Origin: Nitrospirota bacterium
Lineage (GTDB): Bacteria; Nitrospirota; Thermodesulfovibrionia; Thermodesulfovibrionales; UBA1546
DNA length: 64,000 nucleotides
Direction: 5' to 3'
Assembly: GCA_016208915.1 (NCBI GenBank)
Contig: JACQXE010000037.1
Location: forward strand, 4,905-68,904
Shown here: positions 1-64,000 of the stretch, piece by piece
How positions within the stretch are numbered: the stretch's first letter is position 1
Layout of the letters: every line of letters starts with the position of its first letter
Translations under genes and position numbers: made by a program
Notes under the pieces: generated by a model
Told to the model about the DNA's origin: nothing
Seen by the model: only the letters and a program-made list of their open reading frames with translations
Database searches by the model: none

Positions 1-1871
1 TTTGCATTGATGACTTCCTGTGGCGCAATAACATTTCCGAGCGACTTCGACATCTTTTTGCCGGAGCCATCAACAACAAAGCCGTGCGTGAGAACTGTCC
101 TGTACGATGACGACCCCTTTGTGCCTACTGATGCAAGCAGGGAACTCTGGAACCACCCTCTGTGCTGGTCGCTCCCTTCAAGATACATATCAGCAGGCCA
201 TGAAAGCCTTGAATCATTTTCCATGACTGCAGTATGGCTTACGCCTGAATCAAACCATACATCGAGTATATCCATCTCTTTTGAAAATGATGCGGAATTG
301 CATTTTTTGCATCTGTATCCCTGAGGCAGGAACTCATCAGCCGTTTTAATGAACCATATATCAGCGCCTTTTTCCGCAACTGATTTTATTATTGCAGCGA
401 GGACTGATTCGTCCCTGACGAAATCATCGCAATCGCTGCATCTTATAAGCATTATCGGAACACCCCATGTCCTCTGTCTTGAGATGCACCAATCAGGCCT
501 GTTCGAGACCATGTTGTAGATTCTGTCCCTGCCCCATTTAGGCACCCAGTTTACCTTGTCAATCTCCTCAAGGCATTTCTTTCTGAGGGCATTATGCTCA
601 ACAGATATGAACCACTGCTCTGTTGCACGGAAGATAACAGGTTTTTTGCATCTCCAGCAGTGGGGATAAGAGTGCGTGACCTTTTCTTCTTGCATCAGGG
701 CATTTTTATTTTTTAAAATCTCGATTATTGCAAAGTTTGCCTTGAATACGAACTGGCCCTCAAATTCAGGGACTGCTTTTGTAAATTTCCCCTTATCGTC
801 AACAGGCGCATATATATCAAGCCCGTATTTTAAGCCTGTCTTGTAGTCGTCTTCTCCATGGCCTGGCGCTGTATGAACAACACCTGTGCCTTGCTCTAAA
901 GTAACGTGCTCACCAAGTACGACGGCTATCTCACGATCAATCCACGGATGACTACAAATAATACCTTCAAGTTCAACACCGGCCCATGCGCCTTCAGTAA
1001 TAGTGAAATCATTTTTCTTGTAGCCCATCTTTTCTATGAAATTTTCAATAAGATCCTGAGCAACTATAACTTCACCCTCGGGAGTTTTAATAAGTTGATA
1101 TACAAAGTTTGGGTGGACTGCCAGAGCCAAATTAGCAGGCAGTGTCCATGGAGTTGTCGTCCATATAACAAAATATGCGCCTTTTACCGGATCCGGTATA
1201 AGTTTGCCCTTCGGATTTTTAACCCTAAATTTCACAAATATTGACGGAGATTCTTTATCATTGTATTCAACCTCTGCCTCTGCAAGCGCGGTGATGCACG
1301 AGGGACACCAGTGAACAGGCTTTTTGCCTTTATAGACATAGCCCTTTCTTACAAATTCTAAAAATTCCCTCACTATTGCGCCTTCATATTTATATGACAT
1401 TGTGAGATAGGGAGATGTCCAATCACCAAAGACGCCGAGCCTTTTAAATTCTTCTCTCTGTATATCAACGAATTTGTCTGCGTATTCCCTGCAGAGTCTT
1501 CTTTTTTCAAGGGCATCTATTTTTTCTTTTTTCTCGCCGAGATTTTTGTCAACCTGAAGTTCTATCGGAAGACCATGGCAATCCCATCCTGGAACGTAGG
1601 GAGAGTAAAAACCCTGCATTGACTTGAATTTCACGATAATGTCCTTGAGTATTTTATTCAGGGCATGTCCTATGTGTATATGTCCATTCGCATACGGAGG
1701 CCCGTCATGGAGTATATAGTCTTTGCTTCCTTTATTCTTCTCCTGAATTTGTGCGTATATCCTGTTCTCCTCCCAGAACTTGAGCATTGCAGGCTCTTTC
1801 TGAGCGAGGTTTGCTTTCATGGGAAAATCTGTCTGCGGTAGATTCAGGGTATTTTTGTAATCTTTTGGCAT
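1..1871 (-). CDS. ileS: isoleucine--tRNA ligase, N-terminal portion (ORF stays open to the window start, so it is absent from the ORF track)
   Basis: Manual reverse-strand translation from ATG at 1871..1869 gives MPKDYKNTLNLPQTDFPMKANLAQKEPAMLKFWEENRIYAQ...HDGPPYANGHIHIGHALNKILKD...GWDCHGLPIE. This shows the class I HIGH motif and an IleRS-type N-terminus. Confidence 0.85.
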   Translation of the reverse strand, partial: MPKDYKNTLNLPQTDFPMKANLAQKEPAMLKFWEENRIYAQIQEKNKGSKDYILHDGPPYANGHIHIGHALNKILKDIIVKFKSMQGFYSPYVPGWDCHGLPIELQVDKNLGEKKEKIDALEKRRLCREYADKFVDIQREEFKRLGVFGDWTSPYLTMSYKYEGAIVREFLEFVRKGYVYKGKKPVHWCPSCITALAEAEVEYNDKESPSIFVKFRVKNPKGKLIPDPVKGAYFVIWTTTPWTLPANLALAVHPNFVYQLIKTPEGEVIVAQDLIENFIEKMGYKKNDFTITEGAWAGVELEGIICSHPWIDREIAVVLGEHVTLEQGTGVVHTAPGHGEDDYKTGLKYGLDIYAPVDDKGKFTKAVPEFEGQFVFKANFAIIEILKNKNALMQEEKVTHSYPHCWRCKKPVIFRATEQWFISVEHNALRKKCLEEIDKVNWVPKWGRDRIYNMVSNRPDWCISRQRTWGVPIMLIRCSDCDDFVRDESVLAAIIKSVAEKGADIWFIKTADEFLPQGYRCKKCNSASFSKEMDILDVWFDSGVSHTAVMENDSRLSWPADMYLEGSDQHRGWFQSSLLASVGTKGSSSYRTVLTHGFVVDGSGKKMSKSLGNVIAPQEVINA

Positions 1872-2054
1872 AAGAAAGAAATTACCACTATAACAAATTG
1901 AAAGTCAAGGGAAGCATATACGGCGAAAAACTCAATATATATAAATTTTTGATTTAAAATTGAGTTGTCGATAAGATTTTAGTATGATATTATAAATTTT
2001 AAATTGGTTATGGAAACTGTCTTTGACAGAATGAATATGTAAGAAGGAGGTTTT

Positions 2055-3416
2055 ATGGGGAAAAAGGGAAGAGTTCTTACAATTGTTGCTATTTTTGTGA
2101 TAGCAGGTCTGTTCCTGTCCAATTCAACAGGGATTGCTCAGGCTGAAAAACCAAAAATAGCTCCTCCATGCAAGCAATGCCACCAGCCGAATGAAAAGAT
2201 ATTGCGAGGAACATTCGCAGGTGTTTCACAAAAGGCATGGACGATTCAAATTCAGATCGGTCCTGCAACATGGCTTGTGAAATGGGATGATGACACAGAA
2301 CTCATCGGTGCAGAAGGATTCAGCAAGATTCCAAAGGACAAAGAAATTGCCATAGCGATCGAAGAAAAAAACGGTATGCTCTATGCTAAAAGTTTATCTG
2401 TCAAGCCTCCGGCAAAAGTTCCTGCAGAGAAACTGATGAAGGCTGATGAACTTGCAAAGCTTGTTGAGATGGGCACTGAGAAAGGCAATTTCATGCTTGT
2501 AGATTCAAGGCCTGCATTGAGATATAACGAGAGTTTTATTCCGGGCGCGATTAATATTTATGATGCTGAATTTGATAAGAATATTGATAAGCTTCCAAAA
2601 GAAAAGAGCAAACTGCTCATATTCTATTGTGCAGGAGAGACCTGAAGACTGAGTCCATCCTCTGCCGGTAAGGCGGAGAAACTTGGTTACACCAATGTAA
2701 GAGTCTTTCACGAAGGCATGCCTGTATGGAAAAAGGCCGGCAATATAGTTCTTTCAACGCCACAGAATCTGAAAGAAAGTATTGAGAAGGATATCTCCAT
2801 GGTCCTGATCGATCTTAGGAAGGCGGGCGATGCTAAAAAGGAGCATATAAAGGGCGCTGTTTCAGTTTTGGCAGAAGGCATCAGCAAGGCAAAAGACAAG
2901 TTTCCTGCTGATAAAAAGGCGCCAATAGTTCTCTATGCAGGAGATACGAAATCAGCATTCGATTCATTCAAGAATGTAAGAGGATGGGGGTATACAAACA
3001 CATCTGTTCTTAGCGGTGGAATAGAGGCATGGAAAAATGCGGGAAATCCTGTTGAAGGCGGAGAGCTGAAGACAGACATAGTGTATGTGCCAAAGCCGAG
3101 GCCAGGTGAGATAACGGTTGAGGAATTCAAGAAGATCGCAGAGACACTTCCTTCAGACAAACTCATACTTGACGTGAAAGATGTGGATGAAGCAACAGAA
3201 GGTATGCTTGTAGGCGCGAAGAATATACCTACACAGGATATTCAGGCGAGACTATCCGAGATTCCTAAGGATAAGGAGATAATCGCTTACTGCAACACAG
3301 GCGTGAGGGCTGAGATGGCATATCACATTCTGAAGGATGCAGGATATAAGGCAAGATTTCTTAATGCTAATCTTAAGATTGACAAGAACGGGAAATATGA
3401 AATAAGCAAGGAATAG
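2055..3416 (+). CDS. secreted CxxCH (haem c motif) protein with three rhodanese-like domains; one in-frame TGA at 2643..2645 (candidate selenocysteine, otherwise a disrupted gene)
   Basis: Track ORFs 2055..2645 and 2718..3416 share one frame and are separated only by a single TGA. There is a signal-like N-terminus and a CKQCH motif. The TGA splits rhodanese domain 1 (..LLIFYCAGET-TGA-RLSPSSAGKAEKLGYTNVRVFHEGMPVWKKAG). Domain 3 has a CNTGVR loop. Confidence 0.6.
2655..2686 (+). promoter_or_regulatory. stem-loop just 3' of the in-frame UGA, compatible with a bacterial SECIS element
   Basis: A 7-bp upper stem 2660-2666/2672-2678 (CUCUGCC/GGCGGAG, one G-U pair) closes a GGUAA loop at 2667-2671. 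The loop begins 21 nt after the UGA. A possible lower stem is 2655-2657/2684-2686. Confidence 0.4.
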
Positions 3417-3433
3417 GCATAGCGAAGACCATT

Positions 3434-3474
3434 AAAAGGGGGATAAGAACTTTGTCTTCATCCCCCTTTTTTTC
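3434..3474. terminator. bidirectional rho-independent terminator between convergent genes
   Basis: AAAAGGGGGAT (3434-3444) pairs with ATCCCCCTTTT (3460-3470). An A-run lies on one side and a T-run (3467-3473) on the other. Confidence 0.5.
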
Positions 3475-4132
3475 AATCCTCTTCAGACGCTGCTGGTTGT
3501 GGGGGCTTTGGGGTTGCAGGGGGTGCAACTGCCTTGAACTGGGGGGGGATATTAACTTTAGGTTGCTGTTGTGAAGGAACCTGAACCGCAGGTCCGGAAG
3601 GTTGATATAACCGCGGCATTGTGGGCATGGGAAGAGGAGTGGTTGTTACAGTTCCCGATTGCCTGAATCTTTGTGGAGGCGTAGTGTTTTTCATTCCTGG
3701 CTTGCTTCCACCGTATATGTCTATCTTAGATATTAGACCATCAGGTGTGTAGTAGAGAGTATAATCGTTTTCTTTTATGAGTGTGAGCAGTCGCCTTATG
3801 CCTTTCTCTATCTCAACATCTTTGAAAGTAGTGCTGATCTTTTTATGATTAACTTCAACAGATATTTCTGCCTGAAATCCGACCTTTTCTGCAATATTGT
3901 CTATCACATCTCCTATTTCTGCATCCAGTAGTTCAACGCTTAACATCCTGTCTTTGACATCTATGTTCATAATCGGCTTGGGCTCTTCGATTTCAGCCTC
4001 AACCTCTTCTACTTCCTCAGGAGTCTGGGCATACAGAGGAGAAAACAGCAGGAGTATGAATGCCGAAGCAAGAAAGACCTTACATGTTAATAAAATCCTT
4101 AAAAATGAAATTGCTGACGACATGTGTCTCAT
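3473..4132 (-). CDS. hypothetical secreted protein with a Pro/Gln-rich C-terminus
   Basis: 219-aa ORF with a hydrophobic signal-like N-terminus (..LLLFSPLYAQTPEE). Its start overlaps the stop of the upstream EF-G-like gene by 4 nt. I recognise no family. Confidence 0.55.
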   Translation of the reverse strand: MRHMSSAISFLRILLTCKVFLASAFILLLFSPLYAQTPEEVEEVEAEIEEPKPIMNIDVKDRMLSVELLDAEIGDVIDNIAEKVGFQAEISVEVNHKKISTTFKDVEIEKGIRRLLTLIKENDYTLYYTPDGLISKIDIYGGSKPGMKNTTPPQRFRQSGTVTTTPLPMPTMPRLYQPSGPAVQVPSQQQPKVNIPPQFKAVAPPATPKPPQPAASEED

Positions 4133-6228
4133 TTCTCTTCTGCCTTCTCCTTCTTATGGGCTGTTCTTTCAGCTATTATCTTCTGTGCATTGTGGCCGGG
4201 AACCTCTTCGTAGTGCGAGAATTCCATCGAGTATAACCCTCTTCCCGATGTAAGGCTGTGAAGCTGATTTGCGTATGTCAGCATCTCAGACATCGGAACC
4301 AAAGCGGTTATTTTCTGATTTCGTGCCTGTGATTCGACTCCTTGCACCTTGCCTCTCTTTGAGTTGAGGTCGCCTATCACTGCGCCGAGCGTCTCATCAG
4401 GCGTGGTCACCTCTGTTTTCATTATGGGCTCAAGGAGTATCGGTTTTGCATCCTCAACCGCCTTTTTAATGGCCATTGAACCTGCGATCTTGAAAGCCAT
4501 TTCAGATGAATCTACTGTATGGTATGAACCATCGTAGAGCGATACCCTTATATCGACCATAGGATATCCCGCAATTATGCCTTCATGCATTGCTTCAACA
4601 ATTCCTTTTTCGACTGCTGGGATGTATTGTCTTGGTATAGCTCCTCCCACGATCTTATCCACATACTCAAAGCCTTTGCCTCTTGGCAAGGGTTCTATTG
4701 TTATGTGACAATCTCCATATTGGCCCCTTCCGCCTGACTGTTTTTTGTATCTCCCCTGAGCTTTTGCAGGCGCTTTAATCGTCTCTCTGTATGGGATTTT
4801 CGGCGTCTTCATTACTACCTCAACGCCAAACTTTCTTTTTAATCTTTCGAGAGATACTTCAAGGTGCACCTGTCCCATGCCTGAAAGGATCATCTCTTTT
4901 GTCTCCTCGTCCCTGTGAAATTTGAGAGTTGGGTCTTCCTCAAGGATTCTATGGAGACCTGTACTTACTTTATCTTCATCTCCCTTTGTTTTTGGAGCGA
5001 TTGCATAAGATATTAGAGGCTCGGCAAATTTTGCCTTCTCAAAAACTATCGGATGTGTCTCATCACAGAGAGTGTCGCCTGTATTTGTCTCTTTAAGCTT
5101 TGCGACAACGCCTATCTCTCCGGCACCTATTGTATTTGTAGGTATCTGTTTCTTGCCGAGGAGATAGAATATCTGTCCTATCCTTTCCTTTGAACCGACT
5201 GTTGAATTAAGCACATTTGAGTCGGCTTTCAGACCGCCTGAATAGACCCTGAACAAAGACAGTTTTCCTGCATATGGGTCTGCTATTGTCTTGAATACAT
5301 AGGCGGAAAAAGGCTCCTTTCCGTCTGGTTTTCTCTGCACCTCTGTTCCGTCTTTCGGTTTTTTGCCTTTTATCGGGAAAATCCTTACAAGGTCTAAGGG
5401 AGAAGGCAGACAGAGAATTATAGTATCCAGAAGCTGGGGTATTCCTATATTTTTTGTTGCAGAGCCGCATGCAACCGGGATGAATTTTCTTGAAAGCGAT
5501 CCCTCTTTTATTCCCTTTATGATCTCATCCTGTGTCAGTTCACCGCCTTCGAGATATTTTTCGAGCAGTGAATCTTCTGATTCGGCAATCTTTTCTACGA
5601 GTTTTTTTCTGTATTCCTCTGCCTCGGAAACAAGGTCAGAAGGTATGTCTGATTCGGATGCCTTGCCTCCTGAAAATTTATATGCCTTCATATTCAGAAG
5701 GTTTACAATTCCCTCAAAATTTTCGCCTGCGCCTATCGGTATCTGCAAAGGAACTCCCTCTGCTCCAAATGATTTGCTGAGTTCTTCAAGCGCATTGACG
5801 AAATTAGCTGATTCTTTATCCATCTTGTTAATAAAGACTATTCTCGGTATTTCATATTCGCAGGCGTATTTCCAGACTTTCTCTGTTTCAGCCTTAACGC
5901 CGGATATGGCGCTTACTATCACAACTGCGCCGTCAACTGCCTTGAGACTCCCCCTTGTATCTTCGACAAAGTTTATAAATCCCGGAGTGTCTATAAGATT
6001 TAAGCGATAACCATTCCAATTGCAGAAAGCAAGGGCTGAAATAATGGTTATCTTTCTTGATATTTCCTCGGGTTCAGAATCTGTTGTAGTATTTCCCTCT
6101 TCAATGCTGCCAAGCCTGTCGATCGAGCCTGAATCAAAAAGCATAGCTTCAACCAGCGATGTCTTTCCCGCGCCTCCATGCGCAATAACAGCAACATTGC
6201 GAATCTTGTTAACATCAAAATTAGACAT
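4129..6228 (-). CDS. elongation factor G family GTPase (EF-G paralog; not in an str-operon context)
   Basis: 699 aa. G1 motif AHGGAGKTS, DTPGFINF, and full EF-G domain-like length and sequence. Confidence 0.9.
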   Translation of the reverse strand: MSNFDVNKIRNVAVIAHGGAGKTSLVEAMLFDSGSIDRLGSIEEGNTTTDSEPEEISRKITIISALAFCNWNGYRLNLIDTPGFINFVEDTRGSLKAVDGAVVIVSAISGVKAETEKVWKYACEYEIPRIVFINKMDKESANFVNALEELSKSFGAEGVPLQIPIGAGENFEGIVNLLNMKAYKFSGGKASESDIPSDLVSEAEEYRKKLVEKIAESEDSLLEKYLEGGELTQDEIIKGIKEGSLSRKFIPVACGSATKNIGIPQLLDTIILCLPSPLDLVRIFPIKGKKPKDGTEVQRKPDGKEPFSAYVFKTIADPYAGKLSLFRVYSGGLKADSNVLNSTVGSKERIGQIFYLLGKKQIPTNTIGAGEIGVVAKLKETNTGDTLCDETHPIVFEKAKFAEPLISYAIAPKTKGDEDKVSTGLHRILEEDPTLKFHRDEETKEMILSGMGQVHLEVSLERLKRKFGVEVVMKTPKIPYRETIKAPAKAQGRYKKQSGGRGQYGDCHITIEPLPRGKGFEYVDKIVGGAIPRQYIPAVEKGIVEAMHEGIIAGYPMVDIRVSLYDGSYHTVDSSEMAFKIAGSMAIKKAVEDAKPILLEPIMKTEVTTPDETLGAVIGDLNSKRGKVQGVESQARNQKITALVPMSEMLTYANQLHSLTSGRGLYSMEFSHYEEVPGHNAQKIIAERTAHKKEKAEEK

Positions 6229-6241
6229 GAATGAAGTCCTC

Positions 6242-6667
6242 CTATTCCAGTATTTCTTCTATAACAGGTTTTGACTCTGTTTTTTTAGAAGCAGTCATGC
6301 TCCAGATTTTTATGACTAAAAAAGCTATCAGGAATGCGCCAAAACCGAATATGGCTGATATTATATCGGGGTCCATGTCTTTGAACTGACTGCTGAACAC
6401 CTCTTTGCCTATTATTGCGCCTGTAATGAGCGCTAAGGCAGGTATGCCATAAACAATTATAGAACCGCTCAAATATGTATAGGTTTTTACGATTACTTTC
6501 ACCCTCTGCCCTACCTTTGCCTTTGCCTTGTTGATTGCCTCTATCTCCATTGACTGTTCATCAGGCTTGCAGGTGCCTGCTGTGCACCCCTCGCAGACAC
6601 TCTTCCTCGGCACGGAGACCTTAGCAATCATCCCTTCTATGCTTTTTACTACCCCTACCTCCTCCAT
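6242..6667 (-). CDS. RseC/MucC (SoxR-reducing system) family membrane protein
   Basis: 141 aa. N-terminal Cys cluster (CEGCTAGTC) followed by two TM helices, the typical RseC architecture. Confidence 0.65.
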   Translation of the reverse strand: MEEVGVVKSIEGMIAKVSVPRKSVCEGCTAGTCKPDEQSMEIEAINKAKAKVGQRVKVIVKTYTYLSGSIIVYGIPALALITGAIIGKEVFSSQFKDMDPDIISAIFGFGAFLIAFLVIKIWSMTASKKTESKPVIEEILE

Positions 6668-6807
6668 GATAATAGCATTTTAACATACTGAGTTTTGAAA
6701 ATGCACATTGAGTGCGCATCTTAAAATCTTTGACAACAAGATGTATTTTGTGATAGATCTTTTTGAAAATTTTAAGAAACAAGGTGGTTGAGAAATAATT
6801 GGCAGAA

Positions 6808-7995
6808 CTATACAAAACCTGCAAGGAATTTCCCTGCAGAGATGATTCTTATCCCCCTTTCAAGTTTATCGGTTTTATCCCTTTTCACTACCTGATATAC
6901 ATAAGGGATTGACAACCTGTCCTTGAAGTAAATGAGACTTGGAGATACAGCCGTATCATTAAGCTTTACTTCAGCAGCAAACCATGGCTTTCCGTTTATG
7001 GTCACAAGAAAATCAACCTCACGCTTATCCACATCCCTTAAATAGTAGAGTTCTGCTTTATATCCTTCGTAGTCTGTTACAAAATGTACATACTTCAGGA
7101 GATGTGAGGCAATAAGATTTTCAAACCGTGCAGCCTCGTCCTCAACCTCTGACCAGTCCCAGACATAAAGCTTCGGCTCTTTTTTGAGCGACCGTATTTT
7201 TTTTGTTGCATAAGGATATATCCGAAAGTGATAGTAAAAGGTTTCAAGAATATCCATCCAGTGTGTGATTGCGCGATGACTGACCTCAAGGTCTTCCCTT
7301 ATGGCATTGAGCGACAGAAGAGAGCCGACCTTTGACGGCAGTATGTCGCTCAGGAGTTTTATACTGCCTATATCCCGTATTGTCTGAACATCCAGTATGT
7401 CCTCCCTGAACATTCTTTCAATCTTCTCATTGTGCCACCGCCTGAGATGCCTTTTGTTTTGCTTGGTAACAGGCTCTGGAAACCCTCCAAATGTATCGAG
7501 CATATCAAGGGCCTCCTGATGAAAACCTGTTCCTACGGAGATTTCATTCATCACCATTGACTTGTAAGTAGCGTTTTCGATCTCGGGCAGAGTAAAGGGA
7601 TGGAGCCTGTAGTAATGATATCTTCCCTGCATGGAGTCACCACCCCTCCTATAGAGGTCAAGCCGTGCGCTGCCGGTAATTAAGAATTTATAAGCATCCT
7701 TGAGCTTGTCGTATTCCCCCTTAATAAACCCTTTCCACTGGCGGTATTTGTGTATCTCATCAAAGATAAGGAGTTCAGTATCCCCGGGCCACGACGCTGC
7801 GATAATCGCCTTTCTGTCTGCCCTGTTGTCCCAATTAAAATATGAGTGATTCTTGAAATGTGTCGCAACGAAATTACGGCAGAGTGTTGTCTTTCCGACT
7901 TGGCGCGGTCCGCCGACAAAGACCATCTTATCCTTGAGGTCATCAACGATATACAGCGTGAGGTAGCGCTTTTTCAGCATATGACCAATATACAA
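6808..7995 (-). CDS. AAA+ ATPase with a DUF4143-type C-terminal domain
   Basis: 395 aa. Walker A GPRQVGKTT, Walker B LLIFDEIH, and the typical ATPase/DUF4143 layout. Confidence 0.8.
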   Translation of the reverse strand: MYIGHMLKKRYLTLYIVDDLKDKMVFVGGPRQVGKTTLCRNFVATHFKNHSYFNWDNRADRKAIIAASWPGDTELLIFDEIHKYRQWKGFIKGEYDKLKDAYKFLITGSARLDLYRRGGDSMQGRYHYYRLHPFTLPEIENATYKSMVMNEISVGTGFHQEALDMLDTFGGFPEPVTKQNKRHLRRWHNEKIERMFREDILDVQTIRDIGSIKLLSDILPSKVGSLLSLNAIREDLEVSHRAITHWMDILETFYYHFRIYPYATKKIRSLKKEPKLYVWDWSEVEDEAARFENLIASHLLKYVHFVTDYEGYKAELYYLRDVDKREVDFLVTINGKPWFAAEVKLNDTAVSPSLIYFKDRLSIPYVYQVVKRDKTDKLERGIRIISAGKFLAGFV

Positions 7996-8354
7996 TAATT
8001 TTTGCTTAAAAGCAAATAAATTAGCTTATTATTTTGCTTTTGAGAAAAACAGATATGGCTGTTTCCTTTTTGATTCCAAACCTATTTCACCAACAGAGCT
8101 TTTAAAAAGGGTGAGAGAAAAATTGGATGAGTGATTTGTGACATTTCAAAATGGTAACATCATAGAGAAGAAAGGTCTTGACAAGACTTGAAGGTTGTGA
8201 TAACGTTTTTTTGACATGTTTGACATGGCACAAGGAATATTGTTCATAATCTTGTTTTCCATCATAATTTTTCTGAATCAGAGAGCGTTGGAGTTTATGG
8301 CAAGGATACGAGGATTAATAAAGTAGGAGTGTTGATTATGATATTAAACTTGCG

Positions 8355-8392
<38 letters not shown>

Positions 8393-8425
8393 TAACTCCT
8401 TATCAGAAATTTTTCAATTCAAAAA

Positions 8426-8452
8426 GGGCGTGTTTAATAACACGCCCTTTTT
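8426..8452. terminator. strong hairpin with flanking A- and T-runs (rho-independent terminator-like, bidirectional)
   Basis: GGGCGTGTT-TAAT-AACACGCCC is a perfect 9-bp stem. It is preceded by AAAAA and followed by TTTTTGTTT. Confidence 0.6.
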
Positions 8453-8513
8453 GTTTCAGATATGCCCATGTCTCCGGAAGAGGATGCATGGGCTTTTATT
8501 TTTATAATTACCA

Positions 8514-9026
8514 ATGAGAATAGGTGCCAGAATAAAAAACCTGCGTAGTAGCCAAAGAATTACCTTAAAGGAATTGGCAAAAAGGGCAGATCTCTCTATA
8601 AGTTTTGTCTCTCAGGTTGAGAGGGAAAAGACCTCGCCTTCCTTAGATTCTTTGAGTAAGATTGGTTCTGCCTTAGGGGTAAGTTTGGCACATCTTTTTT
8701 CACAAAGGCAAATCAAAGAAATCATCTTTATTAAAAAAAAGAAAAAGAAGATGCCTTTTTATTTTTCTGTTTTTAATGAGGCATTGGGGATAAAGATGAA
8801 GCCTTTGATTTTGGATTTAAAAGAAAAGGATGTAATCTTTGAGGGAAAAGGAAGAGGAGAAGAATTTGGATACGTGATTAAAGGAGAGATAGAGTTAGAG
8901 ACAAAAGGAGAAAAAGTTATTTTAAATGAAGGAGACAGTGTATATCTTATTAACCCTTTAAGGCACAAATTGGAAAATCTAAGCAACAAAAATTCTGTGG
9001 TTATTTGGGTTATGACAGGAAAATAA
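8514..9026 (+). CDS. XRE-family HTH transcriptional regulator with a C-terminal cupin-like domain
   Basis: N-terminus IKNLRSSQRITLKELAKRADLSISFVSQVEREKTSPSLDSLSKIGSALGV matches HTH_3. C-terminus GYVIKGEIELETKGEKVILNEGDSVYL is cupin-like. Confidence 0.75.
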   Translation: MRIGARIKNLRSSQRITLKELAKRADLSISFVSQVEREKTSPSLDSLSKIGSALGVSLAHLFSQRQIKEIIFIKKKKKKMPFYFSVFNEALGIKMKPLILDLKEKDVIFEGKGRGEEFGYVIKGEIELETKGEKVILNEGDSVYLINPLRHKLENLSNKNSVVIWVMTGK

Positions 9027-9050
9027 TTATTTCTTGTTAAGGAGGTGCAG

Positions 9051-9392
9051 ATGATAAAAGAAAGGAGGGAAAGCCCTCGAATAAAGAAAAGTTTTCCTGT
9101 CTATTGTACTTCTGTTGGTAAAGGTCTTCTGGGGAAAGGGATTGGGCGTAATATTAGCAGGGAAGGTTTGGGTATTGAAATAGAGTCCTCTTTTTCTTTA
9201 GGAGAAGATGTGAAGATGGAAATATACTTACCTTCTGGCAAAAAAACATTTTATTCCATTGAACTTATTGGTAAGGTTGTTTGGGCAAGGAAGAATAATG
9301 AATCTCGAAGAGATTTTTGTAATAACTATTTTATGGGAGTAAGATTTTTGGAGATAGACAAAGAAATCAATGAAAGGTTAGTTTCATTATAA
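9051..9392 (+). CDS. PilZ domain protein (putative c-di-GMP receptor)
   Basis: RRESPR...(N)ISREGLG matches the PilZ RxxxR / D/NxSxxG signature. AAGGAGG lies 5 nt upstream of ATG 9051 (the track start at 9045 is a GTG). Confidence 0.7.
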   Translation: MIKERRESPRIKKSFPVYCTSVGKGLLGKGIGRNISREGLGIEIESSFSLGEDVKMEIYLPSGKKTFYSIELIGKVVWARKNNESRRDFCNNYFMGVRFLEIDKEINERLVSL

Positions 9393-9421
9393 AATAAGGA
9401 GGGATTTTTTTTGCTTTTAAA

Positions 9422-9463
9422 TTGAAGTAATACTGAAAATTTGAAGTAATACTGAAAATTTGA
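9422..9463. repeat. 19-bp tandem direct repeat (2.2 copies) upstream of gvpA; candidate regulator binding site
   Basis: ttgaagtaatactgaaaat occurs at 9422-9440 and again at 9441-9459, then ttga. Confidence 0.8.
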
Positions 9464-9571
9464 TGTTTTGGGATTGGCGCTTATAAAGAGTGAATTTAAA
9501 CCCGTTAAAAATGCCAAAGTCTTAGAGAAAACAAGATTTCTAACGGGTAAACAAGAAAGGAGGTGAATATC

Positions 9572-9778
9572 ATGGCAGTGGAAAAAGCAATAGGTTCTTC
9601 CAGCTTGGTAGAAGTTATTGACAGAATCCTGGATAAGGGCGTTGTGATTGATGCCTGGGTAAGGGTCTCCTTAGTTGGTATTGAAATACTCGCTATTGAG
9701 GCAAGAGTAGTTGTGGCATCAGTTGAGACCTATCTGAAATATGCTGAGGCGATTGGTTTGACTGCAACAGCAGCGTAG
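9572..9778 (+). CDS. gvpA: gas vesicle structural protein GvpA
   Basis: [63 protein letters not shown] is the canonical GvpA sequence. GGAGG lies 8 nt upstream of ATG 9572. Confidence 0.97.
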
Positions 9779-9946
9779 GGATTGGTCAGTAACTAAAAAC
9801 CTATCTAACGATAGGTAAAGGATTCTTGCCGAGTTATCCTATTGCCCCTATCTGGGACAAAAAGCATAATTCGCCAAGAAACTCCTTCTTGTAGCCTGCG
9901 TGAAATAACGTAACCTGAAGATGTGGTTACTAATAGAAAGAGGTAA

Positions 9947-10741
9947 ATGAAAGCAATGCCCTTAGCAGAAGATATGAATCCCGTTAGACATTCCGAAGAT
10001 AAGGAAATGACTATATCAAAGGAAAAGACTTTGCATATGTCTAACGGGATGAAAGATATTGTCAATGATATGATTTTCTCTTATGAGGCAAGGATCCAGA
10101 GCATGGAAGCTATTTTTGATGCTACCCATCAAATCCTCCAGGGTTTCCAAGATTCCTTCCTTGATGCAAGACAAGAGGAAAAACTTACCTCTGAACTACG
10201 GGAGACTCTTGCCAAAGACAAGTCTCTAAGAAAGAAGGATTTTGACAATATGATGCAGGGTATTCTTTCAGCTCAAGAGGAGAGGAAAAAGGAAGTAAGG
10301 AATTTGTTAAAAGGTTATCTTAATGGACAGAAAGAGGTAGCACAGACTTTAAAAGATAATCTGGCTAAGGTCAAAGATGTCCTTGTCAGAGGTGAGACTG
10401 GAAGGGTCAAAGAATTCCAAGGCTTGATTAAAGAGATTCTTGCTAAACAAGATGAAAGAAAAGATGAAGTTACCTCTAAGCTGAAAGAGTTTCAAAAAGA
10501 GCAACATGAGATGGCAAAAAGACTCAAAGAACTTTTAACAAAGGGAAGAGAGCTTCGGATAAAGGATCTCAAATTAATGCTTAAGGAATTCAATGCCCAA
10601 TATAAAGAGCGGATAGCCTGCCAGAAAGAAAGAAGGGAAGATGTTTGCAGTATGCTGGGTGAGTTTAAGAAAGAAAGAATAAAAAAGGTGCGGAGGAGTA
10701 AAACCCCCTTTAGAGAGGAACTTATTAATCTAACGGAGTAA
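9947..10741 (+). CDS. Lys/Glu-rich coiled-coil repeat protein, paralogous at its N-terminus to the next ORF (putative gas-vesicle-associated scaffold); start uncertain (possibly ATG 10037)
   Basis: It shares the motif I(F/T)SYE(A/E)R...(A/D)TH..L.GF with ORF 10793. Internal degenerate repeats include ILSAQEERKKEVRNLLKGY, ILAKQDERKDEVTSKLKEF and FNAQYKERIACQKE. Confidence 0.6.
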   Translation: MKAMPLAEDMNPVRHSEDKEMTISKEKTLHMSNGMKDIVNDMIFSYEARIQSMEAIFDATHQILQGFQDSFLDARQEEKLTSELRETLAKDKSLRKKDFDNMMQGILSAQEERKKEVRNLLKGYLNGQKEVAQTLKDNLAKVKDVLVRGETGRVKEFQGLIKEILAKQDERKDEVTSKLKEFQKEQHEMAKRLKELLTKGRELRIKDLKLMLKEFNAQYKERIACQKERREDVCSMLGEFKKERIKKVRRSKTPFREELINLTE

Positions 10742-10792
10742 ATAAAAGATAATCCGCCAAAAATATGGCGAAAAAGAAAAGGAGGGCTAAAA

Positions 10793-11347
10793 ATGGGAAT
10801 AGCTGAGAGTATGAAAGAGATTACAGAAAATATTATTACTTCCTATGAGGAAAGGGCAAAGGCACTTGGTGATTTGGTATCTGATACCCATGCAACCTTA
10901 AAAGGGTTTGCGCAAGACCGTGAAAAAATGGCTGGTGAGCAACGAGAAACTCTATCTAAATTTACAAAGGATTTGTCAAAGAGCGTAGGAAATATGCTTA
11001 AAGAGTTCAAGAAGGACCATGGACAGATGAGTGATGATCAAACAAAAAACTTAGCAGATTTTATTAAGAATCTGACTAATGATGTAGGTTCAATGTTAAA
11101 TAGGTTTCAAAAGGATCGTGACAAGATGTCAAAGGAACTTAAGAACAAACTCGCTAAAGAGGTAAAAGATATTGGAACCTATGTCAAGCAACTCCTAGGT
11201 GAATATAGCTCGGATATGAAGAAGGCGAAAGAGGCCTGGCAGGGTATGTCTAAGACACTGGCCGAAGAGGCGATTGAAGAAGTGGGCGAAGAAGAAGCAG
11301 TTAGAAAGCCCAAGAAGAAGAGAAAGAAAAGAGGAAAGAAGAAATAG
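10793..11347 (+). CDS. repeat protein with four tandem 33-residue repeats and a poly-Lys tail (GvpC-like by architecture)
   Basis: These segments align without gaps at a 33-aa period: LVSDTHATLKGFAQDREKMAGEQRETLSKFTKD / LSKSVGNMLKEFKKDHGQMSDDQTKNLADFIKN / LTNDVGSMLNRFQKDRDKMSKELKNKLAKEVKD / IGTYVKQLLGEYSSDMKKAKEAWQGMSKTLAEE. Confidence 0.65.
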   Translation: MGIAESMKEITENIITSYEERAKALGDLVSDTHATLKGFAQDREKMAGEQRETLSKFTKDLSKSVGNMLKEFKKDHGQMSDDQTKNLADFIKNLTNDVGSMLNRFQKDRDKMSKELKNKLAKEVKDIGTYVKQLLGEYSSDMKKAKEAWQGMSKTLAEEAIEEVGEEEAVRKPKKKRKKRGKKK

Positions 11348-11387
11348 GTTAAGTACTCTATCTAAGGAGAAAGGACGGTGAGACAAG

Positions 11388-12302
11388 ATGATTGATGAGA
11401 TGACTACGGTATTGGAGCCGAGTCCTCTGCCAGACTTTGTGGAGACAAAGTATATCAAGGATATCACTAAGAGGGCACTTGACTATATAAAGGCAGGTTT
11501 TCCAGTCCATTTTAGAGGGGTATCCGGTTCCGGCAAGACTACGTTGGCTATGCACATAGCAAGTAAGATTAAAAGGCCGATGGTAATGATTCATGGAGAT
11601 GAAGAATTCACAACCTCTGATCTTGTAGGTGGTGAATATGGTTACAGAATCAGAAAGGTTGTAGACAGATTTATCTCACGGGTATTAAAAACAGAAGAGG
11701 ATATGGTAAAGCGCTGGGTGGATAACCGTCTGACCGTTGCCTGTAAGTATGGATTTACCTTGATATATGATGAATTTACACGTTCAAGGCCAGAGGCAAA
11801 TAATATCCTTCTTTCTATTTTACAGGAGAAGATGATGGATTTGCCGGTAGGAAGAGGCGGTGAGGAACCATATTTAAGAGTAGATCCAAATTTTACTGCT
11901 ATTTTTACATCTAATCCTGAGGAATATGCCGGTGTCCACAGGAGCCAGGATGCCTTAAGGGACAGAATGATAACCATGGACTTAGACCACTTTGACTATG
12001 ATACAGAGGTCGCAATAACTCAGGCGAAATCTAAACTTTCTAAAAAGGATTCTGAGAAAATAGTGAATATTGTAAAAGGTTTAAGAGAATCCGGGAAGTG
12101 CGAGTTTGCTCCAACTATTCGCGGATGTATTATGATTGCAAAAACCCTTAAAGTTCAGGGTATCACTCCTACAAGTGCCAATGGCGCCTTTATGCCGATT
12201 TGCCAGGATATATTGGCCTCTGAGACGAGCAGGATTGGCTCAAAGACGAATCAGAGCAGGGTAAAAGAGACAGTTAAGGAGTTGGTTGAGAAGTATAGTT
12301 AG
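11388..12302 (+). CDS. gvpN: gas vesicle protein GvpN (AAA+ ATPase)
   Basis: 304 aa. Walker A GVSGSGKTT, Walker B LIYDEF, GvpN-like length, and position after gvpA and the C-like genes. Confidence 0.85.
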   Translation: MIDEMTTVLEPSPLPDFVETKYIKDITKRALDYIKAGFPVHFRGVSGSGKTTLAMHIASKIKRPMVMIHGDEEFTTSDLVGGEYGYRIRKVVDRFISRVLKTEEDMVKRWVDNRLTVACKYGFTLIYDEFTRSRPEANNILLSILQEKMMDLPVGRGGEEPYLRVDPNFTAIFTSNPEEYAGVHRSQDALRDRMITMDLDHFDYDTEVAITQAKSKLSKKDSEKIVNIVKGLRESGKCEFAPTIRGCIMIAKTLKVQGITPTSANGAFMPICQDILASETSRIGSKTNQSRVKETVKELVEKYS

Positions 12303-12390
12303 AAAGGAGAAGACAGAAAAAAATGGGTCTTTCGTTAAAAAATTGAAAATCATAAATGGCTGGATGAATGACGGAACTGCTATTAAAAGT

Positions 12391-12465
12391 GTCATTCCCC
12401 GACTTGATCGGGGAATCCAGAAAGCAAAGTTACTGGATTCCCGCTTAATGACTGCGGGAATGACG
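12391..12465. repeat. hairpin repeat element (REP/MITE-like, GTCAT...ATGAC family, 'attcccgc' subtype)
   Basis: gtcattccccgacttgatcggggaatccag...ctggattcccgcttaatgactgcgggaatgac: two hairpins between inverted GTCAT/ATGAC ends. Track ORF 12286..12507 is just its translation. Confidence 0.8.
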
Positions 12466-12503
12466 GAAAAGAGAGTATTTTCGTATGAAAGGAGGATTGT
12501 TAA

Positions 12504-12809
12504 ATGAAAGGAATGTTGCAGATACCCGGCATTAAAGATATAAAAAGTACACATTCTGTAGGTGCACGGTCTATTCCAAAGGTACAAAGGTCAAGTTATT
12601 TAGAATTATATATGCGTAGAAGAGAGAAGGATAGATTAGAGAAAGAAATCTTCGCGTTAGATAAAAGAAGAGACACAGCGAATAGGCAATTGAACAGCAT
12701 CAATAAGCAAATTGAAAAATTACAGAAAGAAGTGCACGAAGAGCAAAAGATTAATACTTATAGAGGGATACCTACAAGGCCGCTTAAGACAATGGCTATA
12801 AATTATTAA
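12504..12809 (+). CDS. small coiled-coil protein of unknown function within the gvp island
   Basis: 101 aa. SYLELYMRRREKDRLEKEIFALDKRRDTANRQLNSINKQIEKLQKE shows a heptad-like pattern. I recognise no family. Confidence 0.5.
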   Translation: MKGMLQIPGIKDIKSTHSVGARSIPKVQRSSYLELYMRRREKDRLEKEIFALDKRRDTANRQLNSINKQIEKLQKEVHEEQKINTYRGIPTRPLKTMAINY

Positions 12810-12933
12810 TGAATGTTTATGATAGGTAAGCATGGATTGGAAAACCTTTTGGAAAAGCCCAAAAGTCGCAATCTTTCATGTTTATGTACAGAGGCAAAGG
12901 CGTTATTGCAAAAGTGATGGAAAGGTACAAATT

Positions 12934-13004
12934 GTCATGCTGAATTTATTGCAGCATCTAATAATGTCAAGGGTTATGAGATCCTGAAACAAGTTCAGGA
13001 TGAC
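12934..13004. repeat. hairpin repeat element (GTCAT...ATGAC family, 'ctgaa..ttcag' subtype)
   Basis: gtcatgctgaatttattgcagcat...atcctgaaacaagttcaggatgac. Confidence 0.8.
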
Positions 13005-13048
13005 AAAAAGAGACTTTTTCAAGAGCTCGATTATAAAGGTTGATATCT

Positions 13049-13435
13049 ATGATTGGGGATAAAAAAGAAATAAAGAGAATAGAGAAATTAATTAAAAAGG
13101 CGCAGAGGTCTTTAAGATTATCGTCTTATAAAATTAGATGTAATCTTGTAAAGGCTGATTATTCAGAATATGCCGGGATAATTTGCCAACATCCAAAAAG
13201 AACAGCGACAATAGATTTTAATAGAAAAAGGATTCATCAGGAATTAGAAAATACTGTAATTCACGAATTACTGCATTTATTATTTAATAAACATCTGAGT
13301 GTTGCAGAGGATGTTTTTGAAAGACAGAGAAAATATAAAAGCTTACGGAAATATCAAAAAGGCGAAGAGAAAATAATCAATATTTTAGCGCCCTTGCTTG
13401 AGAAGGTAATTTTTGAAAATCAAAGGAGAAGGTAG
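13049..13435 (+). CDS. small HExxH-motif protein (putative Zn-metallopeptidase-like)
   Basis: The motif is VIHELLHLLF. The ORF ends 2 nt before the Hsp20 gene. I prefer ATG 13049 over the TTG at 13040. Confidence 0.5.
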   Translation: MIGDKKEIKRIEKLIKKAQRSLRLSSYKIRCNLVKADYSEYAGIICQHPKRTATIDFNRKRIHQELENTVIHELLHLLFNKHLSVAEDVFERQRKYKSLRKYQKGEEKIINILAPLLEKVIFENQRRR

Positions 13436-13437
13436 TC

Positions 13438-13977
13438 ATGGCAAAAGAAAAAAAGAAAAGGAAAGAGGAAGAAGAAGGATTGGATATTGATTTTGGCATA
13501 GGTAAATTGAGTCTGGGGGGGTTATTTAAAGGCATTGAGAATTTAGTTGACCTTGCCGCTAAGTTAAAAGAAGCAGGTGGTGAAATTAAGAAAGAAGGCG
13601 AGATTGACCTGAGCCGACTTAAAGAAGGCATGAAGGGGGTCTATGGTTTTTCAATAAAGACAGCAGTTGGCGGAAAACCGATGGTTGAGACATTTGGCAA
13701 TATCAAAAAGACACCTGAAGGACCTGTCGTAGAAGAAGAAAGAGAGCCCTTAACAGATGTGTTTGATGAGAAAGACGAAGTAGTGGTTATATCTGAAATT
13801 CCGGGAGTTCATGAGGAAGGTATATCGGTAGATTTAAAGGGGGACATACTGGAGATTTCAGCAGTGGGCAAAAGCAGAAAATATCGTAAAGAAGTCCTCC
13901 TGCCAGTGCAGGTCAAGAAGGAAACACTTTCTTATACATTTAAGAACGGTATCTTAGAAGTTAGAATTAAAAAGTGA
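13438..13977 (+). CDS. Hsp20/alpha-crystallin family small heat-shock protein with a Lys/Glu-rich N-terminal extension
   Basis: The C-terminal PLTDVFDEKDEVVVISEIPGVHEEGISVDLKGDILEISA...LPVQVKKETLSYTFKNGILEVRI matches an alpha-crystallin domain. Confidence 0.8.
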   Translation: MAKEKKKRKEEEEGLDIDFGIGKLSLGGLFKGIENLVDLAAKLKEAGGEIKKEGEIDLSRLKEGMKGVYGFSIKTAVGGKPMVETFGNIKKTPEGPVVEEEREPLTDVFDEKDEVVVISEIPGVHEEGISVDLKGDILEISAVGKSRKYRKEVLLPVQVKKETLSYTFKNGILEVRIKK

Positions 13978-13981
13978 AACG

Positions 13982-14082
13982 GTCATGCCGACAATTAGGC
14001 ACAAAGGGGAATGAAAAACTGTCATTCCCGCGCAGGCGGGAATCCAGAAAGACACTGGATTCCGTGTCAAGCACGGAATGAC
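13982..14082. repeat. compound hairpin repeat element (GTCAT...ATGAC family)
   Basis: gtcatgccgacaattaggcac... followed by gtcattcccgcgcaggcgggaatccagaaagacactggattccgtgtcaagcacggaatgac. Track ORF 14011..14223 translates it. Confidence 0.8.
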
Positions 14083-14098
14083 AAAATTTTGATAATAG

Positions 14099-15112
14099 GT
14101 GGATGGCATTATAAGCGGACTATTAGAGCCGTCATTGAAGCTGATTCTATTCGGCGGGAAGGGAGGTGTTGGGAAGACTACCTGCGCCGCAAGTGCAGGG
14201 CTTTATTTAGCAAACAACAATAAGAATACCTTGCTTATCTCCACTGACCCAGCACATTCTTTATCGGACAGTCTGGGCAAGGAGATTACGAATGAGATAA
14301 CGCAGATAAAAGGAGTAGATAAATTAAGTGCTATGGAGATAAGCGCGGAAAAGGCATTGTCAAGTTTCAAAGCAGAATATCAAGATGAACTGAAAAGACT
14401 CTTTGATACAAGCACTTATTTAGATAAGGAAGATATAGATTCCATACTTGAGCTGCCTATACCAGGCATAGACGAGGTAATGGGATTCAAGGTCATTGTG
14501 GATTTAATTGAAAAGGAAGAATTTGACAAATACGTAGTGGATACTGCGCCAACAGGCCATGCCCTGAGGCTTTTGACTCTGCCTGAACTCTTAGATGACT
14601 GGATAAAGGTTCTGGCAAAGATGAGATGGAAATACAGATATATGGTTACTACCTTTGCCGGTAAATACAGGCCTGACAGCGCTGATGATTTTCTTATGAG
14701 CATGAAAAAAACAGTCAAAAAAATTGAGGGGCTGCTGAAAGATGAGAACAGATGTGAATTCATAGTTGTCACGATCCCTGAGGATATGGCTATTAAAGAA
14801 ACAGAGAGGCTGATAAGAAATCTGAATCAATACGGGATGAAGGTGAAGCAGTTGATTATCAACAATGTTATTCCAGAGGGAGACAGGTGCAGTTTTTGTC
14901 AAGCGAGGAGAAAAGGCCAGGACAAATATATCAAAGAGATTAGAGATAAATTTAGCGATTTAAATATAACGGTTATTCCCCTTCAGCCCCACGAGGTAAA
15001 AGGGATAAATGCACTGAAAAACTTAGAAAGTATGATATTTAGCAAGAACGCACAATGTCACCCTGAACTTGATTCAGGGTCTAAAAGAGACGCTGAAACG
15101 AGCCTGCCCTGA
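14099..15112 (+). CDS. Get3/ArsA-family ATPase with a CxxC motif; the last ~20 codons are repeat-derived
   Basis: P-loop GGKGGVGKTT, STDPAHSLSD, DTAPTGHALRLL, and CSFCQARRKGQDKYIKEI...VIPLQPHEVKGINALKNL, which resembles the Get3 CxxC dimer-zinc region. The C-terminal HPELDSGSKRDAETSLP is the translated hairpin repeat. Confidence 0.8.
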   Translation: MDGIISGLLEPSLKLILFGGKGGVGKTTCAASAGLYLANNNKNTLLISTDPAHSLSDSLGKEITNEITQIKGVDKLSAMEISAEKALSSFKAEYQDELKRLFDTSTYLDKEDIDSILELPIPGIDEVMGFKVIVDLIEKEEFDKYVVDTAPTGHALRLLTLPELLDDWIKVLAKMRWKYRYMVTTFAGKYRPDSADDFLMSMKKTVKKIEGLLKDENRCEFIVVTIPEDMAIKETERLIRNLNQYGMKVKQLIINNVIPEGDRCSFCQARRKGQDKYIKEIRDKFSDLNITVIPLQPHEVKGINALKNLESMIFSKNAQCHPELDSGSKRDAETSLP

Positions 15113-15161
15113 AGAGATTCTGAACCAAGTTCAGAATGACACTTTCAGGGTTCAGCATGAC
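15057..15161. repeat. compound hairpin repeat element (GTCA...ATGAC family) spanning the Get3-like/Cdc48-like junction
   Basis: gtcaccctgaacttgattcagggt...gattctgaaccaagttcagaatgac...ttcagcatgac. Confidence 0.8.
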
Positions 15162-15180
15162 AATTGAGAGGTATTTTCGA

Positions 15181-17304
15181 ATGAATAATAATGAAAGTTT
15201 CATAACCTTAAAAGTAAAAGAGGCATTACCTAAAGATGTGGGAAGGGCGATAGTTAGAATAGACCCTGAGGATATGAAAAAATTGGGGGTTGAGGTAGGC
15301 GAGATTATAGAGATTAGCGGTAAAAGGCAAACACCAGCCAAGGTAATGCCCTGCTATGCCGAAGAAAGGAACAAAGGGATTATTCAGATAGATGGAATAA
15401 CAAGGGAAAATGCACAGATCGGGATAGATGAAAAGGTAAAGATTCAAAAAGTAAAAGCTAAGCCGGCAAGTAAGATTACATTAGTGCCTCTGAACATATC
15501 AGGTCTTATGAATAAGGATAAGGATATTAAGTATATCGGTTCATTGATCGGAGGGCTTCCACTGACTGTCGGCGATAGGATTAGAGCCAGTCTTTTTGGG
15601 GCAAGAGCCTGTGACTTCAAAGTAGTAGATACAATTCCTGATGGGGTTGTGCTTATCGAGCCCACAACTCTAATCAAGATAAAAGATAAAGGAACAAAAG
15701 ATATAAAAGAGACACGTATATCCTATGAGGATATAGGCGGACTCCACACTCAGATTCAGAGAATCAGAGAGATGATTGAACTCCCACTTAAATACCCTCA
15801 GATTTTTGAAAGATTGGGGATTGGCGCGCCCAAAGGGGTTTTTTTATACGGCCCTCCAGGCACTGGTAAGACTCTGATAGCACGGGCAGTAGCGAATGAG
15901 ACAGAGGCATATTTTACTCATATATCAGGACCTGAAATAATGGGCAAATTTTATGGTGAGAGTGAAGCCCGCTTAAGAAGTGTATTTGAAGATGCGCAAA
16001 AACATGCCCCTGCCATAATCTTTATTGATGAGATAGACGCCATTGCCCCTAAGAGAGAAGAGATGGGCGGAGAGAAGCAGGTTGAGCGGAGGGTTGTGGC
16101 TCAGCTCTTAGCACTGATGGATGGATTAGAATCAAGGGGTGAGGTTATAGTTATAGCTGCAACCAATATCCCTAATGTTATAGACCCGGCATTGAGGCGG
16201 CCGGGTAGATTTGATAGAGAAATTTCAATTCCTATACCCGACAGAAATAGCAGACTCGAGATACTCCAAATTCATACAAGGGGGATGCCCCTATCAGAAG
16301 ATGTAAGTCTTGAAAAGTTAGCCGATATTACCCATGGATTTGTTGGAGCAGACTTAGAGGCATTAGCCAGAGAAGCAGCGATGTCGGCTTTAAGAAAAAT
16401 TCTACCTGAGATCGATTTTGAGCTGGCAGATATTCCTTATGAAACACTCATGGAGCTTCAAGTGACTATGGATAATTTCTTAGAAGCCATGAAAGAGGTT
16501 GAACCATCAGCAATTAGAGAATTTTTTGTAGAGGTGCCTGATGTCAAATGGGAGGATGTGGGTGGTCTTGAGAATATTAAAGAGGAACTAAAGGAGGCAA
16601 TTGAATGGCCTCTTAAATATTCTGATATTTTTAAAAAGGCAGGCACAAATCCTCCTAAGGGAATTTTACTCTATGGAGTTCCTGGTACAGGTAAAACCCT
16701 TTTAGCCAAAGCAGTGGCTAATGAGAGTGGAGTGAATTTCATCTCAGTCAAAGGACCGAGTTTGATATCGAAGTATGTCGGCGAAAGTGAGCGTGGAATC
16801 CGTGAGGTCTTTAAAAAGGCAAAGCAGGCATCACCTACAATCCTATTTTTTGATGAGATAGACAGCCTTGTTCCCAAAAGGGGTTCAGGAGGCTCTGATT
16901 CTCAGGTAACAGAACGAGTGATAAGCCAATTCCTGACTGAGATGGATGGAATTGAAGAACTTAAGGGCGTGGTAGTTTTAGCCGCTACTAATAGATTAGA
17001 CCTGATTGACCCTGCTATCTTACGCAGCGGCAGATTTGACCTTTTGCTTGAGTTGCCTGTGCCTGATGAAAAAACGAGAGAAGAAATATTCAGAATACAT
17101 ACTGAAAATAAACCGCTGGCTGATGACGTTGATTTGAAAGAGTTAGCTAAAGAGACTGAAGGTAAGGTGGGCTCTGATATTGAGTTTATCTGTCGGAAGG
17201 CTTCTATGTTGGCGATAAGAGAGTTTATAGAGCACCGGCAAAATTTAAAGTTTTTGAGAAAGCATTTTCAAGATGCTATCAAGTTAATCCAAAGGGAGGT
17301 TTAA
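15181..17304 (+). CDS. Cdc48/VAT-type double AAA+ ATPase (N-domain + D1 + D2)
   Basis: Cdc48-N-like [42 protein letters not shown]. Two Walker A motifs, GPPGTGKTL and [12 protein letters not shown] 15181 with a GAGAGG SD is preferred, because the track start at 15136 lies inside the repeat. Confidence 0.9.
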
Positions 17305-17485
17305 AATAGCAAAGATTATTGAGAAGATTAAGAATTTCTTCAAAGGCAAAAAGAAAGAAGAGCCTAAAGCCCAACAGGAAAAACCTAAAACAGAAGAGAA
17401 GCCTGAAGAACAAAAATAGTAGAAAAGAATAAAAGGATCACTAAAAGGGGAGGGTGGATAATCCTCTCGATATAAATTTTTGATA

Positions 17486-18511
17486 ATGGCTGAAATAGAA
17501 GGTATATATATCTACGGTATTGTTGATACTGCAGGAGAGAAAAGTCTCGGCATTGCTGGAATCACTGCGTATGGAGAGGTCTATACAATTCCACATCAGG
17601 ATATTTCTGCGGTTGTAAGTGATTCACAATTTGTAGATTACACCGCTCTTTCTAAGGATCGAGTTGCAAGATATCTTCTTGCTCACCAGCAGGCAATAGA
17701 GAAGATTATGGATTCTCATACCATTATTCCTGTGAAGCTCGGCACTTATGCCTTTAATATCAGAGAGGTAGAGGAGATTTTATCAAAGGGATACACAATG
17801 TTTAAAGATGTATTCAGGACGATCAATAACAAGATTGAGATTGATGTGGTAGCAACATGGAACGATTTGAATTCAGTAATTAAAGAGATCGGCGAAGACG
17901 AAAAGATTAAAGAGCTTAAAGAAAAGCTGATGTCTAAGCCTGAAGGTATATCTCTTGAAGACCAAATGAAGATAGGCAGTCTCATTAAGGATATTTTATA
18001 TATAAAGAGAGAAAAACTTGCCTCTGAAATAGGGACTGTATTAAGAAAGGTGAGTATAGATTCAAGGGCACATGGTCTTATGGATGACAGGATGATCTTT
18101 AATGCCGCCCTTCTTATAGATAAGGATAAAAGGGCTGAATTAGAGAAAGGATTAGATGAGATGAATGGGTTGTACAATGAAAAAATAGATTTTAAATGTG
18201 TTGGCCCTTTACCTCCATATAGTTTTTACACTGTAGAGGTTAAGAAGATCCCTTTTGGTGAGATAGATTGGGCAAAAGAAAAATTGGGCATTGATAACAT
18301 ACCAACAAAGGAAGATATCATAAAAGCATACCGCAGCAAAGCCAACTTATATCATCCAGATAAGAACAGAGGCGCTTCGGATGCAGACAGGCAATTTAAT
18401 GAAGTATTCAGGGCGTACAAAATCCTCCTTGAATACTGTCAAGAAGAAACTTGTTCATTTGATGAAAAAGAGTTCGGTCAAGATGCCATCATTGTAAAGA
18501 TAAGAGATTAA
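17486..18511 (+). CDS. GvpF/GvpL family protein fused to a C-terminal J-domain (DnaJ-like, HPD motif)
   Basis: N-terminus IYIYGIVD...ISAVVSD...HQQAIEKIMDSHTIIPVKLGT...FNAALLIDK...GPLPPYSF matches GvpL/F. C-terminus TKEDIIKAYRSKANLYHPDKNRGASDADRQFNEVFRAYKILLEY is a J-domain. Confidence 0.85.
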   Translation: MAEIEGIYIYGIVDTAGEKSLGIAGITAYGEVYTIPHQDISAVVSDSQFVDYTALSKDRVARYLLAHQQAIEKIMDSHTIIPVKLGTYAFNIREVEEILSKGYTMFKDVFRTINNKIEIDVVATWNDLNSVIKEIGEDEKIKELKEKLMSKPEGISLEDQMKIGSLIKDILYIKREKLASEIGTVLRKVSIDSRAHGLMDDRMIFNAALLIDKDKRAELEKGLDEMNGLYNEKIDFKCVGPLPPYSFYTVEVKKIPFGEIDWAKEKLGIDNIPTKEDIIKAYRSKANLYHPDKNRGASDADRQFNEVFRAYKILLEYCQEETCSFDEKEFGQDAIIVKIRD

Positions 18512-18515
18512 TATT

Positions 18516-19280
18516 ATGGAACAGGAAGGTAAATATATCTATTGCATTATTGCCACAAAACAGGAAAGGAATTTTGGACCCATTGGTATAGGTGGTGAGG
18601 AGATTTTAACTATTGGTCATGAGGATCTAAGCATGGTTGTGAGTAATCATCCTATGACTAAATTTGTGGTAAATCGCGAAAATATGTTAGCTCATGAGAA
18701 GGTAATTGAGGAGGTGATGAAGGAGTTTGATAGTGTGCTTCCAGTTAGATTCGGCACTATTGCCTCTAATGCCGATGAGTTAAGAAATCTATTAGATAGA
18801 AGATACAGAGAATTTAAGAACCTTCTAAGAGATATGGACCATAAGATAGAACTTGGCGTCAAGGGGATATGGAAGAACATGGATGTAATCTTTAAAGAAG
18901 TTGTAGACGAGAATAAAGCAATTAAGAGAACAAAAGAGGATATTCAGAACGACAAGAATAAGAAAAATATTCAGGCCAAAATGGAAGTAGGCAAGATGGT
19001 GGAGAAGGACCTGGAAAAGAAGAAAGAGAAAGAGGCGGAAAGAATCGTAGATGTATTGAGAAGAACAGCCTTTGACTATAAACTTAATAAGACTATTAGT
19101 GATGGGATGTTTATAAATGCCGCCTTTTTGGTGGATAAAGGCAGGGGAAAAGAATTTGATAACGTAATGGATGATCTGAGTGAAAAATATAAGGACAGAA
19201 TAAAGTTTATGTACGCCGGACCCCTGCCTGTCTTTAATTTTGTCAACATTGTTATTTATCCTGAGAGATGGGAGGAATAG
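18516..19280 (+). CDS. GvpF/GvpL family gas vesicle protein
   Basis: KYIYCII...LSMVVSN...HEKVIEEVMKEFDSVLPVRFGT...INAAFLVDK...AGPLPVFNF. Confidence 0.85.
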   Translation: MEQEGKYIYCIIATKQERNFGPIGIGGEEILTIGHEDLSMVVSNHPMTKFVVNRENMLAHEKVIEEVMKEFDSVLPVRFGTIASNADELRNLLDRRYREFKNLLRDMDHKIELGVKGIWKNMDVIFKEVVDENKAIKRTKEDIQNDKNKKNIQAKMEVGKMVEKDLEKKKEKEAERIVDVLRRTAFDYKLNKTISDGMFINAAFLVDKGRGKEFDNVMDDLSEKYKDRIKFMYAGPLPVFNFVNIVIYPERWEE

Positions 19281-19283
19281 TTT

Positions 19284-19790
19284 ATGTTATCAGGGACAGA
19301 AGCAGATATTATAAATACTGTTGCCAGATTAAAAGAGGCAACCAAGGACCAACTAAGAAAAGAGGTAGGTTTTTCTTCAGATTATATTAGCTATTTATGT
19401 GGATATTTGGTCAGAAAAGGTTATCTAAATTTTTCTGATGGGCATTATTCTCTGGCAAGGATGGAAATAAAGACTTTGCGGAGAGAAGATACACAGATCG
19501 ACAGGGAGTTAATCAAAGAGATTGCCAATGAGGTTGCTGGAGAGCTCAGTGGTAAGTTAAGAAAAACAGTAAAAGAGATAAAAATACCGGTTGCACAGAT
19601 AAGGCAGAAAGCAAAACAGATACCAGAAGAAAAAATAAATCCCGATTTTGAATTTCCTGTAGAGGATGAAAGTTTAGCCTTAGAAAGTAATATCAATAAA
19701 ATAGGGCCAAACTTAGAAAAAGAGAAATCTAACATTGACAGGTTAGTGAAATTATTTAAAAAAATTCAAAAGAGATGGAGGAAAAGATGA
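19284..19790 (+). CDS. winged-helix (MarR/TrmB-like) N-terminal domain protein, putative regulator
   Basis: EADIINTVARLKEATKDQLRKEVGFSSDYISYLCGYLVRKGYL is wHTH-like. The C-terminal half is charged. Confidence 0.5.
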   Translation: MLSGTEADIINTVARLKEATKDQLRKEVGFSSDYISYLCGYLVRKGYLNFSDGHYSLARMEIKTLRREDTQIDRELIKEIANEVAGELSGKLRKTVKEIKIPVAQIRQKAKQIPEEKINPDFEFPVEDESLALESNINKIGPNLEKEKSNIDRLVKLFKKIQKRWRKR

Positions 19791-20881
19791 ACAATGGGAA
19801 TGAAGAAAAGGAGACAAAGGACATTAAAGGACAAAAAGGTAAGGGAGTTGATATAGGGACAGTATTTGTAAAGTGTGCGTACACAGATAGTGATGAAGTC
19901 ATATTCAAGTCGCAGCGAAACGCCTTCTTTGAAGTAGAATATGCAGGTTTTACTATTACTAAGAAGATATTCGATGACCGTGGAATAAAATATGTTATAA
20001 AAGACGATAAACTTTATGTTGTAGGCAATGATACATTACAATTTGCCAATATATTTAATAAAGAGACAAGAAGGCCCCTAAGTAATGGTGTGATTAGTTC
20101 AACAGAAAAAGAGGCCCTTCCTATAGTAGAACTATTGATAAAGAGCGTGGTGGGTGAGCCTGCTGTCAAAGATGAGATAGTCTACTTTTCCGTCCCGGGT
20201 GAGCCTCTGGATGCAGATTTTAATATCATATATCATATAAAGACCCTTGAAGGATTCCTAAAGACTCTCGGTTATACCCCAAAGCCGATAAATGAAGCCC
20301 TGGCGGTTATATTATCCGAGTTAGCCGATAAAGACTTTACCGGAATCGGCATTTCTTTTGGTGGCGGGATGGTCAATGTCTGCCTGAGTTTTATGTCTGT
20401 GCCCATTTTTAAGTTTTCGGTTATCAGGGCAGGTGACTGGATAGACCAGCAGGTCGCTATGGCAGTGGATGAGGCAGCCACCCGTGTATCAGCGATAAAG
20501 GAATTCTCTCTTAATTTGAGTAGGGAAAAAGAATTAGGCAAGATAGAAAACGCCCTCTCCATATATTACAATGACCTCATTGGGTATGTAATTGAACATA
20601 TAAAGCAGGAGCTTGATAAGGCAGGGGGAGGGCCTGCTATGGCTAAGCCTGTAACTATTGTCCTATCTGGAGGTACTTCACTTCCCAAGGGTTTTGCCCA
20701 TAGGTTTAAACAGATTTTGGATCATTTGAAATTCCCTATTCCAGTTGGCGAGGTAAGGATGGCAGCACAACCTTTAAGTTCGGTAGCTAAGGGAGCATTG
20801 ATTGCTGCAAGGTCAGAAGGGGATAATAGTCAAACATCTGCTTCTAATAGGGCAAATGGAAGCATCCTTGAAAGAAGGTAA
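19775..20881 (+). CDS. actin/Hsp70-fold (ASKHA superfamily) ATPase, MreB/ParM-like size
   Basis: Phosphate-1 GVDIGTVFVK, phosphate-2 GIGISFGGGMVNV, and adenosine motif IVLSGGTSLPKGF. 368 aa. Confidence 0.7.
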   Translation: MEEKMNNGNEEKETKDIKGQKGKGVDIGTVFVKCAYTDSDEVIFKSQRNAFFEVEYAGFTITKKIFDDRGIKYVIKDDKLYVVGNDTLQFANIFNKETRRPLSNGVISSTEKEALPIVELLIKSVVGEPAVKDEIVYFSVPGEPLDADFNIIYHIKTLEGFLKTLGYTPKPINEALAVILSELADKDFTGIGISFGGGMVNVCLSFMSVPIFKFSVIRAGDWIDQQVAMAVDEAATRVSAIKEFSLNLSREKELGKIENALSIYYNDLIGYVIEHIKQELDKAGGGPAMAKPVTIVLSGGTSLPKGFAHRFKQILDHLKFPIPVGEVRMAAQPLSSVAKGALIAARSEGDNSQTSASNRANGSILERR

Positions 20882-21623
20882 ATATACATATTGCATAATA
20901 AAGTCAAGCCAATCTCAATCATTTGGCTCATTGGGGATTGGTGGCAGAGGCGATGAATTGTATACAATCTGTTTTAATGATATTGCCGCAGTGGTAAGTA
21001 ATTCTCCCATTAAAAGATATCCTGTATCAAGGGAAAATATGCTTGCACATGAAAAGGCAATTGAGGAAGTAATGAAGGAGCATACAGTTTTGCCAGTTCG
21101 ATTTTGCACTATTGCCGAAGACGAAGCGAAGGTAAAAAGAATTTTAGAAAAGGAATACGATAAATTTAAGAACCTATTAAAAGGTATTCAGGGTAAAAGG
21201 GAACTTGGTCTAAAAGTAGTTTTTAAAGAGGATGTTATGTATAAAGATATCTTAGAAAAATATGAAGATATAAAGGTATTAAAAGAAAAAATTGCGACAC
21301 TACCCTCTGAAAAGACATATTTCCAACGTATGGAAATAGGAAAAATGGTTGAGGCTGCTTTAGAAAAAGAGAAAGAGATTTATAAAGAGGATATCTTGGA
21401 GACCCTGTCGCCTTTAGCATTGGAAGTGAAGACCAATAATACCTATGGCGAGCGGATGATTGTCAATGCTGCCTTTTTGGTAGAGAAACACAAAGAGGCA
21501 GAGTTTGACCAAAGGGTTCAGGAACACGGTGAAAAATATGGTGATAAAATGAAATTCAAGTATGTGGGGACATTGCCGCCATTTAATTTTATTAATTTAA
21601 CAATAAATGTTGAGGAATATTAA
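20856..21623 (+). CDS. GvpF/GvpL family gas vesicle protein
   Basis: KYTYCIIKS...IAAVVSN...HEKAIEEVMKEHTVLPVRFCT...VNAAFLVEK...GTLPPFNF. ATG 20856 is preferred over the upstream track start. Confidence 0.85.
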   Translation: MEASLKEGKYTYCIIKSSQSQSFGSLGIGGRGDELYTICFNDIAAVVSNSPIKRYPVSRENMLAHEKAIEEVMKEHTVLPVRFCTIAEDEAKVKRILEKEYDKFKNLLKGIQGKRELGLKVVFKEDVMYKDILEKYEDIKVLKEKIATLPSEKTYFQRMEIGKMVEAALEKEKEIYKEDILETLSPLALEVKTNNTYGERMIVNAAFLVEKHKEAEFDQRVQEHGEKYGDKMKFKYVGTLPPFNFINLTINVEEY

Positions 21624-21625
21624 AG

Positions 21626-21862
21626 GTGCTTTTAATAGACGACCTGTTGCTATTACCGTTTAAAGGGCTGGCGGGCGTATTTAAAAAGATCCATGAAATG
21701 GCAGATAGGGAATTGTCTGACGAGGATTATATTAGAGAAAGGCTCATGGAACTACAGTTAAGATTTGAGTTGGATGAGCTCAGCGAGGAAGAATATATAA
21801 AACAGGAAAAAGGACTAATGGCACGTTTAGATACCATTAGAAAAGTAAAAGAGGAGGTGTGA
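21626..21862 (+). CDS. gvpG: gas vesicle protein GvpG
   Basis: LLIDDLLLLPFKGLAGVFKKIHEMADRELSDEDYIRERLMELQLRFELDELSEEEY is the typical GvpG sequence. Confidence 0.85.
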   Translation: MLLIDDLLLLPFKGLAGVFKKIHEMADRELSDEDYIRERLMELQLRFELDELSEEEYIKQEKGLMARLDTIRKVKEEV

Positions 21863-21864
21863 AG

Positions 21865-22128
21865 ATGGCTAATATAGAAGACGCCAGGAAAGTAGTTAGC
21901 GATTTTTTAAAAAAGACTTTGGACGTAAAAGACGTAAAGGTTTTTGAGGCAACAAAGAATGGCGAAGGCTGGGATTTCGAGGCAGAAATATATGAGGAGA
22001 GTTCATTTATAAAGTCCCTTGGCCTTCCCACGAGAGTGCTGGATAGGAATATCTATGAGGTTAAACTGGATGATAATTTAGAAGTCCAATCCTATGGACG
22101 CAAGGGACAATCAAAAACAACTGAATGA
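21865..22128 (+). CDS. gvpO: gas vesicle protein GvpO-like
   Basis: GEGWDFEAEIYEES...RNIYEVKLDDNLEVQSYGR follows the GvpO pattern (EGW...vEv.E...YE..LD....v..Y.R). A GGAGG SD lies 7 nt upstream of ATG 21865. Confidence 0.65.
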   Translation: MANIEDARKVVSDFLKKTLDVKDVKVFEATKNGEGWDFEAEIYEESSFIKSLGLPTRVLDRNIYEVKLDDNLEVQSYGRKGQSKTTE

Positions 22129-23033
22129 TGTCGGCTCATGAGAAGGTGACGGGGATGAGGGAAAAATTAATATATGTTTATTGTGTTAGTCACAAAGAAC
22201 CGAATTTTAAAGATTCAGATTTAGGTAACTCCCACACCAAAATTTTTGGTGTGAGGGTTTACCCTATTTGCCACCAGGACCTTTATGCTGTGGTTAGTAA
22301 GGTTTCAGAGGATGAATTTACTGAGGAAAACTTAAAGAAGAATTTGTCCGATATGAAGTGGGTAGAGTCTAATGTCTTGAGGCATGAGGAAGTAATTGAA
22401 GAGATAATGAGAGATTGCACTGTTATTCCGTTTAAATTCGCCACTATTTTTAAGACAGAGGAAAATGTAAAGGCTTTGCTTGAAGAACACACCGAGGAAT
22501 TTAAAAAAAGTCTTGAGGGATTAGAAGGCAAAGAAGAATGGGGCATTAAGGTGTATTGTAATATTGATATTCTAAAGACAAATCTTATAAAGGAAAATGA
22601 GGAAATAAAAAGGATGGAGCAGGATATTAAATTGTCTTCTGCTGGCAAGGCTTATTTATTAATGAAAAAGAGGGATGGGTTAATAGAAAGTATTCTAAAT
22701 AAGAAAATCAATGAGTATGGTCAGGATATTTTTGAAGAACTTAATGCACTAAGCAGAGATACACGCATCAATAAACTATTGCCGAAAGAAGTAACTGAGC
22801 AAAAAGATGAGATGATCCTGAATGCTGCCTTTTTGATTGATACATGCAAAATCATAGTGTTTATTGATACTGCAATTTTTCTAAAGGAAAAATATAAAGA
22901 TAAGGGGCTCAACCTTAATTGCACAGGTCCCTGGCCCCCTTATAATTTCTGTTCGATAAACCCCATTAGTAGTGGGAGAGATTCAAATCTGTTTGAGACT
23001 CCTAAGGGGGTAAAGAAGGAAAAGGCAATATGA
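22125..23033 (+). CDS. GvpL/GvpF family gas vesicle protein
   Basis: LIYVYCV...LYAVVSKV...HEEVIEEIMRDCTVIPFKFAT...LNAAFLID...GPWPPYNF. Confidence 0.8.
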   Translation: MMSAHEKVTGMREKLIYVYCVSHKEPNFKDSDLGNSHTKIFGVRVYPICHQDLYAVVSKVSEDEFTEENLKKNLSDMKWVESNVLRHEEVIEEIMRDCTVIPFKFATIFKTEENVKALLEEHTEEFKKSLEGLEGKEEWGIKVYCNIDILKTNLIKENEEIKRMEQDIKLSSAGKAYLLMKKRDGLIESILNKKINEYGQDIFEELNALSRDTRINKLLPKEVTEQKDEMILNAAFLIDTCKIIVFIDTAIFLKEKYKDKGLNLNCTGPWPPYNFCSINPISSGRDSNLFETPKGVKKEKAI

Positions 23034-23710
23034 GCAGTGTTGTCCTGGAATCTAAGAATATAACCTTAGTAGAAACCCTAGACAGGGTGCTAAATAAAGG
23101 GGTAATTCTGAGCGGAGATATTACAATTTCTGTTGCTGATGTGGATTTAATCTTTGTAGGGTTGAAGGTATTACTTGCCTCTGTCGAGACAGCCGAGAAA
23201 ATGCGTTTAGGATATAAAAATGATAGGTGGAATGGGAAAAATGGCGAAACGAAGAATGAAAATACATCACCCTCCCCTCTATCCCCTCCCGTCAAGGGAG
23301 GGGAGTTTATGAGAGGCCCCTCTCCCTTGGCGGTCGCCTCATTCTCCTCAGCGAACCCGCCTGAGTGCGGGGGCGACTCGTCGAGGAGAGGAGAGGGCAA
23401 GGGTGAGGGGAGATTTTCGGAGCAACCCAAAGAGATAAAGGCAGTTCTCCCGAGAATTGATGCCGAGCCAGAAAAGGTTGAGCAAGGGCTATCAAAATTA
23501 GTATTAACTCTTATAGACTTGCTCAGAAAACTTATGGAGAAACAGGCTATAAGAAGAATAGACGGGGGTTCTCTTTCTGACAACGAGGTAGAAAAGCTTG
23601 GATATACGTTTATGAGATTAGAAAATAAGATGGAAGAGTTAAAAAAGGTATTTGGGCTTAAGGATGAAGACCTGAACTTAAACTTAGGTCCCTTAGGGGA
23701 TTTGATGTGA
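23030..23710 (+). CDS. fusion ORF: GvpA-like (GvpS/J/M-type) N-domain, then a GC-rich repeat-derived linker, then a GvpK-like C-domain
   Basis: N-domain: LVETLDRVLNKGVILSGDITISVADVDLIFVGLKVLLASVETAEKM. C-domain: EKVEQGLSKLVLTLIDLLRKLMEKQAIRRIDGGSLSDNEVEKLG...DLNLNLGPLGDL, the GvpK signature. I found no ATG/GTG/TTG in frame just upstream of the K part. Confidence 0.75.
   Translation: MSSVVLESKNITLVETLDRVLNKGVILSGDITISVADVDLIFVGLKVLLASVETAEKMRLGYKNDRWNGKNGETKNENTSPSPLSPPVKGGEFMRGPSPLAVASFSSANPPECGGDSSRRGEGKGEGRFSEQPKEIKAVLPRIDAEPEKVEQGLSKLVLTLIDLLRKLMEKQAIRRIDGGSLSDNEVEKLGYTFMRLENKMEELKKVFGLKDEDLNLNLGPLGDLM
23266..23414. repeat. GC-rich nested-palindrome repeat block inserted in frame inside the GvpA-like/GvpK ORF
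   Basis: tcaccctcccctctatcccctcccgtcaagggagggg...cccgcctgagtgcggg...gagggcaagggtgaggggag. It contrasts sharply with the AT-rich flanks and translates to SPSPLSPPVKGGE...GEGKGEG. Confidence 0.75.
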
Positions 23711-23742
23711 TGACAGAAAGAATAAAATAAGGAGAAAACATT

Positions 23743-24048
23743 ATGGCTGAACAACAGCTGGCGCATGCTATACAGGCGACTAATTTGGCTGACATCTTAG
23801 AGCGGGTACTGGATAAGGGAATCGTTATTGCCGGGGATATCAAGATAAGCCTGGCTGATGTTGAACTTCTGAATATCAAGATAAGACTTTTGATTGCCTC
23901 GGTTGATAAGGCTATGGAGATGGGCATCAATTGGTGGCAGCAGGATCCTTATTTATCTACAAAGGCAAGAGAAGCTGAAATAGAAAAAGAGAACGCATCT
24001 CTAAAAAAGAGATTAGAACGTTTGGAAGCAAAGATAAAGGCGAAATAA
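23743..24048 (+). CDS. gvpJ: gas vesicle protein GvpJ (GvpA family)
   Basis: LADILERVLDKGIVIAGDIKISLADVELLNIKIRLLIASVDKAMEMGINWWQQDP. Confidence 0.85.
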   Translation: MAEQQLAHAIQATNLADILERVLDKGIVIAGDIKISLADVELLNIKIRLLIASVDKAMEMGINWWQQDPYLSTKAREAEIEKENASLKKRLERLEAKIKAK

Positions 24049-24066
24049 CTTATTCCGCATTTCATT

Positions 24067-24753
24067 ATGAGAACGCTGATTTATGTCCCGGTTATACATA
24101 CCAGCGCTGACCTTGGCTCTTTGGCAGGGGATGTGATAAAAAGAGGAATCGCTGATTTAGGAGGAGAGGTTTGGAAAGAACATCAAAGAACAGTTGAAGG
24201 CCTTTGGGATGCCATATCCCATTATTTTGATTCTATAGATATATCAGGAATGAAAATATATCAGGATGGGATGATAGCAGAAGGTGAGATGGGACAGAAA
24301 ATAGTTGAAGAGGGCATAAAATCAGGAAGTAGAAATTATGAAGTAATCGCAAAGCTACTACAAAAAGGAGCCATTTTAATTAAGACAGAGGACCTTAAGC
24401 TTGTCAAGGGAGAACGTGATATGTTACTTGCCATAACACAGGCAAAGTCAATACTTGAGAAATTAATCACACTTATGAAATATAAATTAGTCAAAAATAG
24501 ACTTTTAAACAAAAGAGATAAATTTATTGCCAAAAGGATAGATGAAACTTTAAAGGATGGCGAGACAGGAATCATTTTTATCGGCGCATACCATAATATT
24601 AAGAAGTGGCTCCCTAAAGACATTCAAATTAAAGAGATAAAAGATATGGATAAAGTAAAGGAATATCAGATGCTACTTCCTTTTTATAATAAGGATCAAA
24701 AGCGGTTTGAGGAGCTGGGTAGATACCTTGTCTCGAAAATAAACCTGTCCTGA
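24067..24753 (+). CDS. hypothetical protein, last gene of the gvp island
   Basis: 228-aa ORF on the same strand, 18 nt after gvpJ. I recognise no family. Confidence 0.5.
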   Translation: MRTLIYVPVIHTSADLGSLAGDVIKRGIADLGGEVWKEHQRTVEGLWDAISHYFDSIDISGMKIYQDGMIAEGEMGQKIVEEGIKSGSRNYEVIAKLLQKGAILIKTEDLKLVKGERDMLLAITQAKSILEKLITLMKYKLVKNRLLNKRDKFIAKRIDETLKDGETGIIFIGAYHNIKKWLPKDIQIKEIKDMDKVKEYQMLLPFYNKDQKRFEELGRYLVSKINLS

Positions 24754-24846
24754 CGACAGGTCAGGATTAGTCCGCCTGCAAAGACAGAAAAAAGGAGAAG
24801 AAATGATACAAAGAAATGTGATTCGAAAAGGATGAAATGTTATCAG

Positions 24847-25281
24847 TTATCTCAATTGAAGCCTGCTAAGTGTCAAGCCTATATATTTATTTAGGAAATG
24901 GTTACGAGGCAGAAAGGGGATAATAGGTTTTTTTCTTTTTCCGAGGATTTCGAGTATCTGCTTTATCTCTTGGTTGTCTCCATGAGAAAGACCTCTTCTT
25001 AACACCTCTAATGCTTCAGTCTTTCTGTCTGCCTTAAGATATATTCTGCCGAGGTTTAAGTAGTGCAGAGGATTATCTGGTTCTCTTTCCAATGAATCAT
25101 GACACATTGCTATAGCTTCTGTGATTTTTCCTCTCTCTGCTGCTATGCAGTATGCGAGGTATGACTGTATTTGAGGTGTTTTTTTGATATTGTAGGCTTT
25201 TTCAAAACACGAGAGGGCGCCGAGAGGATCATCTGCTTTCAGTAATGCAAGGCCTTTTTCAAATAATTCATCTGCAGTCAG
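24847..25281 (-). CDS. small TPR-repeat protein; start uncertain (TPR-like sequence extends upstream of the only ATG at 25107 to a CTG at 25281)
   Basis: Reverse translation gives LTADELFEKGLALLKADDPLGALSCFEKAYNIKKTPQIQSYLAYCIAAERGKITEAIAMCHDSLEREPDNPLHYLNLGRIYLKADRKTEALEVLRRGL, which reads as TPR units. The frame opens 1 codon after the cimA stop. Confidence 0.5.
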   Translation of the reverse strand: MTADELFEKGLALLKADDPLGALSCFEKAYNIKKTPQIQSYLAYCIAAERGKITEAIAMCHDSLEREPDNPLHYLNLGRIYLKADRKTEALEVLRRGLSHGDNQEIKQILEILGKRKKPIIPFLPRNHFLNKYIGLTLSRLQLR

Positions 25282-25284
25282 ATG

Positions 25285-26856
25285 TTATTCCTCCTCTTTC
25301 AGGAGTTTATATTCAATGCTGTCAACCAGCGCCTGCCAAGATGCCTCGATAATATTCTCTGATACGCCGACAGTTCCCCATCTGTTTTCTTCATCTCCTG
25401 ATTCGACGAGAACCCTGACTTTGGCAGATGTGCCCTTTCCTGCTGTAAGCACTCTGACCTTATAGTCATGTAGTTTTACCTTCTCCAGCTCAGGATAGAA
25501 TTTATCGAGCGCTTTTCTGAGCGCATTGTCGAGCGCATTTATCGGACCGTTGCCTGTTGCGGCAGTATGCTCTAAATGTCCTCCGACCATCATCATTATT
25601 GTGGCCTCGGTGAGAGGGTCTTCTCCTTCTTTTCTTTTTTCAATTATTACCCTGAATCCTATCAGGTTAAAAAACTTTCTGTGAAGACCGAGCGCCTTTT
25701 TCAGCAGGAGTTCGAAGGATGCCTCTGCGCCTTCAAACTGGAATCCCTGATGTTCGAGGCCCTTTAATGAATTGAGTATATCCTGCACCTGAGGCGAATC
25801 AGGATCAATATGGATTTTAAATTCCTTTGCCTTTCTGAGTATGTTGCTCTTGCCTGCAAGGTCTGAGATAAGAATCCTATGGGAATTCCCAACAAGTTCA
25901 GGCTTTATGTGTTCATATGTCTCAGATTTTTTCATAACAGCGCTGACATGCATTCCAGCCTTATGGGCAAAGGCGCTGTCACCGACGAATGGCTGGCGCT
26001 TGAAATGTCTTAGGTTGGCAATCTCATTTATAAACCTCGACACATCCCTGAGTTTTCTTAACTGGGCGTCAGTGATGCATTTTTTCCCGAGCTTGACCTG
26101 AAGATTTGCGATTATAGAGCATAGATTGGCATTGCCGCATCTTTCTCCGAGGCCGTTTATTGTCCCCTGCACCTGAGATGCGCCGAGTTTAACCGCGATT
26201 AATGAATTTGCAACAGCACAATCAGAATCATTGTGCGCATGTATGCCGATTTGGGAATTTACCTTTGAAATGACGGCTTCTGTTATCTTTTTCATCTCAT
26301 CAGGAAGCGTGCCTCCATTGGTGTCGCAGAGCACAAGGCAGTCTGCGCCTGCATCCTCGGCTGCAATCAGGCACTTCAGTGCAAATTCAGGGTTAGTCTT
26401 ATATCCGTCAAAGAAATGTTCTGCGTCAAAAAAAACTTTGCCGGTGTGTTTTTTGAGATATGCGACTGAGTTATATATTATCTCAAGGTTCTCATTCAAA
26501 GGTATCTTAAGCGCTTCTTTTACGTGGAAGTCCCATGTCTTGCCGAATATGGTTATTGCAGGCGTTCCTGATTCGATCAGCGCCTTTATGCTGCTGTCGT
26601 TTTTTGGCTTGTGTTTTGGCCTGTGAGTGCTGCCGAACGCTACAAGCTCGGAATTCCTGAGTTTAAGTTTTTTTACCTTCCTGAAATATTCAGCGTCTTT
26701 TGGATTGGAGCCCGGATAGCCTCCCTCGATGAAGTGCACTCCAAGTTCATCGAGCTTTTCAGTGATCCTGAGTTTGTCCTCAACAGAAAAGGCAATGTCT
26801 TCTGCCTGAGAACCGTCTCTCAGGGTTGTGTCATAGATTTCAATTTTGCGAGCCAT
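25285..26856 (-). CDS. cimA: (R)-citramalate synthase
   Basis: 523 aa. [50 protein letters not shown], and a long CimA-type C-terminal regulatory domain. Confidence 0.85.
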
Positions 26857-26870
26857 AGCCCTTTAAAATA

Positions 26871-28130
<1,260 letters not shown>

Positions 28131-28166
28131 TTATCCTCCAATTGATAGTGTCAGTTATCAGTGTCT

Positions 28167-28207
28167 GTGTCAGTGATTATATTTTTACTGTCACTAAACA
28201 CTGACAC
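28167..28207. other. intercistronic hairpin between metK and ahcY
   Basis: GTGTCAGTG (28167-28175) and CACTGACAC (28199-28207) form a perfect 9-bp inverted repeat. Further partial copies of GTGTCAGT lie at 28148-28165. Confidence 0.6.
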
Positions 28208-28217
28208 TCTTCACTTC

Positions 28218-29369
28218 CTACAGTCCTGCCTCTTTCTTCAGTTTTTCTGCTTTATCTGTTTTTTCCCATGTGAAATCAGAATCGGTTCTTCCAAAATGGC
28301 CGTATGCAGCGGTCTTTTTGAAAATAGGCCTTCTCAGGTTAAGGGTTTCGATCATGCCTTTGGGGGTCAGATTGAAATTGTTCCTGATAACTTTGACAAT
28401 TTTGTCATTTTCGACCTTTCCACTGCCAAAGGTGTCAACAAGTATTGAGACAGGCTCTGGAACGCCTATGGCATAAGCTATCTGAACCTCTACTTTGTCT
28501 GCTATGCCTGCAGCCACAATATTTTTGGCAATATATCTTGACATATATGCGCCTGAACGGTCTACCTTCGTAGGATCTTTGCCTGAGAAGCAACCTCCGC
28601 CGTGGCTACCGACGCCGCCATAGCTGTCAACTATTATCTTTCTCCCTGTAAGACCTGTGTCTCCCATGGGACCGCCTACTACAAATCTTCCTGTAGGGTT
28701 TATGTAATATTTTACATTCTCTTCGTCAATTAGTTCCGGCGGCACAACAGGTTTGATGACCTTCTCTATAATGTCCTCTTTCAGCTCTTTGAGCGTTATA
28801 TCAGGGCTGTGCTGGGAAGATATCACAATAGTATCAACCCTGTGAGGTATCCCGTTTTTATATTCTATCGTAACCTGTGTCTTGCCGTCAGGCCGCAGAT
28901 AGCCGAGGATATCTTTTTTACGCACCTCGGACAACCGCATTGCCAGCTTATGCGCCAGCATTATCGGCATTGGCATAAGTTCAGGCGTTTCATTGCATCC
29001 AAAACCGAACATAAGTCCCTGATCTGCTGCACCTCCCGGATCTACACCCATGGCAATATCAGATGACTGCTCATGGATGGAGGTTATCACGGCGCAGGTC
29101 TCATAGTCAAAACCGTATTTTGCCCTTGTATAGCCTATCTCTTTAATAGTCTCTCTGACGATTGATGGTATCTCGACATAACAGTTTGTTGTTATCTCGC
29201 CGGCCACGAATGCAAGACCGGTTGTCACTAGGGTCTCACAGGCAACCCTCGCCGAAGAATCCTTTCCTATTATAGAATCAAGAATGGCATCTGATATCTG
29301 GTCGGCTATCTTGTCAGGATGCCCCTCTGTCACAGACTCTGACGTAAAAAAATAGTTTCCTCTTGACAT
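28218..29369 (-). CDS. metK: S-adenosylmethionine synthase
   Basis: [24 protein letters not shown]...[17 protein letters not shown]. Confidence 0.95.
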
Positions 29370-29493
29370 GTTTAAACCTCCAAATGATTTTGAGATTTAA
29401 ATTATATAACAATTTGGCAGAAAAATAGAAGTGGATTATTCGAATCTATTGGAGATGCTATTTTATGTTTCTGCAAAAAATCGTTTTTTTGTC

Positions 29494-31587
29494 TTAAGTG
29501 TTAATAGTTGTGGACTCCAGCCGTGAGAACTCTGCGATTAATGATGCGACAGCCCAGACCTCTTTAAGAAGATAAAGCCTGTTTAATCTGACCTCTTCTT
29601 GTTTGTCCATAACGAGCACATTGTCAAAGAAATTGTTTATCGGATCAGTCAGGGAAGAGAGTTCCATGAGCGCATCATGATATCTGCATTCTTTCAGCAG
29701 GGCTTTGATGCCTTTTTCTGCTGAAGCAAGTTTTTCATGGAGTCTTTTCTCAGGTTCAGTTGTAAGAAAGCTGACTTTAAGGGCAGGAAGCGCGGTTTCA
29801 GGGAGAATATTTTTCACCCTTTTGATAGCAGTAAGGAAAGAATTATAATTTTCGAGGTTTTTAAATTCTTTGATGGCGTCGAACCTTTGTCTAATCTCTT
29901 TTAATGGTATTTGCGCTGAGAGCGGCAGCAGCGACTGGATTACGTCAAGGCTGTATCCCTGCGATAAGAACATAGGCTCAAGCCTTTGCTCAAAGAACCT
30001 GAGAACTGACGTCTTCAGAGTATCAGGCATCTTTACAGTCTTGAGGCTTAGAGCGTTGTTTATGAGCTCGTTCAATGATATTTCATAGCCTTTCTGCATG
30101 AGCATGGATATAACTGCGAGTGTCTGCCTCCTTAATGCAAAAGGGTCTTCTGAACCTGTTGGAATGAGTCCTATAGAAAAGAATGAAACAATGTTGTCTA
30201 TCTTATCAGCAATGCTCAGAATCATCCCGGCCTCTGTTTGAGGGAGCCTGTCACCCTGATGAGCAGGAAGGTACTGCTCAAGAAGGGCATCTGATACCTC
30301 TCTGTCTTCTGAATCGTTTATTGCATAATATTTGGCCATGATTCCCTGCAGCTCAGGGAATTCCCTTACCACGCCTGTGATAAGATCTGTCTTCAAAAGC
30401 ATTGCCGCACGTTCGACCTTTTCTCTCACAGATGGATTCAGCTCTGAAGCAAGATATCCTGCAAGGCTTTTAACCCTCAGGCTTTTGTCATAAAGATTGC
30501 CGAGTTTTTCCTGATAGATTACATTTTTAAGTGCGCTGATTCTGTTTTCGAGCCTGATTTTTGTATCCTCTTCAAAATAGAATCTTGCATCCTCAAATCT
30601 GGCTTTAATAACGCGTTCTGCTCCAATTTTTATGGTTTCTGCATTCTTTTCATTTGTATTGCTTATTACAATGAAATAGTTCATAAGCCTGCGATCCTGA
30701 TCTTCAACAGCAAAATATTTCTGATGCTCCCGCATGACAGTTATAAGTAGTTCTTTGGGCAGCTTGAGATATTCAGCGGGAAAACTCCCGAGCACAGGAG
30801 CAGGATACTCGACAAGGTTCGATACGGTTTCAAGCAGTTTTTCGTCCTCCACAGGCCGGCCTCCTAAGGATTCGGAAAGTTTTCTCGTCTCCTCGGATAT
30901 GATTTTTTTTCTTTCTTCAGGATCAACTATTACATTGTTGTTTGAAAGCAAGCGCGCATAGCTTGAGACCTCTTTTATCTGAAAAGAGGCTGGAGACAAG
31001 AACCTGTGTCCTCTTGTAGTATTGCTGCTTTTGATGCCATCAATCTCAAAGCTTATTACCTTATTGTCGAATAAGGCAAACAACCAGCGGATCGGTCGTA
31101 TGAATTTTATATTACTGGCGCCCCATCTCATTGATTTTGGAAGATGGATAGAGGAGATGATTTTTTTGAATATCTCGGGAAGAAGTTCGATTACATGCAT
31201 CCCTTTTTCTTCTATTACTGCAACGACATATTCCCCTTTGTCCTTATTTTTTACAATAAGACTCTCTGCCTTTACTCCCTGTGAATTGGCAAATCCGATG
31301 GCTGCCTTTGTGTGTCTGCCGTTTTCATCAAATGCTATCTTTTTAGATGGACCAAATACCTCTCTTATTCTGTCCTCCTGCATTAAGGGTATACCCTCTG
31401 CAATCAGTGCAAGCCTGCGCGGAGTGCCGTATGTTTTTACATTAGAAAATTTTATGTAGGTCTCATTAAAAATAGCTTTGCTGTTTTCCTTTAGTTGATT
31501 GAGAGCAGATGGCAAGAATCTCGCAGGGATATCCTCTGTTCCTATCTCTAACAGCATTGCAACAGGCGCTGCGTTATCGTTTGACAT
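29494..31587 (-). CDS. glyS: glycine--tRNA ligase beta subunit
   Basis: 697 aa. LLEIGTEDIPARF...YGTPRRLA is the canonical GlyS N-terminus. Confidence 0.92.
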   Translation of the reverse strand: MSNDNAAPVAMLLEIGTEDIPARFLPSALNQLKENSKAIFNETYIKFSNVKTYGTPRRLALIAEGIPLMQEDRIREVFGPSKKIAFDENGRHTKAAIGFANSQGVKAESLIVKNKDKGEYVVAVIEEKGMHVIELLPEIFKKIISSIHLPKSMRWGASNIKFIRPIRWLFALFDNKVISFEIDGIKSSNTTRGHRFLSPASFQIKEVSSYARLLSNNNVIVDPEERKKIISEETRKLSESLGGRPVEDEKLLETVSNLVEYPAPVLGSFPAEYLKLPKELLITVMREHQKYFAVEDQDRRLMNYFIVISNTNEKNAETIKIGAERVIKARFEDARFYFEEDTKIRLENRISALKNVIYQEKLGNLYDKSLRVKSLAGYLASELNPSVREKVERAAMLLKTDLITGVVREFPELQGIMAKYYAINDSEDREVSDALLEQYLPAHQGDRLPQTEAGMILSIADKIDNIVSFFSIGLIPTGSEDPFALRRQTLAVISMLMQKGYEISLNELINNALSLKTVKMPDTLKTSVLRFFEQRLEPMFLSQGYSLDVIQSLLPLSAQIPLKEIRQRFDAIKEFKNLENYNSFLTAIKRVKNILPETALPALKVSFLTTEPEKRLHEKLASAEKGIKALLKECRYHDALMELSSLTDPINNFFDNVLVMDKQEEVRLNRLYLLKEVWAVASLIAEFSRLESTTINT

Positions 31588-31697
31588 TCGTATTACCTCT
31601 CAGAAATCGAATAAATCTTCATATGCATTATAACTTTATGCAGCTTTGATTGACAAGAGAATAGCGGTTTGTTAGCATTTTTACTGGAGGAAAGGCA

Positions 31698-32132
31698 ATG
31701 AAGAATATCTTTAGCTGGCAGGTTTTATTAGGGTTATTGCTGATTGCGCTCTCTTCAATATTATATCTGATACATTATGCGCTCTTCAGAGATGCGCACC
31801 ACATATTTCTTTATCTGGTAGGGGATATAGCCTTTATTCCTATTGAGGTGCTGCTGGTTACACTGGTTATCCACAGGCTCTTAAATGAGAGAGAAAAGCA
31901 GGCTATGCTTAAGAAGATGAATATGGTTATAGGCGCCTTTTTCAGTGAGATCGGCAACACTCTCCTTAAATCCCTTTCTGTCTTTGATACACAGCCTGAC
32001 AATATCAGGAAAGAACTGATTTTAAGCAATCAATGGACTGACAAGGACTTCATGAATATCAGCAGGCGTATTAAGGGTTACAACTGCAGTCTTGACAGCA
32101 GGAGAGGCGCTCTCGAAGACTTAGGGATTTAA
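31698..32132 (+). CDS. membrane protein fragment (its stop codon is supplied by the RAYT-element inverted repeat; probably truncated)
   Basis: 144 aa with two N-terminal TM helices. The TAA at 32130-32132 lies inside the left 21-bp inverted repeat. Confidence 0.4.
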   Translation: MKNIFSWQVLLGLLLIALSSILYLIHYALFRDAHHIFLYLVGDIAFIPIEVLLVTLVIHRLLNEREKQAMLKKMNMVIGAFFSEIGNTLLKSLSVFDTQPDNIRKELILSNQWTDKDFMNISRRIKGYNCSLDSRRGALEDLGI

Positions 32133-32883
32133 ATAGGGACACATCCCATTATTACCCTGCTTTCTTCCTGGGTCTGCCCCGTGGTCTCAGCGCTAAGTCC
32201 CTTCCGGTTTTTCTTTCCATCCTTTTCATGAACGCTTCATCTCCAAGCGGTTTGCCTGTCCTCGTATGATAGCGTATCAAGTCCCTGTCTTTCTCTGCGC
32301 TCGTTTCTCTGATAAACTCCCTGTAATCCTTTCTCTGTGTTTCTGCAATAAGCTCCTCGTTTAAAAGGTCGTCTGGTTTCCCCATTATATGAGCCCGCGC
32401 ACTTGAGTATGCGTAGTCTTCTGCTTTTTTCACCATCCGGGCACGTACAGGGTTCGTCTCTATGTATCTTGCAACTGCCCAGAGATAGGAATCCTTATCC
32501 ACAATGCAGGAATGGTACCTGCTCTCCCATAATCTTCCTGTGCGGCTATATTTTCTGTTTGTAAATTGTGTGTAGCAAAGCGTAACTCCCTGCATCATTT
32601 TGTACAGGGAATCGTTTTCTTTGGGCTTAATCAGCAGATGCACATGGTTTGACATCAGACAATAGGCCAGTATCCGGGCATCTCTTTCCATGGAATATTT
32701 TTTCTTATGTTTAATATATTTTTCCCGGTCTTCATCGTCACTGAATACCTTTTCTCTGTTGTTTCCCCTCTGCACTACATGATGTGGAAAACCGGCTGCA
32801 ACGGCCCGTGCGATTCTTGCCATGTCGAAATTCTACCGGAGAGAGGCGGGCTTGTCAAGTAAAATAGGATGTGTCCCTATTTA
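32130..32883. mobile_element. RAYT-type transposase unit bounded by 21-bp inverted repeats
   Basis: taaatagggacacatcccatt (32130-32150) is the reverse complement of aataggatgtgtccctattta (32863-32883) at 20 of 21 positions. The repeats flank ORF 32152..32823. Confidence 0.8.
32152..32823 (-). CDS. REP-associated tyrosine transposase (RAYT) / IS200-like Y1 HUH transposase family
   Basis: PHHVVQRGNNRE..., HUH motif LMSNHVHLLIKP, and ARYIETNPVRARMV (catalytic Tyr region). Confidence 0.85.
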   Translation of the reverse strand: MARIARAVAAGFPHHVVQRGNNREKVFSDDEDREKYIKHKKKYSMERDARILAYCLMSNHVHLLIKPKENDSLYKMMQGVTLCYTQFTNRKYSRTGRLWESRYHSCIVDKDSYLWAVARYIETNPVRARMVKKAEDYAYSSARAHIMGKPDDLLNEELIAETQRKDYREFIRETSAEKDRDLIRYHTRTGKPLGDEAFMKRMERKTGRDLALRPRGRPRKKAG

Positions 32884-32908
32884 TTTATTCATTTATTTAT
32901 TTATTTAT

Positions 32909-33553
32909 CTGTCGCGTGAGGAGGTCAACGCTGTTATTCAGAACCTCTATCCGCCCTATGACCTGTTCGTGAAGACGCTCTACGGCTGCAGGCTGCGGTT
33001 GTTCGAGTGCTTGAAATTGCGGGTCCATAATTTCAACTTCGATGCCGGCGTGCTGACCATTCACGACGGTAAGGGGAAGAAAGATCGGACCGTCCCTCTG
33101 CCGAAGGTCATCATTCCGGAACTCCTTGCTCAGCTTGAGCGGGTGAAGACGCTGCATGAGAAGGACCTGTCCGTAGGATTTTCAGGCGTCTTTCTGTACC
33201 ATCTGCTCGAAAAGAAGTACAAGAACGCTGCAAAGGATCTAGTGTGGCAGTGGTTCTTCGCGCAAAAGTCGTTGACTATCGTGGAAGATACGAAGGAGCG
33301 ACGGCGTTATCATCTCAACGAGCGTGATGTCCAGAGGGCCATACGGGCAGCAGTGGGAAGGGCAAAGCTCACGAAGCGCGTCTCGTCCCACACCTTCCGC
33401 CACAGCTTTGCTACGCACCTGCTTCAGGCAAATTACGACATCCGCACGATTCAGGAACTGCTCGGGCATTCGGACGTGAGGACGATCATGATATACACTC
33501 ACTGTGTGCCGAGCAGAACTCTCAAAGAGATGAAGAGCCCGCTGGATTTTTGA
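32909..33553 (+). pseudogene. intI: integron integrase (IntI) lacking roughly its N-terminal 100 residues
   Basis: LSREEVNAVI...LYGCRLRLFECLKLRV...DGKGKKDRTVPLP...LLEKKYKNAAKDLVWQWFFAQKSL...RRRYHLNERDVQRAIRAAV...HTFRHSFATHLL...LGHSDVRTIMIYTH. It has the IntI-specific insertion and the R-K-HxxR-H-Y catalytic residues. The N-terminal domain is replaced by RAYT IR/(TTTA)n sequence. Confidence 0.8.
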
Positions 33554-33613
33554 AACTGCGAGATTGCTTCGCTTCGCTCTCAATGACACCCCAAAAAGAC
33601 TTTTTCAGGGGTC

Positions 33614-34489
33614 TCAATTTGAAGTCTTCAATAGCGGGAACTCCATTTCTTTTCTCTGTCTGTAATACGCCTCTGCGCAGAGCCGTGCAAGGTTTCTTAC
33701 CCTTCCGATATAGCCTGTTCTCTCTGTTGCTGAAATAGCGCCTCTCGCGTCAAGAAGGTTGAATGTGTGAGAGCACTTGAGACAGAATTCATACGATGGC
33801 AGTACAAGCCCAAGCTCATTCAGTCTTTTGGATTCTTTTTCGTAAGACTCAAACTGTGTTACAAGAAGGGCTGTGTCTGCATGATCAAAATTATATTTGG
33901 AAAATTCCACTTCATCCATGTGGTGGATGTCGCCATATTTGATCCCCTTGCACCACTCAAGCTGAAATACATTGTCCACATCCTGAATATACATGGCTAT
34001 CCTTTCAAGTCCGTATGTTATCTCAAGAGAAACAGGCTTGAGGTCAATACCTCCGACCTGCTGGAAATATGTGAACTGTGTTATCTCCATGCCGTCAAGC
34101 CATATCTCCCATCCAAGCCCCCACGCTCCGAGCGTTGGTGATTCCCAATCATCCTCAACAAAACGTATATCATGCTTTAAGGGGTCTATACCGAGATATA
34201 TAAGGCTTTCAAGGTATATCTCCTGAGTTTCAGCAGGGGAGGGTTTTAAGATTACCTGGTACTGATAGTAGTGCTGAAGTCTGTTAGGATTCTCGCCATA
34301 TCTTCCGTCTGTGGGCCTTCTCGAAGGTTCTACATATGCGGTTTTCCACGGCTCCGGGCCAAGCACTTTGAAAAAAGTAGCAGGATGAAATGTGCCTGCG
34401 CCAACTTCAATGTCATAAGGCTGAAGCAGAATACATCCCTGTTTTGCCCAGAATTCATGAAGCTTTAATATAAGATCCTGAAAGTACAT
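33614..34489 (-). CDS. glyQ: glycine--tRNA ligase alpha subunit
   Basis: [39 protein letters not shown] is the canonical GlyQ sequence. Confidence 0.95.
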
Positions 34490-34585
34490 ATAGGTGGTTG
34501 ATTATACCAGACGATAAAACAAATCGTCAAAAAGTTGTAATGAATCTCGCTGCTCCTATTCCCATTGGATTTTAAGCCTAAAAAA

Positions 34586-36712
34586 TCACTTAGGGATACG
34601 GTTAAATAACTGCTGTGCCTGGATATAGTCGGGTTTTATCAGTAATGCCCTCTGTATCTCCTTGCGCGCGTTATCAAAATCACTTTTCACAAAATAAATG
34701 CACCCAATATTATAATGCGCATCTGCATAATCAGGTTTTAGCCTAAGCGCGGTCTGATATTGTTCCATGGCTTTATCAAATAAACCCTTATTGTAATAAG
34801 CAACTCCTAAGTTATTATATGCCGCTGCAAAATCATGATTGAATTTTATGGCAGCCTGATAATGCTCTACTGCCTTATCGGTTAACCCCATAGAATCATA
34901 AACATCGCCGAGATTATAATGCGCATCTGCATAATCAGGTTTTAGCCTAAGCGCGGTCTGATATTGTTCCATGGCTTTGTCAAATAAACCCTTATTGTAA
35001 TAAGCAACTCCTAAGTTATTATATGCCGCTGTAAAATCCGGTTTTAGTCTGAGAACAGTCAGGTATTGTTCTATGGCTTTATTAAACAAACCCCTCTTGT
35101 TGTATGCAATTCCTATGTTATAATGTGCATCCGCATAATTTGGGTTTAGTTGTATGGCAATATTATAATGTTCTATGGCTTCTTCAGTTAATTCCTTATC
35201 ATCATAGAGATAGGCAAGATTGTTGTGTGCCCTTGCCTTATTCGGACTTTTTATTATCACATCCTCCCATAAGGTCATCTCGTCTCTCCATAAATTATTT
35301 CTTCTATAAGTAGCAGATGAGAGCACAATGAATAAGAAGACAAGCAATGAAATGGCTATCCTTATGGACCAGCTATTCCTGAATTTGTTTGAGAGCATAA
35401 ACATAGAAGCTGTTACGGTAATAAACGCTCCTACCGAAGGAAGGTAGACCCTATGCTCAAATATCACATCCCTTATGGGGATTATACTTGATTCAACAGA
35501 CAATGTTATAAAGAACCATAGAATGCCAAAGGCAATGAGACGATAATAGGCATAAGAAGGCTTAATGCCCATGGCAGAAGACTCTGAAACGTCAACTCTG
35601 AACCGTGAGCTGTACAAAAGATATAGACCTAAAGCAAATATTGATAACAAAAACAAAAAGGAAGATAGCACTAACGGTGTAAATAGTGAATGATATATCG
35701 GATAGGCATAATCAAGGTTCTGATTCACTGGCAGGAATATAAGTCTTATGTATGTTGCTATTACCCTCATCTGGGTTATCAGATAATCCCATCGTGAGAT
35801 ACTTGTGGTCTCCCTTGCCTGCTCGCTTAGATCAGAGATTATCTCCCCTAATGGTTTGTCTGTGCCCATAATGCTTAGTGGAATGATTGCTATAGTCAGG
35901 AGAACGGGTATGAGAAAAAGGAGTTTTTTCGTAAGTGTGGATTTAAAGAATACAAACTCATAAAGAACTATAACTATTGGCAGTGTGAAGGATATCTCCT
36001 TTGTCATCATGGCAAGAATGGCGGAGACAAGCGAGAGAGCATAGCCTGCAAGCTTGCCTGCTTGCGAGCTTGAAAGTCTTCCCTTTATATACAGAACGAC
36101 TGAAAGTAGGTAAAACATCGTCGTAAGGGAGGTGAACCTCTGGACAATATATGTCACTGCCTGTGTCTGTATGGGATGGGCAACAAAAAAGAGTGCAGAG
36201 AACAGGGCGATGAGAGGGCTTAAGGTATAAGGTGTGAGGCGCAAGACCTCTGAATCCTGTATTCTGTATTCTAACTTCTGTCTTCTGAAATACGGCGTCC
36301 AGAATGTAAAGATAACAAGAAAATAGACCAGTATTGCATTGGTTATATGAATAACAAGGTTCACTATGTGATAGCCTGTTACATCAAGCCCTCCAATATG
36401 ATAGTTTAAAGCAAAGGTGAGGTAACCAATAAAACGGCGTGGATTGTATCCATAGCCCTTAGAGGCTGAAATGAAGTTGTCAAGATTTTTTATTATGGAA
36501 TTGTCCTTTATGTTGTTTAAGTCATCAAATATAAATGGCACTTTGAATGTGTTGGAATAGGCAGCAATCCCAATGAGTACTATAAAAATAATATGAAGAA
36601 TCAGCTTTGTAATAGGCTGTGGGATGGCAGACTCGGTTTGCAATAAGCCACCTTCAGAGGCTACGCTAACATCATCATCTTTTTGTTTCTTTTTTCTTGA
36701 AGCCTTTCCCAT
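34586..36712 (-). CDS. polytopic membrane protein with C-terminal TPR repeats (PMT/ArnT-like glycosyltransferase architecture)
   Basis: 708 aa. About 10 TM segments are followed by repeated TPR units (AHYNLG.., AAYNNLGVAYYNKGLFDKAMEQY..). Confidence 0.7.
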   Translation of the reverse strand: MGKASRKKKQKDDDVSVASEGGLLQTESAIPQPITKLILHIIFIVLIGIAAYSNTFKVPFIFDDLNNIKDNSIIKNLDNFISASKGYGYNPRRFIGYLTFALNYHIGGLDVTGYHIVNLVIHITNAILVYFLVIFTFWTPYFRRQKLEYRIQDSEVLRLTPYTLSPLIALFSALFFVAHPIQTQAVTYIVQRFTSLTTMFYLLSVVLYIKGRLSSSQAGKLAGYALSLVSAILAMMTKEISFTLPIVIVLYEFVFFKSTLTKKLLFLIPVLLTIAIIPLSIMGTDKPLGEIISDLSEQARETTSISRWDYLITQMRVIATYIRLIFLPVNQNLDYAYPIYHSLFTPLVLSSFLFLLSIFALGLYLLYSSRFRVDVSESSAMGIKPSYAYYRLIAFGILWFFITLSVESSIIPIRDVIFEHRVYLPSVGAFITVTASMFMLSNKFRNSWSIRIAISLLVFLFIVLSSATYRRNNLWRDEMTLWEDVIIKSPNKARAHNNLAYLYDDKELTEEAIEHYNIAIQLNPNYADAHYNIGIAYNKRGLFNKAIEQYLTVLRLKPDFTAAYNNLGVAYYNKGLFDKAMEQYQTALRLKPDYADAHYNLGDVYDSMGLTDKAVEHYQAAIKFNHDFAAAYNNLGVAYYNKGLFDKAMEQYQTALRLKPDYADAHYNIGCIYFVKSDFDNARKEIQRALLIKPDYIQAQQLFNRIPK

Positions 36713-36807
36713 AGTGAAAAAATATTACTACTACCGAATGAAATATGTCAATTATATAAAATCCATGTTTCATGGTATATTATTGCAGTTTATGTAGAGG
36801 AGATCTT

Positions 36808-37833
36808 ATGCGCGTAGTAATGTATTACAACAATAATGATGTGCGGATTGAGGAGATGCCGGTGCCGAAGATCGGCAGGGGCGAGTTATTGGTAAAAGTG
36901 ATGGCAAGCGGTATATGCGGCAGTGATGTGCTGGAATGGTATCGGATTAAGAAGGCTCCAAGGGTGTTGGGGCATGAGATTGCAGGAGAGATTGTTGAGG
37001 TAGGCGAGGATGTTAAGAATTACAAAAAAGGCGACAGGGTATTTGTCTCACATCATGTCCCATGTAATACCTGTCATTATTGTTTAAATGGCTATCACAC
37101 TGCATGCGAGACATTGCACAGGACGAATTATGACCCCGGTGGGTTTGCAGAGTATCTCCGCGTGCCCGAGATCAATGTTGACAGGGGAATTTACCTATTG
37201 CCTGAGAATATGTCCTATGAAGAAGGGACTTTTATCGAACCTCTGGCATGTGTTCTCCGTGGACAGAGGGTTGCGAATCTGAAACCAGGCCAGACTGTGC
37301 TTGTGATAGGAAGCGGTATTTCCGGACTTCTCCATATCAATTTAGCGCGTGCTTTAAGAGCAGGGAAGATAATCGCTACTGATGTTCATGAGTATCGCCT
37401 GAAAGCAGCATCAAGATTTGGTGCAGATTTCACTATTCATGCAGAGGAAAATGTTTCTGAACGCGTGAAGGAATTGAATGACGGGCGTTTGGCTGATTGC
37501 GTGATTGTATGCACAGGCGCAATCCCTGCAATGGAACAGGCACTTCAGTCTGTCGATAAGGGCGGGACTATTTTATTCTTTGCAGTTCCTGAACCTGGGA
37601 TAAATCTCTCTATCCCGATAAATGATTTCTGGCGGAATGAGATAAAGATGGTGACCTCTTATGGCGCTGCGCCTTCTGACCTTGCAAGTGCGCTCGAACT
37701 TATCCATGCGCAAAGGGTAAATGTGAAGGATATGATTACTCATAAATTAAGCATGGCCGAGGCAGGACTTGGGTTCAGACTTGTTGCTGAGGCAAAGGAG
37801 TCGATCAAGGTTATCATTGAGCCTTGGAGGTAG
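36808..37833 (+). CDS. zinc-dependent medium-chain alcohol/threonine dehydrogenase family protein
   Basis: GICGSDV..., GHEIAGEIVEVG, structural-Zn Cys cluster CNTCHYCLNGYHTAC, and GSGISGLL. ATG 36808 has an AGAGGAG SD. Confidence 0.85.
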   Translation: MRVVMYYNNNDVRIEEMPVPKIGRGELLVKVMASGICGSDVLEWYRIKKAPRVLGHEIAGEIVEVGEDVKNYKKGDRVFVSHHVPCNTCHYCLNGYHTACETLHRTNYDPGGFAEYLRVPEINVDRGIYLLPENMSYEEGTFIEPLACVLRGQRVANLKPGQTVLVIGSGISGLLHINLARALRAGKIIATDVHEYRLKAASRFGADFTIHAEENVSERVKELNDGRLADCVIVCTGAIPAMEQALQSVDKGGTILFFAVPEPGINLSIPINDFWRNEIKMVTSYGAAPSDLASALELIHAQRVNVKDMITHKLSMAEAGLGFRLVAEAKESIKVIIEPWR

Positions 37834-37891
37834 AGGATTAGACAAGCATATCAGGATTCAAAAGTTTTCAGTGCGAGAAGAACAGACATTT

Positions 37892-37934
37892 CTCAAAAAT
37901 TTCTTTAACTCGATAGATTATTGAGAGTATCTTG
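37892..37934. repeat. 43-nt conserved intergenic motif, copy 1
   Basis: ctcaaaaatttctttaactcgatagattattgagagtatctt. It is near-identical to 41253..41294. Confidence 0.75.
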
Positions 37935-38083
37935 ATTTGTTATACTCGATAATAATGTTTCGGAAGTCATCACTGAGAGGTACACTAAGGTATCGAAAAA
38001 TAAATTTTTTCTAAACGTCTGTTCTTCCATTAGAGCAATGGATGGTATTTAAGCGGATTTTTTCTAAAAAATATCAATGGCGC

Positions 38084-39646
38084 TCAAAAGCTAATCTCCA
38101 TTCCCTTATCAATGCTGTAGATAGGATATATCTGATAGTTTTTTATTGAAGGCTGTCTCAGTGTGTAATCTGTCTTATGCCAGAAGAAGACCCATGGCGC
38201 ATCATCAACAATGATCCTCTCTGCCTTTTCATAAAAAGCATCTCTCTCTTTCAGAGTGCGTGCATGCTGTCCATTCTCGATGAAAGCATCTGCTTCAGGA
38301 TTTTTATATCTTGCCCTGTTTCCTGCTGGACCTAAATTCGATGAATGAAAGAGGGGGAAGAGAAAGTTCTCAGGGTCAGAATAATCAGCCCACCAACTCA
38401 GCCAGAACATATCAGTCTCGCCCTTATTGATTGCATCTTTGTATGCGCTCCATTCGAGTTGTTTGATATTTGCCTTAATCCCCACTTCTTTCAGATATGA
38501 TTGTATAACCTCAGCAATATCAACTACCTCATTATCTGCAGTTATGTAGAAATTCACTTCAAGGCCGTTCGGATATCCTGCTGTTTTTATCATATCCTTT
38601 GCCTTTGCAGGATTATATTCGTACAATTCAGGCGCCTTCCATTTTCTCAAAATATCAGGCACAGGTCCTGATGCAAGTCTTCCCCTGCCTTCATAGATGG
38701 TTTTTAAAATTTTCTCTCTGTCAATCGCATAGCTCACTGCCTTCCTGAGTGTTGGATTATCAAATGGTTTTTTTGAGCAGTTCAGTCCAAGATAGTAGAT
38801 GTTTATGCCATGGATAGAGGATATGTAGTCTTTCCATTTTTCATCTTTTTTAAATCGTGCGAATGCAGATGAGGGGATTGTGATGACATCCAGATTCCCA
38901 AGTTCGAATTCTGTTATCGTGGTGAGGTCTTCAAGGATTATCTTGTAAATAATCCCTTTTGTCTTTGGCTGCTCGTCAAAATAATCTGTCCGCGCATCGA
39001 GCTGAAGTTCTCTGTTAGGAAGCCAGTGCCGGAGTATGAATGGACCTGTGCCAACAGGGTGAGATGAAAAGTCCACGCCCCATTTTTTTACCGCATCTTC
39101 TGGTACAACATACGCAGCGGTCATGGTGAGGAGATTGAGAAAGGGTGAGAAAGGTTGCTCAAGGGTTATCTCAAGGACATAATCACTGATTACTCTGATG
39201 CCCAAGACATCTCCTGCCTTGCCATCCATGAATTCCCTTGCACCTTTTATCTTGTCGAACACCCATGTATTCGGAGACCTCGTTGTCGGATCAAGAATTC
39301 TCTCGAATGAATATTTAAAATCTTTGGCCTTAACCTCTGTATTGTTAGAGAATCTTATGTTCTTCTTTAATTCAAATCTATATACAAGCCCATTTTTTGA
39401 AATCTCCCATTTTGATGCTATATCAGGGATAACGCTTAAATCCTTATCCAGACGGACAAGTCCATTGAAGAGCTTTGCTGATAATAAGCCTCCGGTGACA
39501 TCTACGATGAGTGCAGGGTCTAATGTTGTGGGGTTTGTATTTAGGCGGTAGTAAATATATTCGCTGAGACGATTATGGGAAGAGCAAGCAAGCAGAAAGA
39601 GCAAGAGGATATGCAAGAAAAGCATTCGTCTAAAGAAGTAGGACAT
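38084..39646 (-). CDS. ABC transporter substrate-binding protein, family 5 (peptide/nickel type), lipoprotein
   Basis: Start chosen at MSYFFRRMLFLHILLLFLLACSS (lipobox LLAC). The body is typical of DppA/OppA-like SBPs. Confidence 0.8.
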   Translation of the reverse strand: MSYFFRRMLFLHILLLFLLACSSHNRLSEYIYYRLNTNPTTLDPALIVDVTGGLLSAKLFNGLVRLDKDLSVIPDIASKWEISKNGLVYRFELKKNIRFSNNTEVKAKDFKYSFERILDPTTRSPNTWVFDKIKGAREFMDGKAGDVLGIRVISDYVLEITLEQPFSPFLNLLTMTAAYVVPEDAVKKWGVDFSSHPVGTGPFILRHWLPNRELQLDARTDYFDEQPKTKGIIYKIILEDLTTITEFELGNLDVITIPSSAFARFKKDEKWKDYISSIHGINIYYLGLNCSKKPFDNPTLRKAVSYAIDREKILKTIYEGRGRLASGPVPDILRKWKAPELYEYNPAKAKDMIKTAGYPNGLEVNFYITADNEVVDIAEVIQSYLKEVGIKANIKQLEWSAYKDAINKGETDMFWLSWWADYSDPENFLFPLFHSSNLGPAGNRARYKNPEADAFIENGQHARTLKERDAFYEKAERIIVDDAPWVFFWHKTDYTLRQPSIKNYQIYPIYSIDKGMEISF

Positions 39647-39773
39647 AATGTTTGAACGGTTTTTTTGCCTGCAATTCCTACAGTACATATTAGATAATAA
39701 AAGCGAGCAAAACCTCGGAGGTCGGAACGACCGATAATGAGTGAAAACATTATATCTTACCTCTTTCTTTGAT

Positions 39774-39965
39774 TTATTGTTCATCTGTTTTAGACTTTTC
39801 TTCTTTTTTCTCTTCTTCTGCTTCTTCTCCTGGAATCTTATATTCTTCAAGCACCCATTTACCGAGGTCTGTGAGTTTGCATCTTTCAGAACAGAACGGT
39901 CTCCACGGATTTTCCTCCCATGTGGTTGTATTTTTGCATATCGGACATTTTATTTTCATGCCCAT
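39774..39965 (-). CDS. yacG: DNA gyrase inhibitor YacG (zinc finger)
   Basis: CPICKNTTTWEENPWRPFCSERCKLTDLGKW. Confidence 0.85.
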   Translation of the reverse strand: MGMKIKCPICKNTTTWEENPWRPFCSERCKLTDLGKWVLEEYKIPGEEAEEEKKEEKSKTDEQ

Positions 39966-40081
39966 ATTTTAGCTTATTCGTTTGTTAATATAAACTTCCA
40001 ATTATTTTATTTTTTCTGCTAAAATGTACTCCTACAACCAGTTGAATGCTTAGTGCTGATAGCTATTTAACGGAGGCGAAA

Positions 40082-41230
40082 ATGGATTACTTTTTAAATG
40101 AAGACCAGATTATGATAAGAGACCTTGCAAGGCAGATTGCAGAGGAAAAAATCGTCCCTGTGAGAAGGGAACTTGATGAAAAAGAGGAATTCCCATGGGA
40201 GATAATGAAGGTCATTGCACAATCAGACCTTTTTGGACTTTTTATTCCGGAGGAATACGGAGGTCTCGGCAAGGGGAGCCTTGAACTCTGCATTGCTGTT
40301 GAAGAGATTTCCAGAGCATGTCTTGGTGTCTCGACAACGTATGCTGCAAATGCACTTGGCGCCTATCCAATTCTCCTTTTTGGTTCTGATAGCCAGAAGA
40401 AAAAATACCTTCCTGACATTGCATCAGGAAAACGATTAGTTGCCTTTGGTCTTACTGAGGCAAATGCCGGAAGCGATGCAGCAGGCATTCAGACAACTGC
40501 AAAACTTGAAGGGAATAAATATGTCCTGAACGGAACGAAACAGTGGATAACGAATGGCGGTGAGGCTGAGATTTACACAATAATCGCAATGACTGATAAA
40601 ACAAAAGGTGCAAGGGGAGCGTCTGCCTTTATAGTTGAAAAGGGAACTCCCGGCTTTACATTCGGGAAGAAGGAAGAAAAGATGGGCATACGGGCATCAT
40701 CCACAAGCGAACTCATATTCGAGAACTGCAGAATCCCCAAGGAGAATCTTATCTCCAAAGAGGGCATGGGATTTATAGTCGCAATGAAGACGCTTGATAA
40801 TTCGAGGGCAGGCGTTGGTTCTCAGGGTGTCGGGGTAGCGCAGGGCGCTCTTGAAGAGGCATTAAAATTTGCAAAAAAGAGGATTCAGTTCGGACATCCT
40901 ATTATCACATTTCAGGCAGTTCAGCACATGCTTGCAGATATGGCAACCGAGATAGAGGCTGCGAGAGCATTGGTTTATTCTGTTGCACGGTATATAGACA
41001 GCGGAGCAAAGGAAATCACCAAGGAATCTGCCATGGCAAAAGTCTATGCAACAGATGTTGCGATGCGGGTTACAACGAATGCTGTTCAGGTTATGGGAGG
41101 CTCAGGATATATGAGGGAGTATCCTGTTGAGAAGATGATGAGGGATGCAAAAATTCTCCAGATATATGAAGGGACAAACCAGATTCAGAGGAATGTCATA
41201 GGACAGGAATTGATAAAGAAACAAAAATAA
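40082..41230 (+). CDS. acyl-CoA dehydrogenase (short/butyryl-CoA type)
   Basis: MDYFLNEDQIMIRDLARQIAEEKI...GLTEANAGSDAAG...QIYEGTNQIQR. A GGAGG SD precedes ATG 40082. Confidence 0.9.
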   Translation: MDYFLNEDQIMIRDLARQIAEEKIVPVRRELDEKEEFPWEIMKVIAQSDLFGLFIPEEYGGLGKGSLELCIAVEEISRACLGVSTTYAANALGAYPILLFGSDSQKKKYLPDIASGKRLVAFGLTEANAGSDAAGIQTTAKLEGNKYVLNGTKQWITNGGEAEIYTIIAMTDKTKGARGASAFIVEKGTPGFTFGKKEEKMGIRASSTSELIFENCRIPKENLISKEGMGFIVAMKTLDNSRAGVGSQGVGVAQGALEEALKFAKKRIQFGHPIITFQAVQHMLADMATEIEAARALVYSVARYIDSGAKEITKESAMAKVYATDVAMRVTTNAVQVMGGSGYMREYPVEKMMRDAKILQIYEGTNQIQRNVIGQELIKKQK

Positions 41231-41252
41231 ACCGTGCTAAAGGTAAAGGTTG

Positions 41253-41294
41253 CTCACAAATTTATTTAACTCGATAGATTATTGAAGTTATCTT
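41253..41294. repeat. 43-nt conserved intergenic motif, copy 2
   Basis: ctcacaaatttatttaactcgatagattattgaagttatctt. Confidence 0.75.
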
Positions 41295-42211
41295 TAGAAT
41301 TTAAATTCTGATTTTACAATCTTGTCGTTTTCATCAAATATGACCCGTGCAGTAAAATGATCTCCAGGCATAAAAGAATAAGCGAGTTCTTTCCATACGA
41401 CAATTGTTCTGTGTTTTTCTTTTTTTATCTCCGAATAAGGATATTTTGCGAAGTAGAGAAAATTTTTGACTATATCTGTCTCTTTTGAACTCTCAATCAA
41501 TGGATCTTTGTCTGATACAGTATATGTTTCCTGAATGCATACCCTTTTTGTAAATAAATCAGCAAAGCCGACCTTTATCTCATTTCCTGATTTTGCAATA
41601 AACCACCATCTCAGAAAATCATTCGGCAAAGGACACATCTTATAAATATTGGCATCTATCTTTGTTTTGAGAAAGTCTTTTGTGACATTACGAAGATAAT
41701 ATCTGCCACCTATATATCCCAATAGGATGATAATTGTGAGGCTTGAAATGATAACAGCTTTTTTCCTGTTTGAAAGACAGAGAATCACGCATAGCAGAAG
41801 CCCTATTGATATGTAAGGATCTATGATAAAGGTAAGATCTAATGAATATGGATTCCAGTCCAATGGCGAGAGAATCCTTGTGCCATACTGGTTTGTTAGA
41901 TCCATCAAAAGGTGCGCCCCGTAGCCTAAGAAAGACATAAAATAATAGTAGAAAAAGCCTTTTCTTAAGCCGAAGATAATGGCTATTATCAATGGCACAA
42001 GGAAGAGGGCGAGGATTCCATGCGTTATCCCGCGATGATATCTTAGAAATATGTCTGTTCCCCAGAATCGCGTTATATAGTCAAAATCAGGCGCAATGGA
42101 TGATAGCAGTAGTGCCCATAAGGCTGCTTTTCTTTTGAATCCGAGTTGTGCAATAGTTATACCTGCAAGGCTATGGGTTATTGGATCCACTACAATACCT
42201 CCAGATTCCAT
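41294..42211 (-). CDS. membrane-bound metal-dependent hydrolase (YdjM/DUF457-like)
   Basis: DPITHSLAGITIAQLGF..., multiple TM segments with conserved His residues. Confidence 0.65.
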   Translation of the reverse strand: MESGGIVVDPITHSLAGITIAQLGFKRKAALWALLLSSIAPDFDYITRFWGTDIFLRYHRGITHGILALFLVPLIIAIIFGLRKGFFYYYFMSFLGYGAHLLMDLTNQYGTRILSPLDWNPYSLDLTFIIDPYISIGLLLCVILCLSNRKKAVIISSLTIIILLGYIGGRYYLRNVTKDFLKTKIDANIYKMCPLPNDFLRWWFIAKSGNEIKVGFADLFTKRVCIQETYTVSDKDPLIESSKETDIVKNFLYFAKYPYSEIKKEKHRTIVVWKELAYSFMPGDHFTARVIFDENDKIVKSEFKF

Positions 42212-43383
42212 TCTTCAAGAGATTTTTTTATCGGGTTTATATCCTTTTTTTCATCTATGGCTTTTTTTATCTTTTTCCAGCCATCAATATTACCATAAAG
42301 TATGCAGCCCACGATATTATTGTCTTTTATGACAAGCTTTCTATATGTAAAAATTTCCCTGTCCTTTTGTATCACTGTTTCTAATTTTCCCTCAGCATCT
42401 GTGTCCCCTGCAGAGATAAGGTTTATGCCGGCTATCTTTAAGACATTAGACGGCGTCGTGCCTTTATATAATGCATTTCCTCCAGCCATATTTATCCCTG
42501 CTATTTCACCCTGCTTTTCTGCTGCAGGCCAGATGCCATAAAAAATTCCCCTGTGTTCTGTCAAGTCTCCTGCTGCATAGATATCCTGAAACCCTGTTCC
42601 CATTTTGTCACTTACCTGTACGCCTTTGTTGAGCTGAAGTCCTAAATTTTCAGATAGCTTTGCATTTGATTTAACGCCTGCAGATATTATTACCATGTCG
42701 CAGTCAAGCGATGCGCCGTCTTCGAGCTTTATACCCTTGACCTTATCGTTGCCCATTATCTCTCTTGTCGTTGCATTGAGATAAAATGTGAAACCCATTT
42801 TTTCCATCTGTGCCTTAAGTAGATCAGCGCCATCCTTATCCATCTGACGCGGAAGGAGACTTGGGAAGTATTCAACCACAGTTATTTGATGTCCTGTCTT
42901 TCTCAGACTATTTCCTGTTTCAAGGCCAAGAACTCCTCCGCCTATGAGCAAAACCTTTTTTGAATTTTCAGCATAATTTTTTATCGCAATAGCATCCTTA
43001 AGTGTCCTTAAGACAAATACTCCCTGTTTATCAAAACCGGGTATTGGTGGGACAAACGAAAGACCGCCTGTGGCGATGAGGAGCTTATCATATATCAATC
43101 TATGACCGGAAGAGATGACAATCTCTTTTTTCTTATTTTCGATCTCAGAGACATGCGTATTAAGAAGCAACTTTATGTTATTTCTTTCGTACCATGAGTT
43201 CTTATAGATGACGAGCCCGTTTTCATCCGCCTCTCCGCTTATTAATTCCATAAGCCTTATGCGGCTGTAAAACGGATATGACTCATCAGAGAGTATGGTT
43301 ATCTCACCCTCTTTATCTGTCTTCCTTATATTGGCTGCTGCTGTCGTGCCTGCAACACCGTTGCCTATGATGACATATTTCAT
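42190..43383 (-). CDS. NAD(P)/FAD-dependent pyridine nucleotide-disulfide oxidoreductase
   Basis: MKYVIIGNGVAGTTAA (FAD GxGxxG), LLIGGGVLGLE (NAD site), and AAGDL. Confidence 0.8.
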   Translation of the reverse strand: MKYVIIGNGVAGTTAAANIRKTDKEGEITILSDESYPFYSRIRLMELISGEADENGLVIYKNSWYERNNIKLLLNTHVSEIENKKKEIVISSGHRLIYDKLLIATGGLSFVPPIPGFDKQGVFVLRTLKDAIAIKNYAENSKKVLLIGGGVLGLETGNSLRKTGHQITVVEYFPSLLPRQMDKDGADLLKAQMEKMGFTFYLNATTREIMGNDKVKGIKLEDGASLDCDMVIISAGVKSNAKLSENLGLQLNKGVQVSDKMGTGFQDIYAAGDLTEHRGIFYGIWPAAEKQGEIAGINMAGGNALYKGTTPSNVLKIAGINLISAGDTDAEGKLETVIQKDREIFTYRKLVIKDNNIVGCILYGNIDGWKKIKKAIDEKKDINPIKKSLEEWNLEVL

Positions 43384-43421
43384 AGTGAGATCTTATTCTC
43401 AGTGTATTTGCAATAGCAATA

Positions 43422-43539
43422 GCAGGATATAGCATTTTCTCTCATTCTCGCTACGCTCCGAGGTATTTTGCCTCTTGATTATCTTATTTATACTGTCTGA
43501 ATATCGGCAAAATAATGCCGCTCAAATACCATATCCTGC
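43422..43539. repeat. 118-bp MITE-like element with ~16-bp terminal inverted repeats, copy 1
   Basis: gcaggatatagcatttt...aaataccatatcctgc. About 85 percent identical by eye to 61482..61595. Confidence 0.8.
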
Positions 43540-43548
43540 TTGCTTTTT

Positions 43549-43992
43549 CTATTTCCTACTCTCAAGCATTATCGTCACAGGACCGTCGTTAATAAGTTTG
43601 ACCTGCATATAAGCGCCGAAGTCACCTGAGGCAACTTTTATCCCTGTATTTTTTAATTCTTCGATGAAATTTAGATACATTTCTTTTGCTTTTTCCGGCT
43701 CTTCTGCATTGTCGAAGGAAGGCCTATTGCCTTTTCTACAGTCTGCAGCGAGTGTGAACTGAGAAACTACCAATGCCTCACCTTTTATATCCTGCACAGA
43801 GAGGTTCATCTTGCCATCAGAGTCTTCAAAGATTCTCAGGTTCGAAATCTTTTTTATCAGGTAGTCACGTTCTTTGAGTGTATCGCCTTTTTCAACACCG
43901 AGGAAAATGAGAATGCCTTTTTTTACTGAGCCGATGGTCTTACTTGTTACTTCAACGGAAGCGTTCGAGACTCTCTGTATGAGTGCTTTCAT
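43549..43992 (-). CDS. dtd: D-aminoacyl-tRNA deacylase
   Basis: [15 protein letters not shown]...[11 protein letters not shown]...[18 protein letters not shown]. Confidence 0.92.
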
Positions 43993-44013
43993 AGTATTTT
44001 TAGAACTCTTTAT

Positions 44014-47000
44014 CTATGGAAACTCAATGATTTCTTTTTCAATATCTGGATATATACTATCTATTTTTTCCTGAATCTCTATTGTCTTTTTCAGAGCAGT
44101 AACGACCCTGCAATAATGCTCTACTTCCTCTACAGACAGTTTTCTCCCTTTTCTGTCTTTCAGCCATTTGTTGCAGACCTGATAACCACCGACCTGATAT
44201 TCCCAGATTTCCTGAGAGATACCTTCGAAATACTGTGTTTGATTGATGTAAATGCGACCAAATCCCCCCTCGCCCCCCTTTGCAAAAGGGGGGATGGGGG
44301 GATTTTCATATCTCAATTTTTCAACCTTGTCATCCCCCTTGCCCTGAAAACGTGCTATAGGCGGGTCAAGTTCTGAGGCTTTCAGGAGATGCAGTTCAAC
44401 AAGCCTTTCGCCGTAATCGGTCATTTTCTTGAAAAGCTTGTAGTCATTTGTGAATGGAATCCTCGGGAAGTCTATTTTTAGAAATTCAGCATATTTTGTC
44501 CTGTAGCTGTTTGAGTAAAGCACGGCGTAGATGTAATAAAAGATTTCTTCAGGAGACGACGCCTTCTTGAATGCCTTTGACAATTTCTCCAGCAATAAAG
44601 GAGATAGATTCGACTTTTTTATCCCATATTCTGCCTCTGGCTCAAAAAGCATCATGATGTTTGTTAGAGAACGCTTTTTAGATTTTTCTTTCCGTTCTTG
44701 GTATATGTAGAGTGGAAAATTTACATTTCCACCACGATAAAACAGATTAAAATCTTCTATGTGGTTAGAACAGAAAACAATGTTCCAGAGTTTTTCTAAG
44801 CCTACTACCTGTCCAGCTCTTCCAACACACAAACTTAAATTATCTTTTATCATATGTTGCATGACTTCTTTGCGTGAACGTTCTATGACGGCATCGTGAT
44901 AAAAAATCCACTGTTCATCAAACGGGCGATAGAGGATTTTTGTAATTGCTTGTTCCCATTCTTCATCTTTCATAATGATTTCTCTTGCATTCTTTAACTT
45001 CCAGTTGGATTTATCGTTAAGCTTATAAGTCTGTCGAATGATTTCATCGGGCATTCTTTTGTCTCTGAATTGCATTATTCTTCTTTTTAAGGCATTCCTG
45101 TCTGAATCAATCACAAAATTATCTCTCGATGTGACTATGCCAACGCTATTTACAGGAAAAATATCAGTGATTTTAGGATACGTTTCATATTGTTTTAAAA
45201 GACCTTCATCTCTTGGAATAAAAAGATAGAACTCGGATTTAGGTTTAATCGTTTTCCATTTTGTTGTCTTGATATCGTGTTTATTTAGCCAATCATATTT
45301 GTCTTCTCTTATACCCCAGAGTTCAGAATGGGAAATCTTACACCTCTCTTTTGTTGTCATGCCGGCTTGTCCGGCATCCTTCTTTAAGAAAGATTCCCGA
45401 CGAGCGGGAATGACAGAAGTACCGCCTTTTTTCTTGATAAACAGAGCAATAGCAACACCTTGCTGAATATCAAAGACGTTCTCATCCTTAGAGCCATCAG
45501 GACACTTTTCTTTTTTAAGACTGTTGCCGTGAAGGTCGAGCAGATAAATCTCGTCAAAACTCTGCATCAAAGACTGGCGCATGCCTCTGAAAGTAGGATT
45601 GTCAAGATAACTGTGGTTTGTTATAAAGCCTAAAACCCCTTCGCCTGCCTGATCAATCTTCCACTGTGCAAAACGGATAAACTTCACATAATCATCCTGA
45701 AGCCATTTTGGATTTTTCTCGCCAAGCGGTTTCCCGTCAACCTGAAAATAAGTTTTAATCTCTTTTGATATCCAGTCGCCAATGTTAGAGGAATGACCTG
45801 AGTATGGCGGATTGCCGAGTATAATAAGAATTGGCTGCTCTTTTTTAACCTTTCCAGCCAGATGCGATTCCTCTGAAAGGGAAACCATTCCGGGCAGTTC
45901 GGTCTGAGCAAGTTCTTCCATCTCAAGTGTGTTGGTTAAGTAAAGCTTGAACCTGTCGTCTGCCTGAAGTTTATAGCCAAGTTCTTCCAGAAGAAACGAC
46001 ATCTTTAAATGGCCGATTGCATAAGGCGCCATCATGAGTTCAAAGGCATAAAAATTTTTGAGAATATGCTCCTTGATAAAACCTTTTCTTTTCCCTTCAC
46101 CATATTTAGAAGTGAATTCCTCAACTGCGAGTTTTGCTGCCTCGGCAAGAAAGGTGAGCGTTCCTGCCGCAGGGTCAAGGACTGTTACCGATTGACTCGC
46201 AAAACCATCCTTTTTATCAAAGTGTTCTTTTAAAATGTGGTGCAGAGAACGGACAATGTAAGAGACAACCGGCTCTGGCGTGTAATAAACGCCTCTTTTT
46301 TCTCTTGTTTTTGGATCATATTCAGCAAGAAAGGTCTCATAAAAATGGACAACTGGATCTTTCCCTTTGTGCTTGCTGAAGTATTCATCGAGAATATTGT
46401 AAACATCGGTGGTAGCCAGAACTTCGGAAATATCGTCAATAATCCATTCCATCTGCTGGGGCAGTTCTCCCAAAGAAATGAATTTAAAAACATCCCTTAG
46501 AATTCCGATTGTCTTTGGAATCCTGTCATAAGCAAGCTTTCTGTTAAAGCCGTTTTCCGTTATGGTTCTCGCGGCGAACAGCCCATAAGTGATGGTCTGC
46601 GAATAAAGGTCTGCAAAGTCTTCTTTTGTAAGCCCGCTTATAAGGTGCTCTTTAAAGACTTTATAAAAACCGAGAATATTCCCCTTGCCCTTTTTCTCTT
46701 CTTCTTCCAGTTCCTGCGAGATTACTTCATCCTTTAAAAAACGCGTCCTCTTTGCAAGTTCTGTTGCCAGATTTTTAGCATCATAGACTTTTGGCAGGGA
46801 AAAGGAAAAGAATTTCTCAAACAGATTTAGAAACTTCTGCTCATTTTCAACAAGAGGAACGGATTTGAGTTTGTGGATATGGTACGGCCTGCCGACGAGA
46901 ACCTTATCTATCAAAACGCCGCTGCGGTAAAGTCTGAATTCAAAGAAGTTGGTCAGCAGCAAATTTGGGAAAATATTCAAATAGCGCTTTAACTGACCCG

Positions 47001-47298
47001 ATGCCTCTATCTGGTCTAAATACTCCACCCCCCTATTTCCCCCCTTATCAAGGAGGGAATAAAAGGGGGGCGCTTTGGCTTCGATATAACCGATAATCTG
47101 CTGCTTTCCGTCCCATATTCTGAAATCAGGATTTCCCGCATCTGTCTTTTTGGGCAACGTGGTGACATAAACCTGTTTTTTATTAATGGAAACAGCGTAG
47201 TTTTTCAGGAGTTCTTCAAGAGAGGAATAGTAACTTTCCTCTCTCGCATCTCCCTGTGTTGCGACATCAAAGATTCGTTGAAAATATGTTTTCAACAT
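44014..47298 (-). CDS. single-polypeptide type IIG/IIL-like restriction-modification enzyme (N-terminal PD-ExK-like nuclease, N6-adenine MTase, C-terminal specificity region)
   Basis: 1094 aa. GNPDF...GYIEAK (D..ExK), motif I VLDPAAGTLTF, motif IV GNPPYSG, and C-terminal WEYQVGGYQVCNKWLKDRKGR. It carries three in-frame repeat-derived segments. Confidence 0.8.
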   Translation of the reverse strand: MLKTYFQRIFDVATQGDAREESYYSSLEELLKNYAVSINKKQVYVTTLPKKTDAGNPDFRIWDGKQQIIGYIEAKAPPFYSLLDKGGNRGVEYLDQIEASGQLKRYLNIFPNLLLTNFFEFRLYRSGVLIDKVLVGRPYHIHKLKSVPLVENEQKFLNLFEKFFSFSLPKVYDAKNLATELAKRTRFLKDEVISQELEEEEKKGKGNILGFYKVFKEHLISGLTKEDFADLYSQTITYGLFAARTITENGFNRKLAYDRIPKTIGILRDVFKFISLGELPQQMEWIIDDISEVLATTDVYNILDEYFSKHKGKDPVVHFYETFLAEYDPKTREKRGVYYTPEPVVSYIVRSLHHILKEHFDKKDGFASQSVTVLDPAAGTLTFLAEAAKLAVEEFTSKYGEGKRKGFIKEHILKNFYAFELMMAPYAIGHLKMSFLLEELGYKLQADDRFKLYLTNTLEMEELAQTELPGMVSLSEESHLAGKVKKEQPILIILGNPPYSGHSSNIGDWISKEIKTYFQVDGKPLGEKNPKWLQDDYVKFIRFAQWKIDQAGEGVLGFITNHSYLDNPTFRGMRQSLMQSFDEIYLLDLHGNSLKKEKCPDGSKDENVFDIQQGVAIALFIKKKGGTSVIPARRESFLKKDAGQAGMTTKERCKISHSELWGIREDKYDWLNKHDIKTTKWKTIKPKSEFYLFIPRDEGLLKQYETYPKITDIFPVNSVGIVTSRDNFVIDSDRNALKRRIMQFRDKRMPDEIIRQTYKLNDKSNWKLKNAREIIMKDEEWEQAITKILYRPFDEQWIFYHDAVIERSRKEVMQHMIKDNLSLCVGRAGQVVGLEKLWNIVFCSNHIEDFNLFYRGGNVNFPLYIYQERKEKSKKRSLTNIMMLFEPEAEYGIKKSNLSPLLLEKLSKAFKKASSPEEIFYYIYAVLYSNSYRTKYAEFLKIDFPRIPFTNDYKLFKKMTDYGERLVELHLLKASELDPPIARFQGKGDDKVEKLRYENPPIPPFAKGGEGGFGRIYINQTQYFEGISQEIWEYQVGGYQVCNKWLKDRKGRKLSVEEVEHYCRVVTALKKTIEIQEKIDSIYPDIEKEIIEFP
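44260..44305. repeat. GC-rich nested palindrome inside the RM gene (translated NPPIPPFAKGGEGGFG)
   Basis: aaatcccccctcgcccccctttgcaaaaggggggatggggggattt. Confidence 0.8.
45356..45414. repeat. GTCAT...ATGAC hairpin element inside the RM gene (translated SVIPARRESFLKKDAGQAGMT)
   Basis: gtcatgccggcttgtccggcatcc...attcccgacgagcgggaatgac. Confidence 0.8.
47025..47072. repeat. GC-rich C6/G6 hairpin repeat inside the RM gene (translated APPFYSLLDKGGNRGVEY)
   Basis: ctccacccccctatttccccccttatcaaggagggaataaaaggggggcg. Confidence 0.7.
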
Positions 47299-47379
47299 AA
47301 TGTGTGTCTGCCATTCAAAATATATGGCATCATTTTATATTTATCAGTGCAGGAGGGTCAACAAGAAGTTTGGGATTGA

Positions 47380-47406
47380 CTGGATTCCTGCTTTCGCAGG
47401 AATGAC
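47380..47406. repeat. half copy of the GTCAT...ATGAC hairpin element
   Basis: ctggattcctgctttcgcaggaatgac. Confidence 0.7.
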
Positions 47407-47411
47407 TACTT

Positions 47412-49578
47412 CTAATACCACATCATTGCCTCGAAGTCAGGCGTTGGGACAGGTATTCTTATATGTCCTCTCCATGGGCAGCGTTCTATTTCCTCTCCGT
47501 CTTTTGAGGCTGAGACAAACAGGTAAATTTCATCCTTTTCCTTTGCATTTATGTCTTTAAATGGGATTGCTATTTCCAGTATGTCTTGCATCGCAACCTC
47601 AGTGATGCTTTTTATCTTCCTCCATGTATCATCTGTTTTTTCGGATAGTTCAGCGCTGATATTACTGCCGTTAGATGTAATATTGATTCTGAAAAAAAAT
47701 GGGCTGATAATGTCTATCGAGAAAACAATTTCAGGCGGGAAATCATTGAATGGTATCTTGGGGTCTAACCTTAGAAAAAGGGTATTCTGATTGAAGCCAT
47801 AGCAGATATGTGATATGAGGCTTTCTGCTTTATGCATACTCCCGCCTGATTTTCCTACGGCAAGATGTGCGCCCTGATACCATTCATAATAACTTGTGAT
47901 AATACCGTCTATTTTTGGATTTATGAAACCCCTTATTATGATTTCGGGCAGGACAGATCTGTCCTCCCTTAGTACAGGAACAAACAGGTGAGGAGGAATC
48001 TCTTTGCCTATGGCTTTGTAGACTTTCATGAGGTTCAGCCTGAAGAGTTCATCAAATTCTTCCTGCGTTGCCGTTGAGTGTTCATCGCCATACCACCAGT
48101 TCCAGTCGCTTCCCTCTGCAGCAAAGATCGCCTTCCATGCCTTATCGAGGTTTCTATCAGGGTTGAGTTTCTGGAATGTCTCGAGGTCGTCTCTGGTGGT
48201 TGTGAGATAGTCCCATGACTGATTATCTTCTTCGTGTCCTATCCATATGCCGAAGTTTGCATTTATCCATGAGCCTGCATGAAGCCTGCCTAACGGTTTG
48301 CCCTGATCATAATTATTCAGATATTCTGACACGGTAACCGTCTTTAGCCGTTTCTCTTTGGATAGGCGCTCATAAAGAGAGCGGAAAAAGTCATGTCCGT
48401 CATTGGAGTAGTGTTCCCATGCGTTTTCACCATCAAGGATTATAGAGATGAGGTGGGGTTTATTGCTTGGCAGCGAAGCGCGTATATGTAACAGTCTGTT
48501 TATAAGATCGTCAGCTGCATTTTGGGGGTTCCATCCTGAATAAACAAATCCTATGAGATCAGAGAGCTTGTGGTCTCTGAATATGATTGAGACGTCAGAA
48601 AAGCTGTGAGGTCTGTATAAGATCGACGGTGCTATCACAGTGCCGGATGCATCCCGAAGAGCCGTATTAAGTGAGCGGGCAAGTATCTCTTCATCGGTTG
48701 CAACCCATTTTATGCCTTCTGCATGAACTGCCCTGAGTACGTCCTCGCTTACAGAGCCTTCTGATGGCCACATCCCCTCTGGACGTTGGCCAAATGTCCG
48801 GTCAAAATAATCTATTGCTTCCCGTATCTGTCTTGTCGCATCGCTGGGATAGGAAAATCTTTTTTTTGGAAGTCTGACAGCAGGCATCGCAATCCTTGAG
48901 GAGTCTGTGTCCCATAGCAACGGAAGTATAGGGTGATAAAACGGAGAGATGGATAATTCGATCTGGCCTGTTGAACTAAGTTCCTTGTATTTGGGGATTA
49001 TTCTCCTGAGGATTTCGAATTGTTTTTCAACTACAAGTTTTTTTTCTTCCTCTGTATAATCTTTTTCTTTGTTGACGAGTTCTCTGAGCAGCGAATCTTT
49101 TTCCCTGAACAGAGGGTCTATCCAACAGAGGTTGAACAATACCTGCAGGTCAAGAAAGTCATTAGAAGTGAAATATTTTATTGCCCTTGCCAATTCACCT
49201 TTTGAAAAAGTGAATCCCCGCTTAACCAGCAATTCGTAGTATCTGGGGAATGGTTTTATCATATTGTCCCAGTTTGCAAGGAAGAAGTTTTCGAGTATGA
49301 ACACCTTGTCCTTGTCCTGTAGTTCTGCGGCGCTTTTTCGTGTGAGGTCGAGATAGATATCAGTTGCATTGTTCTCTATGTAGTCATTAAGCTGGAGAAG
49401 CAGTGATGGCACAAGATTGAATGTCTGTTTTATCTCAGGAAATTTTTCAAGGCTCTCTACCATGTCCAAATAATCCTTTGTGCCGTGCAATCTTACCCAA
49501 GGCAGGCGGTAGATACCAGTGAAAGGGTCTTTGTAGTAAGGCTGATGCATGTGCCAGAGGAAGGCAATATAGAGAGGA

Positions 49579-49589
<11 letters not shown>
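47412..49589 (-). CDS. glycoside hydrolase family 57 protein (alpha-glucan-active enzyme)
   Basis: YIAFLWHMHQPYYKD... is the GH57 N-terminal signature. 725 aa. Confidence 0.85.
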
Positions 49590-51176
<1,587 letters not shown>

Positions 51177-51220
51177 TTATGCCTCCTTTGCCATGAATAT
51201 TGTGTATTACTTTTAGTAAA

Positions 51221-52609
51221 TTATGTTCCAACCAAGTATTGATTCATAATCTCATTTGTTTTTTGCGTATCTATATGTTTACCTGCAAGCTCGGCTCTGT
51301 TGCCTATGTTCCTTATGGTCACTTCAAGAAAAATCTTGAAATTATGCACCTTTTCGGCTAAAGCATGTGGAATACCTTCGGAAATCTGTTCCTTTTTGAA
51401 GTGAAAAACCTCATTGAAAAAATACACGAACTCCTCATAATCATCATGCCTTAGAAGTTTGAAGGTAAAGCTTTCGAAATACAGCATGAAATTTTTCAGC
51501 GACTCAAATACCCTGACCCTTTCCTCTGCTGTTCCTGTTTTTTCTTTGAAGACACCCAGGAATTCATGAAGAACGAATATATCTTCCCTGAGTTTTAATG
51601 ACTGCTCGAGTTTTGTAACAAAGCTTTGGAATATATCCTCGCCTTCCATGGCGGACTTATAAAACTGGGCAATATGGATGATGCTTTGCTCTACGAGATT
51701 CTTCAATATTCCATGACTGTTTTCTATTCTTCCCCGGAAATAGCGCGGCGCTTTTTTGTTCAGGATCTCTTTCAATTCCTGAAGATATACCCGCTTTGTT
51801 TCCATTGAGAATTGGTAAGAGAGCGATTGCAGAAGGTTTTTCATGTTGCGCTGCGATATCTTGTCCGTAACCTTTTCTATATAGTTCCTGAACATGGCAA
51901 TCTCTGAGCGGAGCAGCACGAGTAGAACCAGTGAGGTGTTGAGCGTCATGGTCTTCGGTTCTGTTGTATTTATGTGATTCAGATATCTGAGAATCCTGAA
52001 TAGATAAATGAGGATAATAGAGATGTGCTTTTTTGTGTCTTTGTCCTTTATACGCTTTACGATGTCAGAAATCTGCTGATTGTTTATTATGTCGAACTCA
52101 GGATTTATATCCTTTCTGAACGGGTTAAAGTAGTTGTTCTCTCTTATCTCCTTGCTAAGGATCTGCCCTATATTCAGATAACTCAGGTAGGTAATATTTC
52201 CCGTTTTAAGGAGGTCAGTTATCAAATTTTTGAAGTTAGTGAATGAGATGTAGAGGAGAAAGAGACCGTTTTCAGGAGTGTCCTGCTTATAAAGGTTTTT
52301 TCTGAATATGTCTCTTTTGTCATCAGTAAAAAATTTTGTCTCTGCGAATTTCTGAAACCAGTAGGTATTCTTATTGTTCTCAGGGATTATCATCTCGAGT
52401 ATGCTCAATATCCTGAGAATTACATCCCTTACTGCAGAGAGTTCAGAAAAAAAGTTGCTCTCAGTAAGGTCTTCCTTTGTTGAAGGAAGGTTTTCTATAT
52501 TGAAGAATCTGTCTATCGACTTGAGCAGGACATCGAGTTCAGAGAACAGCTGTTTCTGTGTCTTTTTTGCAACCGAAACCCAATCTGTTAATTCTTTTTT
52601 CTGAGCCAC
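51221..52609 (-). CDS. hypothetical protein (462 aa, predicted mostly helical)
   Basis: A long ORF with no competing frame. I recognise no motif. Confidence 0.5.
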   Translation of the reverse strand: MAQKKELTDWVSVAKKTQKQLFSELDVLLKSIDRFFNIENLPSTKEDLTESNFFSELSAVRDVILRILSILEMIIPENNKNTYWFQKFAETKFFTDDKRDIFRKNLYKQDTPENGLFLLYISFTNFKNLITDLLKTGNITYLSYLNIGQILSKEIRENNYFNPFRKDINPEFDIINNQQISDIVKRIKDKDTKKHISIILIYLFRILRYLNHINTTEPKTMTLNTSLVLLVLLRSEIAMFRNYIEKVTDKISQRNMKNLLQSLSYQFSMETKRVYLQELKEILNKKAPRYFRGRIENSHGILKNLVEQSIIHIAQFYKSAMEGEDIFQSFVTKLEQSLKLREDIFVLHEFLGVFKEKTGTAEERVRVFESLKNFMLYFESFTFKLLRHDDYEEFVYFFNEVFHFKKEQISEGIPHALAEKVHNFKIFLEVTIRNIGNRAELAGKHIDTQKTNEIMNQYLVGT

Positions 52610-52644
52610 TATCCACCAGTTTCTATATGTTTTATGACGCCTGT

Positions 52645-54030
52645 TTATTTCCTGGGCACATGAATTGCCTCGCCATGAACGTCTTCGGAGGCTTCCATAA
52701 TCCCCTCTGAAAGGGTAGGGTGCGCATGTATTGTCTCTGCAATATCTTTTACTGTTAAACCTGTTCTTATCGCAAGCGCACCTTCATGTATGAGGTCAGA
52801 AGCATGAGGGCCGATGATATGCATACCGAGAAGCTTATCGGTAGACGAATCTGCAATAACTTTTATGAACCCTGTTATCTCACCGGCAGCATGAGCCTTA
52901 CCGAGAGATCTGAACTGAAAATTACCCGTCTTTATCCTGAGTCCTTTCGCTTCAGCCTGATATTCTCTGAGACCGACAGATGCAATCTCAGGGGATGTAA
53001 ATATTGCAGCGGGAACAGTGGTATAATCCATTGTGTTATTCTTGCCTGTTATATTATTGGCAGCGACAATCCCTTGTTTTGATGCAACATGTGCAAGCAT
53101 CATCTTTCCCGTGACATCGCCTATGGCATAGATATCCTGCACATTCGTTTCCATCTTTTCATTTACTATTATTTCATTCCTTTTCCCTTTCTCAATGCCG
53201 ACATTTTCAAGACCGATACCGTCGCTGTTGAGTGCCCTTCCAATCGAGACGAGTATTTTCTCGGTTATTATTTCCTTGCCGTCAGAGAGAACGGCGTGTA
53301 CATTATCACCTTTTATTTCAACCTTTTCGACCCTTACATTCGTGTAGAGTTTTATTTTTTTCTTTTTTAGTTCCTTTTCAAGGAGCTCAGATATCTCTGT
53401 GTCCTCTGTGGCAACTGCCCTCGGAAGCATTTCGACCATAGTTACATCGCTGCCGAGTTCTTTATAGATGCAGGCAAATTCGCAGCCAATAACACCGGCG
53501 CCGATGATAAGAAGACTCTTTGGCAATTCTCTGAGATTGAGGGCGTCGTCACTGGACAGTATTTTTTTCCCGTCAAATATGAAGGAGGGTATCTGAGCCG
53601 GTCGCGAACCAGTTGCTATTATTATTTTGTCAGCCTGAATCTTTTCTGCTGAGCCGTCTTTCCCTTTTATCTCTATCTCTTTTGGAGATATGATGACGCC
53701 TCTGCCTTCTTTTAATGTTATCCCCCAGCTTTTAAAAAGCCCTCTGATTCCCTTTACCTGTATGCTTACTACCTTGTTTTTTCTTTCTATTATCTTGTTG
53801 AGATTTGGGGCGACACTGCCTTTCAGGTCTATTCCATATTCTTCAAGCCTTGTTGCCTTTGAATACGCCTCTGCTGATGCAACAAGCGCTTTGGTTGGAA
53901 TGCATCCCCAGTTGAGACAGGTTCCTCCGACTTCTTTGTCTTCTATAACAGTGACCTGTGCACCCTGCTGTGCAGCCTTTAACGCTGCAACATATCCTCC
54001 AGGTCCTGCCCCGATTATGGAAACTCTCAT
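52645..54030 (-). CDS. lpdA: dihydrolipoyl dehydrogenase
   Basis: GAGPGGYVAALKAAQ..GGTCLNWGCIPTK (redox-active CxxxxC), and HAHPTLSE. Confidence 0.92.
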   Translation of the reverse strand: MRVSIIGAGPGGYVAALKAAQQGAQVTVIEDKEVGGTCLNWGCIPTKALVASAEAYSKATRLEEYGIDLKGSVAPNLNKIIERKNKVVSIQVKGIRGLFKSWGITLKEGRGVIISPKEIEIKGKDGSAEKIQADKIIIATGSRPAQIPSFIFDGKKILSSDDALNLRELPKSLLIIGAGVIGCEFACIYKELGSDVTMVEMLPRAVATEDTEISELLEKELKKKKIKLYTNVRVEKVEIKGDNVHAVLSDGKEIITEKILVSIGRALNSDGIGLENVGIEKGKRNEIIVNEKMETNVQDIYAIGDVTGKMMLAHVASKQGIVAANNITGKNNTMDYTTVPAAIFTSPEIASVGLREYQAEAKGLRIKTGNFQFRSLGKAHAAGEITGFIKVIADSSTDKLLGMHIIGPHASDLIHEGALAIRTGLTVKDIAETIHAHPTLSEGIMEASEDVHGEAIHVPRK

Positions 54031-54413
54031 TTTGACTCCTCTTCCACGTACTTCTCATAATCGGATAAATCCATAAGATTATCAATCTCGGATGTATCAT
54101 CGAGTTCTATTATTGCTGCCCAGCCCTTTCCATACGGGTCTTCATTGATCGTCTCAGGCGTCTCAGAGAGATTTTCATTGACTTCTACAACTGTGCCGCT
54201 TACAGGACTGATGACAGAAGAAGTTGTTTTTGTGGATTCTATCTCAGCAAATTCGCTGTTCGCTTCCACAGCAATACCGACCTCAGGGAGATCTATGTAC
54301 ACAATATCTCCCAGTTGATCCTGAGCATAATTTGTTATACCGATAGTTGCTTTTTTGCCTGTTACCTTAACCCATGTGTGTTCTTTGTGGTATTTGAGTT
54401 CCTCTGGATTCAT
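54027..54413 (-). CDS. gcvH: glycine cleavage system protein H
   Basis: YHKEHTWVK...ESTKTTSSVISPVSGTVVEVN (lipoyl-Lys motif). Confidence 0.92.
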   Translation of the reverse strand: MNPEELKYHKEHTWVKVTGKKATIGITNYAQDQLGDIVYIDLPEVGIAVEANSEFAEIESTKTTSSVISPVSGTVVEVNENLSETPETINEDPYGKGWAAIIELDDTSEIDNLMDLSDYEKYVEEESK

Positions 54414-54471
54414 TTTTTCCTCCTTTTTTCTGTAAGTTTAATCTTTTTTAAATTTACAGGTGGTTGAATTT

Positions 54472-54499
54472 ATTATCACATGATTTTGATGTTTGTCAA
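54472..54499 (-). promoter_or_regulatory. sigma-70-type promoter for gcvH-lpdA
   Basis: The minus strand reads TTGACA (54499-54494), a 16-nt spacer, then TGtGATAAT (-10 at 54477-54472, extended TG). It lies about 55 nt upstream of the gcvH ATG. Confidence 0.45.
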
Positions 54500-54718
54500 G
54501 AAAGTAATTTGCATTACGCTATAATTTTTTCCTCAAACATAAAGGACTGTTACAGATTATCCATCACAGCCGCAAGTTTCAACTGGTTTTTGAAAGGGGT
54601 TTGGTATATGAAATTGACTTCCTTTCTCAGAAAACCATCAGCATCTTCACTGCAGGTTACACCTGCAAGTCAACAGAGTCGGCAAGATGGAAAAAGTGAT
54701 GATTTTTGAGTGAAATAT

Positions 54719-54806
54719 GAATAACACTGTCATCAGCCGCACGGGGCAACCAGCATGATACAAAAACAACCGGGCTTATCCCGTGTCGGCTGGATCTTGT
54801 TAAAAG
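54719..54806 (-). other. attC-like recombination site A (3' end of cassette 3)
   Basis: The minus strand reads CTTTTAAC-AAG-ATCCAGCCGACACGGG...CCCCGTGCGGCTGAT-GACAGT-GTTATTC. The arms pair with two unpaired bases (C, A) on the 5' arm. Confidence 0.7.
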
Positions 54807-55372
54807 TCACGTTTACTTCCGACAACTTCGACGGATACTCTATTCAAAAAATCACAATAAAATCTCAAGGCAAGTTCTGCTATTACTCTCGGCTCAGCTT
54901 TTCCTTTACGCTTTAGATGCTCAATATTTTTTCCCATATGACTGATAGGAGGATTATAAACCACGCCTCGATTCTTCACAGGCAATAATGGGCGATCCCA
55001 CTTTTGCCAGGTAAATTCAACTTTATCGCCTTTTTGCTCGGCCTCGAACTTTGGTTCCCAATCTTTGACCAAGTCTGAAATACTATGCTCATCAACATTC
55101 CGAGCTTGTTGCAAGTAGCTTAAAAGAGGGTCTTTCCTTCGCAACCTTACGACTTCTGCCTCGATTTTTTGCCAATTAGGCATATTATGGACGGCGGCTT
55201 GAGTTTTTATCCAGACCCTTTCAATTCGATGAAGAAACTCTGTCCATGCTTTTTCATACTCAATAAAATCACCGACGCCAATTGCTACCATTCTCCGATA
55301 CGCTTGATCAGCAAGAGAAAATTCCTTAGCAGCATATCTTAGTGCGTGATTCTGTAGCAATTCGAGCGTCAT
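54800..55372 (-). CDS. hypothetical protein (190 aa), cassette-borne
   Basis: The ORF is bounded by attC-like sites B and A. Its stop codon lies inside the inner R-box (C TTT TAA C). A GGAG motif lies upstream of the ATG. I recognise no family. Confidence 0.6.
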   Translation of the reverse strand: MTLELLQNHALRYAAKEFSLADQAYRRMVAIGVGDFIEYEKAWTEFLHRIERVWIKTQAAVHNMPNWQKIEAEVVRLRRKDPLLSYLQQARNVDEHSISDLVKDWEPKFEAEQKGDKVEFTWQKWDRPLLPVKNRGVVYNPPISHMGKNIEHLKRKGKAEPRVIAELALRFYCDFLNRVSVEVVGSKRDF

Positions 55373-55391
55373 ACTTATTTATCTCCAATGA

Positions 55392-55485
55392 CTTCTAACG
55401 GCTTAAATAACCCGCCGGGGCAACCAGCCTTTGCAAAAAAACCGCAGAGGCTATTCCCGGTCGGGCTGGATGCTTTTGTTACACC
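55392..55485 (-). other. attC-like recombination site B (3' end of cassette 2)
   Basis: The minus strand reads GGTGTAAC-AAAAGC-ATCCAGCCCGACCGGG...CCCCGGCGGGTTAT-TTAAGCC-GTTAGAAG. Confidence 0.7.
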
Positions 55486-56443
55486 GTTTTTTCTTTATTG
55501 TTTGTGCTGTATATTCGCTTTGGGGCTCATGCACTGCGGGGAAAGCGTCCATCCATGATAAATCTCTACCGATTACTAATTCTTCCATGGTTGCATGATG
55601 TGTGTTATTCATCGGTACTAGGCGCATTTCAAAACGATGGTTTCGGGCCATTTTTTTAACTTCTTCTGCATTATCATACGTCATTAAGAAATTGCCCTTC
55701 AATGTCTCACACAGAGCAAACAAGTGCTCATGATCAAGGTCATAATGTTTATATAAACGTTTGCCGGCTTTTTTTCCGCCAGCAGTATATGGAGGGTCTA
55801 TAAAGTAAATAGTATCATGTCTGTCAGCGAATTCCTGAATTACTTTCAAGCCATCATAACGACGGAAGTCGATTCTATCAGCAATGTTATTTAGATTTAG
55901 AATTCGTTTAGCTATAGTTGTAGGATACCAGCGGGAATGAATGCCTTTCCCATTCTCGCCGTATTTGAGAAACCCTGAACCTTCGGCAAGAATGCCACCA
56001 TGAAATGTTCGATTCTTAAGAATTGTCTGAAATGCCTTTTCTTTTTGTGTGTGCGGCAGTCTTTTGATTTCAGTTATGACTGCTTCTCTGGATAGTTGAA
56101 AAGTAAGGATGCGGTTCGCCAGCCATTCAGCGTCGCCATTGATTACGGATTTCCATACTGCTGCAATTTCGTCGTCAAGTTCAACCATAACTGCCTTTTG
56201 AACTAAATTTTCAAAAAGAGCGGTCAAGCTAATAATCCCGCCTCCCGCAAAAGGTTCAACAAGTATTCTTGGCTTTGGAAACATGGTAGTAGTCCAATGT
56301 CTGAATGTAGGTACAAACCATGTCTTGCCTCCGGGATAACGAAAAGGGCTCCGTTGAGGAACAGAAGCCACGTTCACCGGCTTAAGTCTTTCTATTATTT
56401 CGGGTAAGTCAGGGAATAGGAGAGATTGGCTGTGCGTAGTCAT
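55451..56443 (-). CDS. Dam-family (D12 class) N6-adenine DNA methyltransferase
   Basis: FRYPGGK..., motif IV FIDPPY. Start chosen at MTTHSQ (56443), 1 nt after the REase stop. The last 11 codons are encoded by attC-like site B. Confidence 0.85.
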   Translation of the reverse strand: MTTHSQSLLFPDLPEIIERLKPVNVASVPQRSPFRYPGGKTWFVPTFRHWTTTMFPKPRILVEPFAGGGIISLTALFENLVQKAVMVELDDEIAAVWKSVINGDAEWLANRILTFQLSREAVITEIKRLPHTQKEKAFQTILKNRTFHGGILAEGSGFLKYGENGKGIHSRWYPTTIAKRILNLNNIADRIDFRRYDGLKVIQEFADRHDTIYFIDPPYTAGGKKAGKRLYKHYDLDHEHLFALCETLKGNFLMTYDNAEEVKKMARNHRFEMRLVPMNNTHHATMEELVIGRDLSWMDAFPAVHEPQSEYTAQTIKKKRCNKSIQPDRE

Positions 56444-56444
56444 T

Positions 56445-57311
56445 TCAGAATGGTTTCCCAATGGTCTTATTAATCGGCGGAGTCTCAATCTGATCGTCGA
56501 GTTTTTCCTGAAGTAGCTTGATAAAATCTTCAACTTTCCCAGGTGATGCCGTAGTTATTGAAAGAAGAGCAGGCTCAAACTCGGTGAAGACTTCGTCCAC
56601 CTTCTTCAGTGAATATTTTCCCGCCTCATGCCCTTTTTCTTCAATCAGTTCCAAGTCGTAAATCAGCCATGCGATATCTGCTTTGGCCTTAGAGACTTTC
56701 TTTAGTTTTGGCAGAGTAGCAAAAAAACTCTTATTCAATGCAACGGCGATTTTCTTTTGCCAACTGTGCAGGATTCCACCCTTGAAAAGAAGCTGAGGCG
56801 CAAGTCTTTTGCGAGAAGATGACAGGTAATCAGGGCGCGGATAATTGGGCTCTTTAGTCCAATCCATTGATGCCCGGTCTTTTGGGTCCTTCATAAAGTA
56901 TGCAAATGGGTCACGCACATTCCCGGAAATATATACCGCCTGAACTTCCAGCGCACCGAAATCATAAATTTTTCCTTTGTCGTCGTAAGCAACAAGCACA
57001 ACATCAATATTTCCAGCAGACTTCCCTTGTGAGTCATTTAAACGAACTTCCGTCAATGAACTCCAGTTCGCGTCTTTTTGAAAAAAGAAGGAAGCGGCGT
57101 CATCAGTAATAAGCCAGTCTTCACGAAATCTAATAGGGCAGGTTATGACCGGATGATTTTCATGATAAATACTGCAAACGCCGAGAGGGTCTTTCGCCTT
57201 ATCTTTCGTGCAATTCGGTACTTTGTTGTTAAAAGGGCACAAGCGATGTGAGCGGTATCTATTAGCCTTTTCTGTATCGTCAGTTGTCAAATGGCCGAAT
57301 ACTTCCGCCAA
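56445..57311 (-). CDS. type II restriction endonuclease, NotI-like family (TTG start)
   Basis: N-terminal FGH..CPF...CTK...GVC...CPIRF Cys cluster, ALEVQAV, and an overall resemblance to NotI as I recall it. It lies adjacent to the methyltransferase. Confidence 0.6.
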   Translation of the reverse strand: MAEVFGHLTTDDTEKANRYRSHRLCPFNNKVPNCTKDKAKDPLGVCSIYHENHPVITCPIRFREDWLITDDAASFFFQKDANWSSLTEVRLNDSQGKSAGNIDVVLVAYDDKGKIYDFGALEVQAVYISGNVRDPFAYFMKDPKDRASMDWTKEPNYPRPDYLSSSRKRLAPQLLFKGGILHSWQKKIAVALNKSFFATLPKLKKVSKAKADIAWLIYDLELIEEKGHEAGKYSLKKVDEVFTEFEPALLSITTASPGKVEDFIKLLQEKLDDQIETPPINKTIGKPF

Positions 57312-57480
57312 TGGTTATCCTACGTTTGCCATAAATGCCTTTCTTTTAAAATCAAATATTTAATGCCTTGTCTTGTAAAGATTATAACGGAATCCAATAC
57401 GATTTTGCACCCCGCCTGGCGGATGGACATTCAGTGTAGTGTTTCAATGGTTTTCGGTTTTATGTCGTTATTTATATTGT

Positions 57481-57577
57481 GGTGTAACGCTGGGCATGAG
57501 CCGACCGGGCCACTCGCGCCTGAAATGAAAACTAAACCAGCTTTAATCCCGGTCGGGCTCGATGCCATTGTTATAAG
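57481..57577 (-). other. attC-like recombination site C (3' end of cassette 1)
   Basis: The minus strand reads CTTATAAC-AATGGC-ATCGAGCCCGACCGGG...CCCGGTCGGCTCAT-GCCCAGC-GTTACACC. The arms are perfect apart from two unpaired C residues. Confidence 0.75.
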
Positions 57578-57582
57578 TTTTT

Positions 57583-57933
57583 TCATTGATTTGGTATTGA
57601 ATAATGAACGGCTAAAAGAAAGCCGATTCCGAGAGTTAGAATAAAAATATAGCAAGATATGACTCGCAAAGAATATTTCTGTTTCCCCCAGATCTTTCGT
57701 GCCGTCATGTAAATTAGCACTCCTGTTGAAAACGCAACGATTCCCGGCACAAGAAGAAAATAAACTGGGACAATCGAAAAGATAAGAAGAGACATTGGGG
57801 CTGGTACATTTTTTACGATTCCAGCCGACGAGAGATATAGCGCCCCATAGCACAGATAGGCAAGCCCAAGAAAAAGGCTGAGGGCTATTATTGGAATAAA
57901 ATTATCTTTAGTGCCGTTATTTATATTATTCAT
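57583..57933 (-). CDS. small 4-TM membrane protein (116 aa), cassette-borne
   Basis: The ORF starts 3 nt after the GTTATAAG boundary and ends 5 nt before attC-like site C. It has no obvious SD. Confidence 0.5.
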   Translation of the reverse strand: MNNINNGTKDNFIPIIALSLFLGLAYLCYGALYLSSAGIVKNVPAPMSLLIFSIVPVYFLLVPGIVAFSTGVLIYMTARKIWGKQKYSLRVISCYIFILTLGIGFLLAVHYSIPNQ

Positions 57934-58131
57934 TACTTATAACATATAATATACGAAGTTCGCCTTTTCCGATAATTTGATAAAATATAGCACAAAGCGA
58001 AACATTAAAGCAGTTTAAAAAATCAATATCCCGAGTTTTATAGTATTTAGTATTTTGCGATAATAAAGACCAAAAGCAAAGTTCGTAAAATATGGAAAAT
58101 TTGTCAAAAGACAGGTAGCTCAATTCCAGCT

Positions 58132-59250
58132 TTATAATTTTTTCTCATATATCCTGTATTGTTTATACAGGCTGCCTCCGATCATTTCAATGATTCTCTG
58201 AACAGGGATGTTGTCTTCAAGTATCCATGAGAACTCGACCCTTCTGTAATCTCCGGCTTTAATACCCTTAAAGCCTTCTCTGAACAGAAGGGCGTCAACG
58301 CCTTTATGACGGTATTCTTTTTTTATGCCGAACAATAAAAGTCTGAGGTCTTTTATCTTCCTTGAATAGTAAAATGCCTTCATTATAGTCAAAGGATTCA
58401 ATCTGCCTTTCATATGTTTCAGCACATAGTTAAAATCAGGCAGGAGTCCCATAAATCCAACAGGTTTCCCATTGTCTTCCGCCATTAATGTCATTTCCGG
58501 GATAACAATCTGTTTCAAATGATTGCCAAGATAATTAATTTCCTCGTCTGTTAGCGGAATGAATCCCCAGTTCTTCTCCCATGCCGAATTATAGACTTCT
58601 TTAAATATTGCCATCTCTTCATCAAAGTCTTTTTTATTGACAGGCCGCGCAGTTATCCCGCGTTTGTCTGCTATTGCGGCAACCCTCAGGACTTTTTCAG
58701 GGAGTTTGTCTTTTACTTCGTATATATATGCGAAAAGGTCTTTTGCCTTATACATTCCATAATCTTCCATCAATGCATTGTAATAGGGCATATTGTAAGG
58801 CGTCATGAGCATGGGATGTTTATCGAATCCGTCAGTAAGAAATCCGCATTCCTCGTTTGTTGAAAAGTTCATCGGTCCTCTTAATATTTCCATTCCTTCT
58901 TTTTTCAGTTCTTCTGATGCGCTGTTGAGCAGGGCAGATGACACCTCATTATCGTTTATGCAATCAAAGAACCCAAAGAACCCTGCGCGTTCATTATGGA
59001 ACTGGATGTGCCTGCTGTTGATTATTGAGGCTATTCTGCCGGCGCATACCCCGTTTTTTTCTGCAATAAAATACCTGACCCTTGCATGTCTGAAGAAGGG
59101 ATTTTTTTCTGAAAACTGCTCTTTAAGGTCTTTTATTAATGGGGGAACATAAAAAGGAACTGCTGAATGTAGGTGTAAATGGAATCTTATAAATTTATCA
59201 AGGTCATTTTTTGTTCTAACTTCTATGATCATTACTCGGGACAAGGGCAA
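58132..59250 (-). CDS. GNAT-fold-like acyltransferase family protein (~370 aa family often annotated N-acetyltransferase)
   Basis: DLDKFIRFHLHL...VPFYVPPLIKDLKEQFSEKNPFF...AGFFGFFDC...GPMNFSTNEECGFL. The assignment is from recalled family resemblance. Confidence 0.55.
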   Translation of the reverse strand: MPLSRVMIIEVRTKNDLDKFIRFHLHLHSAVPFYVPPLIKDLKEQFSEKNPFFRHARVRYFIAEKNGVCAGRIASIINSRHIQFHNERAGFFGFFDCINDNEVSSALLNSASEELKKEGMEILRGPMNFSTNEECGFLTDGFDKHPMLMTPYNMPYYNALMEDYGMYKAKDLFAYIYEVKDKLPEKVLRVAAIADKRGITARPVNKKDFDEEMAIFKEVYNSAWEKNWGFIPLTDEEINYLGNHLKQIVIPEMTLMAEDNGKPVGFMGLLPDFNYVLKHMKGRLNPLTIMKAFYYSRKIKDLRLLLFGIKKEYRHKGVDALLFREGFKGIKAGDYRRVEFSWILEDNIPVQRIIEMIGGSLYKQYRIYEKKL

Positions 59251-59253
59251 TTG

Positions 59254-60483
59254 TTATTCTATCAGTCCTAATGTCTTTCCGACTTTTTCAAAGGCATGAA
59301 GCACTATATCAAGATGTTCGTCTGTATGGGTTGCCATGTAACTTGTTCTTATAAGTGCTTTTCCATTAGGTACTGCCGGGCTTACAGCAACATTTGCAAA
59401 GACTCCTTCTTCCTGAAGCATCATTGCCATCTTGAAAGCTGTCTCATTCTCTCCGACTATTACAGGTATTATTGGAGTTGCGCTTGGCCCGACCTCAAAT
59501 CCCATCTCTCTGAAGCCCTTGAGCATTTTTCTTGTGTTCTTCCAGAGCATTTCTCTTCTTTCAGGTTCTCCATCTATTATGTCCAATGCAGCGCTTACAG
59601 CAGCCACAGATGCAGGGGGAGGGCTTGCGCTGAAGATTAATGAGCGTGCAAAATGCTTTATGTAATGAACGGTGTTCTCTGAGCCGGCTATGAATCCCCC
59701 GATAGATGCGAGTGATTTGCTATATGTCCCCATTATGATGTCTATCTCATCTTCGAGACCGAAATGCTCTGCAGTGCCTCTTCCTGTCTTTCCGAGAACT
59801 CCGATGCCATGTGCGTCATCGAGCATTACTCTTGCACTATATTTCTTTGCGAGTCCTATGATTTCAGGAAGGTTTGCGATATCTCCTTCCATACTGAATA
59901 CGCCATCAACAATTATTAATTTTCTCCTGTCTTCATTTTCTTCCAGAACCCTTTTGAGGTCTGCCATATCATTGTGTTTGAATTTTTTTACATCACCATA
60001 GGACAGCCTGCAGCCGTCGATTATGCTTGCATGGTCCATCTTATCAATGATCACGATGTCATCTTTACCGATGAGAGCAGAGATTACCCCGAGATTGACC
60101 TGAAATCCCGTTGAAAATATAAGTGCAGCCTCTTTTCTCATAAACCTTGCAAGTTTTTCCTCAAGTGCAACATGGATATCGAGAGTCCCGTTCAGAAGCC
60201 TCGAACCTGCGCATCCTGAGCCGTATTTCCTTATAGCCTCTATTGCAGCCTCTTTAACCTTTGGATGATTTGTAAGGCCAAGATAGTTGTTAGAGCCGAC
60301 CATTATCATCCGTCTTCCGCTCATTATTACTTCAGGGGACTGTTCGCTCTCTATCACTCTGAAATACGGATAAATTCCGTGAGACATCAGTTCCTTTGCC
60401 TTTGTAAATTTAATGCACTTTTCGAATATGTCAGCTGATTTTCTTACAGCCATTGATGAATCCTGTACCAGTCTGCTGTCCAT
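59254..60483 (-). CDS. alpha-oxoamine synthase family PLP enzyme (8-amino-7-oxononanoate synthase / serine palmitoyltransferase-like); alternative start at 60453
   Basis: SNNYLGL..., [10 protein letters not shown], and [12 protein letters not shown] (PLP-Lys). Confidence 0.85.
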
Positions 60484-61409
60484 TTCATTCCTTCCTTTAT
60501 TCCTATCTTTGGTAAAAACCCCAGTTCATTATTTGCCTTTGATGAATCGCATAGCCAGTATGGGTATTGAAAATCTTTTGCCCTGTCTTTATTAAGAATA
60601 GCATGTCTTTTAAAAAATTTTTGTCCAATGCCTGCAAACATGGGCATCAAAGCTTTCGGTATATTTATGCGTATCGGTTTTGAACCCACTGCAGAAGCTA
60701 TGGCCTCTGCTATTTCATAGTTCGAATATATCTTACCGTCAGAAAGGTTGTAAGTCTTTCCTCCTGCTTTCTCGTTCTCTGCGGATATGATTATTCCCTT
60801 TACAAGATCATCAACATACAGTAGAGAATAATAGCATTTCCCCCAGCATAAAAAAATACCTTTTTTTAACATTTTAAAGAAGGTAAAAAAGTCCCTGTCC
60901 CGTGGTCCGTACACAGCAGGGGGTCTGATGATTGTAACAGGTATGCCGCCTTTATATCTCAGGACAATGTGTTCAGCTTCGAGTTTGCTTTTTCCATAGG
61001 CTGATACTGGTTTTGGTTCTGTATCTTCATTAACAGGTGTGCGATCATGGCTTGGCCCTGTTGCAGCAAGGCTGCTCAGATAGATAAATCTTTTTATATT
61101 CGGATTTTTTTCTGCAACTGCTCTGATAAGGTTCTCTGTTCCTCCCGCATTCACAGCGAAGAAATCTTTTTCATTTGTCGCCTTTGTAAGCCCTGCGATG
61201 TGAAATATATAATCAGATTCAACTACGGCATTGAGAAGTGATTCTCTCTCCAGACAATCGCCGTGTATGAGCTTGACATCAAGTCCCTCTATCCATCTGA
61301 GATCAGAGGTTTTTCTTACGAGGCATAGGACAGTATATCTTCTTTTTACGAGTTCCTCGGCAAGATAGCTTCCGATGAAGCCAGTAGCTCCTGTAATCAA
61401 AGCCTTCAT
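60444..61409 (-). CDS. NAD-dependent epimerase/dehydratase (extended SDR)
   Basis: [16 protein letters not shown] and YGKSK (YxxxK). Confidence 0.85.
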
Positions 61410-61481
61410 GGATAGCGATATTTTGAGTAATATTACAGGTAAGAGTCAAGCATAAAAAAATGAATATACATTTTAATCAGA

Positions 61482-61595
61482 CAGGATATAGTATTTTCGC
61501 TCATTCTCGCTGCGCTCCGAGGTTTTTGCCTTTTGATATTTATATGAATACTGTCAGAATATCAGCAAAAAAATCCGCTCAAATACTATATCCTG
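61482..61595. repeat. MITE-like element, copy 2 of the 43422 family
   Basis: caggatatagtatttt...aaatactatatcctg. Confidence 0.8.
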
Positions 61596-61611
61596 CCTTT
61601 AATAAGCAGTT

Positions 61612-62454
61612 TTATAAACTCATGGACTCGAGTCTTGCCACCCTTTCTTCTATTGGAGGATGGGTGCTGAAAAGTTTTAACAGTCCTCCACCACTGAGCG
61701 GATTGACTATGAACATATGAGATGTTGCTGGATTAGCATGCATTGGTATATGCTGCGATGACATATGGAGTTTTTTGAGCGCACTTGCAAGAAATCTCGG
61801 GTTGCCTGCAAGCCTTGCGCCGCTTTCATCAGCAGCATATTCTCTCGAACGAGATATTGCCATTTGGACAAGCATAGCAGCTATCGGTCCTACTATCATC
61901 ATCACCAGGGCTGCGACAGGACTGCTTCTGCCATCTTCATCATCACCTCTGTGACCAAAGATCGCTGCCCATTGCGCCATCTGCGCTAGATAACTTATGG
62001 CAGCTGCTATGGTTGCTGCTATGGTGCTTATCAATATGTCTCTGTGCTTTATATGTGCGAGTTCATGGGCTATCACGCCGGTCAGTTCCTCATTGGTTAA
62101 AATCCGCACAATACCGGTTGTTACTGCAACAGCAGCGTGTTTCGGATTTCTGCCTGTTGCGAATGCATTAGGCTGGTCTGCTTCCATGATATATACCTTT
62201 GGCATAGGCATGCCTGCCTTTTGAATAAGCCTTCTGACGATGCCATGCAGTTCAGGCGCTTCTGATTCGGTAACCTCCTTTGCTCTATACATCCTCAGTA
62301 CAATCTTGTCGCTGAACCAGTATGCAAAGAGATTCATTCCGGCAGCGAATATCAGTGCCATGGTCATACCCTGTTTGCCTCCAAATGCTGCGCCTGCCCA
62401 TACAAGTATCAGGCTTAGACTCACAAGAAGAACCATTGTTTTTATGCTATTCAT
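61612..62454 (-). CDS. htpX: zinc metalloprotease HtpX
   Basis: TM helices plus [10 protein letters not shown] (HExxH). 280 aa. Confidence 0.9.
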
Positions 62455-62542
62455 CTGTTCCCTCCATTAGGCAATAAGTGAAAAGTGAAAGATTCTAAGA
62501 TAATTTTATCATAACGGGAAAATAAGTGATTTTTCAAGTTGC

Positions 62543-62899
62543 TTAAGCGCTTATTCCGCATGCTGATATGACGTTTTCGAGTTCATCAAGCTTAAAAGGC
62601 TTTTTGAGTATCTGGACCCCTTTGTCCCTGAAATCATTATCCATCTCAGGCGTAATAAATGCAGAGCAGACAATAATCTTTAATGATTTTTTCATAGCAT
62701 GAACTTTTTCAATAAGTGATGCGCCGCCTTCATAGGGCATCTTAAGGTCTGTTATGAGAAGGTCAAAGTTGTTATCCTCAAGATTTTTCAATGCCTCTTT
62801 TATATTCGACACTGTAAAAACATCATACCCCAGCTTTTTCAGCGCTCTCTCGAGAAACCATCTTACAAGTTGTTCGTCATCTACAACAAGAATTTTCAT
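62543..62899 (-). CDS. single-domain response regulator (CheY-like receiver)
   Basis: MKILVVDDEQLVR...DLLITDLKMP... Confidence 0.85.
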   Translation of the reverse strand: MKILVVDDEQLVRWFLERALKKLGYDVFTVSNIKEALKNLEDNNFDLLITDLKMPYEGGASLIEKVHAMKKSLKIIVCSAFITPEMDNDFRDKGVQILKKPFKLDELENVISACGISA

Positions 62900-62904
62900 G
62901 TCTG

Positions 62905-64000
62905 TTACTCAAGACTTCCATAAGCATGGAGTCCTGAGAGGAGGAGATTGACGCCAAGATATGTGAATATTACGGCTACGAAACCAACAACTGCGACAAT
63001 GGCTACCTTTTTGCCCCTCCATCCTCTCAGCAGACGGCTATGGAGAAAGAATGCGTATACAAACCATGTAATGAGAGACCATGTCTCTTTAGGGTCCCAG
63101 CTCCAGTAAACTCCCCATGCCTGATCTGCCCATATCGCCCCGAATATAAGGCCGCCTAAGGTAAAGATAGGAAAGCCTGTAGCAATGCTTTTGTATGTTA
63201 TTTCTTCAAGGGTTTCCGGAGATATTGAAAGAGAGCTTATAACCTTTCTGAGCACATATCCATATCTCCAGACAAGAAATACGAATGCGAGGGCTGCAAT
63301 CCAGCTTAGCGCTGAGATGCCAAAAGATTGGTTAAAGAAAGATGCTTTAAAAAGATAACCCTTTATCAGGGTCTCGGGATTTTTTATTGCAACTGAGAAT
63401 GTAAGATAATCGAGTCCTAAAGCAACAAGTATGACAATAAATACTCCTGTGGTTATTGTCCAGAACATGTACGATGATTCTGTCCTCTTTTCTGTCTTAA
63501 GTATAAGATACATAAGCCCGGTGCTGAATGACAGAGCAAATGTTGCATAAGATATGAAGCTCATCATTACATGGACAAGCAGCCAGTTGCTCTGGAGGGC
63601 AGGAACCAATGGCTCAATTTCTTTTGACATGCCTGATACATCTATGAATGCAAGCGCAATGCCGGCTACTGGCGTTACGAATGCTCCGAAGGAGCGGTTT
63701 TTATATTTGAATTCGATTATCAGGTATGCAAGTATGAGACACCAGACAAAAAAGATGAGAGACTCATAAAGATTTCTTAATGGCGCGCTTCTCATGACAG
63801 ATAAGGCGAATGTGCTCTCAGGGGTAAGCGCTGTCCACTGTGCATAGGATTCAGTCCAGCGGGTTAAGATCGCAATTGTCTGCGAAACAAATCCTGCTAA
63901 GGTAATTGTTGTTCCCGCAACACCTATCTGGGATTTCCTGAAGGCAAGATAGGCTATGTAGATTATCATTGCTATGATGTATGCTATTGTGGATATGCCG
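62905..64000 (-). CDS. ccsA: cytochrome c biogenesis protein CcsA/ResC (5' end probably beyond the window)
   Basis: WGVYWSWDPKETWSLITW is the Trp-rich haem-handling motif. The hydrophobic reading frame remains open upstream of the ATG at 63969 to the window end. Confidence 0.8.
   Translation of the reverse strand, partial: GISTIAYIIAMIIYIAYLAFRKSQIGVAGTTITLAGFVSQTIAILTRWTESYAQWTALTPESTFALSVMRSAPLRNLYESLIFFVWCLILAYLIIEFKYKNRSFGAFVTPVAGIALAFIDVSGMSKEIEPLVPALQSNWLLVHVMMSFISYATFALSFSTGLMYLILKTEKRTESSYMFWTITTGVFIVILVALGLDYLTFSVAIKNPETLIKGYLFKASFFNQSFGISALSWIAALAFVFLVWRYGYVLRKVISSLSISPETLEEITYKSIATGFPIFTLGGLIFGAIWADQAWGVYWSWDPKETWSLITWFVYAFFLHSRLLRGWRGKKVAIVAVVGFVAVIFTYLGVNLLLSGLHAYGSLE

Follow-up and report, generated by a model that had tools for sequence, protein, structure and literature searches.

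J-domains recruit Hsp70 partners and stimulate their ATPase, and the elements that contact Hsp70 are helices II and III together with the HPD motif. In class C (type III) J-proteins an HPD-bearing J-domain shares the chain with an unrelated domain for targeting or client binding, and a number of them serve one site or client: auxilin/GAK acts on the clathrin lattice, HscB/Jac1 on the Fe-S scaffold, DjlA at the membrane, Sec63/Pam18 at translocons and TopJ of Mycoplasma at the terminal organelle. A conserved HPD pattern is the signature of Hsp70-active J-domains, and J-like domains typically lose it; we know of no partner for an HPD-bearing J-domain except Hsp70. Much of the surface to which the J-domain binds is made up of the interdomain linker and the beta substrate-binding domain of Hsp70 (5NRO).

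Among the proteins that build gas vesicles, GvpF has been described as the primary protein that binds GvpA, the shell protein, and as its proposed chaperone, acting early and on newly made GvpA, and GvpL as a scaffold for the accessory Gvps; only haloarchaeal and Bacillus homologues are known to bind GvpA or accessory Gvps and to be required for gas-vesicle formation (PMC7688916; PMC11445434). The role of GvpF as a GvpA chaperone is a recent proposal (PMC11445434). When gas vesicles are expressed in E. coli, proteotoxic stress results, and such stress limits heterologous expression (PMC12848028). How the very hydrophobic GvpA stays soluble, how it reaches and enters the growing vesicle and what energy drives this are open questions. 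Gene clusters in which ArsA and Hsp20 are encoded among gvpN, L, F, G, J, K and M have been described, for example in Pelodictyon and Polaribacter, in a paper that makes no mention of a J-domain, Hsp70 or CDC48 (Castillo and Saier 2010, PMC2963123). The cluster analysed here, in a 64-kb stretch of DNA that we call the window, likewise contains ArsA and Hsp20 genes but adds CDC48 and a GvpF/L protein fused to a J-domain, with a dedicated Hsp70 as a further addition in its sister clusters.

A GvpF/L protein that continues into a J-domain

The fusion gene occupies 17486..18511 on the plus strand of the window and encodes 341 amino acids plus a stop codon. Its reading frame is unbroken from the ATG at 17486 to the stop codon at 18509-18511. 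A TTG lies in frame at 17480; the aligned homologues begin MAE... or ME.K..., which speaks for ATG 17486 as the start codon. A deposited protein from a Nitrospirae MAG (P0001) matches the fusion with 100% identity. An assembly or frameshift artefact can be ruled out as the origin of the fusion, given the unbroken frame and hundreds of homologues with the identical architecture.

An earlier note on this DNA, made from the sequence alone, had taken residues ~1-260 for a GvpL/GvpF protein on the strength of several peptide strings. Every one of these strings is found in the translation, and the assignment is upheld by profile, fold and conservation alike. The GvpL_GvpF domain spans residues 6-248 (17501..18229, plus strand) and matches Pfam PF06386 with an E-value of 4e-53 and 181.4 bits against a cut-off of 23.6, over profile positions 1-244 of 245. 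In a sequence search of the PDB the N-terminal part finds the GvpF structures 4qsg (3e-12) and 6l5d (1e-10), and Foldseek places the model of the fusion on the same two structures (E 2.6e-14, target TM 0.73-0.81, ~248 columns). The fusion therefore shares its profile and its two-lobed alpha/beta fold with the GvpF/GvpL proteins represented by Microcystis 4QSG and Anabaena 6L5D. Known members have ~250 amino acids and end after the GPLPxYxF strand, whereas the fusion runs straight on into a J-domain and a conserved tail. Its scores against the NCBIfam GvpF and GvpL models are both low and similar (72 and 65 bits), so that we assign the fused domain to neither; they lie below those of window paralogues 2 and 3, which makes the fusion the most divergent of the three window GvpF/L paralogues scored against these reference models. 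The fused body probably binds GvpA, a property that is extrapolated from other paralogues and has no biochemical data behind it.

The last GvpF/L strand leads directly, without a linker, into a J-domain made of helices I-III (residues 257-317; 18254..18436, plus strand; Pfam, AlphaFold2 and Foldseek). The Pfam DnaJ profile PF00226 covers residues 267-315 with an E-value of 1.9e-12, aligning profile positions 6-54 of 63 and scoring 47.5 bits where 27.8 are required, and in the PDB sequence search residues 265-326 match the J-domains of E. coli DnaJ in 1bqz (3e-7) and 5nro_B (6e-7). In the AlphaFold2 model (pLDDT 88.1, pTM 0.78) the helices comprise residues 257-267, 275-289 and 300-317, and the HPD loop connects the second to the third. 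More than 30 solved J-domains superpose on it at an rmsd of 1.1-1.5 Å over ~52 residues, including the DnaK-bound J-domain of DnaJ in 5nro_B (Foldseek). The HPD tripeptide itself, the motif that stimulates the Hsp70 ATPase, is H290 P291 D292 (18353..18361, plus strand) and is conserved in homologues. The domain aligns to residues ~4-60 of DnaJ, a class A Hsp40, such that Y25, H33, P34, D35 and F47 of DnaJ correspond to Y282, H290, P291, D292 and F304 of the fusion.

What the earlier note had recognized at the C-terminus was helix II, the HPD and helix III. That part is borne out by profile, fold and conservation, but its extent was drawn too short: helix I is also present and the domain spans ~257-317. 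A DnaJ profile search and a structure prediction had been proposed there as checks, and the above-threshold match and the close fit of helices I-III to solved J-domains answer both in favour of the domain.

Only the GvpL_GvpF and DnaJ domains were found in the chain by Pfam, which detected no G/F region, zinc finger or DnaJ C-terminal domains. The DnaJ equivalog models stay far under their cut-offs (one scores 43.6 bits and would need 377) because the J-domain alone matches. Helix IV is absent from the model. In its place stands a conserved C-terminal tail (CQEETCSFDEKEFGQDAIIVKIRD; 18437..18508, plus strand) with a beta-strand at residues 334-340, for which the homologue alignment gives the consensus EYCxGDxCSFxExEFxxNAIxVKVR. 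These data confirm that the J-domain is genuine; binding to Hsp70 and stimulation of its ATPase are inferred, in the absence of biochemical data. The best reading of the protein is that of a class-C J-protein. It differs from the described ones in that its J-domain is C-terminal, linkerless and devoid of helix IV, with a conserved beta-strand tail, and in that GvpF/L has not been reported as a J-protein targeting domain, as far as a full-text literature search shows.

The architecture is by no means confined to the window. A database search for other GvpL_GvpF plus DnaJ proteins, also suggested at the outset, returned many, and both Pfam domains together with the HPD are present in all 120 of the best homologues listed (50-100% identity). 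Across 139 full-length representatives the HPD is kept in 131, down to 30% identity. The remaining eight, all distant, lack it (one reads QPD) and retain the domain and the tail, which hints at an additional structural role. H290, P291, D292, F304 and A310 are invariant in 56/56 aligned homologues, and among these 56 sequences the J-domain and the GvpF/L core are conserved to a similar degree (mean pairwise identity 55% and 61%). Judged from these alignments, the HPD motif is under selection. Cys238, Cys318 and Cys323 are conserved only within a close subfamily; with all three present in just 15 of the 139 distant representatives, the idea that they form a metal site was dropped.

The fusion belongs to a chaperone-rich gvp cluster

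The fusion is always found inside a large gvp cluster rich in chaperone genes. Gene content was counted over 84 related loci and over the 40 of them that reach at least 15 kb, referred to as long loci. The order in the cluster is gvpA, GvpN, Hsp20, ArsA, CDC48 and the J-domain fusion, with other genes between the first three, followed by further GvpF/L genes and by G, O-like, J and K genes. In the window the fusion shares its strand with three further GvpF/L genes, GvpN, G, J/K, A-like genes and gvpA.

All of the features that follow lie on the plus strand. The gene gvpA (9563..9778), encoding the major shell protein and presumed client, has a typical GvpA translation and a hit in 40/40 long loci. 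A GvpN-type AAA_5 ATPase (11388..12302; Pfam AAA_5, E 1.8e-18) is encoded in 38/40. The Hsp20/GvpH-like small heat-shock protein (13438..13977) barely exceeds the cut-offs of both the HSP20 and the GvpH profile in Pfam and recurs in 39/40, and an ArsA/Get3-family ATPase (14099..15112; Pfam ArsA_ATPase, E 1.9e-90) in 34/40. Next comes a double AAA+ ATPase of the CDC48 type (15136..17304; Pfam CDC48_N, CDC48_2 and two AAA domains), present in 38/40 long loci; the order CDC48 then fusion holds in 38/40 as well, and CDC48 is the nearest upstream protein-coding gene in nearly all. Downstream, a second GvpF/L paralogue without a J-domain (18516..19280; Pfam E 9.8e-63) starts 4 nt past the stop codon of the fusion. 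The J-domain itself is present in 83 of the 84 related loci.

The third gene downstream of the fusion, with two genes in between and not two genes downstream as the earlier note had counted, encodes an actin-like ASKHA protein of the Volactin family (19775..20881; Pfam PF25216, E 1.3e-93). It is an optional module, found in 10/84 loci. The protein of 368 amino acids shows weak similarity to MreB and MamK and no match to the HSP70 profile of Pfam, and it has neither the interdomain linker nor the beta substrate-binding domain of an Hsp70.

Of 91 related loci, 39 encode a protein with the CxxCxGxG zinc finger of DnaJ, so that the zinc fingers that DnaJ carries in its own chain are supplied in many related clusters by a separate small protein. 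The window lacks this protein, with no CxxCxGxG in any real reading frame. Regulators of the HTH-cupin and PilZ types flank the cluster. For one cluster of this kind the gvp genes and hsp20 have been given in a paper on Ca. Hakubella, in which DnaK and a J-domain go unmentioned.

A dedicated Hsp70 in sister clusters

No Hsp70 was detected in the 64-kb window by tblastn with the nucleotide-binding domain of E. coli DnaK (best E 0.55). The partner in this genome has to be assumed, and a housekeeping DnaK encoded elsewhere remains the most likely candidate.

Among sister loci, L076, L079, L081 and L082 encode a DnaK homologue at the 3' end of the cluster, and in L081 the start of this gene and the stop of the gvp gene before it overlap. 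The L081 product (P0121) is a full Hsp70, comprising a nucleotide-binding domain, a VLLDVTPLSLG linker, a beta substrate-binding domain and a lid. Members of this gvp-linked DnaK family have 570-590 amino acids, and the six sampled (67-100% identity) all lie inside gvp clusters. In contrast to the bacterial DnaJ/DnaK/GrpE system, neither grpE nor dnaJ was seen beside the cluster-encoded Hsp70 in any of these six clusters. In five of the six a J-domain fusion lies no more than 10 kb upstream of the dedicated DnaK, each time with its HPD. That the fusion brings Hsp70 to gas-vesicle assembly cannot be proved in silico. The earlier note had inferred as much from the J-domain, and the co-occurrence of an HPD-bearing fusion with a complete cluster-encoded Hsp70 in sister gvp clusters now lends the inference independent, comparative-genomic support.

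A model of a probable gas-vesicle co-chaperone

What would a J-domain do on a gas-vesicle protein? We propose, as the probable reading, that the fusion is a gas-vesicle-specific class-C (type III) J-domain co-chaperone, which passes a client held by its GvpF/L part to Hsp70. The GvpF/L body would serve as the client- or organelle-binding module. The J-domain, rigidly joined to it and with its HPD loop intact, would dock on ATP-bound Hsp70 and trigger ATP hydrolysis, whereupon Hsp70 would clamp the client of the GvpA family that the GvpF/L module holds; both the docking and this choice of client are inferred. The Hsp70 would be housekeeping DnaK in this genome and the dedicated chaperone encoded at the 3' end in sister clusters. 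The fusion would thereby form part of a cluster-encoded proteostasis set with Hsp20, the ArsA/Get3-like ATPase and the CDC48 AAA+ unfoldase, joined in many relatives (39/91 loci), though not in the window, by the DnaJ-type zinc-finger protein. Such a set may keep the aggregation-prone, amphipathic shell protein assembly-competent or may remodel it at the growing vesicle. Like auxilin and TopJ, the fusion would act on a large protein structure that assembles itself.

A wider interpretation can be entertained, if only tentatively and with more doubt than conviction. The clusters could each encode a self-contained proteostasis line dedicated to one organelle, composed of the small Hsp, an ArsA/Get3-like holdase-ATPase, Cdc48, the J-domain, the zinc-finger protein and, in one branch, an Hsp70 of its own. 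ATP-driven cycles, and not spontaneous self-assembly, would then insert GvpA and also extract it from collapsed shells, and the J-domain fusion would be the 'auxilin' of a prokaryotic protein organelle. On this view the hydrophobic-basic C-terminal strand of the fusion (AIIVKIR) might be a built-in pseudo-substrate or latch that regulates engagement of Hsp70.

That the step served by the fusion is assembly rather than disassembly is inferred. The fusion and Hsp70 could instead dismantle: in the manner of auxilin, the fusion would mark collapsed or misassembled GvpA lattices, from which Hsp70, CDC48 and Hsp20 would extract subunits for recycling or degradation. The classical triad for disaggregation consists of a small Hsp, Hsp70 with its J-protein and an AAA+ ATPase, and the location of CDC48 directly upstream of the fusion in nearly all long loci and the near universality of Hsp20 fit such a role. 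Against it, the fusion gene sits amid the biogenesis genes for GvpF/L, G, J and K in a co-directional, tightly spaced array, and GvpF-type proteins have been described as early-acting on newly made GvpA (PMC7688916, PMC11445434). No sequence feature tells the two roles apart, and we consider dismantling the unlikely one of the pair while keeping it as a serious competitor.

The C-terminal module could also be a merely structural, 'J-like' domain that works independently of Hsp70 as a docking surface for CDC48, another Gvp or the shell, its HPD being kept for structural reasons. The eight HPD-less representatives that preserve domain and tail, the absence of an Hsp70 from clusters of the window type, the near invariant adjacency of CDC48 and the conserved strand in place of helix IV are all compatible with this. 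Yet in 94% of lineages HPD, F304 and A310 show no or almost no variation, a pattern expected of Hsp70-active J-domains, and the sister clusters combine the fusion with a dedicated Hsp70; we find the structural explanation improbable. Still less credit is due to a regulatory role, in which the fusion, by titrating DnaK, would tie gas-vesicle synthesis to the heat-shock or proteostasis state of the cell without chaperoning any Gvp client. DnaK availability does govern heat-shock regulators in many bacteria, and HTH-cupin and PilZ regulators are encoded at the flanks of this cluster; however, the full conserved GvpF/L fold is retained, the gene stands among structural and assembly genes and the dedicated Hsp70s of sister clusters argue for a working chaperone cycle, which leaves this role very little room. 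Finally, the ASKHA protein at 19775-20881, which the earlier note had named as a possible partner and whose ATPase the J-domain would stimulate, is of the actin/Hsp70 fold superfamily, is encoded three genes downstream and in L076 forms a wHTH-Volactin pair directly upstream of the fusion, but as a Volactin without a substrate-binding domain, encoded in 10/84 loci against 83/84 for the J-domain, it is strongly disfavoured and the least likely of these alternatives.

Distribution and implications of the fusion

Relatives of the fusion are encoded in 193 species-level genomes from more than 15 phyla. Carriers include Nitrospirota, Nitrospinota, Omnitrophota, Planctomycetota, Ignavibacteria, Latescibacter, Syntrophus, Atribacteria and Actinomycetota. 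All 80 of the 193 that were listed are MAGs or SAGs, and no gas vesicles have been demonstrated from such clusters. By this distribution the fusion is, as far as genomes can tell, old and widespread. In a full-text literature search we found neither a Gvp-J-domain fusion nor a gvp-linked Hsp70 described; for the fusion this is in keeping with the impression in the earlier note that none had been described.

Its conservation, and its presence in sister clusters with a dedicated Hsp70, point to an undescribed chaperone-driven step in the building of gas vesicles. A J-bearing GvpF/L protein across more than 15 phyla, with a dedicated Hsp70 in sister clusters, ties gas-vesicle biogenesis to the Hsp70 system by a link that is hard-wired in the genes, and its predictions, among them the effect of HPD point mutants, stimulation of the ATPase and transfer of the client, can be tested directly. 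With GvpF/L, the specialised J-proteins gain a new targeting domain. Co-expression of the J-domain fusion with its Hsp70, CDC48 and ArsA might supply new parts for acoustic reporter genes. The loci also reveal a large and unstudied family of gvp clusters in uncultured anaerobes. In the databases the fusion architecture, abundant as it is, carries only the name 'GvpL/GvpF family gas vesicle protein'.

A gas vesicle protein with a J-domain

The uninterrupted 341-residue ORF at 17486-18511 (+ strand) encodes a protein, hereafter the J-fusion, in which a GvpF/L body is followed by a C-terminal J-domain. The earlier note had proposed this architecture; Pfam, PDB sequence matches and the predicted fold all bear it out, and every GvpL/GvpF hallmark peptide quoted there is found in the translation. 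An in-frame TTG lies upstream at 17480, and ATG 17486 is favoured as the start because the N-termini of homologues read MAE... or ME.K.... Pfam assigns GvpL_GvpF to residues 6-248 (E 4e-53, 181 bits versus a cut-off of 23.6) and DnaJ to residues 267-315 (E 1.9e-12, 47.5 bits versus a cut-off of 27.8), and NCBIfam recovers the same two halves. The NCBIfam DnaJ equivalog models are matched only over their first ~55-60 positions, with scores far under the thresholds, the behaviour expected if the J-domain is all that the protein shares with DnaJ. In PDB sequence searches, the N-terminal part matches 4qsg and 6l5d, both crystal structures of GvpF, and residues 265-326 match J-domains of E. coli DnaJ, among them the one bound to DnaK (5nro_B).

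An AlphaFold2 model built on an alignment of 56 homologues is confident (pLDDT 88.1, pTM 0.78). The final GvpF/L strand (249-255) is predicted to pass directly into helix I (257-267), followed by helix II (275-289), the HPD loop (290-292, nucleotides 18353-18361) and helix III (300-317); no helix IV is predicted in this model, and the conserved tail ends in a beta-strand (334-340). Using Foldseek, the N-terminal part superposes on GvpF (E 2.6e-14, TM about 0.8), and upwards of 30 solved J-domains match the C-terminal part, with deviations of 1.1-1.5 Å across some 52 residues. Profile, fold and context place the J-fusion in the GvpL/GvpF family; profile, HPD motif and helix I-III fold also place it in the J-domain superfamily, as a member with no predicted helix IV and with only inferred ATPase stimulation. 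An artefactual fusion is excluded.

The tail (residues 318-341, 18437-18508) has the consensus EYCxGDxCSFxExEFxxNAIxVKVR; its hydrophobic-basic terminal strand, AIIVKIR, is like a DnaK-binding motif. Cys238, Cys318 and Cys323 are kept in the ≥50%-identity subfamily, and all three occur in only 15 of 139 distant representatives.

The fusion is a widespread family

The J-fusion is 100% identical to a deposited Nitrospirae MAG protein that is annotated simply as 'GvpL/GvpF family gas vesicle protein'. A database search for other proteins combining GvpL_GvpF and DnaJ domains, as the earlier note had envisaged, was productive: among the best 120 of 693 homologues at E <= 1e-5 (50-100% identity), all 120 carry both PF06386 and PF00226 and all keep the HPD. 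Residues A263, H290, P291, D292, F304 and A310 are invariant across the 56 aligned sequences, and conservation of the J-domain is close to that of the GvpF/L core (mean pairwise identity 55% versus 61%). HMMER, run exhaustively against 1.84 billion representatives at 50% identity, gave 308 matches at E <= 1e-30, the best 150 of which, down to 30% identity, nearly all align across the J-domain.

When genomes were scanned at one per species, 193 of them contained a relative. Each of the 80 listed is a MAG or a SAG, and the lineages represented include Nitrospirota, Nitrospinota, Omnitrophota, Planctomycetota (Pirellulales, Phycisphaerae), Ignavibacteria and Melioribacteraceae, Latescibacter, Syntrophus, Atribacteria, Kiritimatiellaeota, Sumerlaeota, Actinomycetota, and Desantis-, Sagan- and Edwardsbacteria. 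The J-domain is present in 83 of the 84 loci fetched, the sole exception (L080) ending at a contig end; this is a real observation, since the scan patterns were placed in the GvpF/L domain. The J-fusion is thus a family and no accident.

A conserved chaperone neighbourhood

The J-fusion sits within an approximately 16-kb gvp cluster, every gene of which is on the + strand. An HTH-cupin regulator (8514-9026) and a PilZ-domain protein (9045-9392) lie directly upstream of gvpA (9563-9778), which is followed by two coiled-coil proteins (9947, 10793), a GvpN-type AAA_5 protein (11388), two small proteins (12504, 13040), an Hsp20/GvpH-like protein (13438), an ArsA/Get3-family ATPase (14099-15112) and a CDC48-type double AAA+ ATPase (15136-17304). 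Downstream of the J-fusion are three further GvpF/L genes (18516, 20802, 22125), GvpG (21626), a GvpO-like gene (21859), a GvpA-like gene (23743) and a gene for a 228-aa protein (24067).

When the cluster proteins were run by tblastn against the 84 related loci, the 40 loci with a length of 15 kb or more contained gvpA in 40, GvpN in 38, Hsp20 in 39, ArsA in 34 and CDC48 in 38 cases, and the order Hsp20-ArsA-CDC48-J-fusion was almost invariant among long loci. ArsA/Get3-family and CDC48-type ATPases are near-universal in this cluster family, and CDC48 is the nearest upstream protein-coding gene of the J-fusion in nearly all long loci. The presence of ArsA and Hsp20 within gvp operons has been known since 2010 (PMC2963123); CDC48, J-domain and Hsp70 are not noted in that paper, and we found no description of CDC48 in this context in the literature. 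Six DnaJ-type CxxCxGxG zinc-finger motifs make up a small protein that is encoded in 39 of 91 loci (e.g. L003 3530-3853, L085 12625-13119) and is absent from the window.

An apparently dedicated Hsp70 in sister clusters

No Hsp70 is encoded in the 64-kb window. Four related loci (L076, L079, L081, L082) have a same-strand DnaK homologue at the cluster's 3' end, which shares 45-50% identity with the nucleotide-binding domain of E. coli DnaK. In L081 the start codon of the DnaK gene (19742-21004) overlaps the Gas_vesicle-domain gene before it, whose stop is at 19745, and the 578-aa DnaK product, P0121, is a complete Hsp70 with nucleotide-binding domain, VLLDVTPLSLG linker, beta substrate-binding domain and lid (best PDB match Geobacillus DnaK, E 4e-198). 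Its 120 closest relatives listed (66-100% identity) are all about 560-620 aa. Six such DnaKs (67-100% identity) were sampled, four of them from metagenomic contigs, one from a Nitrospirota MAG and one from Ca. Hakubella thermalkaliphila (Actinomycetota); genes of this family lie at L085 10001-11737 and at about 10001-11761 in L086-L090. Each of the six is encoded at the 3' end of a gvp cluster, none has grpE or dnaJ beside it, and in five a J-fusion with HPD is encoded within 10 kb upstream. These short (570-590 aa) complete DnaKs appear to be gas-vesicle-dedicated Hsp70s, a family for which we found no description in the literature. Both cluster types are found together in the MAG JAZDOR (L030 and L076). 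Components of the Hsp70 system are repeatedly gathered in these clusters, and the constant one is the GvpF/L-borne J-domain.

A proposed model for J-fusion function

What might a J-domain do on a gas vesicle protein? An HPD J-domain docks on ATP-bound Hsp70 where its nucleotide-binding domain, linker and beta substrate-binding domain meet (structure 5NRO), triggering ATP hydrolysis that locks in Hsp70 the client brought by the rest of the J-protein. GvpF is the only direct GvpA binder in Halobacterium, where GvpL attracts all accessory Gvps (PMC7688916), and in Bacillus megaterium it is the primary GvpA2 partner and a proposed chaperone for the GvpA2 hydrophobic face (PMC11445434). Combining these facts, the architecture is that of a specialised (class C) J-protein whose client-binding module is the GvpF/L domain, and we consider it likely that the J-domain activates Hsp70 on Gvp clients, ATPase stimulation being inferred. 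The J-fusion would hand GvpA-family proteins or the nascent vesicle surface to Hsp70, putatively housekeeping DnaK in the genome of the window and the cluster-encoded Hsp70 in sister clusters, and may act jointly with Hsp20, the ArsA/Get3-like ATPase and CDC48.

The cycle might serve to insert GvpA during growth or to extract it from collapsed or misassembled shells, the second reading having some support, as small Hsp, Hsp70 and AAA+ are the make-up of a disaggregation machine. A purely structural role of a J-like domain is possible but minor: 8 of 139 full-length representatives have lost the HPD yet retain the domain (one QPD, four degenerate J-like domains, two apparent frameshifts, one substituted loop), whereas the other 131, 94% of lineages, keep it. 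The ASKHA protein, a Volactin-family actin (19775-20881; PF25216, E 1e-93) that the earlier note had offered as a partner, is disfavoured, being no Hsp70, lacking linker and substrate-binding domain and occurring in only 10 of 84 loci (12%). Regulation through DnaK titration has no specific support.

Read as an Hsp70-activating class C J-protein, the J-fusion resembles in its way of working the site-specific J-proteins auxilin, HscB, DjlA, Sec63 and Mycoplasma TopJ; what is new is its targeting domain, the linker-less C-terminal position of the J-domain and the conserved strand tail. It represents no new principle but a robust, widespread and hitherto unremarked tie of gas-vesicle biogenesis to the Hsp70 machinery. 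The earlier suspicion that the fusion is undescribed stands with a caveat: the full-text literature contains no account that we could find of it or of a gvp-linked Hsp70, and an earlier mention is possible as subscription journals were mostly not covered. For one such cluster, that of Ca. Hakubella, the gvp genes and hsp20 have been listed in a paper that notes neither.

Additional features of the clusters

A minority of distant homologues (P0303, P0343, P0354, P0360, P0384, P0270) have a J-like domain and tail and have lost the HPD; one has QPD, the classical inactive variant. Volactin has weak MamK similarity and, by that analogy, could form a filament positioning gas vesicles. Its upstream neighbour is a weak winged-helix protein (168 aa, 19284-19790) found in 15 of 84 loci, and the pair is an optional module. 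Between CDC48 and the J-fusion lies a conserved gene for a Lys-rich micropeptide (17306-17419, IAKIIEKIKNFFKGKKKEEPKAQQEKPKTEEKPEEQK), with a GGGAGG Shine-Dalgarno sequence at 17294-17299 and ATA in the window versus ATG in L001, L003, L007, L012 and L021. PilZ proteins also end the cluster in relatives (L001 17576-18937; L003 17909-18247), and their presence with HTH-cupin at the gvp cluster hints at c-di-GMP control of buoyancy. The 226-aa ORF at 23030-23710 fuses a Gas_vesicle (GvpJ-like) domain (residues 12-50) to a GvpK domain (residues 142-226), the corresponding genes of L001 and L003 being separate and adjacent.

Follow-up and report, generated by a model that had tools for sequence, protein, structure and literature searches.

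An ancestral gvpS/J-like–gvpK fusion in a Nitrospirota genome carries an in-frame pair of TM/BoxC-type repeats in its interdomain linker

Background

A single open reading frame in a 64-kb stretch of Nitrospirota DNA (hereafter the window, meaning the whole stretch that was analysed) combines a GvpA-family domain and a GvpK domain, with a GC-rich nest of hairpins between them. According to the original prediction, a repeat had either joined two genes that were once separate, or taken the place of the region between them, or had been inserted into a linker that already existed and was tolerated there as a peptide. The locus therefore raises the question of which came first, the fusion or the repeat, what kind of repeat this is, and whether it does anything for the gene that carries it. 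Here, the domains, linker, repeat units and homologous loci are described, and the possible origins of the arrangement are compared.

Results and discussion

A GvpS/J-like domain and a GvpK domain in one gas-vesicle gene

Pfam searches supported both domain assignments made originally, namely a GvpA/J/S-like N-terminal part and a C-terminal GvpK part at residues ~145-226 (Table 1). PF00741 (residues 12-50) and PF05121 (residues 142-226) scored 53.9 and 117.8 bits, respectively, against a gathering cut-off of 25 for each, and this GvpK domain was the only one encoded in the 64-kb window. The AlphaFold2 model showed the GvpK domain as three helices with pLDDT values of 85-96. The N-terminal domain matched the NCBIfam models of GvpJ, GvpM and GvpA, the nearest being GvpM/GvpJ; all these scores were below cut-off and so assign it to none of the subfamilies S, J and M. 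Its syntenic counterpart in B. megaterium is GvpS, as the order gvpL/F, fused gene, gvpJ-like gene in the window parallels gvpL/F, S, K, J in that organism, where gvpK overlaps gvpS and the GvpS, GvpK and GvpJ proteins take part jointly in early assembly (Iburg et al. 2024, PMC11445434). In the lineage of the window, by contrast, S and K are naturally encoded as one polypeptide.

The fused gene belongs to a gas-vesicle cluster, with gvpA, gvpN-like, gvpF/L, gvpG and gvpJ-like neighbours; Pfam assigned the GvpF/L genes and GvpG of this cluster and gave in addition a weak match to GvpO. Database entries for fused proteins carry no annotation beyond "gas vesicle protein K" or "GvpJ", and a literature search found no published description of a natural GvpS/J-GvpK fusion. 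Judged from the sequence, the fused protein is probably made and functional. That a fusion would function is plausible by analogy with B. megaterium, in which gas vesicles still assemble with every engineered fusion of GvpS and with most of those of GvpK (PMC11445434).

Table 1. Features of the fused gene, its linker and related elements (positions in the 64-kb window)
Feature	Position (nt)	Strand	Remarks
gvpA	9551-9775		gas-vesicle cluster
AAA_5 ATPase	11388-12302		gas-vesicle cluster
NTS/SRM-like elements	12390-12464, 14020-14082, 47380-47407		all intergenic
Fused gvpS/J-like-gvpK gene	23030-23710	+	ATG start, 226 aa, protein MBI4684687.1, Nitrospirae/Nitrospirota bacterium MAG
GvpA-family domain (Gas_vesicle, PF00741)	23063-23179	+	residues 12-50, Pfam E 2e-14
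Interdomain linker	23216-23452	+	about residues 63-141
Outer inverted-repeat arm GAAAAT	23258-23263		pairs with ATTTTC at 23413-23418
TM/BoxC-type unit 1	23267-23304	-	TCCCCTCCC-TTGAC-GGGAGGGGA-TAG-AGGGGAGGG-TGA
Spacer between units 1 and 2	23305-23316		12 nt, contains ATG codon 94
TM/BoxC-type unit 2, left part	23317-23329	+	pyrimidine arm CCCCTCTCCC plus TTG
Insert in unit 2 loop	23330-23389	+	60 nt, GC-rich, 20 codons, AVASFSSANPPECGGDSSRR
TM/BoxC-type unit 2, right part	23390-23412	+	GGAGAGGG-CAA-GGGTGAGGGG, purine arm plus third block; translated GEGKGEG
Outer inverted-repeat arm ATTTTC	23413-23418		partner of 23258-23263
GvpK domain (PF05121)	23453-23707	+	residues 142-226, Pfam E 2.2e-34
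gvpJ-like gene	23743-24048		gas-vesicle cluster, Pfam
In-frame palindromic elements of the Type ISP restriction-modification gene	45355-45414, about 44260-44307

A disordered linker with a GC-rich hairpin block

The linker, with a tether length of 74 aa, has a GC content of 0.55 versus 0.39 in both flanking domains. AlphaFold2 assigned no secondary structure to residues 64-146 (pLDDT about 39-57), and the linker is thus predicted to be a disordered tether. Within the fused ORF, nt 23267-23412 constitute a GC-rich nested palindrome. As originally described, this block is rich in both GC and hairpins: GC content peaks at 0.69 (80-nt windows, 23257-23447), the maximum of the 64-kb window, which has a mean of 0.41, and eight inverted-repeat pairs lie inside 23270-23412. 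The computed RNA fold of nt 23256-23425 had an energy of -90.3 kcal/mol versus -68.3 ± 4.8 kcal/mol in 200 dinucleotide shuffles; with a z of -4.54 and none of the 200 shuffles folding equally well, this structure exceeds chance.

Of the six frames, only two run through the block without a stop. One is the frame of the gene, which gives SPSPLSPPVKGGEFMRGPSPLAVASFSSANPPECGGDSSRRGEGKGEG with the GEGKGEG noted originally, and the linker peptide includes GPSPLAVASFSSANPPECGGDSSR. The original view that no start codon lies just upstream of the GvpK part holds for codons 101-163, which contain no in-frame start, but not for the block itself, in which an in-frame ATG (codon 94, nt 23309-23311) follows the Shine-Dalgarno-like GGGAGGGGAGTTT and an in-frame TTG occurs at codon 100. 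No terminator-like or promoter-like site was found on the coding strand of the block. The window as a whole contained no match at the gathering score of any Rfam family, and Rfam matches to the block were at chance level only.

The block as an inverted pair of TM/BoxC-type units

In E. coli, the TM motif has the consensus CCCTCTCCC-loop-GGGAGAGGG-TTA-GGGTGAGGG (Holder et al. 2015, NAR, PMC4666352), and its definition comprises arms pairing over 6-15 bp, a loop of 1-6 nt and, after a short second loop, a mirror-repeat purine block. By its sequence, the block in the fused gene is an inverted pair of such BoxC/PIT/TM intrastrand-triplex-motif units, the second of which is split by a 60-nt insert. 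In unit 1, TCCCCTCCC and GGGAGGGGA pair at 9 of 9 bp around a loop of 5 nt, and the third block AGGGGAGGG, which follows TAG, is a perfect 9-nt mirror of GGGAGGGGA. The arms of unit 2, CCCTCTCC (23318-23325) and GGAGAGGG (23390-23397), are exact complements; since the nested insert extends the first loop to about 63-64 nt, this unit as it stands falls outside the 1-6-nt definition. Its third block GGGTGAGG is one position off the mirror GGGAGAGG, by an A-to-T change that the E. coli consensus shows as well. Without the insert, unit 2 was 81-86% identical to four E. coli TM sequences (Table 1 of PMC4666352), and unit 1 was 66-79% identical to them; for the motif in general, identity to the E. 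coli copies was put at 77-86%. The likeness to TM/BoxC/PIT, which here concerns sequence and computed duplex-type folding, thus covers all three blocks, the pyrimidine arm, the purine arm that pairs with it and the purine block that repeats the latter in mirror image, and extends to inverted "palindromic" pairs, many dispersed copies across phyla and local sequence instability, seen here as turnover of linker cassettes (see below). The block differs in its location: the E. coli motif was reported to be always intergenic (PMC4666352), whereas the block lies in frame in a coding sequence and is predicted to be translated.

The 60-nt insert was seen in one MAG contig, whose protein forms a cluster of one member. 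Neither L001 and L007 nor any dispersed copy of the repeat contains it; it had no second copy in ~1 Mb of fetched loci, and showed no significant structure when folded alone (z -0.7). When the block was considered as a possible MITE, the outer inverted arms GAAAAT/ATTTTC were found to flank it, but no direct target-site duplication was definable and no transposase was identified. Similar flanks also surround dispersed copies, such as L045, and the element at 44260-44307. L045, which shares GAAAAT...ATTT(T)C flanks with the gvp linker, was considered as a gvp pseudogene and rejected, as no GvpA-family or GvpK domain was present in any of L010-L129.

Dispersal of the repeat

Searches with unit 2 by blastn gave matches in 4927 of 5426 complete E. 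coli genomes (80-95% identity, median 8 places per genome), and none of the eight matches listed overlapped annotated features. The pattern CCCCTCTATCCCCTCC-N3-25-GGAGGGG occurred at no fewer than 120 loci; these belong to many phyla, and some MAGs contain many copies, one of them 16 or more. Stretches of 38-39 nt of the block, at unit 1, were 100% identical to copies at unrelated loci, and 50 nt were 94% identical to L045. Copies colinear with the complete two-unit composite were present in L067, L092 and L045, where they are not part of long ORFs. Among the sampled TM copies, 90 of 104 (about 87%) were located outside long ORFs, the purine arm often being just upstream of a gene start (e.g., L052). 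Other copies were in frame in genes unrelated to gas vesicles: in interdomain linkers of a GFO/IDH/MocA plus hexapeptide transferase protein (L069) and of a double CoA-transferase (L098), at positions between the Pfam domains in both cases, in the TonB spacer of L061, inside a GT4 glycosyltransferase (L032), and in a further unrelated gene (L115).

Dispersal within a host genome was seen for the L007 orthologue, L061 being from the same MAG. For the window, the 64 kb were searched by blastn (word size 7), a whole-window repeat finder and the motif CCCCTCYCC, which revealed no second TM copy, and palindromic elements were also scanned for as hairpins. The original remark that blocks of the same kind occur elsewhere in the window is therefore right as regards other GC-rich palindromic repeats (Table 1) and wrong as regards the TM family. 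One of these, nt 14020-14047, agrees at 27 of 28 positions with the 28-nt consensus of NTS (PMC11893778), and the SRM pattern matched the window twice (12390-12420 and 14020-14047) versus 0.08 matches expected. NTS/dRS3 repeats of Neisseria and the Ssn-related motifs (SRM) are targets of GIY-YIG single-strand nucleases, and dRS3/NTS have been linked to recombination and to variability of adjacent genes (PMC11893778). The 64-kb window yielded no ssnA-like GIY-YIG gene; a 101-aa ORF between the NTS-like elements (12504-12809), examined as a candidate, encodes a coiled-coil protein. The block itself is no SRM: the strict published pattern (HGTCWY...) gave no match in the block or in any orthologue linker, so that the likeness of the latter to SRM is architectural. 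The linker element of the homologues P0009 and P0010 also occurs in frame between domains of the Type ISP gene in the window, and the copies share their reading frame (VIPA.RESF..KKDAGQAGMT).

An ancestral fusion

A total of 1143 homologues was found, and the best 120 were examined for domains. All 120 possessed PF00741 and PF05121 in one protein of 179-257 aa, and they encompassed Nitrospirota, Nitrospinota, Elusimicrobiota, Gemmatimonadota and Acidobacteriota. The 80 metagenome loci comprised 28 with the fusion, 4 with a separate N-domain ORF directly upstream of gvpK, and 48 with gvpK alone. Tether length ranged from 27 to 102 aa across the fused orthologues with DNA analysed, and one clade of fused homologues had linkers of 27-28 aa showing neither GC excess nor structure (fold z -1.3 to +1.7). 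The same fusion thus exists with a short, non-repeat linker, as an ancestral fusion predicts. In unfused relatives, the distance from the gvpS-like stop codon to the gvpK start is 1-4 nt, or the genes overlap; at the junction in L131, ...EPT* is followed by MDKP... across TAA-ATG. Because the unfused genes are this close, fusion requires no more than that a stop codon disappears or the frame shifts slightly. The fusion is therefore ancestral and was not made by the repeat, and the first of the original accounts, joining of separate genes or replacement of the region between them, is contradicted.

Turnover at the linker site

The same TM pair was found at the same site in L001-L005 (five samples with identical sequence, assembled independently) and in L007. 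Unit 1 is read as SPSPLSPPVKGGE in the window gene and, in a different frame, as LPSIPSHRGRG in L007, so the peptide of the repeat is not conserved. Other palindromic families occupy the site in L006, L008 and L009, and the linkers of L008, L009, L134 and L137 contain GTCAT-tagged hairpins that are NTS/dRS3/SRM-like. The block is absent from the short-linker fused homologues, and P0003-P0012 have other sequences in its place. P0003, the nearest to the window protein by domain identity (91%), has a different repeat family, while P0002 (87%) shares that of the window; a neighbour-joining tree based on 145 domain residues was poorly resolved and was read only beside the identity matrix and the DNA comparison. 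In the close clade with DNA examined (the window, L001, L006, L007, L008 and L009), all six linkers were GC-enriched, four having fold z values of -4.2 to -9.0 and L006 (-2.3) and L009 (-1.9) being weaker.

The clearest case of turnover is the pair L210 and L211. These genes have 8 differences in their first ~175 nt (N part, about 95% identical DNA), and the 287 nt of the C domain contain 2 (>99% identical), whereas their linkers of ~210 nt bear no relation to each other and have abrupt edges. Such a combination indicates cassette exchange. Since close relatives hold different repeats at this site, the tether is regarded as a tolerated, fast-changing landing pad and not as the cause of the fusion. 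The second of the original accounts, insertion into a pre-existing linker where the element is tolerated as peptide, is supported by the identity of the block as a named, dispersed repeat, the predicted disorder of the tether, the unconserved peptide and the turnover of the site.

Alternative explanations

Formation of the fusion by a repeat that replaced the stop codon and the spacer between gvpS/J and gvpK is extremely unlikely. Such an origin could be imagined, as the repeat offers two stop-free frames, repeats of this kind are usually intergenic and unfused S-K neighbours exist. However, fused proteins free of the repeat are widespread and span a larger phylogenetic range than the clade that bears it, the conserved linker segments on either side of the block (GYK..NEN and FSEQ..EIKAVLP) align with block-free relatives, and unfused genes that nearly touch or overlap leave no spacer to colonise. 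It is only slightly less improbable that the block, wholly or in part and notably its 60-nt insert, is an artefact of assembly or binning. The protein is a singleton from one contig, the insert is without a second copy, dispersed repeats are a classical cause of mis-assembly, and repeat-induced mis-joins are common in short-read metagenomes. A mis-join would, however, be expected to break synteny or frame, whereas both flanks are colinear with orthologues and the insert, at 60 nt a multiple of 3, keeps the frame exactly; moreover, the TM pair was assembled at this site independently in the five samples of L001-L005 and in L007.

More serious, although still unlikely, is the view that selection acts on the block, or on whatever strong hairpin lies here, as a functional element, by translational pausing between the two domains or processing in the mRNA, by an internal start, or as a programmed site of DNA recombination. 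The GC enrichment of all six close-clade linkers and the strong folds of four, despite their different repeat families, would agree with selection, as would the frequent position of the purine arm of dispersed copies upstream of genes. An internal start would yield free GvpK besides the fusion, from the ATG at codon 94, 5 nt after a GGAGGGGAG tract and behind the Shine-Dalgarno-like GGGAGGGGA; L001 has ATA in place of this codon, and L007 lacks it. Recombination, which would diversify the length of the tether, is suggested by the association of TM and of dRS3/NTS with local variability and recombination in the literature (PMC4666352, PMC11893778), and the L210/L211 swap is real turnover. Against selection, neither sequence nor frame is conserved across orthologues, distant fused homologues manage with unstructured linkers of 27-28 aa, the coding strand is free of terminator-like and promoter-like sites, and, according to Holder et al., PIT/TM motifs acted neither as promoters nor as terminators in E. 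coli (PMC4666352). The presence of the same repeats in linkers of unrelated proteins likewise speaks more for permissiveness than for a role peculiar to gas vesicles. A broader form of this idea, in which the tether is an actively maintained site of hypervariable cassettes, or the hairpins set the ratio of fusion to free GvpK, and intergenic repeats are a general source of linkers, is likewise doubtful. If true, hairpin and triplex repeats (TM/BoxC, NTS/SRM-like) would recruit breakage, a single-strand nuclease or recombination; populations would keep exchanging linker cassettes and so tune tether length or S:K coupling; pausing or internal initiation at the hairpins would determine how much GvpK is free; and intergenic hairpin repeats shared across phyla would supply new interdomain linkers to bacteria in general.

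An ancient fusion and the probable passive tolerance of its repeats

The reading with by far the best prospects is an ancient natural fusion in whose disordered tether selfish hairpin repeats are passively tolerated and turn over by cassette exchange. The GvpA-family minor protein (GvpS/J-like) and GvpK are assembly factors whose genes, adjacent and translationally coupled or overlapping in unfused relatives, fused long ago. The tether, predicted to be disordered, joins two folded domains, with little constraint on its length and sequence. The TM pair would be passenger DNA that arrived by transposition-like insertion or by repair or recombination at hairpins, and it would persist because one of its two stop-free frames encodes a flexible spacer rich in Pro, Ser and Gly; the open reading frame alone, and not the peptide, would be under selection. 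For the exchange of whole linkers, the simplest route would be homologous recombination through the conserved domain-coding flanks.

A precedent is provided by the RPEs, short palindromic selfish repeats that are in frame and translated in conserved Rickettsia genes (Ogata et al. 2000, as cited in PMC10969869). Like RPEs, intragenic MITEs and ERIC, the repeats described here add an in-frame peptide at positions compatible with the fold, and one family occurs in unrelated genes; they are in frame yet absent from orthologues, and the linker is a permissive site. The analogy is one of behaviour only, and the families here are TM/BoxC and NTS/SRM-like. In addition, the host is a free-living Nitrospirota lineage and not a reduced intracellular genome, the insertions concentrate in interdomain linkers, and the same site is occupied now by one family and now by another in genes that are almost identical. 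The likeness to NTS/SRM applies to the intergenic elements of the window and the GTCAT-tagged hairpins of the orthologue linkers, and not to the block.

Conclusions

Hairpin repeats tolerated in the tether of a natural S-K fusion would be a modest variation on the known phenomenon of in-frame repeats. BoxC/TM and NTS/dRS3-like hairpins, which have been treated as intergenic, are here located inside the reading frames of genes, preferentially in interdomain linkers. Behaviour like that of the RPEs is thereby extended to free-living bacteria and to two classes of repeats that are widespread across phyla. A near-identical gene pair with unrelated linkers is a clean natural case of the instability ascribed to such repeats. 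For annotation, peptides such as SPSPLSPP..GGE, GEGKGEG, VIARSE..RND and VIPA.RESF..AGMT in proteins are signatures of repeat DNA and not of function. As to gas vesicles, GvpS-like protein and GvpK have been fused by nature many times or long ago, with tethers of 27 to about 100 residues and near-arbitrary sequence. The fusion suggests a simpler design of synthetic gvp operons, and the natural S-K fusions support the proposed joint action of S and K.

Fusion gene and gas-vesicle cluster

The ORF at 23030..23710 (+) encoded 226 aa, corresponding to MBI4684687.1 of a Nitrospirota MAG in NCBI, a protein forming a cluster of one member, and contained a GvpA-family domain followed by the only GvpK domain of the window. 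Its surroundings were a gas-vesicle gene cluster, with gvpA, an AAA_5 ATPase, a GvpH/Hsp20-like gene, ArsA and CDC48-type ATPases, several gvpF/L genes, gvpG and a weak gvpO match before the fusion gene and a gvpJ-like gene next after it. The order gvpL/F, S-like, K, J was the same as in the Bacillus megaterium operon, in which gvpS is overlapped by gvpK (PMC11445434).

The ArsA-type and CDC48-type ATPases were also members of the conserved cluster, and a GvpF/L protein that ends in a DnaJ (J) domain (17480-18511, +) was kept in the gvp loci L006, L007, L009 and L210. Two genes lay between two gvpF/L genes: a small ORF weakly matching MarR (19284-19790, +) and, after it, a gene for an actin-fold protein of the Volactin family (PF25216, E 1.3e-93; 19775-20881, +); both were absent from the orthologous clusters L006, L007, L008, L009 and L210. 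The Volactin-family protein could be a filament system positioning gas vesicles. In the P0008/P0009 lineage (L210, 4675-4938; L211, 1620-1883), an extra 87-aa ORF without Pfam match, absent from the window, was located directly 3′ of the fusion gene, before gvpJ.

Features in the window and at fetched loci
Feature	Position	Strand	Remarks
gvpA	9551-9775		gas-vesicle cluster
NTS/dRS3/SRM-like elements (three)	12390-12464; 14020-14082; 47380-47407(-)		intergenic; two in gvp-cluster gaps
Gas_vesicle (GvpA-family) domain	residues 12-50	+	Pfam, score far above gathering score
GvpK domain, complete	residues 142-226	+	Pfam, score far above gathering score
TM unit 1	23267-23304	minus	TCCCCTCCC-TTGAC-GGGAGGGGA-TAG-AGGGGAGGG
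TM unit 2	23317-23329 + 23390-23412	plus	CCCCTCTCCC...GGAGAGGG-CAA-GGGTGAGGGG
60-nt insert	23330-23389		in first loop of unit 2; encodes AVASFSSANPPECGGDSSRR (MAG sequence)
gvpJ-like gene	23743-24048		next after fusion gene
GC-rich hairpin CCCCCCATCCCCCC/GGGGGGCGAGGGGGG	about 44260-44307	minus	in frame, ORF 44014..47298
60-nt palindromic element GTCATTCCCGC...GCCGGCATGAC	45355-45414	minus	ORF 44014..47298, Type ISP restriction-modification
TM, in frame	L069 95-1786		between GFO/IDH/MocA and hexapeptide-transferase domains
TM, in frame	L098 5375-7873		between two CoA-transferase III domains
TM, in frame	L061 3028-3816		TonB protein spacer; same MAG as L007
TM, in frame	L032 6157-7455		within GT4 glycosyltransferase domain
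TM	L115		in Wzy_C protein

Structure of the linker block

The original prediction that the GvpA-like and GvpK domains are joined by a GC-rich palindromic block was confirmed by Pfam, GC content and folding. GC reached 0.69 in 80-nt windows at about 23257-23447, the top value of the window (average 0.41), and eight nested inverted-repeat pairs lay inside the block. As RNA, nt 23256-23425 formed one large nested palindrome of -90.3 kcal/mol, versus -68.3 ± 4.8 kcal/mol for dinucleotide shuffles (z -4.5), none of 200 folding as well; the block is real and beyond chance. Only two of the six frames were stop-free across it, one of these being read by the gene. Two potential in-frame starts, ATG (codon 94) and TTG (codon 100), fell within the block, and the 41 codons preceding the GvpK domain held no start codon. 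ATG94 was situated behind a Shine-Dalgarno-like tract and was not conserved: L001 had ATA there, and L007 had no counterpart. On the coding strand the block showed neither a terminator-like nor a promoter-like signal, and an Rfam search of the region returned no family. An antisense open frame of 254 aa (23002..23766, minus strand), spanning the whole fusion gene and block, is probably a compositional by-product.

In an AlphaFold2 model based on 86 homologues, the GvpK domain was confident (pLDDT 85-96) and the N domain was alpha-beta-beta-alpha with moderate confidence, while residues 64-146 had no secondary structure (pLDDT about 39-57). Unit 1 was read as SPSPLSPPVKGGE in the window, but in L007 this DNA was read in a frame shifted by one, giving LPSIPSHRGRG, and unit 2 was read as SPL..GEG.GEG in both; conservation in the linker is not at the level of the peptide.

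Identity of the repeat

The unit sequence, searched for in full texts, was traced to Holder et al. 2015 (PMC4666352), and the block unit is assigned to TM, a G/C-rich intrastrand triplex motif formerly named BoxC or PIT. TM is known from >260 genomes and has been associated with local instability of the genome; the 23 copies of E. coli K-12, some in inverted pairs, are "always located intergenically" (PMC4666352), whereas the window TM lies inside a coding sequence and is predicted to be translated. Tested against the published definition, unit 1 was a perfect 9-bp hairpin with a perfect 9-nt mirror repeat. Unit 2, its first loop split by the 60-nt insert, shared 81-86% identity with E. coli TM copies and matched 4927 of 5426 complete E. 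coli genomes at a median of 8 places each, none of the eight places listed overlapping an annotated feature. The insert had no significant structure alone; neither L001 nor L007 nor any dispersed copy contained it, and it had no second copy in the DNA fetched.

When species-representative genomes were queried with CCCCTCTATCCCCTCC-N(3-25)-GGAGGGG, the motif was present at at least 120 loci, the hosts among the matches listed including Aminicenantes (at least 16 copies in one MAG), Deltaproteobacteria, Nitrospirota, candidate-phyla-radiation lineages, Cyanobacteria, Bacteroidota and Planctomycetota. Stretches of 38-39 nt of the window were 100% identical to copies at unrelated loci, and the entire two-unit composite was colinear with dispersed copies outside long ORFs (L067, L092, L045). 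Among 104 sampled copies, 90 (about 87%) lay outside long open frames.

GAAAAT...ATTT(T)CGGAGCAA flanked both the gvp block (23258-23263/23413-23418) and the dispersed L045 copy (about 6745-6870), and ATGACGGAAAAGAG(A)GTATTTTCG was common to the intergenic element at 12457-12485 and the L006 linker (4967-4990). Such flanks may be element termini or a preferred target sequence.

Age of the fusion and turnover of its linker

Homologues numbered 1143, and the best 120 all possessed both Pfam domains in one protein (179-257 aa), with hosts including Nitrospirota, Nitrospinota, Elusimicrobiota, Gemmatimonadota and Acidobacteriota. Alignment of 25 of these 120 showed two conserved domains and a linker completely variable in length and sequence. 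Among 80 metagenome loci, 28 were fused, 4 encoded the GvpS-like protein in an ORF of its own directly 5′ of gvpK, and at 48 gvpK stood alone. At unfused loci the S stop and K start were 1-4 nt apart or overlapping (L131, ...EPT* TAA ATG MDKP...), so that fusion needs merely stop-codon loss or a slight shift of frame. Where the linker of fused homologues was 27-28 aa long, it had no excess of GC or structure. This is the outcome that the original proposal itself named as refuting a fusion made by the repeat; the fusion is old, and the repeat did not make it. A functional fusion is plausible: gas vesicles still assemble with engineered GvpS and GvpK fusions, and S, K and J work together (PMC11445434).

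In syntenic loci of the closest homologues, the linker was always GC-enriched over the two domains (window, 0.55 vs 0.39; L007, 0.55 vs 0.44; L006, 0.50 vs 0.40; L008, 0.49 vs 0.41; L009, 0.48 vs 0.39), and most linkers folded better than their shuffles (z -1.9 to -9.0). The repeats at this one site belonged to different families: TM units in the window, L001 and L007, the last with a tandem duplicate of unit 1 and an additional hairpin; GTCATCGCGAGG...TTCGCAATGAC in L006; and GTCATTCC(C/T)GC...ATGAC in L008 and L009. Repeat type did not track domain phylogeny, since P0003, nearest to the window protein over the domains (91%), had a GTCAT-type linker while P0002 (87%) shared the TM linker.

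Turnover was clearest between P0008 and P0009, whose genes differed at 8 positions in the first ~175 nt (spanning the N domain) and at 2 of 287 nt in the C domain, with an unrelated, sharply bounded linker of ~210 nt between, resembling that of P0003 in P0008 and that of P0010 in P0009. The simplest reading is that alleles exchanged linker cassettes through homologous recombination in the conserved flanks; separate insertion and excision events may also have produced the difference.

NTS-like elements and repeats in other genes

The L008/L009-style linkers resembled Neisseria NTS/dRS3 repeats and "Ssn-related motifs" (SRM), which are cut by GIY-YIG single-strand nucleases (PMC11893778), although the strict SRM pattern was not satisfied in orthologue linkers. 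In the window, the SRM pattern had 2 matches versus 0.08 expected, nt 14020-14047 of this Nitrospirota MAG agreed with the 28-nt Neisseria NTS consensus at 27 positions, and no ssnA-like GIY-YIG gene was found.

Outside gvp genes, ten TM copies among the 104 sampled were located within long open frames, and for five of them Pfam confirmed a real gene. In the Type ISP gene of the window, the 45355-45414 element was in frame (VIPARRESFLKKDAGQAGMT) between the methylase and Type_ISP_C (C-terminal) domains, where alignment to the solved homologue 7LO5 turned poor and gapped; it was the gvp-linker element of P0009 and P0010 (L008) in the identical reading frame. Further along, GAAAAT-CCCCCCATCCCCCC-TTTTGCAAA-GGGGGGCGAGGGGGG-ATTT was translated as PPIPPFAKGGEGGF and had a near-identical dispersed copy in L045 (about 6650-6700). 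In-frame repeats of this sort are a general phenomenon.

Another dispersed palindromic repeat, apparently intergenic and distinct from the TM, NTS/SRM-like and linker families, was observed at 43423-43468 and 61482-61527 (91% identity; inverted arms 61479-61505/61572-61598). The composition of a GC-rich ORF (32822-33553; up to 0.65 in 80-nt windows) suggests foreign origin; its 5′ end overlapped one arm of a 21-nt inverted repeat (32130-32150/32863-32883; 95% complementary, 712 nt spacing).

Interpretation

The evidence supports a passive model, in which dispersed hairpin repeats would land, or be recombined, anywhere and persist only where harm is small, that is, between genes and, if the frame entered has no stop, in disordered linkers. 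The original alternative of tolerated insertion into a pre-existing linker was right, as orthologues differ in linker repeats and the linker is predicted to be disordered, and the alternative of two genes fused by the repeat was wrong. That a hairpin here would bring a benefit of its own seems unlikely; the idea is kept alive by the recurrence of GC-enriched linkers in 6/6 close-clade genes examined, 4/6 being strongly structured, and passive persistence is preferred. Selfish palindromic repeats inserted in frame are already known, the closest behavioural precedent being the Rickettsia palindromic elements inserted in frame into many genes (PMC10969869). New aspects are a host gene that is a natural GvpS-GvpK fusion, of which no description was found in print, the involvement of repeat classes hitherto regarded as intergenic, and the unusually clear evidence for multi-family cassette turnover at a single linker.

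Follow-up and report, generated by a model that had tools for sequence, protein, structure and literature searches.

In Xanthomonas, a chromosomal integron lies downstream of ilvD and carries a decayed integrase gene, intI (PMC12444791). Clusters of attC sites without an integrase (CALINs) were defined by IntegronFinder, with or without a neighbouring intI pseudogene, where a distance of 10 kb was used (PMC4889954). Loss of intI and genome rearrangements have been proposed as routes to CALINs, and IS elements were found in a fourth of complete integrons (PMC4889954). Elements of the IS1111-attC group and group IIC-attC introns damage integrons and target attC specifically, as they are cited in PMC12444791.

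Here, we describe the region between glyQ and glyS in a Nitrospirota/Thermodesulfovibrionales MAG. The glyQ-linked remnant is of a familiar kind, and the decayed ilvD-linked integrons of Xanthomonas are its counterparts. In both cases a conserved housekeeping gene is directly followed by intI, the cassette arrays at this site differ between related genomes, intI was apparently inactivated by a large deletion, and CALINs occur elsewhere in the genome. In contrast to Xanthomonas, the host belongs to the Nitrospirota, glyQ serves as the anchor gene, and we recovered no relative in which intI is intact at the site. Also, the intI remnant looks recently imported (raised GC; 92% nucleotide identity in other flanks), and nothing is left of attI and the cassettes at the glyQ site. 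Moreover, the disrupting element is a REP-RAYT-REP unit and not a classical IS as in the IS-disrupted integrons of PMC4889954. As with the IS1111-attC group and the group IIC-attC introns, an integron platform is disrupted by a mobile element lodged within it; unlike these, to the extent that they are described in the citing paper, the RAYT unit gives no sign of att-site targeting and its relatives lie mostly outside integrons.

Results

The gap between glyQ and glyS

In the window (the whole stretch of 64 kb that was analysed), glyQ and glyS are both on the minus strand with a spacing of 2026 bp, in line with the 2 kb given by an earlier, sequence-only reading, and glyQ does not directly adjoin glyS as in a glyQS operon. 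From left to right, the gap contains native DNA (31588-32132, about a quarter of it), the REP-RAYT-REP unit, a (TATT)n tract of 31 nt and a 3' remnant of an integron integrase gene, intI', against the glyQ terminator (Table 1). GCAGTTT, the limit of the homology between the glyQ 3' flank and that of the relative L006, directly abuts the intI' stop codon.

Table 1. Features of the glyQ-glyS region and of the attC cluster, with positions in the window
Feature	Position	Strand	Evidence
glyS, glycine--tRNA ligase beta subunit, intact	29494-31587	-	TIGR00211, 803.8 bits; Pfam tRNA_synt_2f, DALR_1
Predicted native glyS promoter, TTGTCA-N18-TATAAT	31627-31656	-	Promoter scan, 11/12 consensus matches
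Promoter-like site for divergent ORF3', TTGACA-N17-TAGCAT	31650-31678	+	Promoter scan; consensus match only
ORF3', 5' 142 codons of a native 247-codon membrane-protein gene (MJ1433-like)	31698-32132	+	Homology to L005/L006 ORFs
REP-like hairpin/inverted-repeat arm, RAYT 3' side	32130-32150		21-nt inverted repeat, hairpin fold
REP-RAYT-REP unit, self-contained, about 752 nt	32131-32882	-	Conserved copies with the same ends elsewhere
RAYT-type Y1 (HUH) transposase gene, 223 aa, intact	32152-32823	-	Pfam Y1_Tnp (PF01797), 66.3 bits
RAYT promoter (predicted), TTGACA-N17-TAGAAT	32830-32858	-	Promoter scan, 11/12
REP-like hairpin/inverted-repeat arm, RAYT 5' side	32863-32883		Inverted repeat; fold z = -3.5
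(TATT)7.8 microsatellite joining REP to the intI stump	32878-32908		TRF score 55, 92% matches
intI', 3' remnant of integron integrase gene, 214 codons + stop	32909-33553	+	TIGR02249; nucleotide identity to full-length intI
Native glyQ 3' flank: terminator-like hairpin and short widespread repeat	33554-33613	-	Homology to L006; hairpin fold
glyQ, glycine--tRNA ligase alpha subunit, intact	33614-34489	-	TIGR00388, 505.5 bits
CALIN, attC cluster without integrase	54716-57578	-	Sequence reading, bulged hairpins, covariance model
attC sites of the CALIN	57478-57578, 55390-55486, 54716-54807	-	R''/R' cores (..AAC / GTT...), bulged stems

The source is a metagenome-assembled genome and the RAYT unit is repeat-like and horizontally shared, which are circumstances under which an assembly chimera could be joined at repeated RAYT or REP sequence. 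However, both junctions are spanned by Logan assemblies. Those from three sequencing runs (L175-L177, 99.6-99.9%) independently span glyS-ORF3'-REP-RAYT, and L002 (100%) spans the stretch from the RAYT start over intI' to glyQ. L001 covers intI'-glyQ from position 32913, and L001 and L002 come from two of the same three runs. The assemblies that cover the two junctions overlap by 30 nt and match at 99.6-100%. A chimera is hence extremely improbable.

An integron integrase without its N-terminal part

A 243-aa ORF (32822-33553, plus strand) aligned to TIGR02249 in a single stretch covering profile positions 101-313 of 315. Its score of 259.5 bits is below the cut-off of 265 bits because profile positions 1-100 are missing; the full-length IntI relatives P0003 and P0006 reached 374 and 390 bits. 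Unlike TIGR02249, the XerC and XerD models split the ORF into two stretches, and the tyrosine-recombinase catalytic domain PF00589 was found with 117 bits. Identity to full-length IntI relatives was 86% in an alignment over the whole ORF and 93% in the BLASTP local alignment, and the homology begins at LSREEV (nucleotide 32909). At the nucleotide level, intI' is 92.2% identical to full-length intI genes over exactly 32910-33553, and its 214 homologous codons contain no frameshift and no stop. Alignment with the IntI relatives showed that the IntI-specific segment between patches II and III is kept (KYKNAAKDLVWQWFFAQKSL..RRRYHLNE) and that the segment KYKNAAKDLVWQWFF...RRRYHLNE is conserved. 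The catalytic R, K, H-x-x-R, H and Y are all retained (R59, K in GKGKK, HTFRH, GHSD, IYTH). By these comparisons the recombinase is a genuine IntI without its N-terminal domain. The sequence-only reading had described just this: a catalytic domain on the opposite strand with the IntI-specific segment and all catalytic residues, lacking about the first 100 residues and truncated at a RAYT inverted repeat and a tetranucleotide tract. All of this holds, and the cut in intI' coincides with the unit and the microsatellite.

Tyrosine recombinases carry an N-terminal core-binding (SAM-like) domain, which is missing from the intI' product. intI' has neither a start codon nor an N-terminal domain of its own, and IntI N-terminal coding sequence was not found anywhere in the 64-kb window. 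It might nevertheless be asked whether the 243-aa ORF yields a functional recombinase, truncated at its N-terminus, that starts in the RAYT leader. NCBI annotates it as a tyrosine recombinase, the frame is open from the ATG at 32822 through REP and (TATT)n into intI', and the catalytic residues are kept. Likewise there is no excess of replacements: synonymous and nonsynonymous changes on the intI' branch stand at 18:5, a ratio that does not set it apart from intact relatives, and a clear signal of relaxation was absent from the branch counts. On the other hand, residues 1-29 derive from translation of the REP and the microsatellite, the core-binding domain is lacking, the promoter scan predicted no plus-strand promoter upstream and no att site lies nearby. 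Moreover, two residues that are invariant in 119 homologues are replaced, G57R beside the catalytic Arg and T222I beside the catalytic Tyr; these are the only window-specific replacements at such residues. We therefore consider a working truncated recombinase very improbable. intI' is a dead stump, and two replacements at invariant residues together with the lack of frameshifts fit a recent inactivation.

In a complete integron, intI would have attI and one or more attC sites as its neighbours. Neither was found here, and the nearest attC is at 54.8 kb. A covariance model of four sites of one attC type, run with filters off, gave no attC-like match in 31000-34600, and the attI-like segment of relatives had no match in or near the gap. 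The sequence-only reading had proposed to look for an attI and the missing 5' part of intI; the former was not found in or near the gap, the latter nowhere in the window.

The REP-RAYT-REP unit

RAYTs are REP-associated tyrosine transposases of the IS200/IS605 Y1 HUH superfamily. The window RAYT scores 79.0 bits on NCBIfam REP_Tyr_transpos, where the cut-off is 80; the HVH and YIETNPV motifs (HUH, catalytic Tyr) can be read directly in its sequence. Compared with four near-identical copies, synonymous codon changes outnumber replacements. An exact-protein look-up showed that this protein is not on record.

As in RAYT/REP systems, the Y1 HUH gene is placed between short palindromic REP-like sequences in inverted orientation. 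The two 21-nt arms are 95% complementary, the REP sequence is AATAGGGACACATCC, and the core motif occurs in two copies in the 64-kb window, both flanking RAYT, versus 0.08 expected by chance. Extra REP copies cluster near a relative, again as in these systems, with five of them near the RAYT of L083. In contrast to RAYT/REP systems, there are only two REP copies in 64 kb, and the unit, promoter and both REPs included, behaves like a small mobile module. Copies with the same ends and 93-96% nucleotide identity were found in L003, L092, L091 and L090. Including the window, the unit thus occurs in five unrelated contexts with its boundaries at the REPs. The promoter and the 3' REP after the stop codon are kept in all close RAYT relatives, and the REP motif is present at both unit ends in relatives whose contigs reach both ends. 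The (TATT)7.8 tract is missing from the other copies. In the two hosts of the unit in which GlyS could be compared, it shares only 67% identity with that of the window. From sequence comparison the RAYT unit is a discrete module, and it was evidently exchanged recently between distant hosts.

RAYT relatives are mostly found in non-integron contexts. In L092, the RAYT unit is preceded by 109 nt in which no IntI coding potential was detected. A literature search for an association of RAYTs with integrons found nothing relevant. A REP-like sequence was seen next to attI in L003 and L006. One might go further and regard REP-RAYT-REP as an autonomous, recently spreading element that moves between distantly related Nitrospirota, prefers to land beside integron platforms, perhaps at this REP-like sequence, and then makes flanking deletions. 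We consider this unlikely.

Native DNA and the promoter of glyS

In the closest relatives, L005 and L006, glyQ and glyS are separated by 2119 and 6883 bp, with a TPR gene and a 247-aa gene in between; the latter is divergent to glyS. Residues 1-142 of ORF3' in the window show 58-61% identity to this 247-aa ORF (L005:7134-7877) and its homologue (L006:6915-7724), and the precomputed Pfam matches are MJ1433_N/MJ1433_C. ORF3' is cut off at the REP and its stop codon lies inside the REP. This 144-aa ORF is half a gene, a dead stump. It was absent from the sequence-only reading.

Both hexamers of the predicted glyS promoter are identical in the window, L003, L004, L005 and L006. The split must therefore be old, and a new promoter in the insert, as had been postulated for glyS, is not needed: the predicted promoter lies in native DNA. 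Expression of glyS would be independent of the foreign DNA.

It had also been assumed that glyQ and glyS are normally adjacent and co-transcribed. They are directly adjacent in 38 of the 76 evaluable related loci and not in the other half. In L178 the two genes abut directly (GlyQ 88%, GlyS 69.5% identity), and since L178 and half of the related loci show this arrangement, adjacency is probably the deep ancestral state. No host relatives closer than 88% by GlyQ were found, and in L179 glyQ is unlinked to glyS. This ancestral adjacency, together with the fact that intI' and RAYT are foreign to the locus, would suit the proposal of the sequence-only reading that an integron platform split an adjacent, co-transcribed glyQS pair and was then decapitated by the RAYT unit, leaving glyS to a new promoter in the insert. 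However, the native quarter of the gap holds part of a gene that stands between glyQ and glyS in L005 and L006, and the glyS promoter is common to L003-L006 and lies outside the insert. The split therefore predates the present arrangement of intI' and RAYT, and we regard this proposal as highly unlikely. A former platform between the two genes is still indicated by L006, L003 and L092; what L005 and L006 contradict is that it parted an adjacent pair. An ancestral split shared by relatives had been named as an outcome that would speak against the proposal, and the synteny of L005 and L006 bears it out in part.

Traces of an integron at the glyQ junction

Where the window has intI', L006 continues for 11 nt past the shared glyQ 3' flank and then has an attI-like site with four cassettes. 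The 75-nt segment that follows these 11 nt is 97% identical to L003; the identity stops exactly at ...AACATTGTT, and different cassettes come thereafter. In L006 (1187-5713) the cassettes are separated by attC sites. The attC at 3417-3514 is a training site of the covariance model, the one at 2366-2435 was flagged weakly (E = 0.08) but independently of training, and the one at 5569-5636 was assigned by sequence reading and fold. L003:915-980 was not significant as attC (E = 3.4). In L003 and L092, the RAYT unit has the same orientation as in the window and is followed by toxin-antitoxin cassettes and the TPR gene; glyS comes after the TPR gene in L003, and the L092 contig ends inside that gene. 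None of the relatives showed an intact intI at this junction: L006 has no intI, L005 has nothing there, and the contigs of L003 and L092 end short. The 3' side of glyQ appears to be a variable site among Thermodesulfovibrionales-like Nitrospirota relatives, which, depending on the genome, is occupied by an intI remnant, by a RAYT unit or by cassettes together with an attI-like site, or is empty. These comparisons support a former integron at the glyQ junction.

The GC content of intI' is 0.53-0.55 versus about 0.36-0.47 in the flanking genes. Together with the 92% nucleotide identity to intI genes in other flanks, this points to a recent horizontal arrival rather than an old resident. Two IntI relatives at 93% (L173, L174) are on contigs of 1.2-1.3 kb whose 3' flanks are unrelated to the glyQ terminator, and among the matches listed (80 metagenomic loci, at most 73% identity) no IntI relative lies beside glyQ, glyS or RAYT. 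Alternatively, there may never have been a resident integron in the window lineage: an intI fragment could have been imported by illegitimate recombination or HGT, alone or with RAYT, taking the place of the native TPR gene and of the 3' end of the 247-aa gene. The raised GC of intI', its identity to intI genes in other flanks, the lack of attI and attC in the gap and the recent exchange of the RAYT unit between distant hosts would agree with such an import. Nevertheless, the boundary of the foreign segment coincides exactly with the intI stop, on the very flank where L006 has its attI and cassettes, and the orientation is that of a classical integron, with intI converging on glyQ and the cassette direction towards glyS. 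In addition, the RAYT unit lies beside cassettes at the equivalent locus in L003 and L092. Elsewhere RAYT units are unlinked to intI, so that a joint block of RAYT and intI' is no recurrent module. We consider an import of this kind rather unlikely, though the least so of the alternatives discussed here.

The attC cluster

The attC array that had been reported at 54.7-57.9 kb is real and consists of three sites at 54.7-57.6 kb. It holds three cassettes, one of them with a NotI-family restriction enzyme and a Dam-like methylase (Pfam NotI; TIGR00571 dam). With at least two attC in the array and no intI within a few kb, it is a CALIN, and as in the CALINs of IntegronFinder the cluster has no integrase. 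Like the intI pseudogenes of the CALIN type, intI' matches the IntI-specific C-terminal region and PF00589; unlike a CALIN with a neighbouring pseudogene, the two are 21 kb apart, which exceeds 10 kb.

The covariance model, built on four sites (MAFFT alignment, eight consensus pairs), gave 82-90 bits at the three window sites, all of which were used in its training. No further attC sites were found with it in the 64-kb window; since the model is in essence a sequence profile for a single attC type, this negative result does not extend to divergent attC sites. The window attC sites are of the same type as those of the glyQ-linked array in L006. The CALIN had been suggested to derive from this intI; since 21 kb lie between the two and the CALIN cassettes are oriented towards intI', not away from it, the CALIN is no simple continuation of the intI' platform.

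Discussion

Overall, we consider it fairly likely that a chromosomal integron just downstream of glyQ decayed and left the gap as a mosaic. In the ancestor common with L003-L006, glyQ and glyS would already have been split by the TPR and 247-aa genes on the opposite strand, and glyS would already have had its own promoter. An integron would then have been present in, or have entered, the interval from the glyQ terminator to the TPR gene, with intI converging on glyQ and the cassettes reading towards glyS. The REP-RAYT-REP unit may have landed beside intI/attI, and one or two deletions would have ended at its two REP ends. intI would thereby have lost its first 107 canonical codons (about 205 if the ancestor was of the long form) and its promoter; attI, whatever cassettes were present, the TPR gene and the final 105 codons of the 247-aa gene would have been lost as well. 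The unit is bordered by truncated genes on both sides, which points to deletion; we infer the order of events and the role of the RAYT unit as their cause. Today, glyQ, glyS from its own predicted promoter and the RAYT gene from its own predicted promoter would still be working. Against this history, the window lineage keeps no attI or cassette at the glyQ locus, the branch counts for intI' are like those of intact relatives, and most RAYT relatives occur outside integrons.

For annotation, our data mean that the 243-aa 'tyrosine recombinase' of the public record is a dead stump and that the neighbouring 144-aa ORF is half a gene. The locus adds an environmental example to the picture, known from Xanthomonas, of chromosomal integrons decaying in place. 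Moreover, a RAYT unit kept at 93-96% nucleotide identity between hosts whose GlyS is only 67% identical gives a modest lead on RAYT mobility. If the unlikely reading of RAYT as an autonomous spreading element were true, integrons would be inactivated by an agent that had gone unrecognised so far, and the unit would depart from the view that RAYTs are immobile, domesticated genes.

Results

The integrase fragment between glyS and glyQ

The two glycyl-tRNA synthetase genes lie on the minus strand, separated by 2026 bp. Logan assemblies of three runs (L175-L177) match 29003-32833 at 99.6-99.9%, and for two of these runs assembly L002 equals 32804-34738 at 100% and assembly L001 begins at 32913. 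Because these independent assemblies span both ends, both junctions of the REP-RAYT-REP unit are independently supported. Judged only from overlapping BLAST coordinates, L001, which stems from the same population, apparently lacks one 204-nt repeat unit of the TPR gene upstream of glyQ (34586-36712, minus strand; difference at 34709-35038), which may reflect copy-number polymorphism or a collapsed repeat.

Features of the glyS-glyQ gap and the distant attC array, and surroundings of the RAYT unit in other contigs
Feature	Position	Strand	Remarks
glyS	29494-31587	-	intact
divergent promoter region	31588-31697		110 bp
ORF3'	31698-32132	+	144 aa
inverted-repeat arm	32130-32150		21 nt
RAYT-type Y1/HUH transposase gene	32152-32823	-	223 aa; Pfam Y1_Tnp 66 bits
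RAYT gene promoter	between RAYT gene and second arm		TTGACA-N17-TAGAAT
second inverted-repeat arm	32863-32883
(TATT)7.8 tract	32878-32908
intI'	32909-33553	+	3' part of integron integrase gene
glyQ 3' flank	up to glyQ		60 bp; terminator-like hairpin
glyQ	33614-34489	-	intact
attC-like sites (three)	57478-57578, 55390-55486, 54716-54807	-	..AAC / GTT... cores, bulged stems
attC array cassettes (three)			116-aa membrane protein; NotI-family restriction enzyme and Dam-like methylase; 190-aa protein
NotI-family endonuclease	56445-57311	-	attC array
Dam-like methylase	55451-56533	-	attC array
RAYT unit in L003			then attI-like segment, toxin-antitoxin cassette, TPR gene, glyS
RAYT unit in L092			then ParE toxin-antitoxin pair, TPR gene at contig end
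RAYT unit in L091			TPR/NosD gene before unit
RAYT unit in L090			sigma-54 activator gene before unit

A sequence-only reading had recognised a truncated integron integrase in the gap, and profile searches bear this out. TIGR02249 aligns intI' in one stretch (positions 101-313 of 315; 259.5 bits, with 374 and 390 bits for the full-length relatives P0003 and P0006), and the XerC and XerD models align only as two separate stretches, as expected because the IntI-specific extra segment intervenes. In the alignment with relatives, homology begins at LSREEV, and neither the extra segment nor any catalytic residue is missing; IntI N-terminal coding sequence was found nowhere within the 64-kb window. 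Lengths of 401-426 aa and a conserved extra N-terminal block are common among the closest relatives; the loss therefore comprises 107 canonical residues, a figure that rises to about 205 for an ancestor of this long form. In this subfamily closest to intI' (P0005-P0009, P0014, P0017, P0021, P0037) the block reads FC.KY..PD.SS.SLPQFL.KL.EKKQT..Q.KQAGHAVSLYLDL and is followed by a variable linker before the canonical start.

The best relatives share 93% identity with intI' (BLASTP local alignment), and exactly 32910-33553 is 92.2% identical in nucleotides to two full-length metagenome intI genes, whose flanks are unrelated to the sequence past the intI' stop codon. The GC content of intI' is 0.53-0.55, compared with about 0.36-0.47 in the flanking genes. 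Both the raised GC and the 92% identity to genes with different flanks point to a recent import, or at the least to a recent replacement or acquisition of the integrase gene at this glyQ site. Of the 80 metagenomic IntI loci listed (up to 73% identity), none lies near glyQ, glyS or a RAYT gene. The remaining 214 codons contain no stop or frameshift, and the branch-specific changes (18 synonymous versus 5 replacement codons) resemble those of intact relatives. Two replacements hit residues invariant in all 119 closest homologues, G57R two residues ahead of the catalytic Arg and T222I three ahead of the catalytic Tyr. An intact frame with two such changes fits a fairly recent inactivation.

An older split of glyQ and glyS

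The same reading took the whole gap for an insertion, which does not hold for ORF3', a native part that it had missed. L005 and L006, the nearest relatives recovered (GlyS 66-67%, GlyQ 88.9-89.7% identical), carry a 247-aa gene of MJ1433-like families (precomputed Pfam) upstream of glyS and divergent from it. ORF3' matches residues 1-142 of its product (58-61% identity), ends inside the REP arm and lacks the final 105 codons; it is not insert cargo. Nearly all of the gene is lost in L003:2289-2507 and L004:2394-2599, where remnants of both ends match L005 and L006 and the glyS promoter is kept; the gene is thus dispensable and was eroded more than once.

The distance between glyQ and glyS is 2119 bp in L005 and 6883 bp in L006, and both intervals hold a 391-397-aa TPR gene and the 247-aa gene on the strand opposite to glyQ and glyS. 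The predicted glyS promoter (TTGTCA-N18-TATAAT, 31656..31627, minus strand, 11/12 consensus matches) has both hexamers identical in the window and L003, L004, L005 and L006. Since relatives are already split and share these hexamers, separation and independent promoter are older than the present intI'/RAYT arrangement. A new glyS promoter inside the insert, as had been proposed, is therefore not borne out, the predicted one lying in the block shared with L003-L006. The synteny comparison suggested by that reading returned both arrangements: besides the split in L005 and L006, the genes are within 150 bp in 38 of 76 evaluable related loci and directly abut in L178, a third lineage about equally distant. 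Larger gaps of 150-600 bp and >600 bp occur in four loci each, and 30 of the 76 have no glyQ within the available upstream flank (a flank of 5 kb or more in 20 loci). In L179, a fourth lineage placed by GlyQ alone (86%), the genes are unlinked.

The RAYT unit as an apparently mobile module

The transposase scores 79 bits with NCBIfam REP_Tyr_transpos (cut-off 80). The unit 32131-32882 recurs with identical ends at 93-96% nucleotide identity in four other contigs (L003, L092, L091, L090). Homology starts at CAGGGACACATCC upstream of the promoter and stops at GGGATGTGTCCCTATTTA past the stop codon, between unrelated flanks. Since GlyS of the window and L003 are only 67% identical, the unit was evidently exchanged recently; a TPR fragment groups L092 with L003-L006. 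The REP-promoter-gene-REP design is also found, in further contexts, around relatives of 85% protein identity. At L083:6592-8690 a relative (86% identical) adjoins a second Y1_Tnp gene and PIN-toxin genes, with five extra REP-motif copies within 1.4 kb upstream. Synonymous changes exceed replacements (e.g. 16 versus 11, window versus L092), and in L003 the 77 C-terminal residues are identical at a DNA identity of 95.7%, so that the gene is under purifying selection and presumably active.

On one side of the unit ORF3' lacks its 3' end and on the other intI' lacks its 5' end, both in the same reading direction. Such two-sided truncation is the signature of one or two deletions ending at the unit. 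As the earlier reading noted, the integrase stump starts beside the unit and its (TATT)7.8 tract, but a simple insertion would not account for truncation on both sides. RAYT relatives lie mostly outside integrons, no relevant work linking RAYTs with integrons came up in a literature search, and targeting of integron platforms by the unit has a low prior. The only mildly unusual aspect of the locus is this evidently mobile, sharply bounded unit.

A probable integron site at the glyQ 3' side

The glyQ C-terminus, the terminator hairpin and a short repeat are common to the window and L006 as far as GCAGTTT, and the next base opens the intI' stop codon in the window. In L006, a 75-nt segment begins 11 nt past GCAGTTT, is 97% identical to L003:265-339 and stops matching exactly at ...AACATTGTT, after which L003 continues with AGGTTT... 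into the toxin-antitoxin cassette and L006 with GTGTGT... into a different gene. Shared sequence ending at a GTT core before differing genes looks like an attI-cassette junction. L006:1187-5713 then carries a 342-aa gene, a DUF4365 gene and an N6/N4 methylase with a 164-aa partner, with imperfect palindromes bounded by ..AAC / GTT... between or after genes at 2366-2435 (weak), 3417-3514 and 5569-5636; the last and the DNA beyond are homologous to the L003 cassette end. Trained on four such sites, a covariance model recovered its training sites at 82-103 bits, and was weak at cassette-boundary sites outside the training set (L006:2366-2435, E = 0.08; L003:915-980, E = 3.4, not significant).

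Because intI' converges on glyQ, the lost part of the gene, attI and cassettes would have extended in the direction of glyS. L006 and L003 show just this geometry, and in the window as in L003 and L092 the RAYT gene is oriented like a cassette. A search of the gap itself found no attC-like sequence and, looked for as the earlier reading had advised, no attI-like sequence, and no genome with an intact intI at this site was recovered among the relatives. The site is empty in L005, whose glyQ is also short of its last three codons, apparently through a secondary deletion. The relatives lead us to infer an integron site on the 3' side of glyQ in this genome group; in the window just an integrase stump is left of it. 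A former platform, as had been proposed, is thus supported through L006 and L003, but not as the cause of the split, which predates the present arrangement.

The glyQ-TPR interval differs in every genome of this genus-level group (84-89% nucleotide identity): four defence-like cassettes in L006 (DUF4365; methylase and partner gene), the RAYT unit and an Unstab_antitox/ParE pair in L003:232-980, the unit and a different ParE pair in L092:843-1650, and nothing in L005. The short repeat GTCATTG(C/A)GAG...GAAGCAATCTC after the glyQ terminator (window 33556-33590; L006:1150-1186) also forms an inverted pair in a Desulfobacterales genome (L033:3860-3935), inside a glyQ-glyS gap containing cspA and a SurA-like gene, and looks like a widespread small dispersed repeat.

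Discussion

The attC-site cluster without integrase at 54716-57578 (minus strand) adjoins gcvH/lpdA, and one of its cassettes is a complete restriction-modification pair. The degenerate intI had been named as its possible source. The attC type of the array (CATCCAGCCGAC.GGG ... CCCC.GCGGCTGATG ... GTTA) is the same as in the glyQ-linked array of L006, so that both might have been served by one integrase of this lineage. However, the array lies 21 kb from intI', and its cassettes are read in the direction of intI' and not the opposite one, so that it is not a simple continuation of that platform. IntI acts also in trans.

Similar decay has been described in Xanthomonas, where chromosomal integrons are fixed downstream of the housekeeping gene ilvD, most intI copies no longer function because of frameshifts, stops or large deletions, and further attC clusters lie elsewhere in the genome (PMC12444791). 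The IntegronFinder survey, which recorded intI pseudogenes near 15 of 279 attC clusters, proposed that such clusters arise by intI loss and genome rearrangements, and saw these routes as consistent with the IS elements present in a fourth of complete integrons (PMC4889954).

Overall, the observation behind the sequence-only reading stands and its interpretation is supported in part. Compared with the published cases, our locus differs in phylum, in its glyQ anchor and in having REP-RAYT-REP as the disrupting element; it is another instance of already described integron decay.

Follow-up and report, generated by a model that had tools for sequence, protein, structure and literature searches.

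Integrase-less clusters of attC sites (CALINs) are recognised by at least two clustered attC sites with no integron integrase within the cluster distance, which is 4 kb by default in IntegronFinder. They hold about six attC sites on average and many have two; in the complete genomes of the phylum Nitrospirota only two CALINs have been reported. Some 95% of CALINs reportedly do not lie near a recognisable intI pseudogene. The locus analysed here lies in a window (the whole stretch of DNA studied, 64,000 nucleotides long) and resembles a CALIN in its three attC sites, its co-oriented cassettes, the lack of an intI near the array, its chromosomal position and its small size. It differs in that its contig bears an intI pseudogene and in that its host belongs to an uncultivated Nitrospirota/Thermodesulfovibrionales lineage.

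Cassettes inserted at secondary genomic sites (attG/SALIN insertions; Loot et al., bioRxiv 10.1101/2022.09.11.507474) offer a second comparison. As in those insertions, the first cassette abuts non-att DNA at G|TT, the cassettes are co-oriented with the neighbouring genes and transposon ends do not flank the array. The array has, however, three cassettes rather than one, its attG origin is putative, and its block lies between two copies of a gene end, a duplication that is not a product of attG insertion. The attC sites agree with those of class 1 cassettes (aac(6')-IIa or aadA7-type, ~60 bp) in their boxes (RYYYAAC / GTTRRRY), in having spacers of 3-6 nt and, in the L'' arm, bottom-strand extrahelical G and T 6 bp apart, and in a near-identical L'' core (AGCCGAC), but have a longer variable loop of 34-38 nt (88-97 bp in total), as in chromosomal arrays; moreover, the inner extrahelical base of site 3 is G instead of T and site 2 is degraded.

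Sedentary chromosomal integrons of Nitrospirota and their relatives, such as that of Thermodesulfovibrionales GCA_030017995.1 (L151), carry integrases of the same family (69-95% identity) and likewise hold cassettes with toxin-antitoxin, methylase and uncharacterised genes that diverge from intI. In contrast to those integrons, the platform of the array (intI N-terminus, attI and Pc) is missing and the array lies elsewhere, and their attC sequences are unrelated to the family found in the window. The array resembles the defence cassettes of integrons (bioRxiv 10.1101/2024.07.02.601719) in having a complete two-gene restriction-modification system in one cassette, and differs in that this cassette combines a nuclease of the NotI family with an m6A (D12) methylase, both predicted from profiles.

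Results

The array occupies the spacer between a GNAT-like gene and gcvH in an uncultivated Nitrospirota bacterium, both neighbours being housekeeping genes. All of its cassettes are on the minus strand, in the direction of the GNAT-like gene and gcvH, so that the top strand of the sites is the minus strand of the window. The att features, in cassette order, are as follows.

57936..57943, minus strand: GTTATAAG, the first outer box, which holds the crossover G (57943) and marks the left limit of cassette 1; no attC upstream
57481..57577, minus strand: attC site 3 (of cassette 1); of the three hairpins it is the best formed, and its bottom strand has two extrahelical G
57577->57570, minus strand: inner box of site 3, CTTATAAC
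Crossover G at 57488, minus strand: outer box GTTACACC
55392..55485, minus strand: attC site 2 (of cassette 2), L'' arm intact and identical to that of site 3, L' arm partly degraded
55485->55478, minus strand: inner box of site 2, GGTGTAAC
Crossover G at 55399, minus strand: outer box GTTAGAAG
54719..54806, minus strand: attC site 1 (of cassette 3), bottom-strand extrahelical G and T with a 6-bp stem between them
54806->54799, minus strand: inner box of site 1, CTTTTAAC
Crossover G at 54725, minus strand: outer box GTTATTC

The preliminary description had placed three sites with ..TAAC and GTTA.. boxes on the minus strand, and every box coordinate was confirmed in the sequence. TAAC and GTTA were invariant in 3/3 sites, and the boxes matched the RYYYAAC / GTTRRRY consensus except at one or two positions in the boxes of site 1. 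Site lengths of 88, 94 and 97 bp fell within the attC range of 57-141 bp, with spacers of 3-6 nt (about 5-6 nt, unpaired, being usual) and variable loops of 34-38 nt. The cassette logic that had been proposed, in which the first 8 nt of each cassette correspond to its own inner box read as the reverse complement, also held (8/8, 8/8 and 7/8): GTTATAAG matched the reverse complement of CTTATAAC, the inner box of cassette 1, at 8/8 positions, and GTTACACC and GGTGTAAC of cassette 2 were complementary at 8/8. Pairings with a wrong partner scored 4-7/8, but the test is sharp for cassette 2 only, because the boxes of cassettes 1 and 3 are alike.

An arm of 16-17 nt was common to the three sites, and the 17-mer ATCSAGCCCGACCGGGA occurred twice in the window against 0.09 expected. 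Arms paired perfectly but for two unpaired bases had been claimed for every site; sites 1 and 3 have full bulged stems, but the claim fails for site 2, whose stem is degraded and whose pairing is limited to CCCG[A]CCGGG / CCCGG-CGGG plus one G.T and one A-T, the remainder being mismatched. Functional attC sites have two to three extrahelical bases opposite the bottom-strand AAC, typically G and T with a 6-bp stem between them (PMC5027507). Site 1 had this canonical arrangement on its bottom strand, with 6 bp between G and T; site 3 had G and G, 3-5 bp apart, and site 2 had a T besides its degraded outer stem. In all three sites the extrahelical bases fell in the 3' arm of the plus (bottom) strand, the arm that faces AAC on the strand complementary to the cassette ORFs, as attC sites would be expected to show.

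Statistical support for the folds varied with the method. In a hand-made structural alignment, 96% of cells paired, against 26-43% in slid registers, with compensatory double changes at three pairs; this alignment is supportive only, because it was fitted to the structure and 43/500 shuffles reached its values. Single-sequence fold z-scores were modest (-1.4 to -2.1 for the three sites). A generic AAC...GTT hairpin scanner discriminated poorly, and site 3 alone, at 26, was clearly above the shuffle maximum of 22, site 1 scoring 20 and site 2 <18. When a covariance model trained on the three sites was run against 84 kb of other DNA, its top match was the class 1 aac(6')-IIa attC, found end to end in the right strand and register (20.5 bits, E = 0.068), but the model missed two further class 1 attC sites that are verified. 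The L'' motif [C]CAGCCG[A]C is nearly equal to the [C]AAGCCG[A]C of that aac(6')-IIa site.

Searches for further members of this attC family gave none. A profile and a covariance model built from the three sites matched nothing else, either elsewhere in the window or across ~320 kb of related loci, and attC sites of this sequence family were absent beside the intact intI genes of relatives (L149, L151 and L153-L156) and from syntenic loci. The 16-mer arm was found at 120 metagenome loci, all single chance matches in GC-rich DNA and none attC-like. An Rfam scan of the window gave no family match; Rfam holds no attC model.

The three cassettes and their genes are listed below.

57488..57942, minus strand: cassette 1, 455 bp, covered at 100% identity by an independent assembly (L160)
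57583-57933, minus strand: cassette 1 ORF, a 116-aa small predicted membrane protein
55399..57487, minus strand: cassette 2, 2089 bp, a two-gene restriction-modification cassette
56445..57311, minus strand: NotI-family type II restriction endonuclease, 288 aa (PF12183, E = 4e-64; PADLOC REase_II)
55451..56443, minus strand: D12/Dam-class N6-adenine DNA methyltransferase (PF02086, TIGR00571; PADLOC PD-Lambda-5_B, E = 1e-40)
54725..55398, minus strand: cassette 3, 674 bp
54800-55372, minus strand: cassette 3 ORF, a 190-aa protein with its stop codon inside the inner box

Profile matches predict that cassette 2 encodes a restriction-modification pair. The methyltransferase likely starts at the ATG at 56443, where the gene call in L160 also begins, and its last 11 codons and stop extend ~35 nt into attC site 2. 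The protein of cassette 1 matched no family in Pfam, NCBIfam or PADLOC searches. When it was compared with a membrane ORF in the spacer of one relative (L009), no resemblance was seen.

The 190-aa protein of cassette 3 likewise had no Pfam, NCBIfam or PADLOC match, and its AF2 model (pLDDT 85) gave no PDB fold match better than E = 0.67. Homologues with 73-85% identity were found in Scalindua, Omnitrophica and Burkholderiales. At the Scalindua locus the DNA was 88% identical, the homology starting exactly at GTTA (the GTT crossover), and the Scalindua copy begins with GTTAAAAG, which corresponds at 8/8 positions to the inner box CTTTTAAC of the window. The Scalindua homologue is neighboured by small same-strand genes, HicB and PemK among them.

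Relatives keep the gene order epimerase-kbl-GNAT-gcvH-lpd, and a comparison with related genomes for an empty site, as the preliminary description had proposed, found one in three Nitrospirota genomes (L006, L008 and L010), in which the GNAT-like gene and gcvH are 86-90 bp apart, against 3.7 kb in the window. The sequences that flank the array are as follows.

58132..58146, minus strand: GAGAAAAAATTATAA, copy 1 of the direct repeat and the actual stop-codon region of the GNAT-like gene
57944..58131, minus strand: leader, AT-rich, 188 nt, from the GNAT-like stop codon to the first crossover; not an attC
54535..54724, minus strand: trailer, 190 nt, after the last crossover; ~115 nt on the gcvH-proximal side are common to the insert of L009
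54519..54534, minus strand: GAGGAAAAAATTATAG, copy 2 of the direct repeat, left over from the ancestral GNAT stop region and immediately preceding the gcvH promoter
54472..54499, minus strand: gcvH promoter (TTGACA, 16 nt, TG-GATAAT), an 11/12 match, intact and conserved in the alignment of relatives

Relative to the empty sites the extra DNA amounts, with the leader and trailer added, to ~3.6 kb instead of the 3.2 kb given earlier. The GNAT stop-codon region is present on both sides of it as direct repeats of 15-16 nt, and copy 2 aligns with the GNAT stop and spacer of the three empty-site genomes. The L009 insert is unrelated to the array and has no attC, though it shares part of the trailer. 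The duplicated GNAT stop region and the trailer held in common with this attC-less insert therefore indicate a history beyond clean cassette insertion.

The leader had no recognisable attI boxes and no L-box or AAC motif before the crossover. It had no homologues in relatives or in the L009 insert, showed no similarity to regions upstream of related intI genes and contained no intI fragment; a promoter search of it gave a weak 9/12 promoter-like match only, and no terminator was found. Comparison of the unique part of the trailer with the L009 insert also showed no homology. The trailer was considered as a degraded GNAT 3' end, a resemblance that is marginal beyond the last ~45 nt (score 33-37 vs. 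23 +/- 3.5). It carries GGTGTAAC at 54663->54656 and an L'-like CAGCCGCAAG; a fourth, relic attC here was rejected, there being no hairpin fold, no model match and no box complementarity.

Two further features of the window bear on the integrase.

32906..33553, plus strand: integron integrase remnant, residues 128-341 of a 341-aa homologue, N-terminal domain missing
32134..32879, minus strand: IS200/RAYT-like Y1 transposase element, gene at 32152-32823 (PF01797, NF047646), abutting the intI breakpoint

The remnant matched TIGR02249 at positions 101-313 of 315 with 259.5 bits, under the cutoff of 265, and was 94% identical to a full-length 341-aa IntI (P0003). It lacks ~127 N-terminal codons (residues 1-127) and so the SAM-like N-terminal domain expected of a full-length integrase, PF13495 is absent, and the IS200/RAYT-like gene, which is flanked by the perfect 13-nt inverted repeats TAGGGACACATCC, occupies the place of the missing codons. 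By descent the remnant is a true IntI, as the TIGR02249 match and the identity to full-length IntI show, but it is not an intact member. The earlier view had this truncated gene as the sole integrase candidate of the window, and a tblastn search of the window found no other IntI-like sequence.

With three attC sites within 2.9 kb and the closest IntI-like sequence truncated and 21 kb off, the locus is very probably an integron gene-cassette array of three cassettes without an integrase, that is, a CALIN. A complete integron is contradicted by the upstream neighbour, which is a conserved GNAT-like gene, and by a leader without an intI fragment or strong promoter. The original assignment as a CALIN with no adjacent integrase is thus backed by the attC architecture, the circular-cassette signature, the homology to Scalindua from the crossover, the empty sites and the true intI remnant.

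Discussion

The array is genuine but ordinary, CALINs being already a known kind, and it leaves the general understanding of integrons unchanged. It places on record an integrase-less array from a phylum that has been sampled poorly, delimits that array precisely and compares it with empty sites, and it shows one cassette to be common to Nitrospirota and Planctomycetota. It also adds a predicted NotI-family restriction-modification pair to the defence functions borne by integron cassettes, and is a concrete test case for whether small CALINs come from secondary-site insertion or from integron decay.

Each cassette would have been captured by an integron integrase that recombined the folded bottom strand of its attC hairpin at the conserved G|TT, a capture that would leave the cassette start as the complement of its own inner box. 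Cassette 1 is joined to ordinary AT-rich DNA with no recognisable attI or attC, and most likely, therefore, either one or several cassettes went into a secondary GTT site of the genome (attG) or a piece of a former integron was relocated.

That IntI put one or more excised cassettes into a secondary GTT site, forming a small CALIN de novo, has a little less than an even chance; the mechanism is that of the best explanation, from which this account differs in origin only. Small CALINs have been proposed to arise by attG insertion. Both outer junctions are G|TT, in keeping with the consensus GWT, and plain AT-rich DNA makes up the reconstructed target ..ATATTATATG|TTATTCATATT..; an integrase, an attI and a transposon are all absent next to the array. 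However, experiments have demonstrated attG insertion for IntI1-3 in E. coli and Vibrio only, and the empty leader and trailer sequence was not found in any relative: the exact junction (..TATATG|TTATTCATA..) was absent from the relatives examined, whose spacer is shorter and different.

That the array was displaced as a fragment from a sedentary integron of this genome, with the leader as a relic attI region, seems unlikely. The rearrangement that truncated intI beside the IS200/RAYT-like gene would also have separated the array from it, which is consistent with a remnant 21 kb away whose 5' part, attI and array are missing. Cassettes and intI are on opposite strands, which is the arrangement of canonical integrons, and the 16-nt arm is identical in sites 2 and 3, like those of homogeneous chromosomal arrays. 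However, the position of the array is 3' of intI, and a translocation is therefore needed instead of a simple inversion or deletion. No IS or transposon end flanks the array. Nor does the leader, with no L-box or AAC motif and no likeness to sequence upstream of related intI genes, look like an attI region.

The window's RAYT-like gene, and the occurrence of REPINs as 70-110-nt hairpins in intergenic DNA, raised the question of whether the hairpins are REP/REPIN-type or other intergenic palindromes, spread for example by that gene. This identity was rejected as highly improbable: the hairpins number only three in 64 kb, clustered, uniform in orientation and each closing a cassette, the repeats TAGGGACACATCC bear no relation to the arms and are confined to the two ends of the RAYT element, and neither the circular-cassette signature nor cross-phylum homology starting from GTT would be expected.

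An assembly chimera in this metagenome-assembled genome is exceedingly improbable, for although attC repeats break assemblies and two of four Logan contigs begin at or beside attC site 2, one within it and one a few bases beyond its edge (the remaining two begin ~280 bp away), four independent per-run assemblies (SRR12113399, SRR12113402, SRR12113404 and SRR12113406) together match 58009->51482 at 100% identity, a span that takes in the leader-cassette 1 and cassette 3-gcvH junctions and leaves independent cover absent only at the GNAT-to-leader join (58009-58131).

The array would now be frozen unless another IntI acted in trans. The array is co-oriented with its neighbours, and host transcription could therefore express it; read-through of the upstream operon and signals within the cassettes would drive its expression. 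Retention of the array may be aided by its restriction-modification cassette.

The GNAT-gcvH spacer is variable among lineages: L007 has a MITE there, L009 two small ORFs and L011 a 3.2-kb block. A tentative reading, to which we give rather less than even weight, is that the array represents a natural attG capture at a Nitrospirota spacer prone to foreign DNA, with cassette 3 hinting at attC turnover through exchange at the inner-box AAC. On this reading the ORF and inner box of cassette 3 would have been kept between phyla (88% DNA identity), and the remaining attC hairpin would have been replaced or lost.

Structure of the attC sites

The preliminary description had placed three attC-like sites upstream of gcvH, and reading of the sequence of 54000-58800 bore out the box coordinates of all three. 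The minus strand was treated as the top strand because it carries all cassette ORFs.

Putative attC sites on the minus (top) strand, with extrahelical bases in square brackets
Site 3 (end of cassette 1), 57577->57481, minus: CTTATAAC-aat-GGCAT[C]GAG[C]CCGACCGGG ... CCCGGTCGGCTCATGCC-cagc-GTTACACC
Site 2 (end of cassette 2), 55485->55392, minus: GGTGTAAC-aaaagc-ATCCAGCCCG[A]CCGGG ... CCCGGCGGGTT..-GTTAGAAG
Site 1 (end of cassette 3), 54806->54719, minus: CTTTTAAC-aag-AT[C]CAGCCG[A]CACGGG ... CCCGTGCGGCTGAT-gacagt-GTTATTC

The described cassette logic was also reproduced: the first 8 nt of each cassette matched the reverse complement of that cassette's own inner box at 8/8, 8/8 and 7/8 positions, against 4-7/8 for inner boxes of the wrong partner. 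The G|TT crossover points predicted for the excised circles are at 57943, 57488, 55399 and 54725. The perfect arm pairing claimed for every site held for sites 1 and 3 but not for site 2, where the L'' arm is intact and only a 9-bp core of the L' arm has escaped decay. In attC sites as defined by Nivina et al. (PMC5027507), the boxes read RYYYAAC and GTTRRRY, a spacer of about 5-6 nt stays unpaired, and the arm facing the bottom-strand AAC carries extrahelical bases (usually G and T, with a 6-bp stem between them); the loop varies, and the whole site measures 57-141 bp. Site 1 shows every one of these features exactly, its plus (bottom) strand reading ..CCCGTG[T]CGGCTG[G]AT..; the extrahelical bases of site 3 are two G, and site 2 has retained the T. 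The methyltransferase ORF of cassette 2 extends about 35 nt into site 2 (55451-55485), whose inner box and L'' arm encode the final 11 codons of the methylase (..RCNKSIQPDRE) plus the stop. In cassette 3, the stop codon falls within the cassette's own inner box.

A 17-mer shared between sites occurs twice in the window against 0.09 copies expected. In a hand-built structural alignment, which was fitted to the structure, 96% of cells pair compared to 26-43% in slid registers; the same alignment contains compensatory double changes in three pairs. Its values were not extreme in the shuffle control (43/500). Single-hairpin stability was modest (z-scores of -1.4 to -2.1), and only site 3 stood clearly above shuffles in a generic hairpin scan. 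The case for attC therefore rests on the combination of features and not on folding energy. Neither an nhmmer profile nor a covariance model of the three-site family detected further sites elsewhere in the window or across related loci totalling about 320 kb.

The sites were compared with three bona fide attC sites from plasmid class 1 integrons. One of these, the aac(6')-IIa attC (ATT[C]AAGCCG[A]CGCCGC), has an L'' core nearly that of site 1. When a covariance model trained solely on the window's three sites was used to search 84 kb comprising the plasmid integrons and three other loci, its best match was the aac(6')-IIa attC, aligned end to end, on the right strand and in register (20.5 bits, E = 0.068); the other two class 1 sites went undetected in these 84 kb. 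The attC sequences of three intact related integrons (L149, L151 and L153) differ from those of the window. Rfam holds no attC family.

Two other hairpin-like matches were seen in the window. The segment 31623-31682 (minus), in the spacer left of the integrase remnant region, matched the window-trained model weakly (13.1 bits, E = 3) and reads GCTAAC...GTTATAA, but has no real stem and is probably a chance match. A strong AAC...GTT-bounded inverted repeat at 15047-15152 (hairpin-scan score 25; arms GTCATTCTGAACTTGGTTCAGAATC / CCCTGAATCAAGTTCAGGGTGAC) is unrelated to the attC family.

Integrase remnant

The truncated intI had been named as the sole integrase candidate, and no other IntI-like sequence was present in the window. 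The integron-integrase profile TIGR02249 (315 positions) aligns with ORF 32822-33553 over its positions 101-313; from 32906 onwards, the ORF shares 94% identity with residues 128-341 of a full-length IntI (341 aa) known from a JGI metagenome. The first ~127 codons are missing. Their place is taken by an IS200/RAYT-like Y1 transposase gene (32152-32823) with a perfect 13-nt inverted repeat, TAGGGACACATCC, on either side (32134-32146 and 32867-32879); the window holds no other copy of this repeat. In the intact related integrons L149, L151 and L153, the cassettes are divergent from intI. The earlier reading as an integrase-less cassette array was upheld, and the array is a CALIN (an attC cluster without an adjacent integrase) in the IntegronFinder sense. 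Its attC architecture is canonical, its contig also bears an intI pseudogene, and one of its cassettes carries a restriction-modification (RM) pair.

Cassette contents and a cassette shared across phyla

Genes of the cassettes
Cassette 1, 455 bp, minus: 116-aa membrane-like protein without a family match
Cassette 2, 2089 bp, minus: predicted NotI-family endonuclease (PF12183, E = 4e-64)
Cassette 2, second gene, minus: predicted D12/Dam-class m6A methylase, starting 2 nt past the endonuclease; best PADLOC match PD-Lambda-5_B
Cassette 3, 674 bp, minus: 190-aa protein without a family match

Defence cassettes are already known from integrons (bioRxiv 10.1101/2024.07.02.601719). The AF2 model of the cassette 3 protein was confident (pLDDT 85), and a search with it found no match in the PDB. 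Cassettes 1 and 2 have in common a 21-nt motif, AATATAAATAACGRCAYWAAA on the top strand (18/21; 57907-57927 and 57458-57478), which begins 10-16 nt past the crossover G; a related ATAAATAA occupies the same place in cassette 3. The motif may go back to a common origin of the cassette 5' ends or to a context for translation initiation that they share.

MAGs of Scalindua, Omnitrophica and Burkholderiales encode homologues (73-85% identical) of the cassette 3 protein. A Candidatus Scalindua contig (L161 9990-10640, GCA_052827725.1) has 88% DNA identity with cassette 3, starting exactly at GTTA(A/G)AAG and ending a few bases past the inner box CTYTTAAC; its start, GTTAAAAG, is a perfect complement of the inner box of cassette 3 in the window. 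The Scalindua match independently supports 55399 as a true cassette boundary and a movement of the cassette between phyla. The Scalindua homologue belongs to a series of small genes on one strand, HicB and PemK among them, that includes no integrase. Downstream of the inner box, the Scalindua sequence is unrelated to the window's attC and no attC fold was found there, a pattern that points either to a decayed attC or to its exchange at the AAC of the inner box.

The GNAT-gcvH spacer

The gene order epimerase-kbl-GNAT-gcvH-lpd was kept in relatives (species representatives; GNAT-like protein 74-81% identical), and the gcvH promoter (54499->54472) is intact and conserved. An empty site between the GNAT-like gene and gcvH, which the preliminary description had proposed to look for, is present as spacers of 86-90 bp at three of the relatives' loci (L006, L008 and L010). 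In further relatives the two genes lie farther apart (L005, 175 bp; L017, 243 bp; L007, 334 bp; L009, 972 bp; L011, 3218 bp), and in the window the distance reaches 3718 bp; given this range, the spacer is variable within the clade. No attC of the window's family was found in the relatives' spacers. The spacer of L007 is filled (2857-2963) by a 74.5%-identical copy of a MITE-like element with terminal inverted repeats that lies at 37877-38027 in the window, with a partial copy at 41250-41294; the spacer therefore accepts other mobile DNA too. An unrelated 3.2-kb insert in L011 (relative UBA8922; 1233-4452) carries lipoprotein and YkuD-type L,D-transpeptidase genes and contains no attC sites.

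In the window, cassette 1 is joined at G|TT to an AT-rich 188-nt leader, and a trailer of 190 nt comes after the last attC. The leader contains no attC, L-box, AAC motif or intI fragment, and has no homologue in the relatives. Two direct-repeat copies of a 15-16-nt sequence from the GNAT stop region enclose the entire 3.6-kb block.

Bracketing direct repeats
Copy 1, 58146->58132, minus: GAGAAAAAATTATAA
Copy 2, 54534->54519, minus: GAGGAAAAAATTATAG; aligns with the GNAT stop and spacer of the empty-site genomes

Possible sources of the repeat are an att-like core, partial tandem duplication and illegitimate recombination. The same kind of bracket (~11100-11113 and ~11965-11985) surrounds an otherwise unrelated 0.9-kb insert at the same place in L009. 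At its end nearest gcvH, just upstream of the gcvH promoter, the trailer also has an element of about 115 nt (54497-54610, minus) in common with L009 (11849-11963, 76%); this element is absent from the empty-site genomes and has only marginal likeness to the GNAT 3' end. Since the window and L009 have both the element and the bracket in common, the spacer already held extra DNA in an ancestor, and the cassettes lie inside this DNA. A perfect 7-bp palindrome in the trailer (54648-54664, TGCAGGTGTAACCTGCA) includes the inner-box sequence of site 2, GGTGTAAC, but is not in a foldable attC; it was rejected as part of one and is probably due to chance.

Origin of the array

Beyond the array itself, the analysis yielded the empty-site series, a cassette shared across phyla whose boundary is exact, and the question of origin mode. 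Insertion of the cassettes at a secondary genomic site (attG), a route by which small CALINs have been proposed to arise (Loot et al., bioRxiv 10.1101/2022.09.11.507474), has close to an even chance of being correct: the junctions agree with the GWT rule that the same work gives for attG insertion, but the empty sequence, with the leader (..CGTATATTATATG) joined to the trailer (TTATTCATATTTCAC..), was not recovered in the relatives' loci. The junctions would fit a relic attI equally well; origin of the array as a displaced integron fragment is regarded as rather unlikely. That the hairpins are REPINs is poorly supported, given three clustered copies, the unrelated repeats of the RAYT-like gene and the complementarity of each cassette to its own box. 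An assembly chimera is likewise poorly supported, as independent per-run (Logan) assemblies are 100% identical across the array, with 58009->55745 reproduced by contig L160 and 55766->51482 by L001 and L002. Two further per-run contigs begin inside site 2 (L004) and just outside it (L003).
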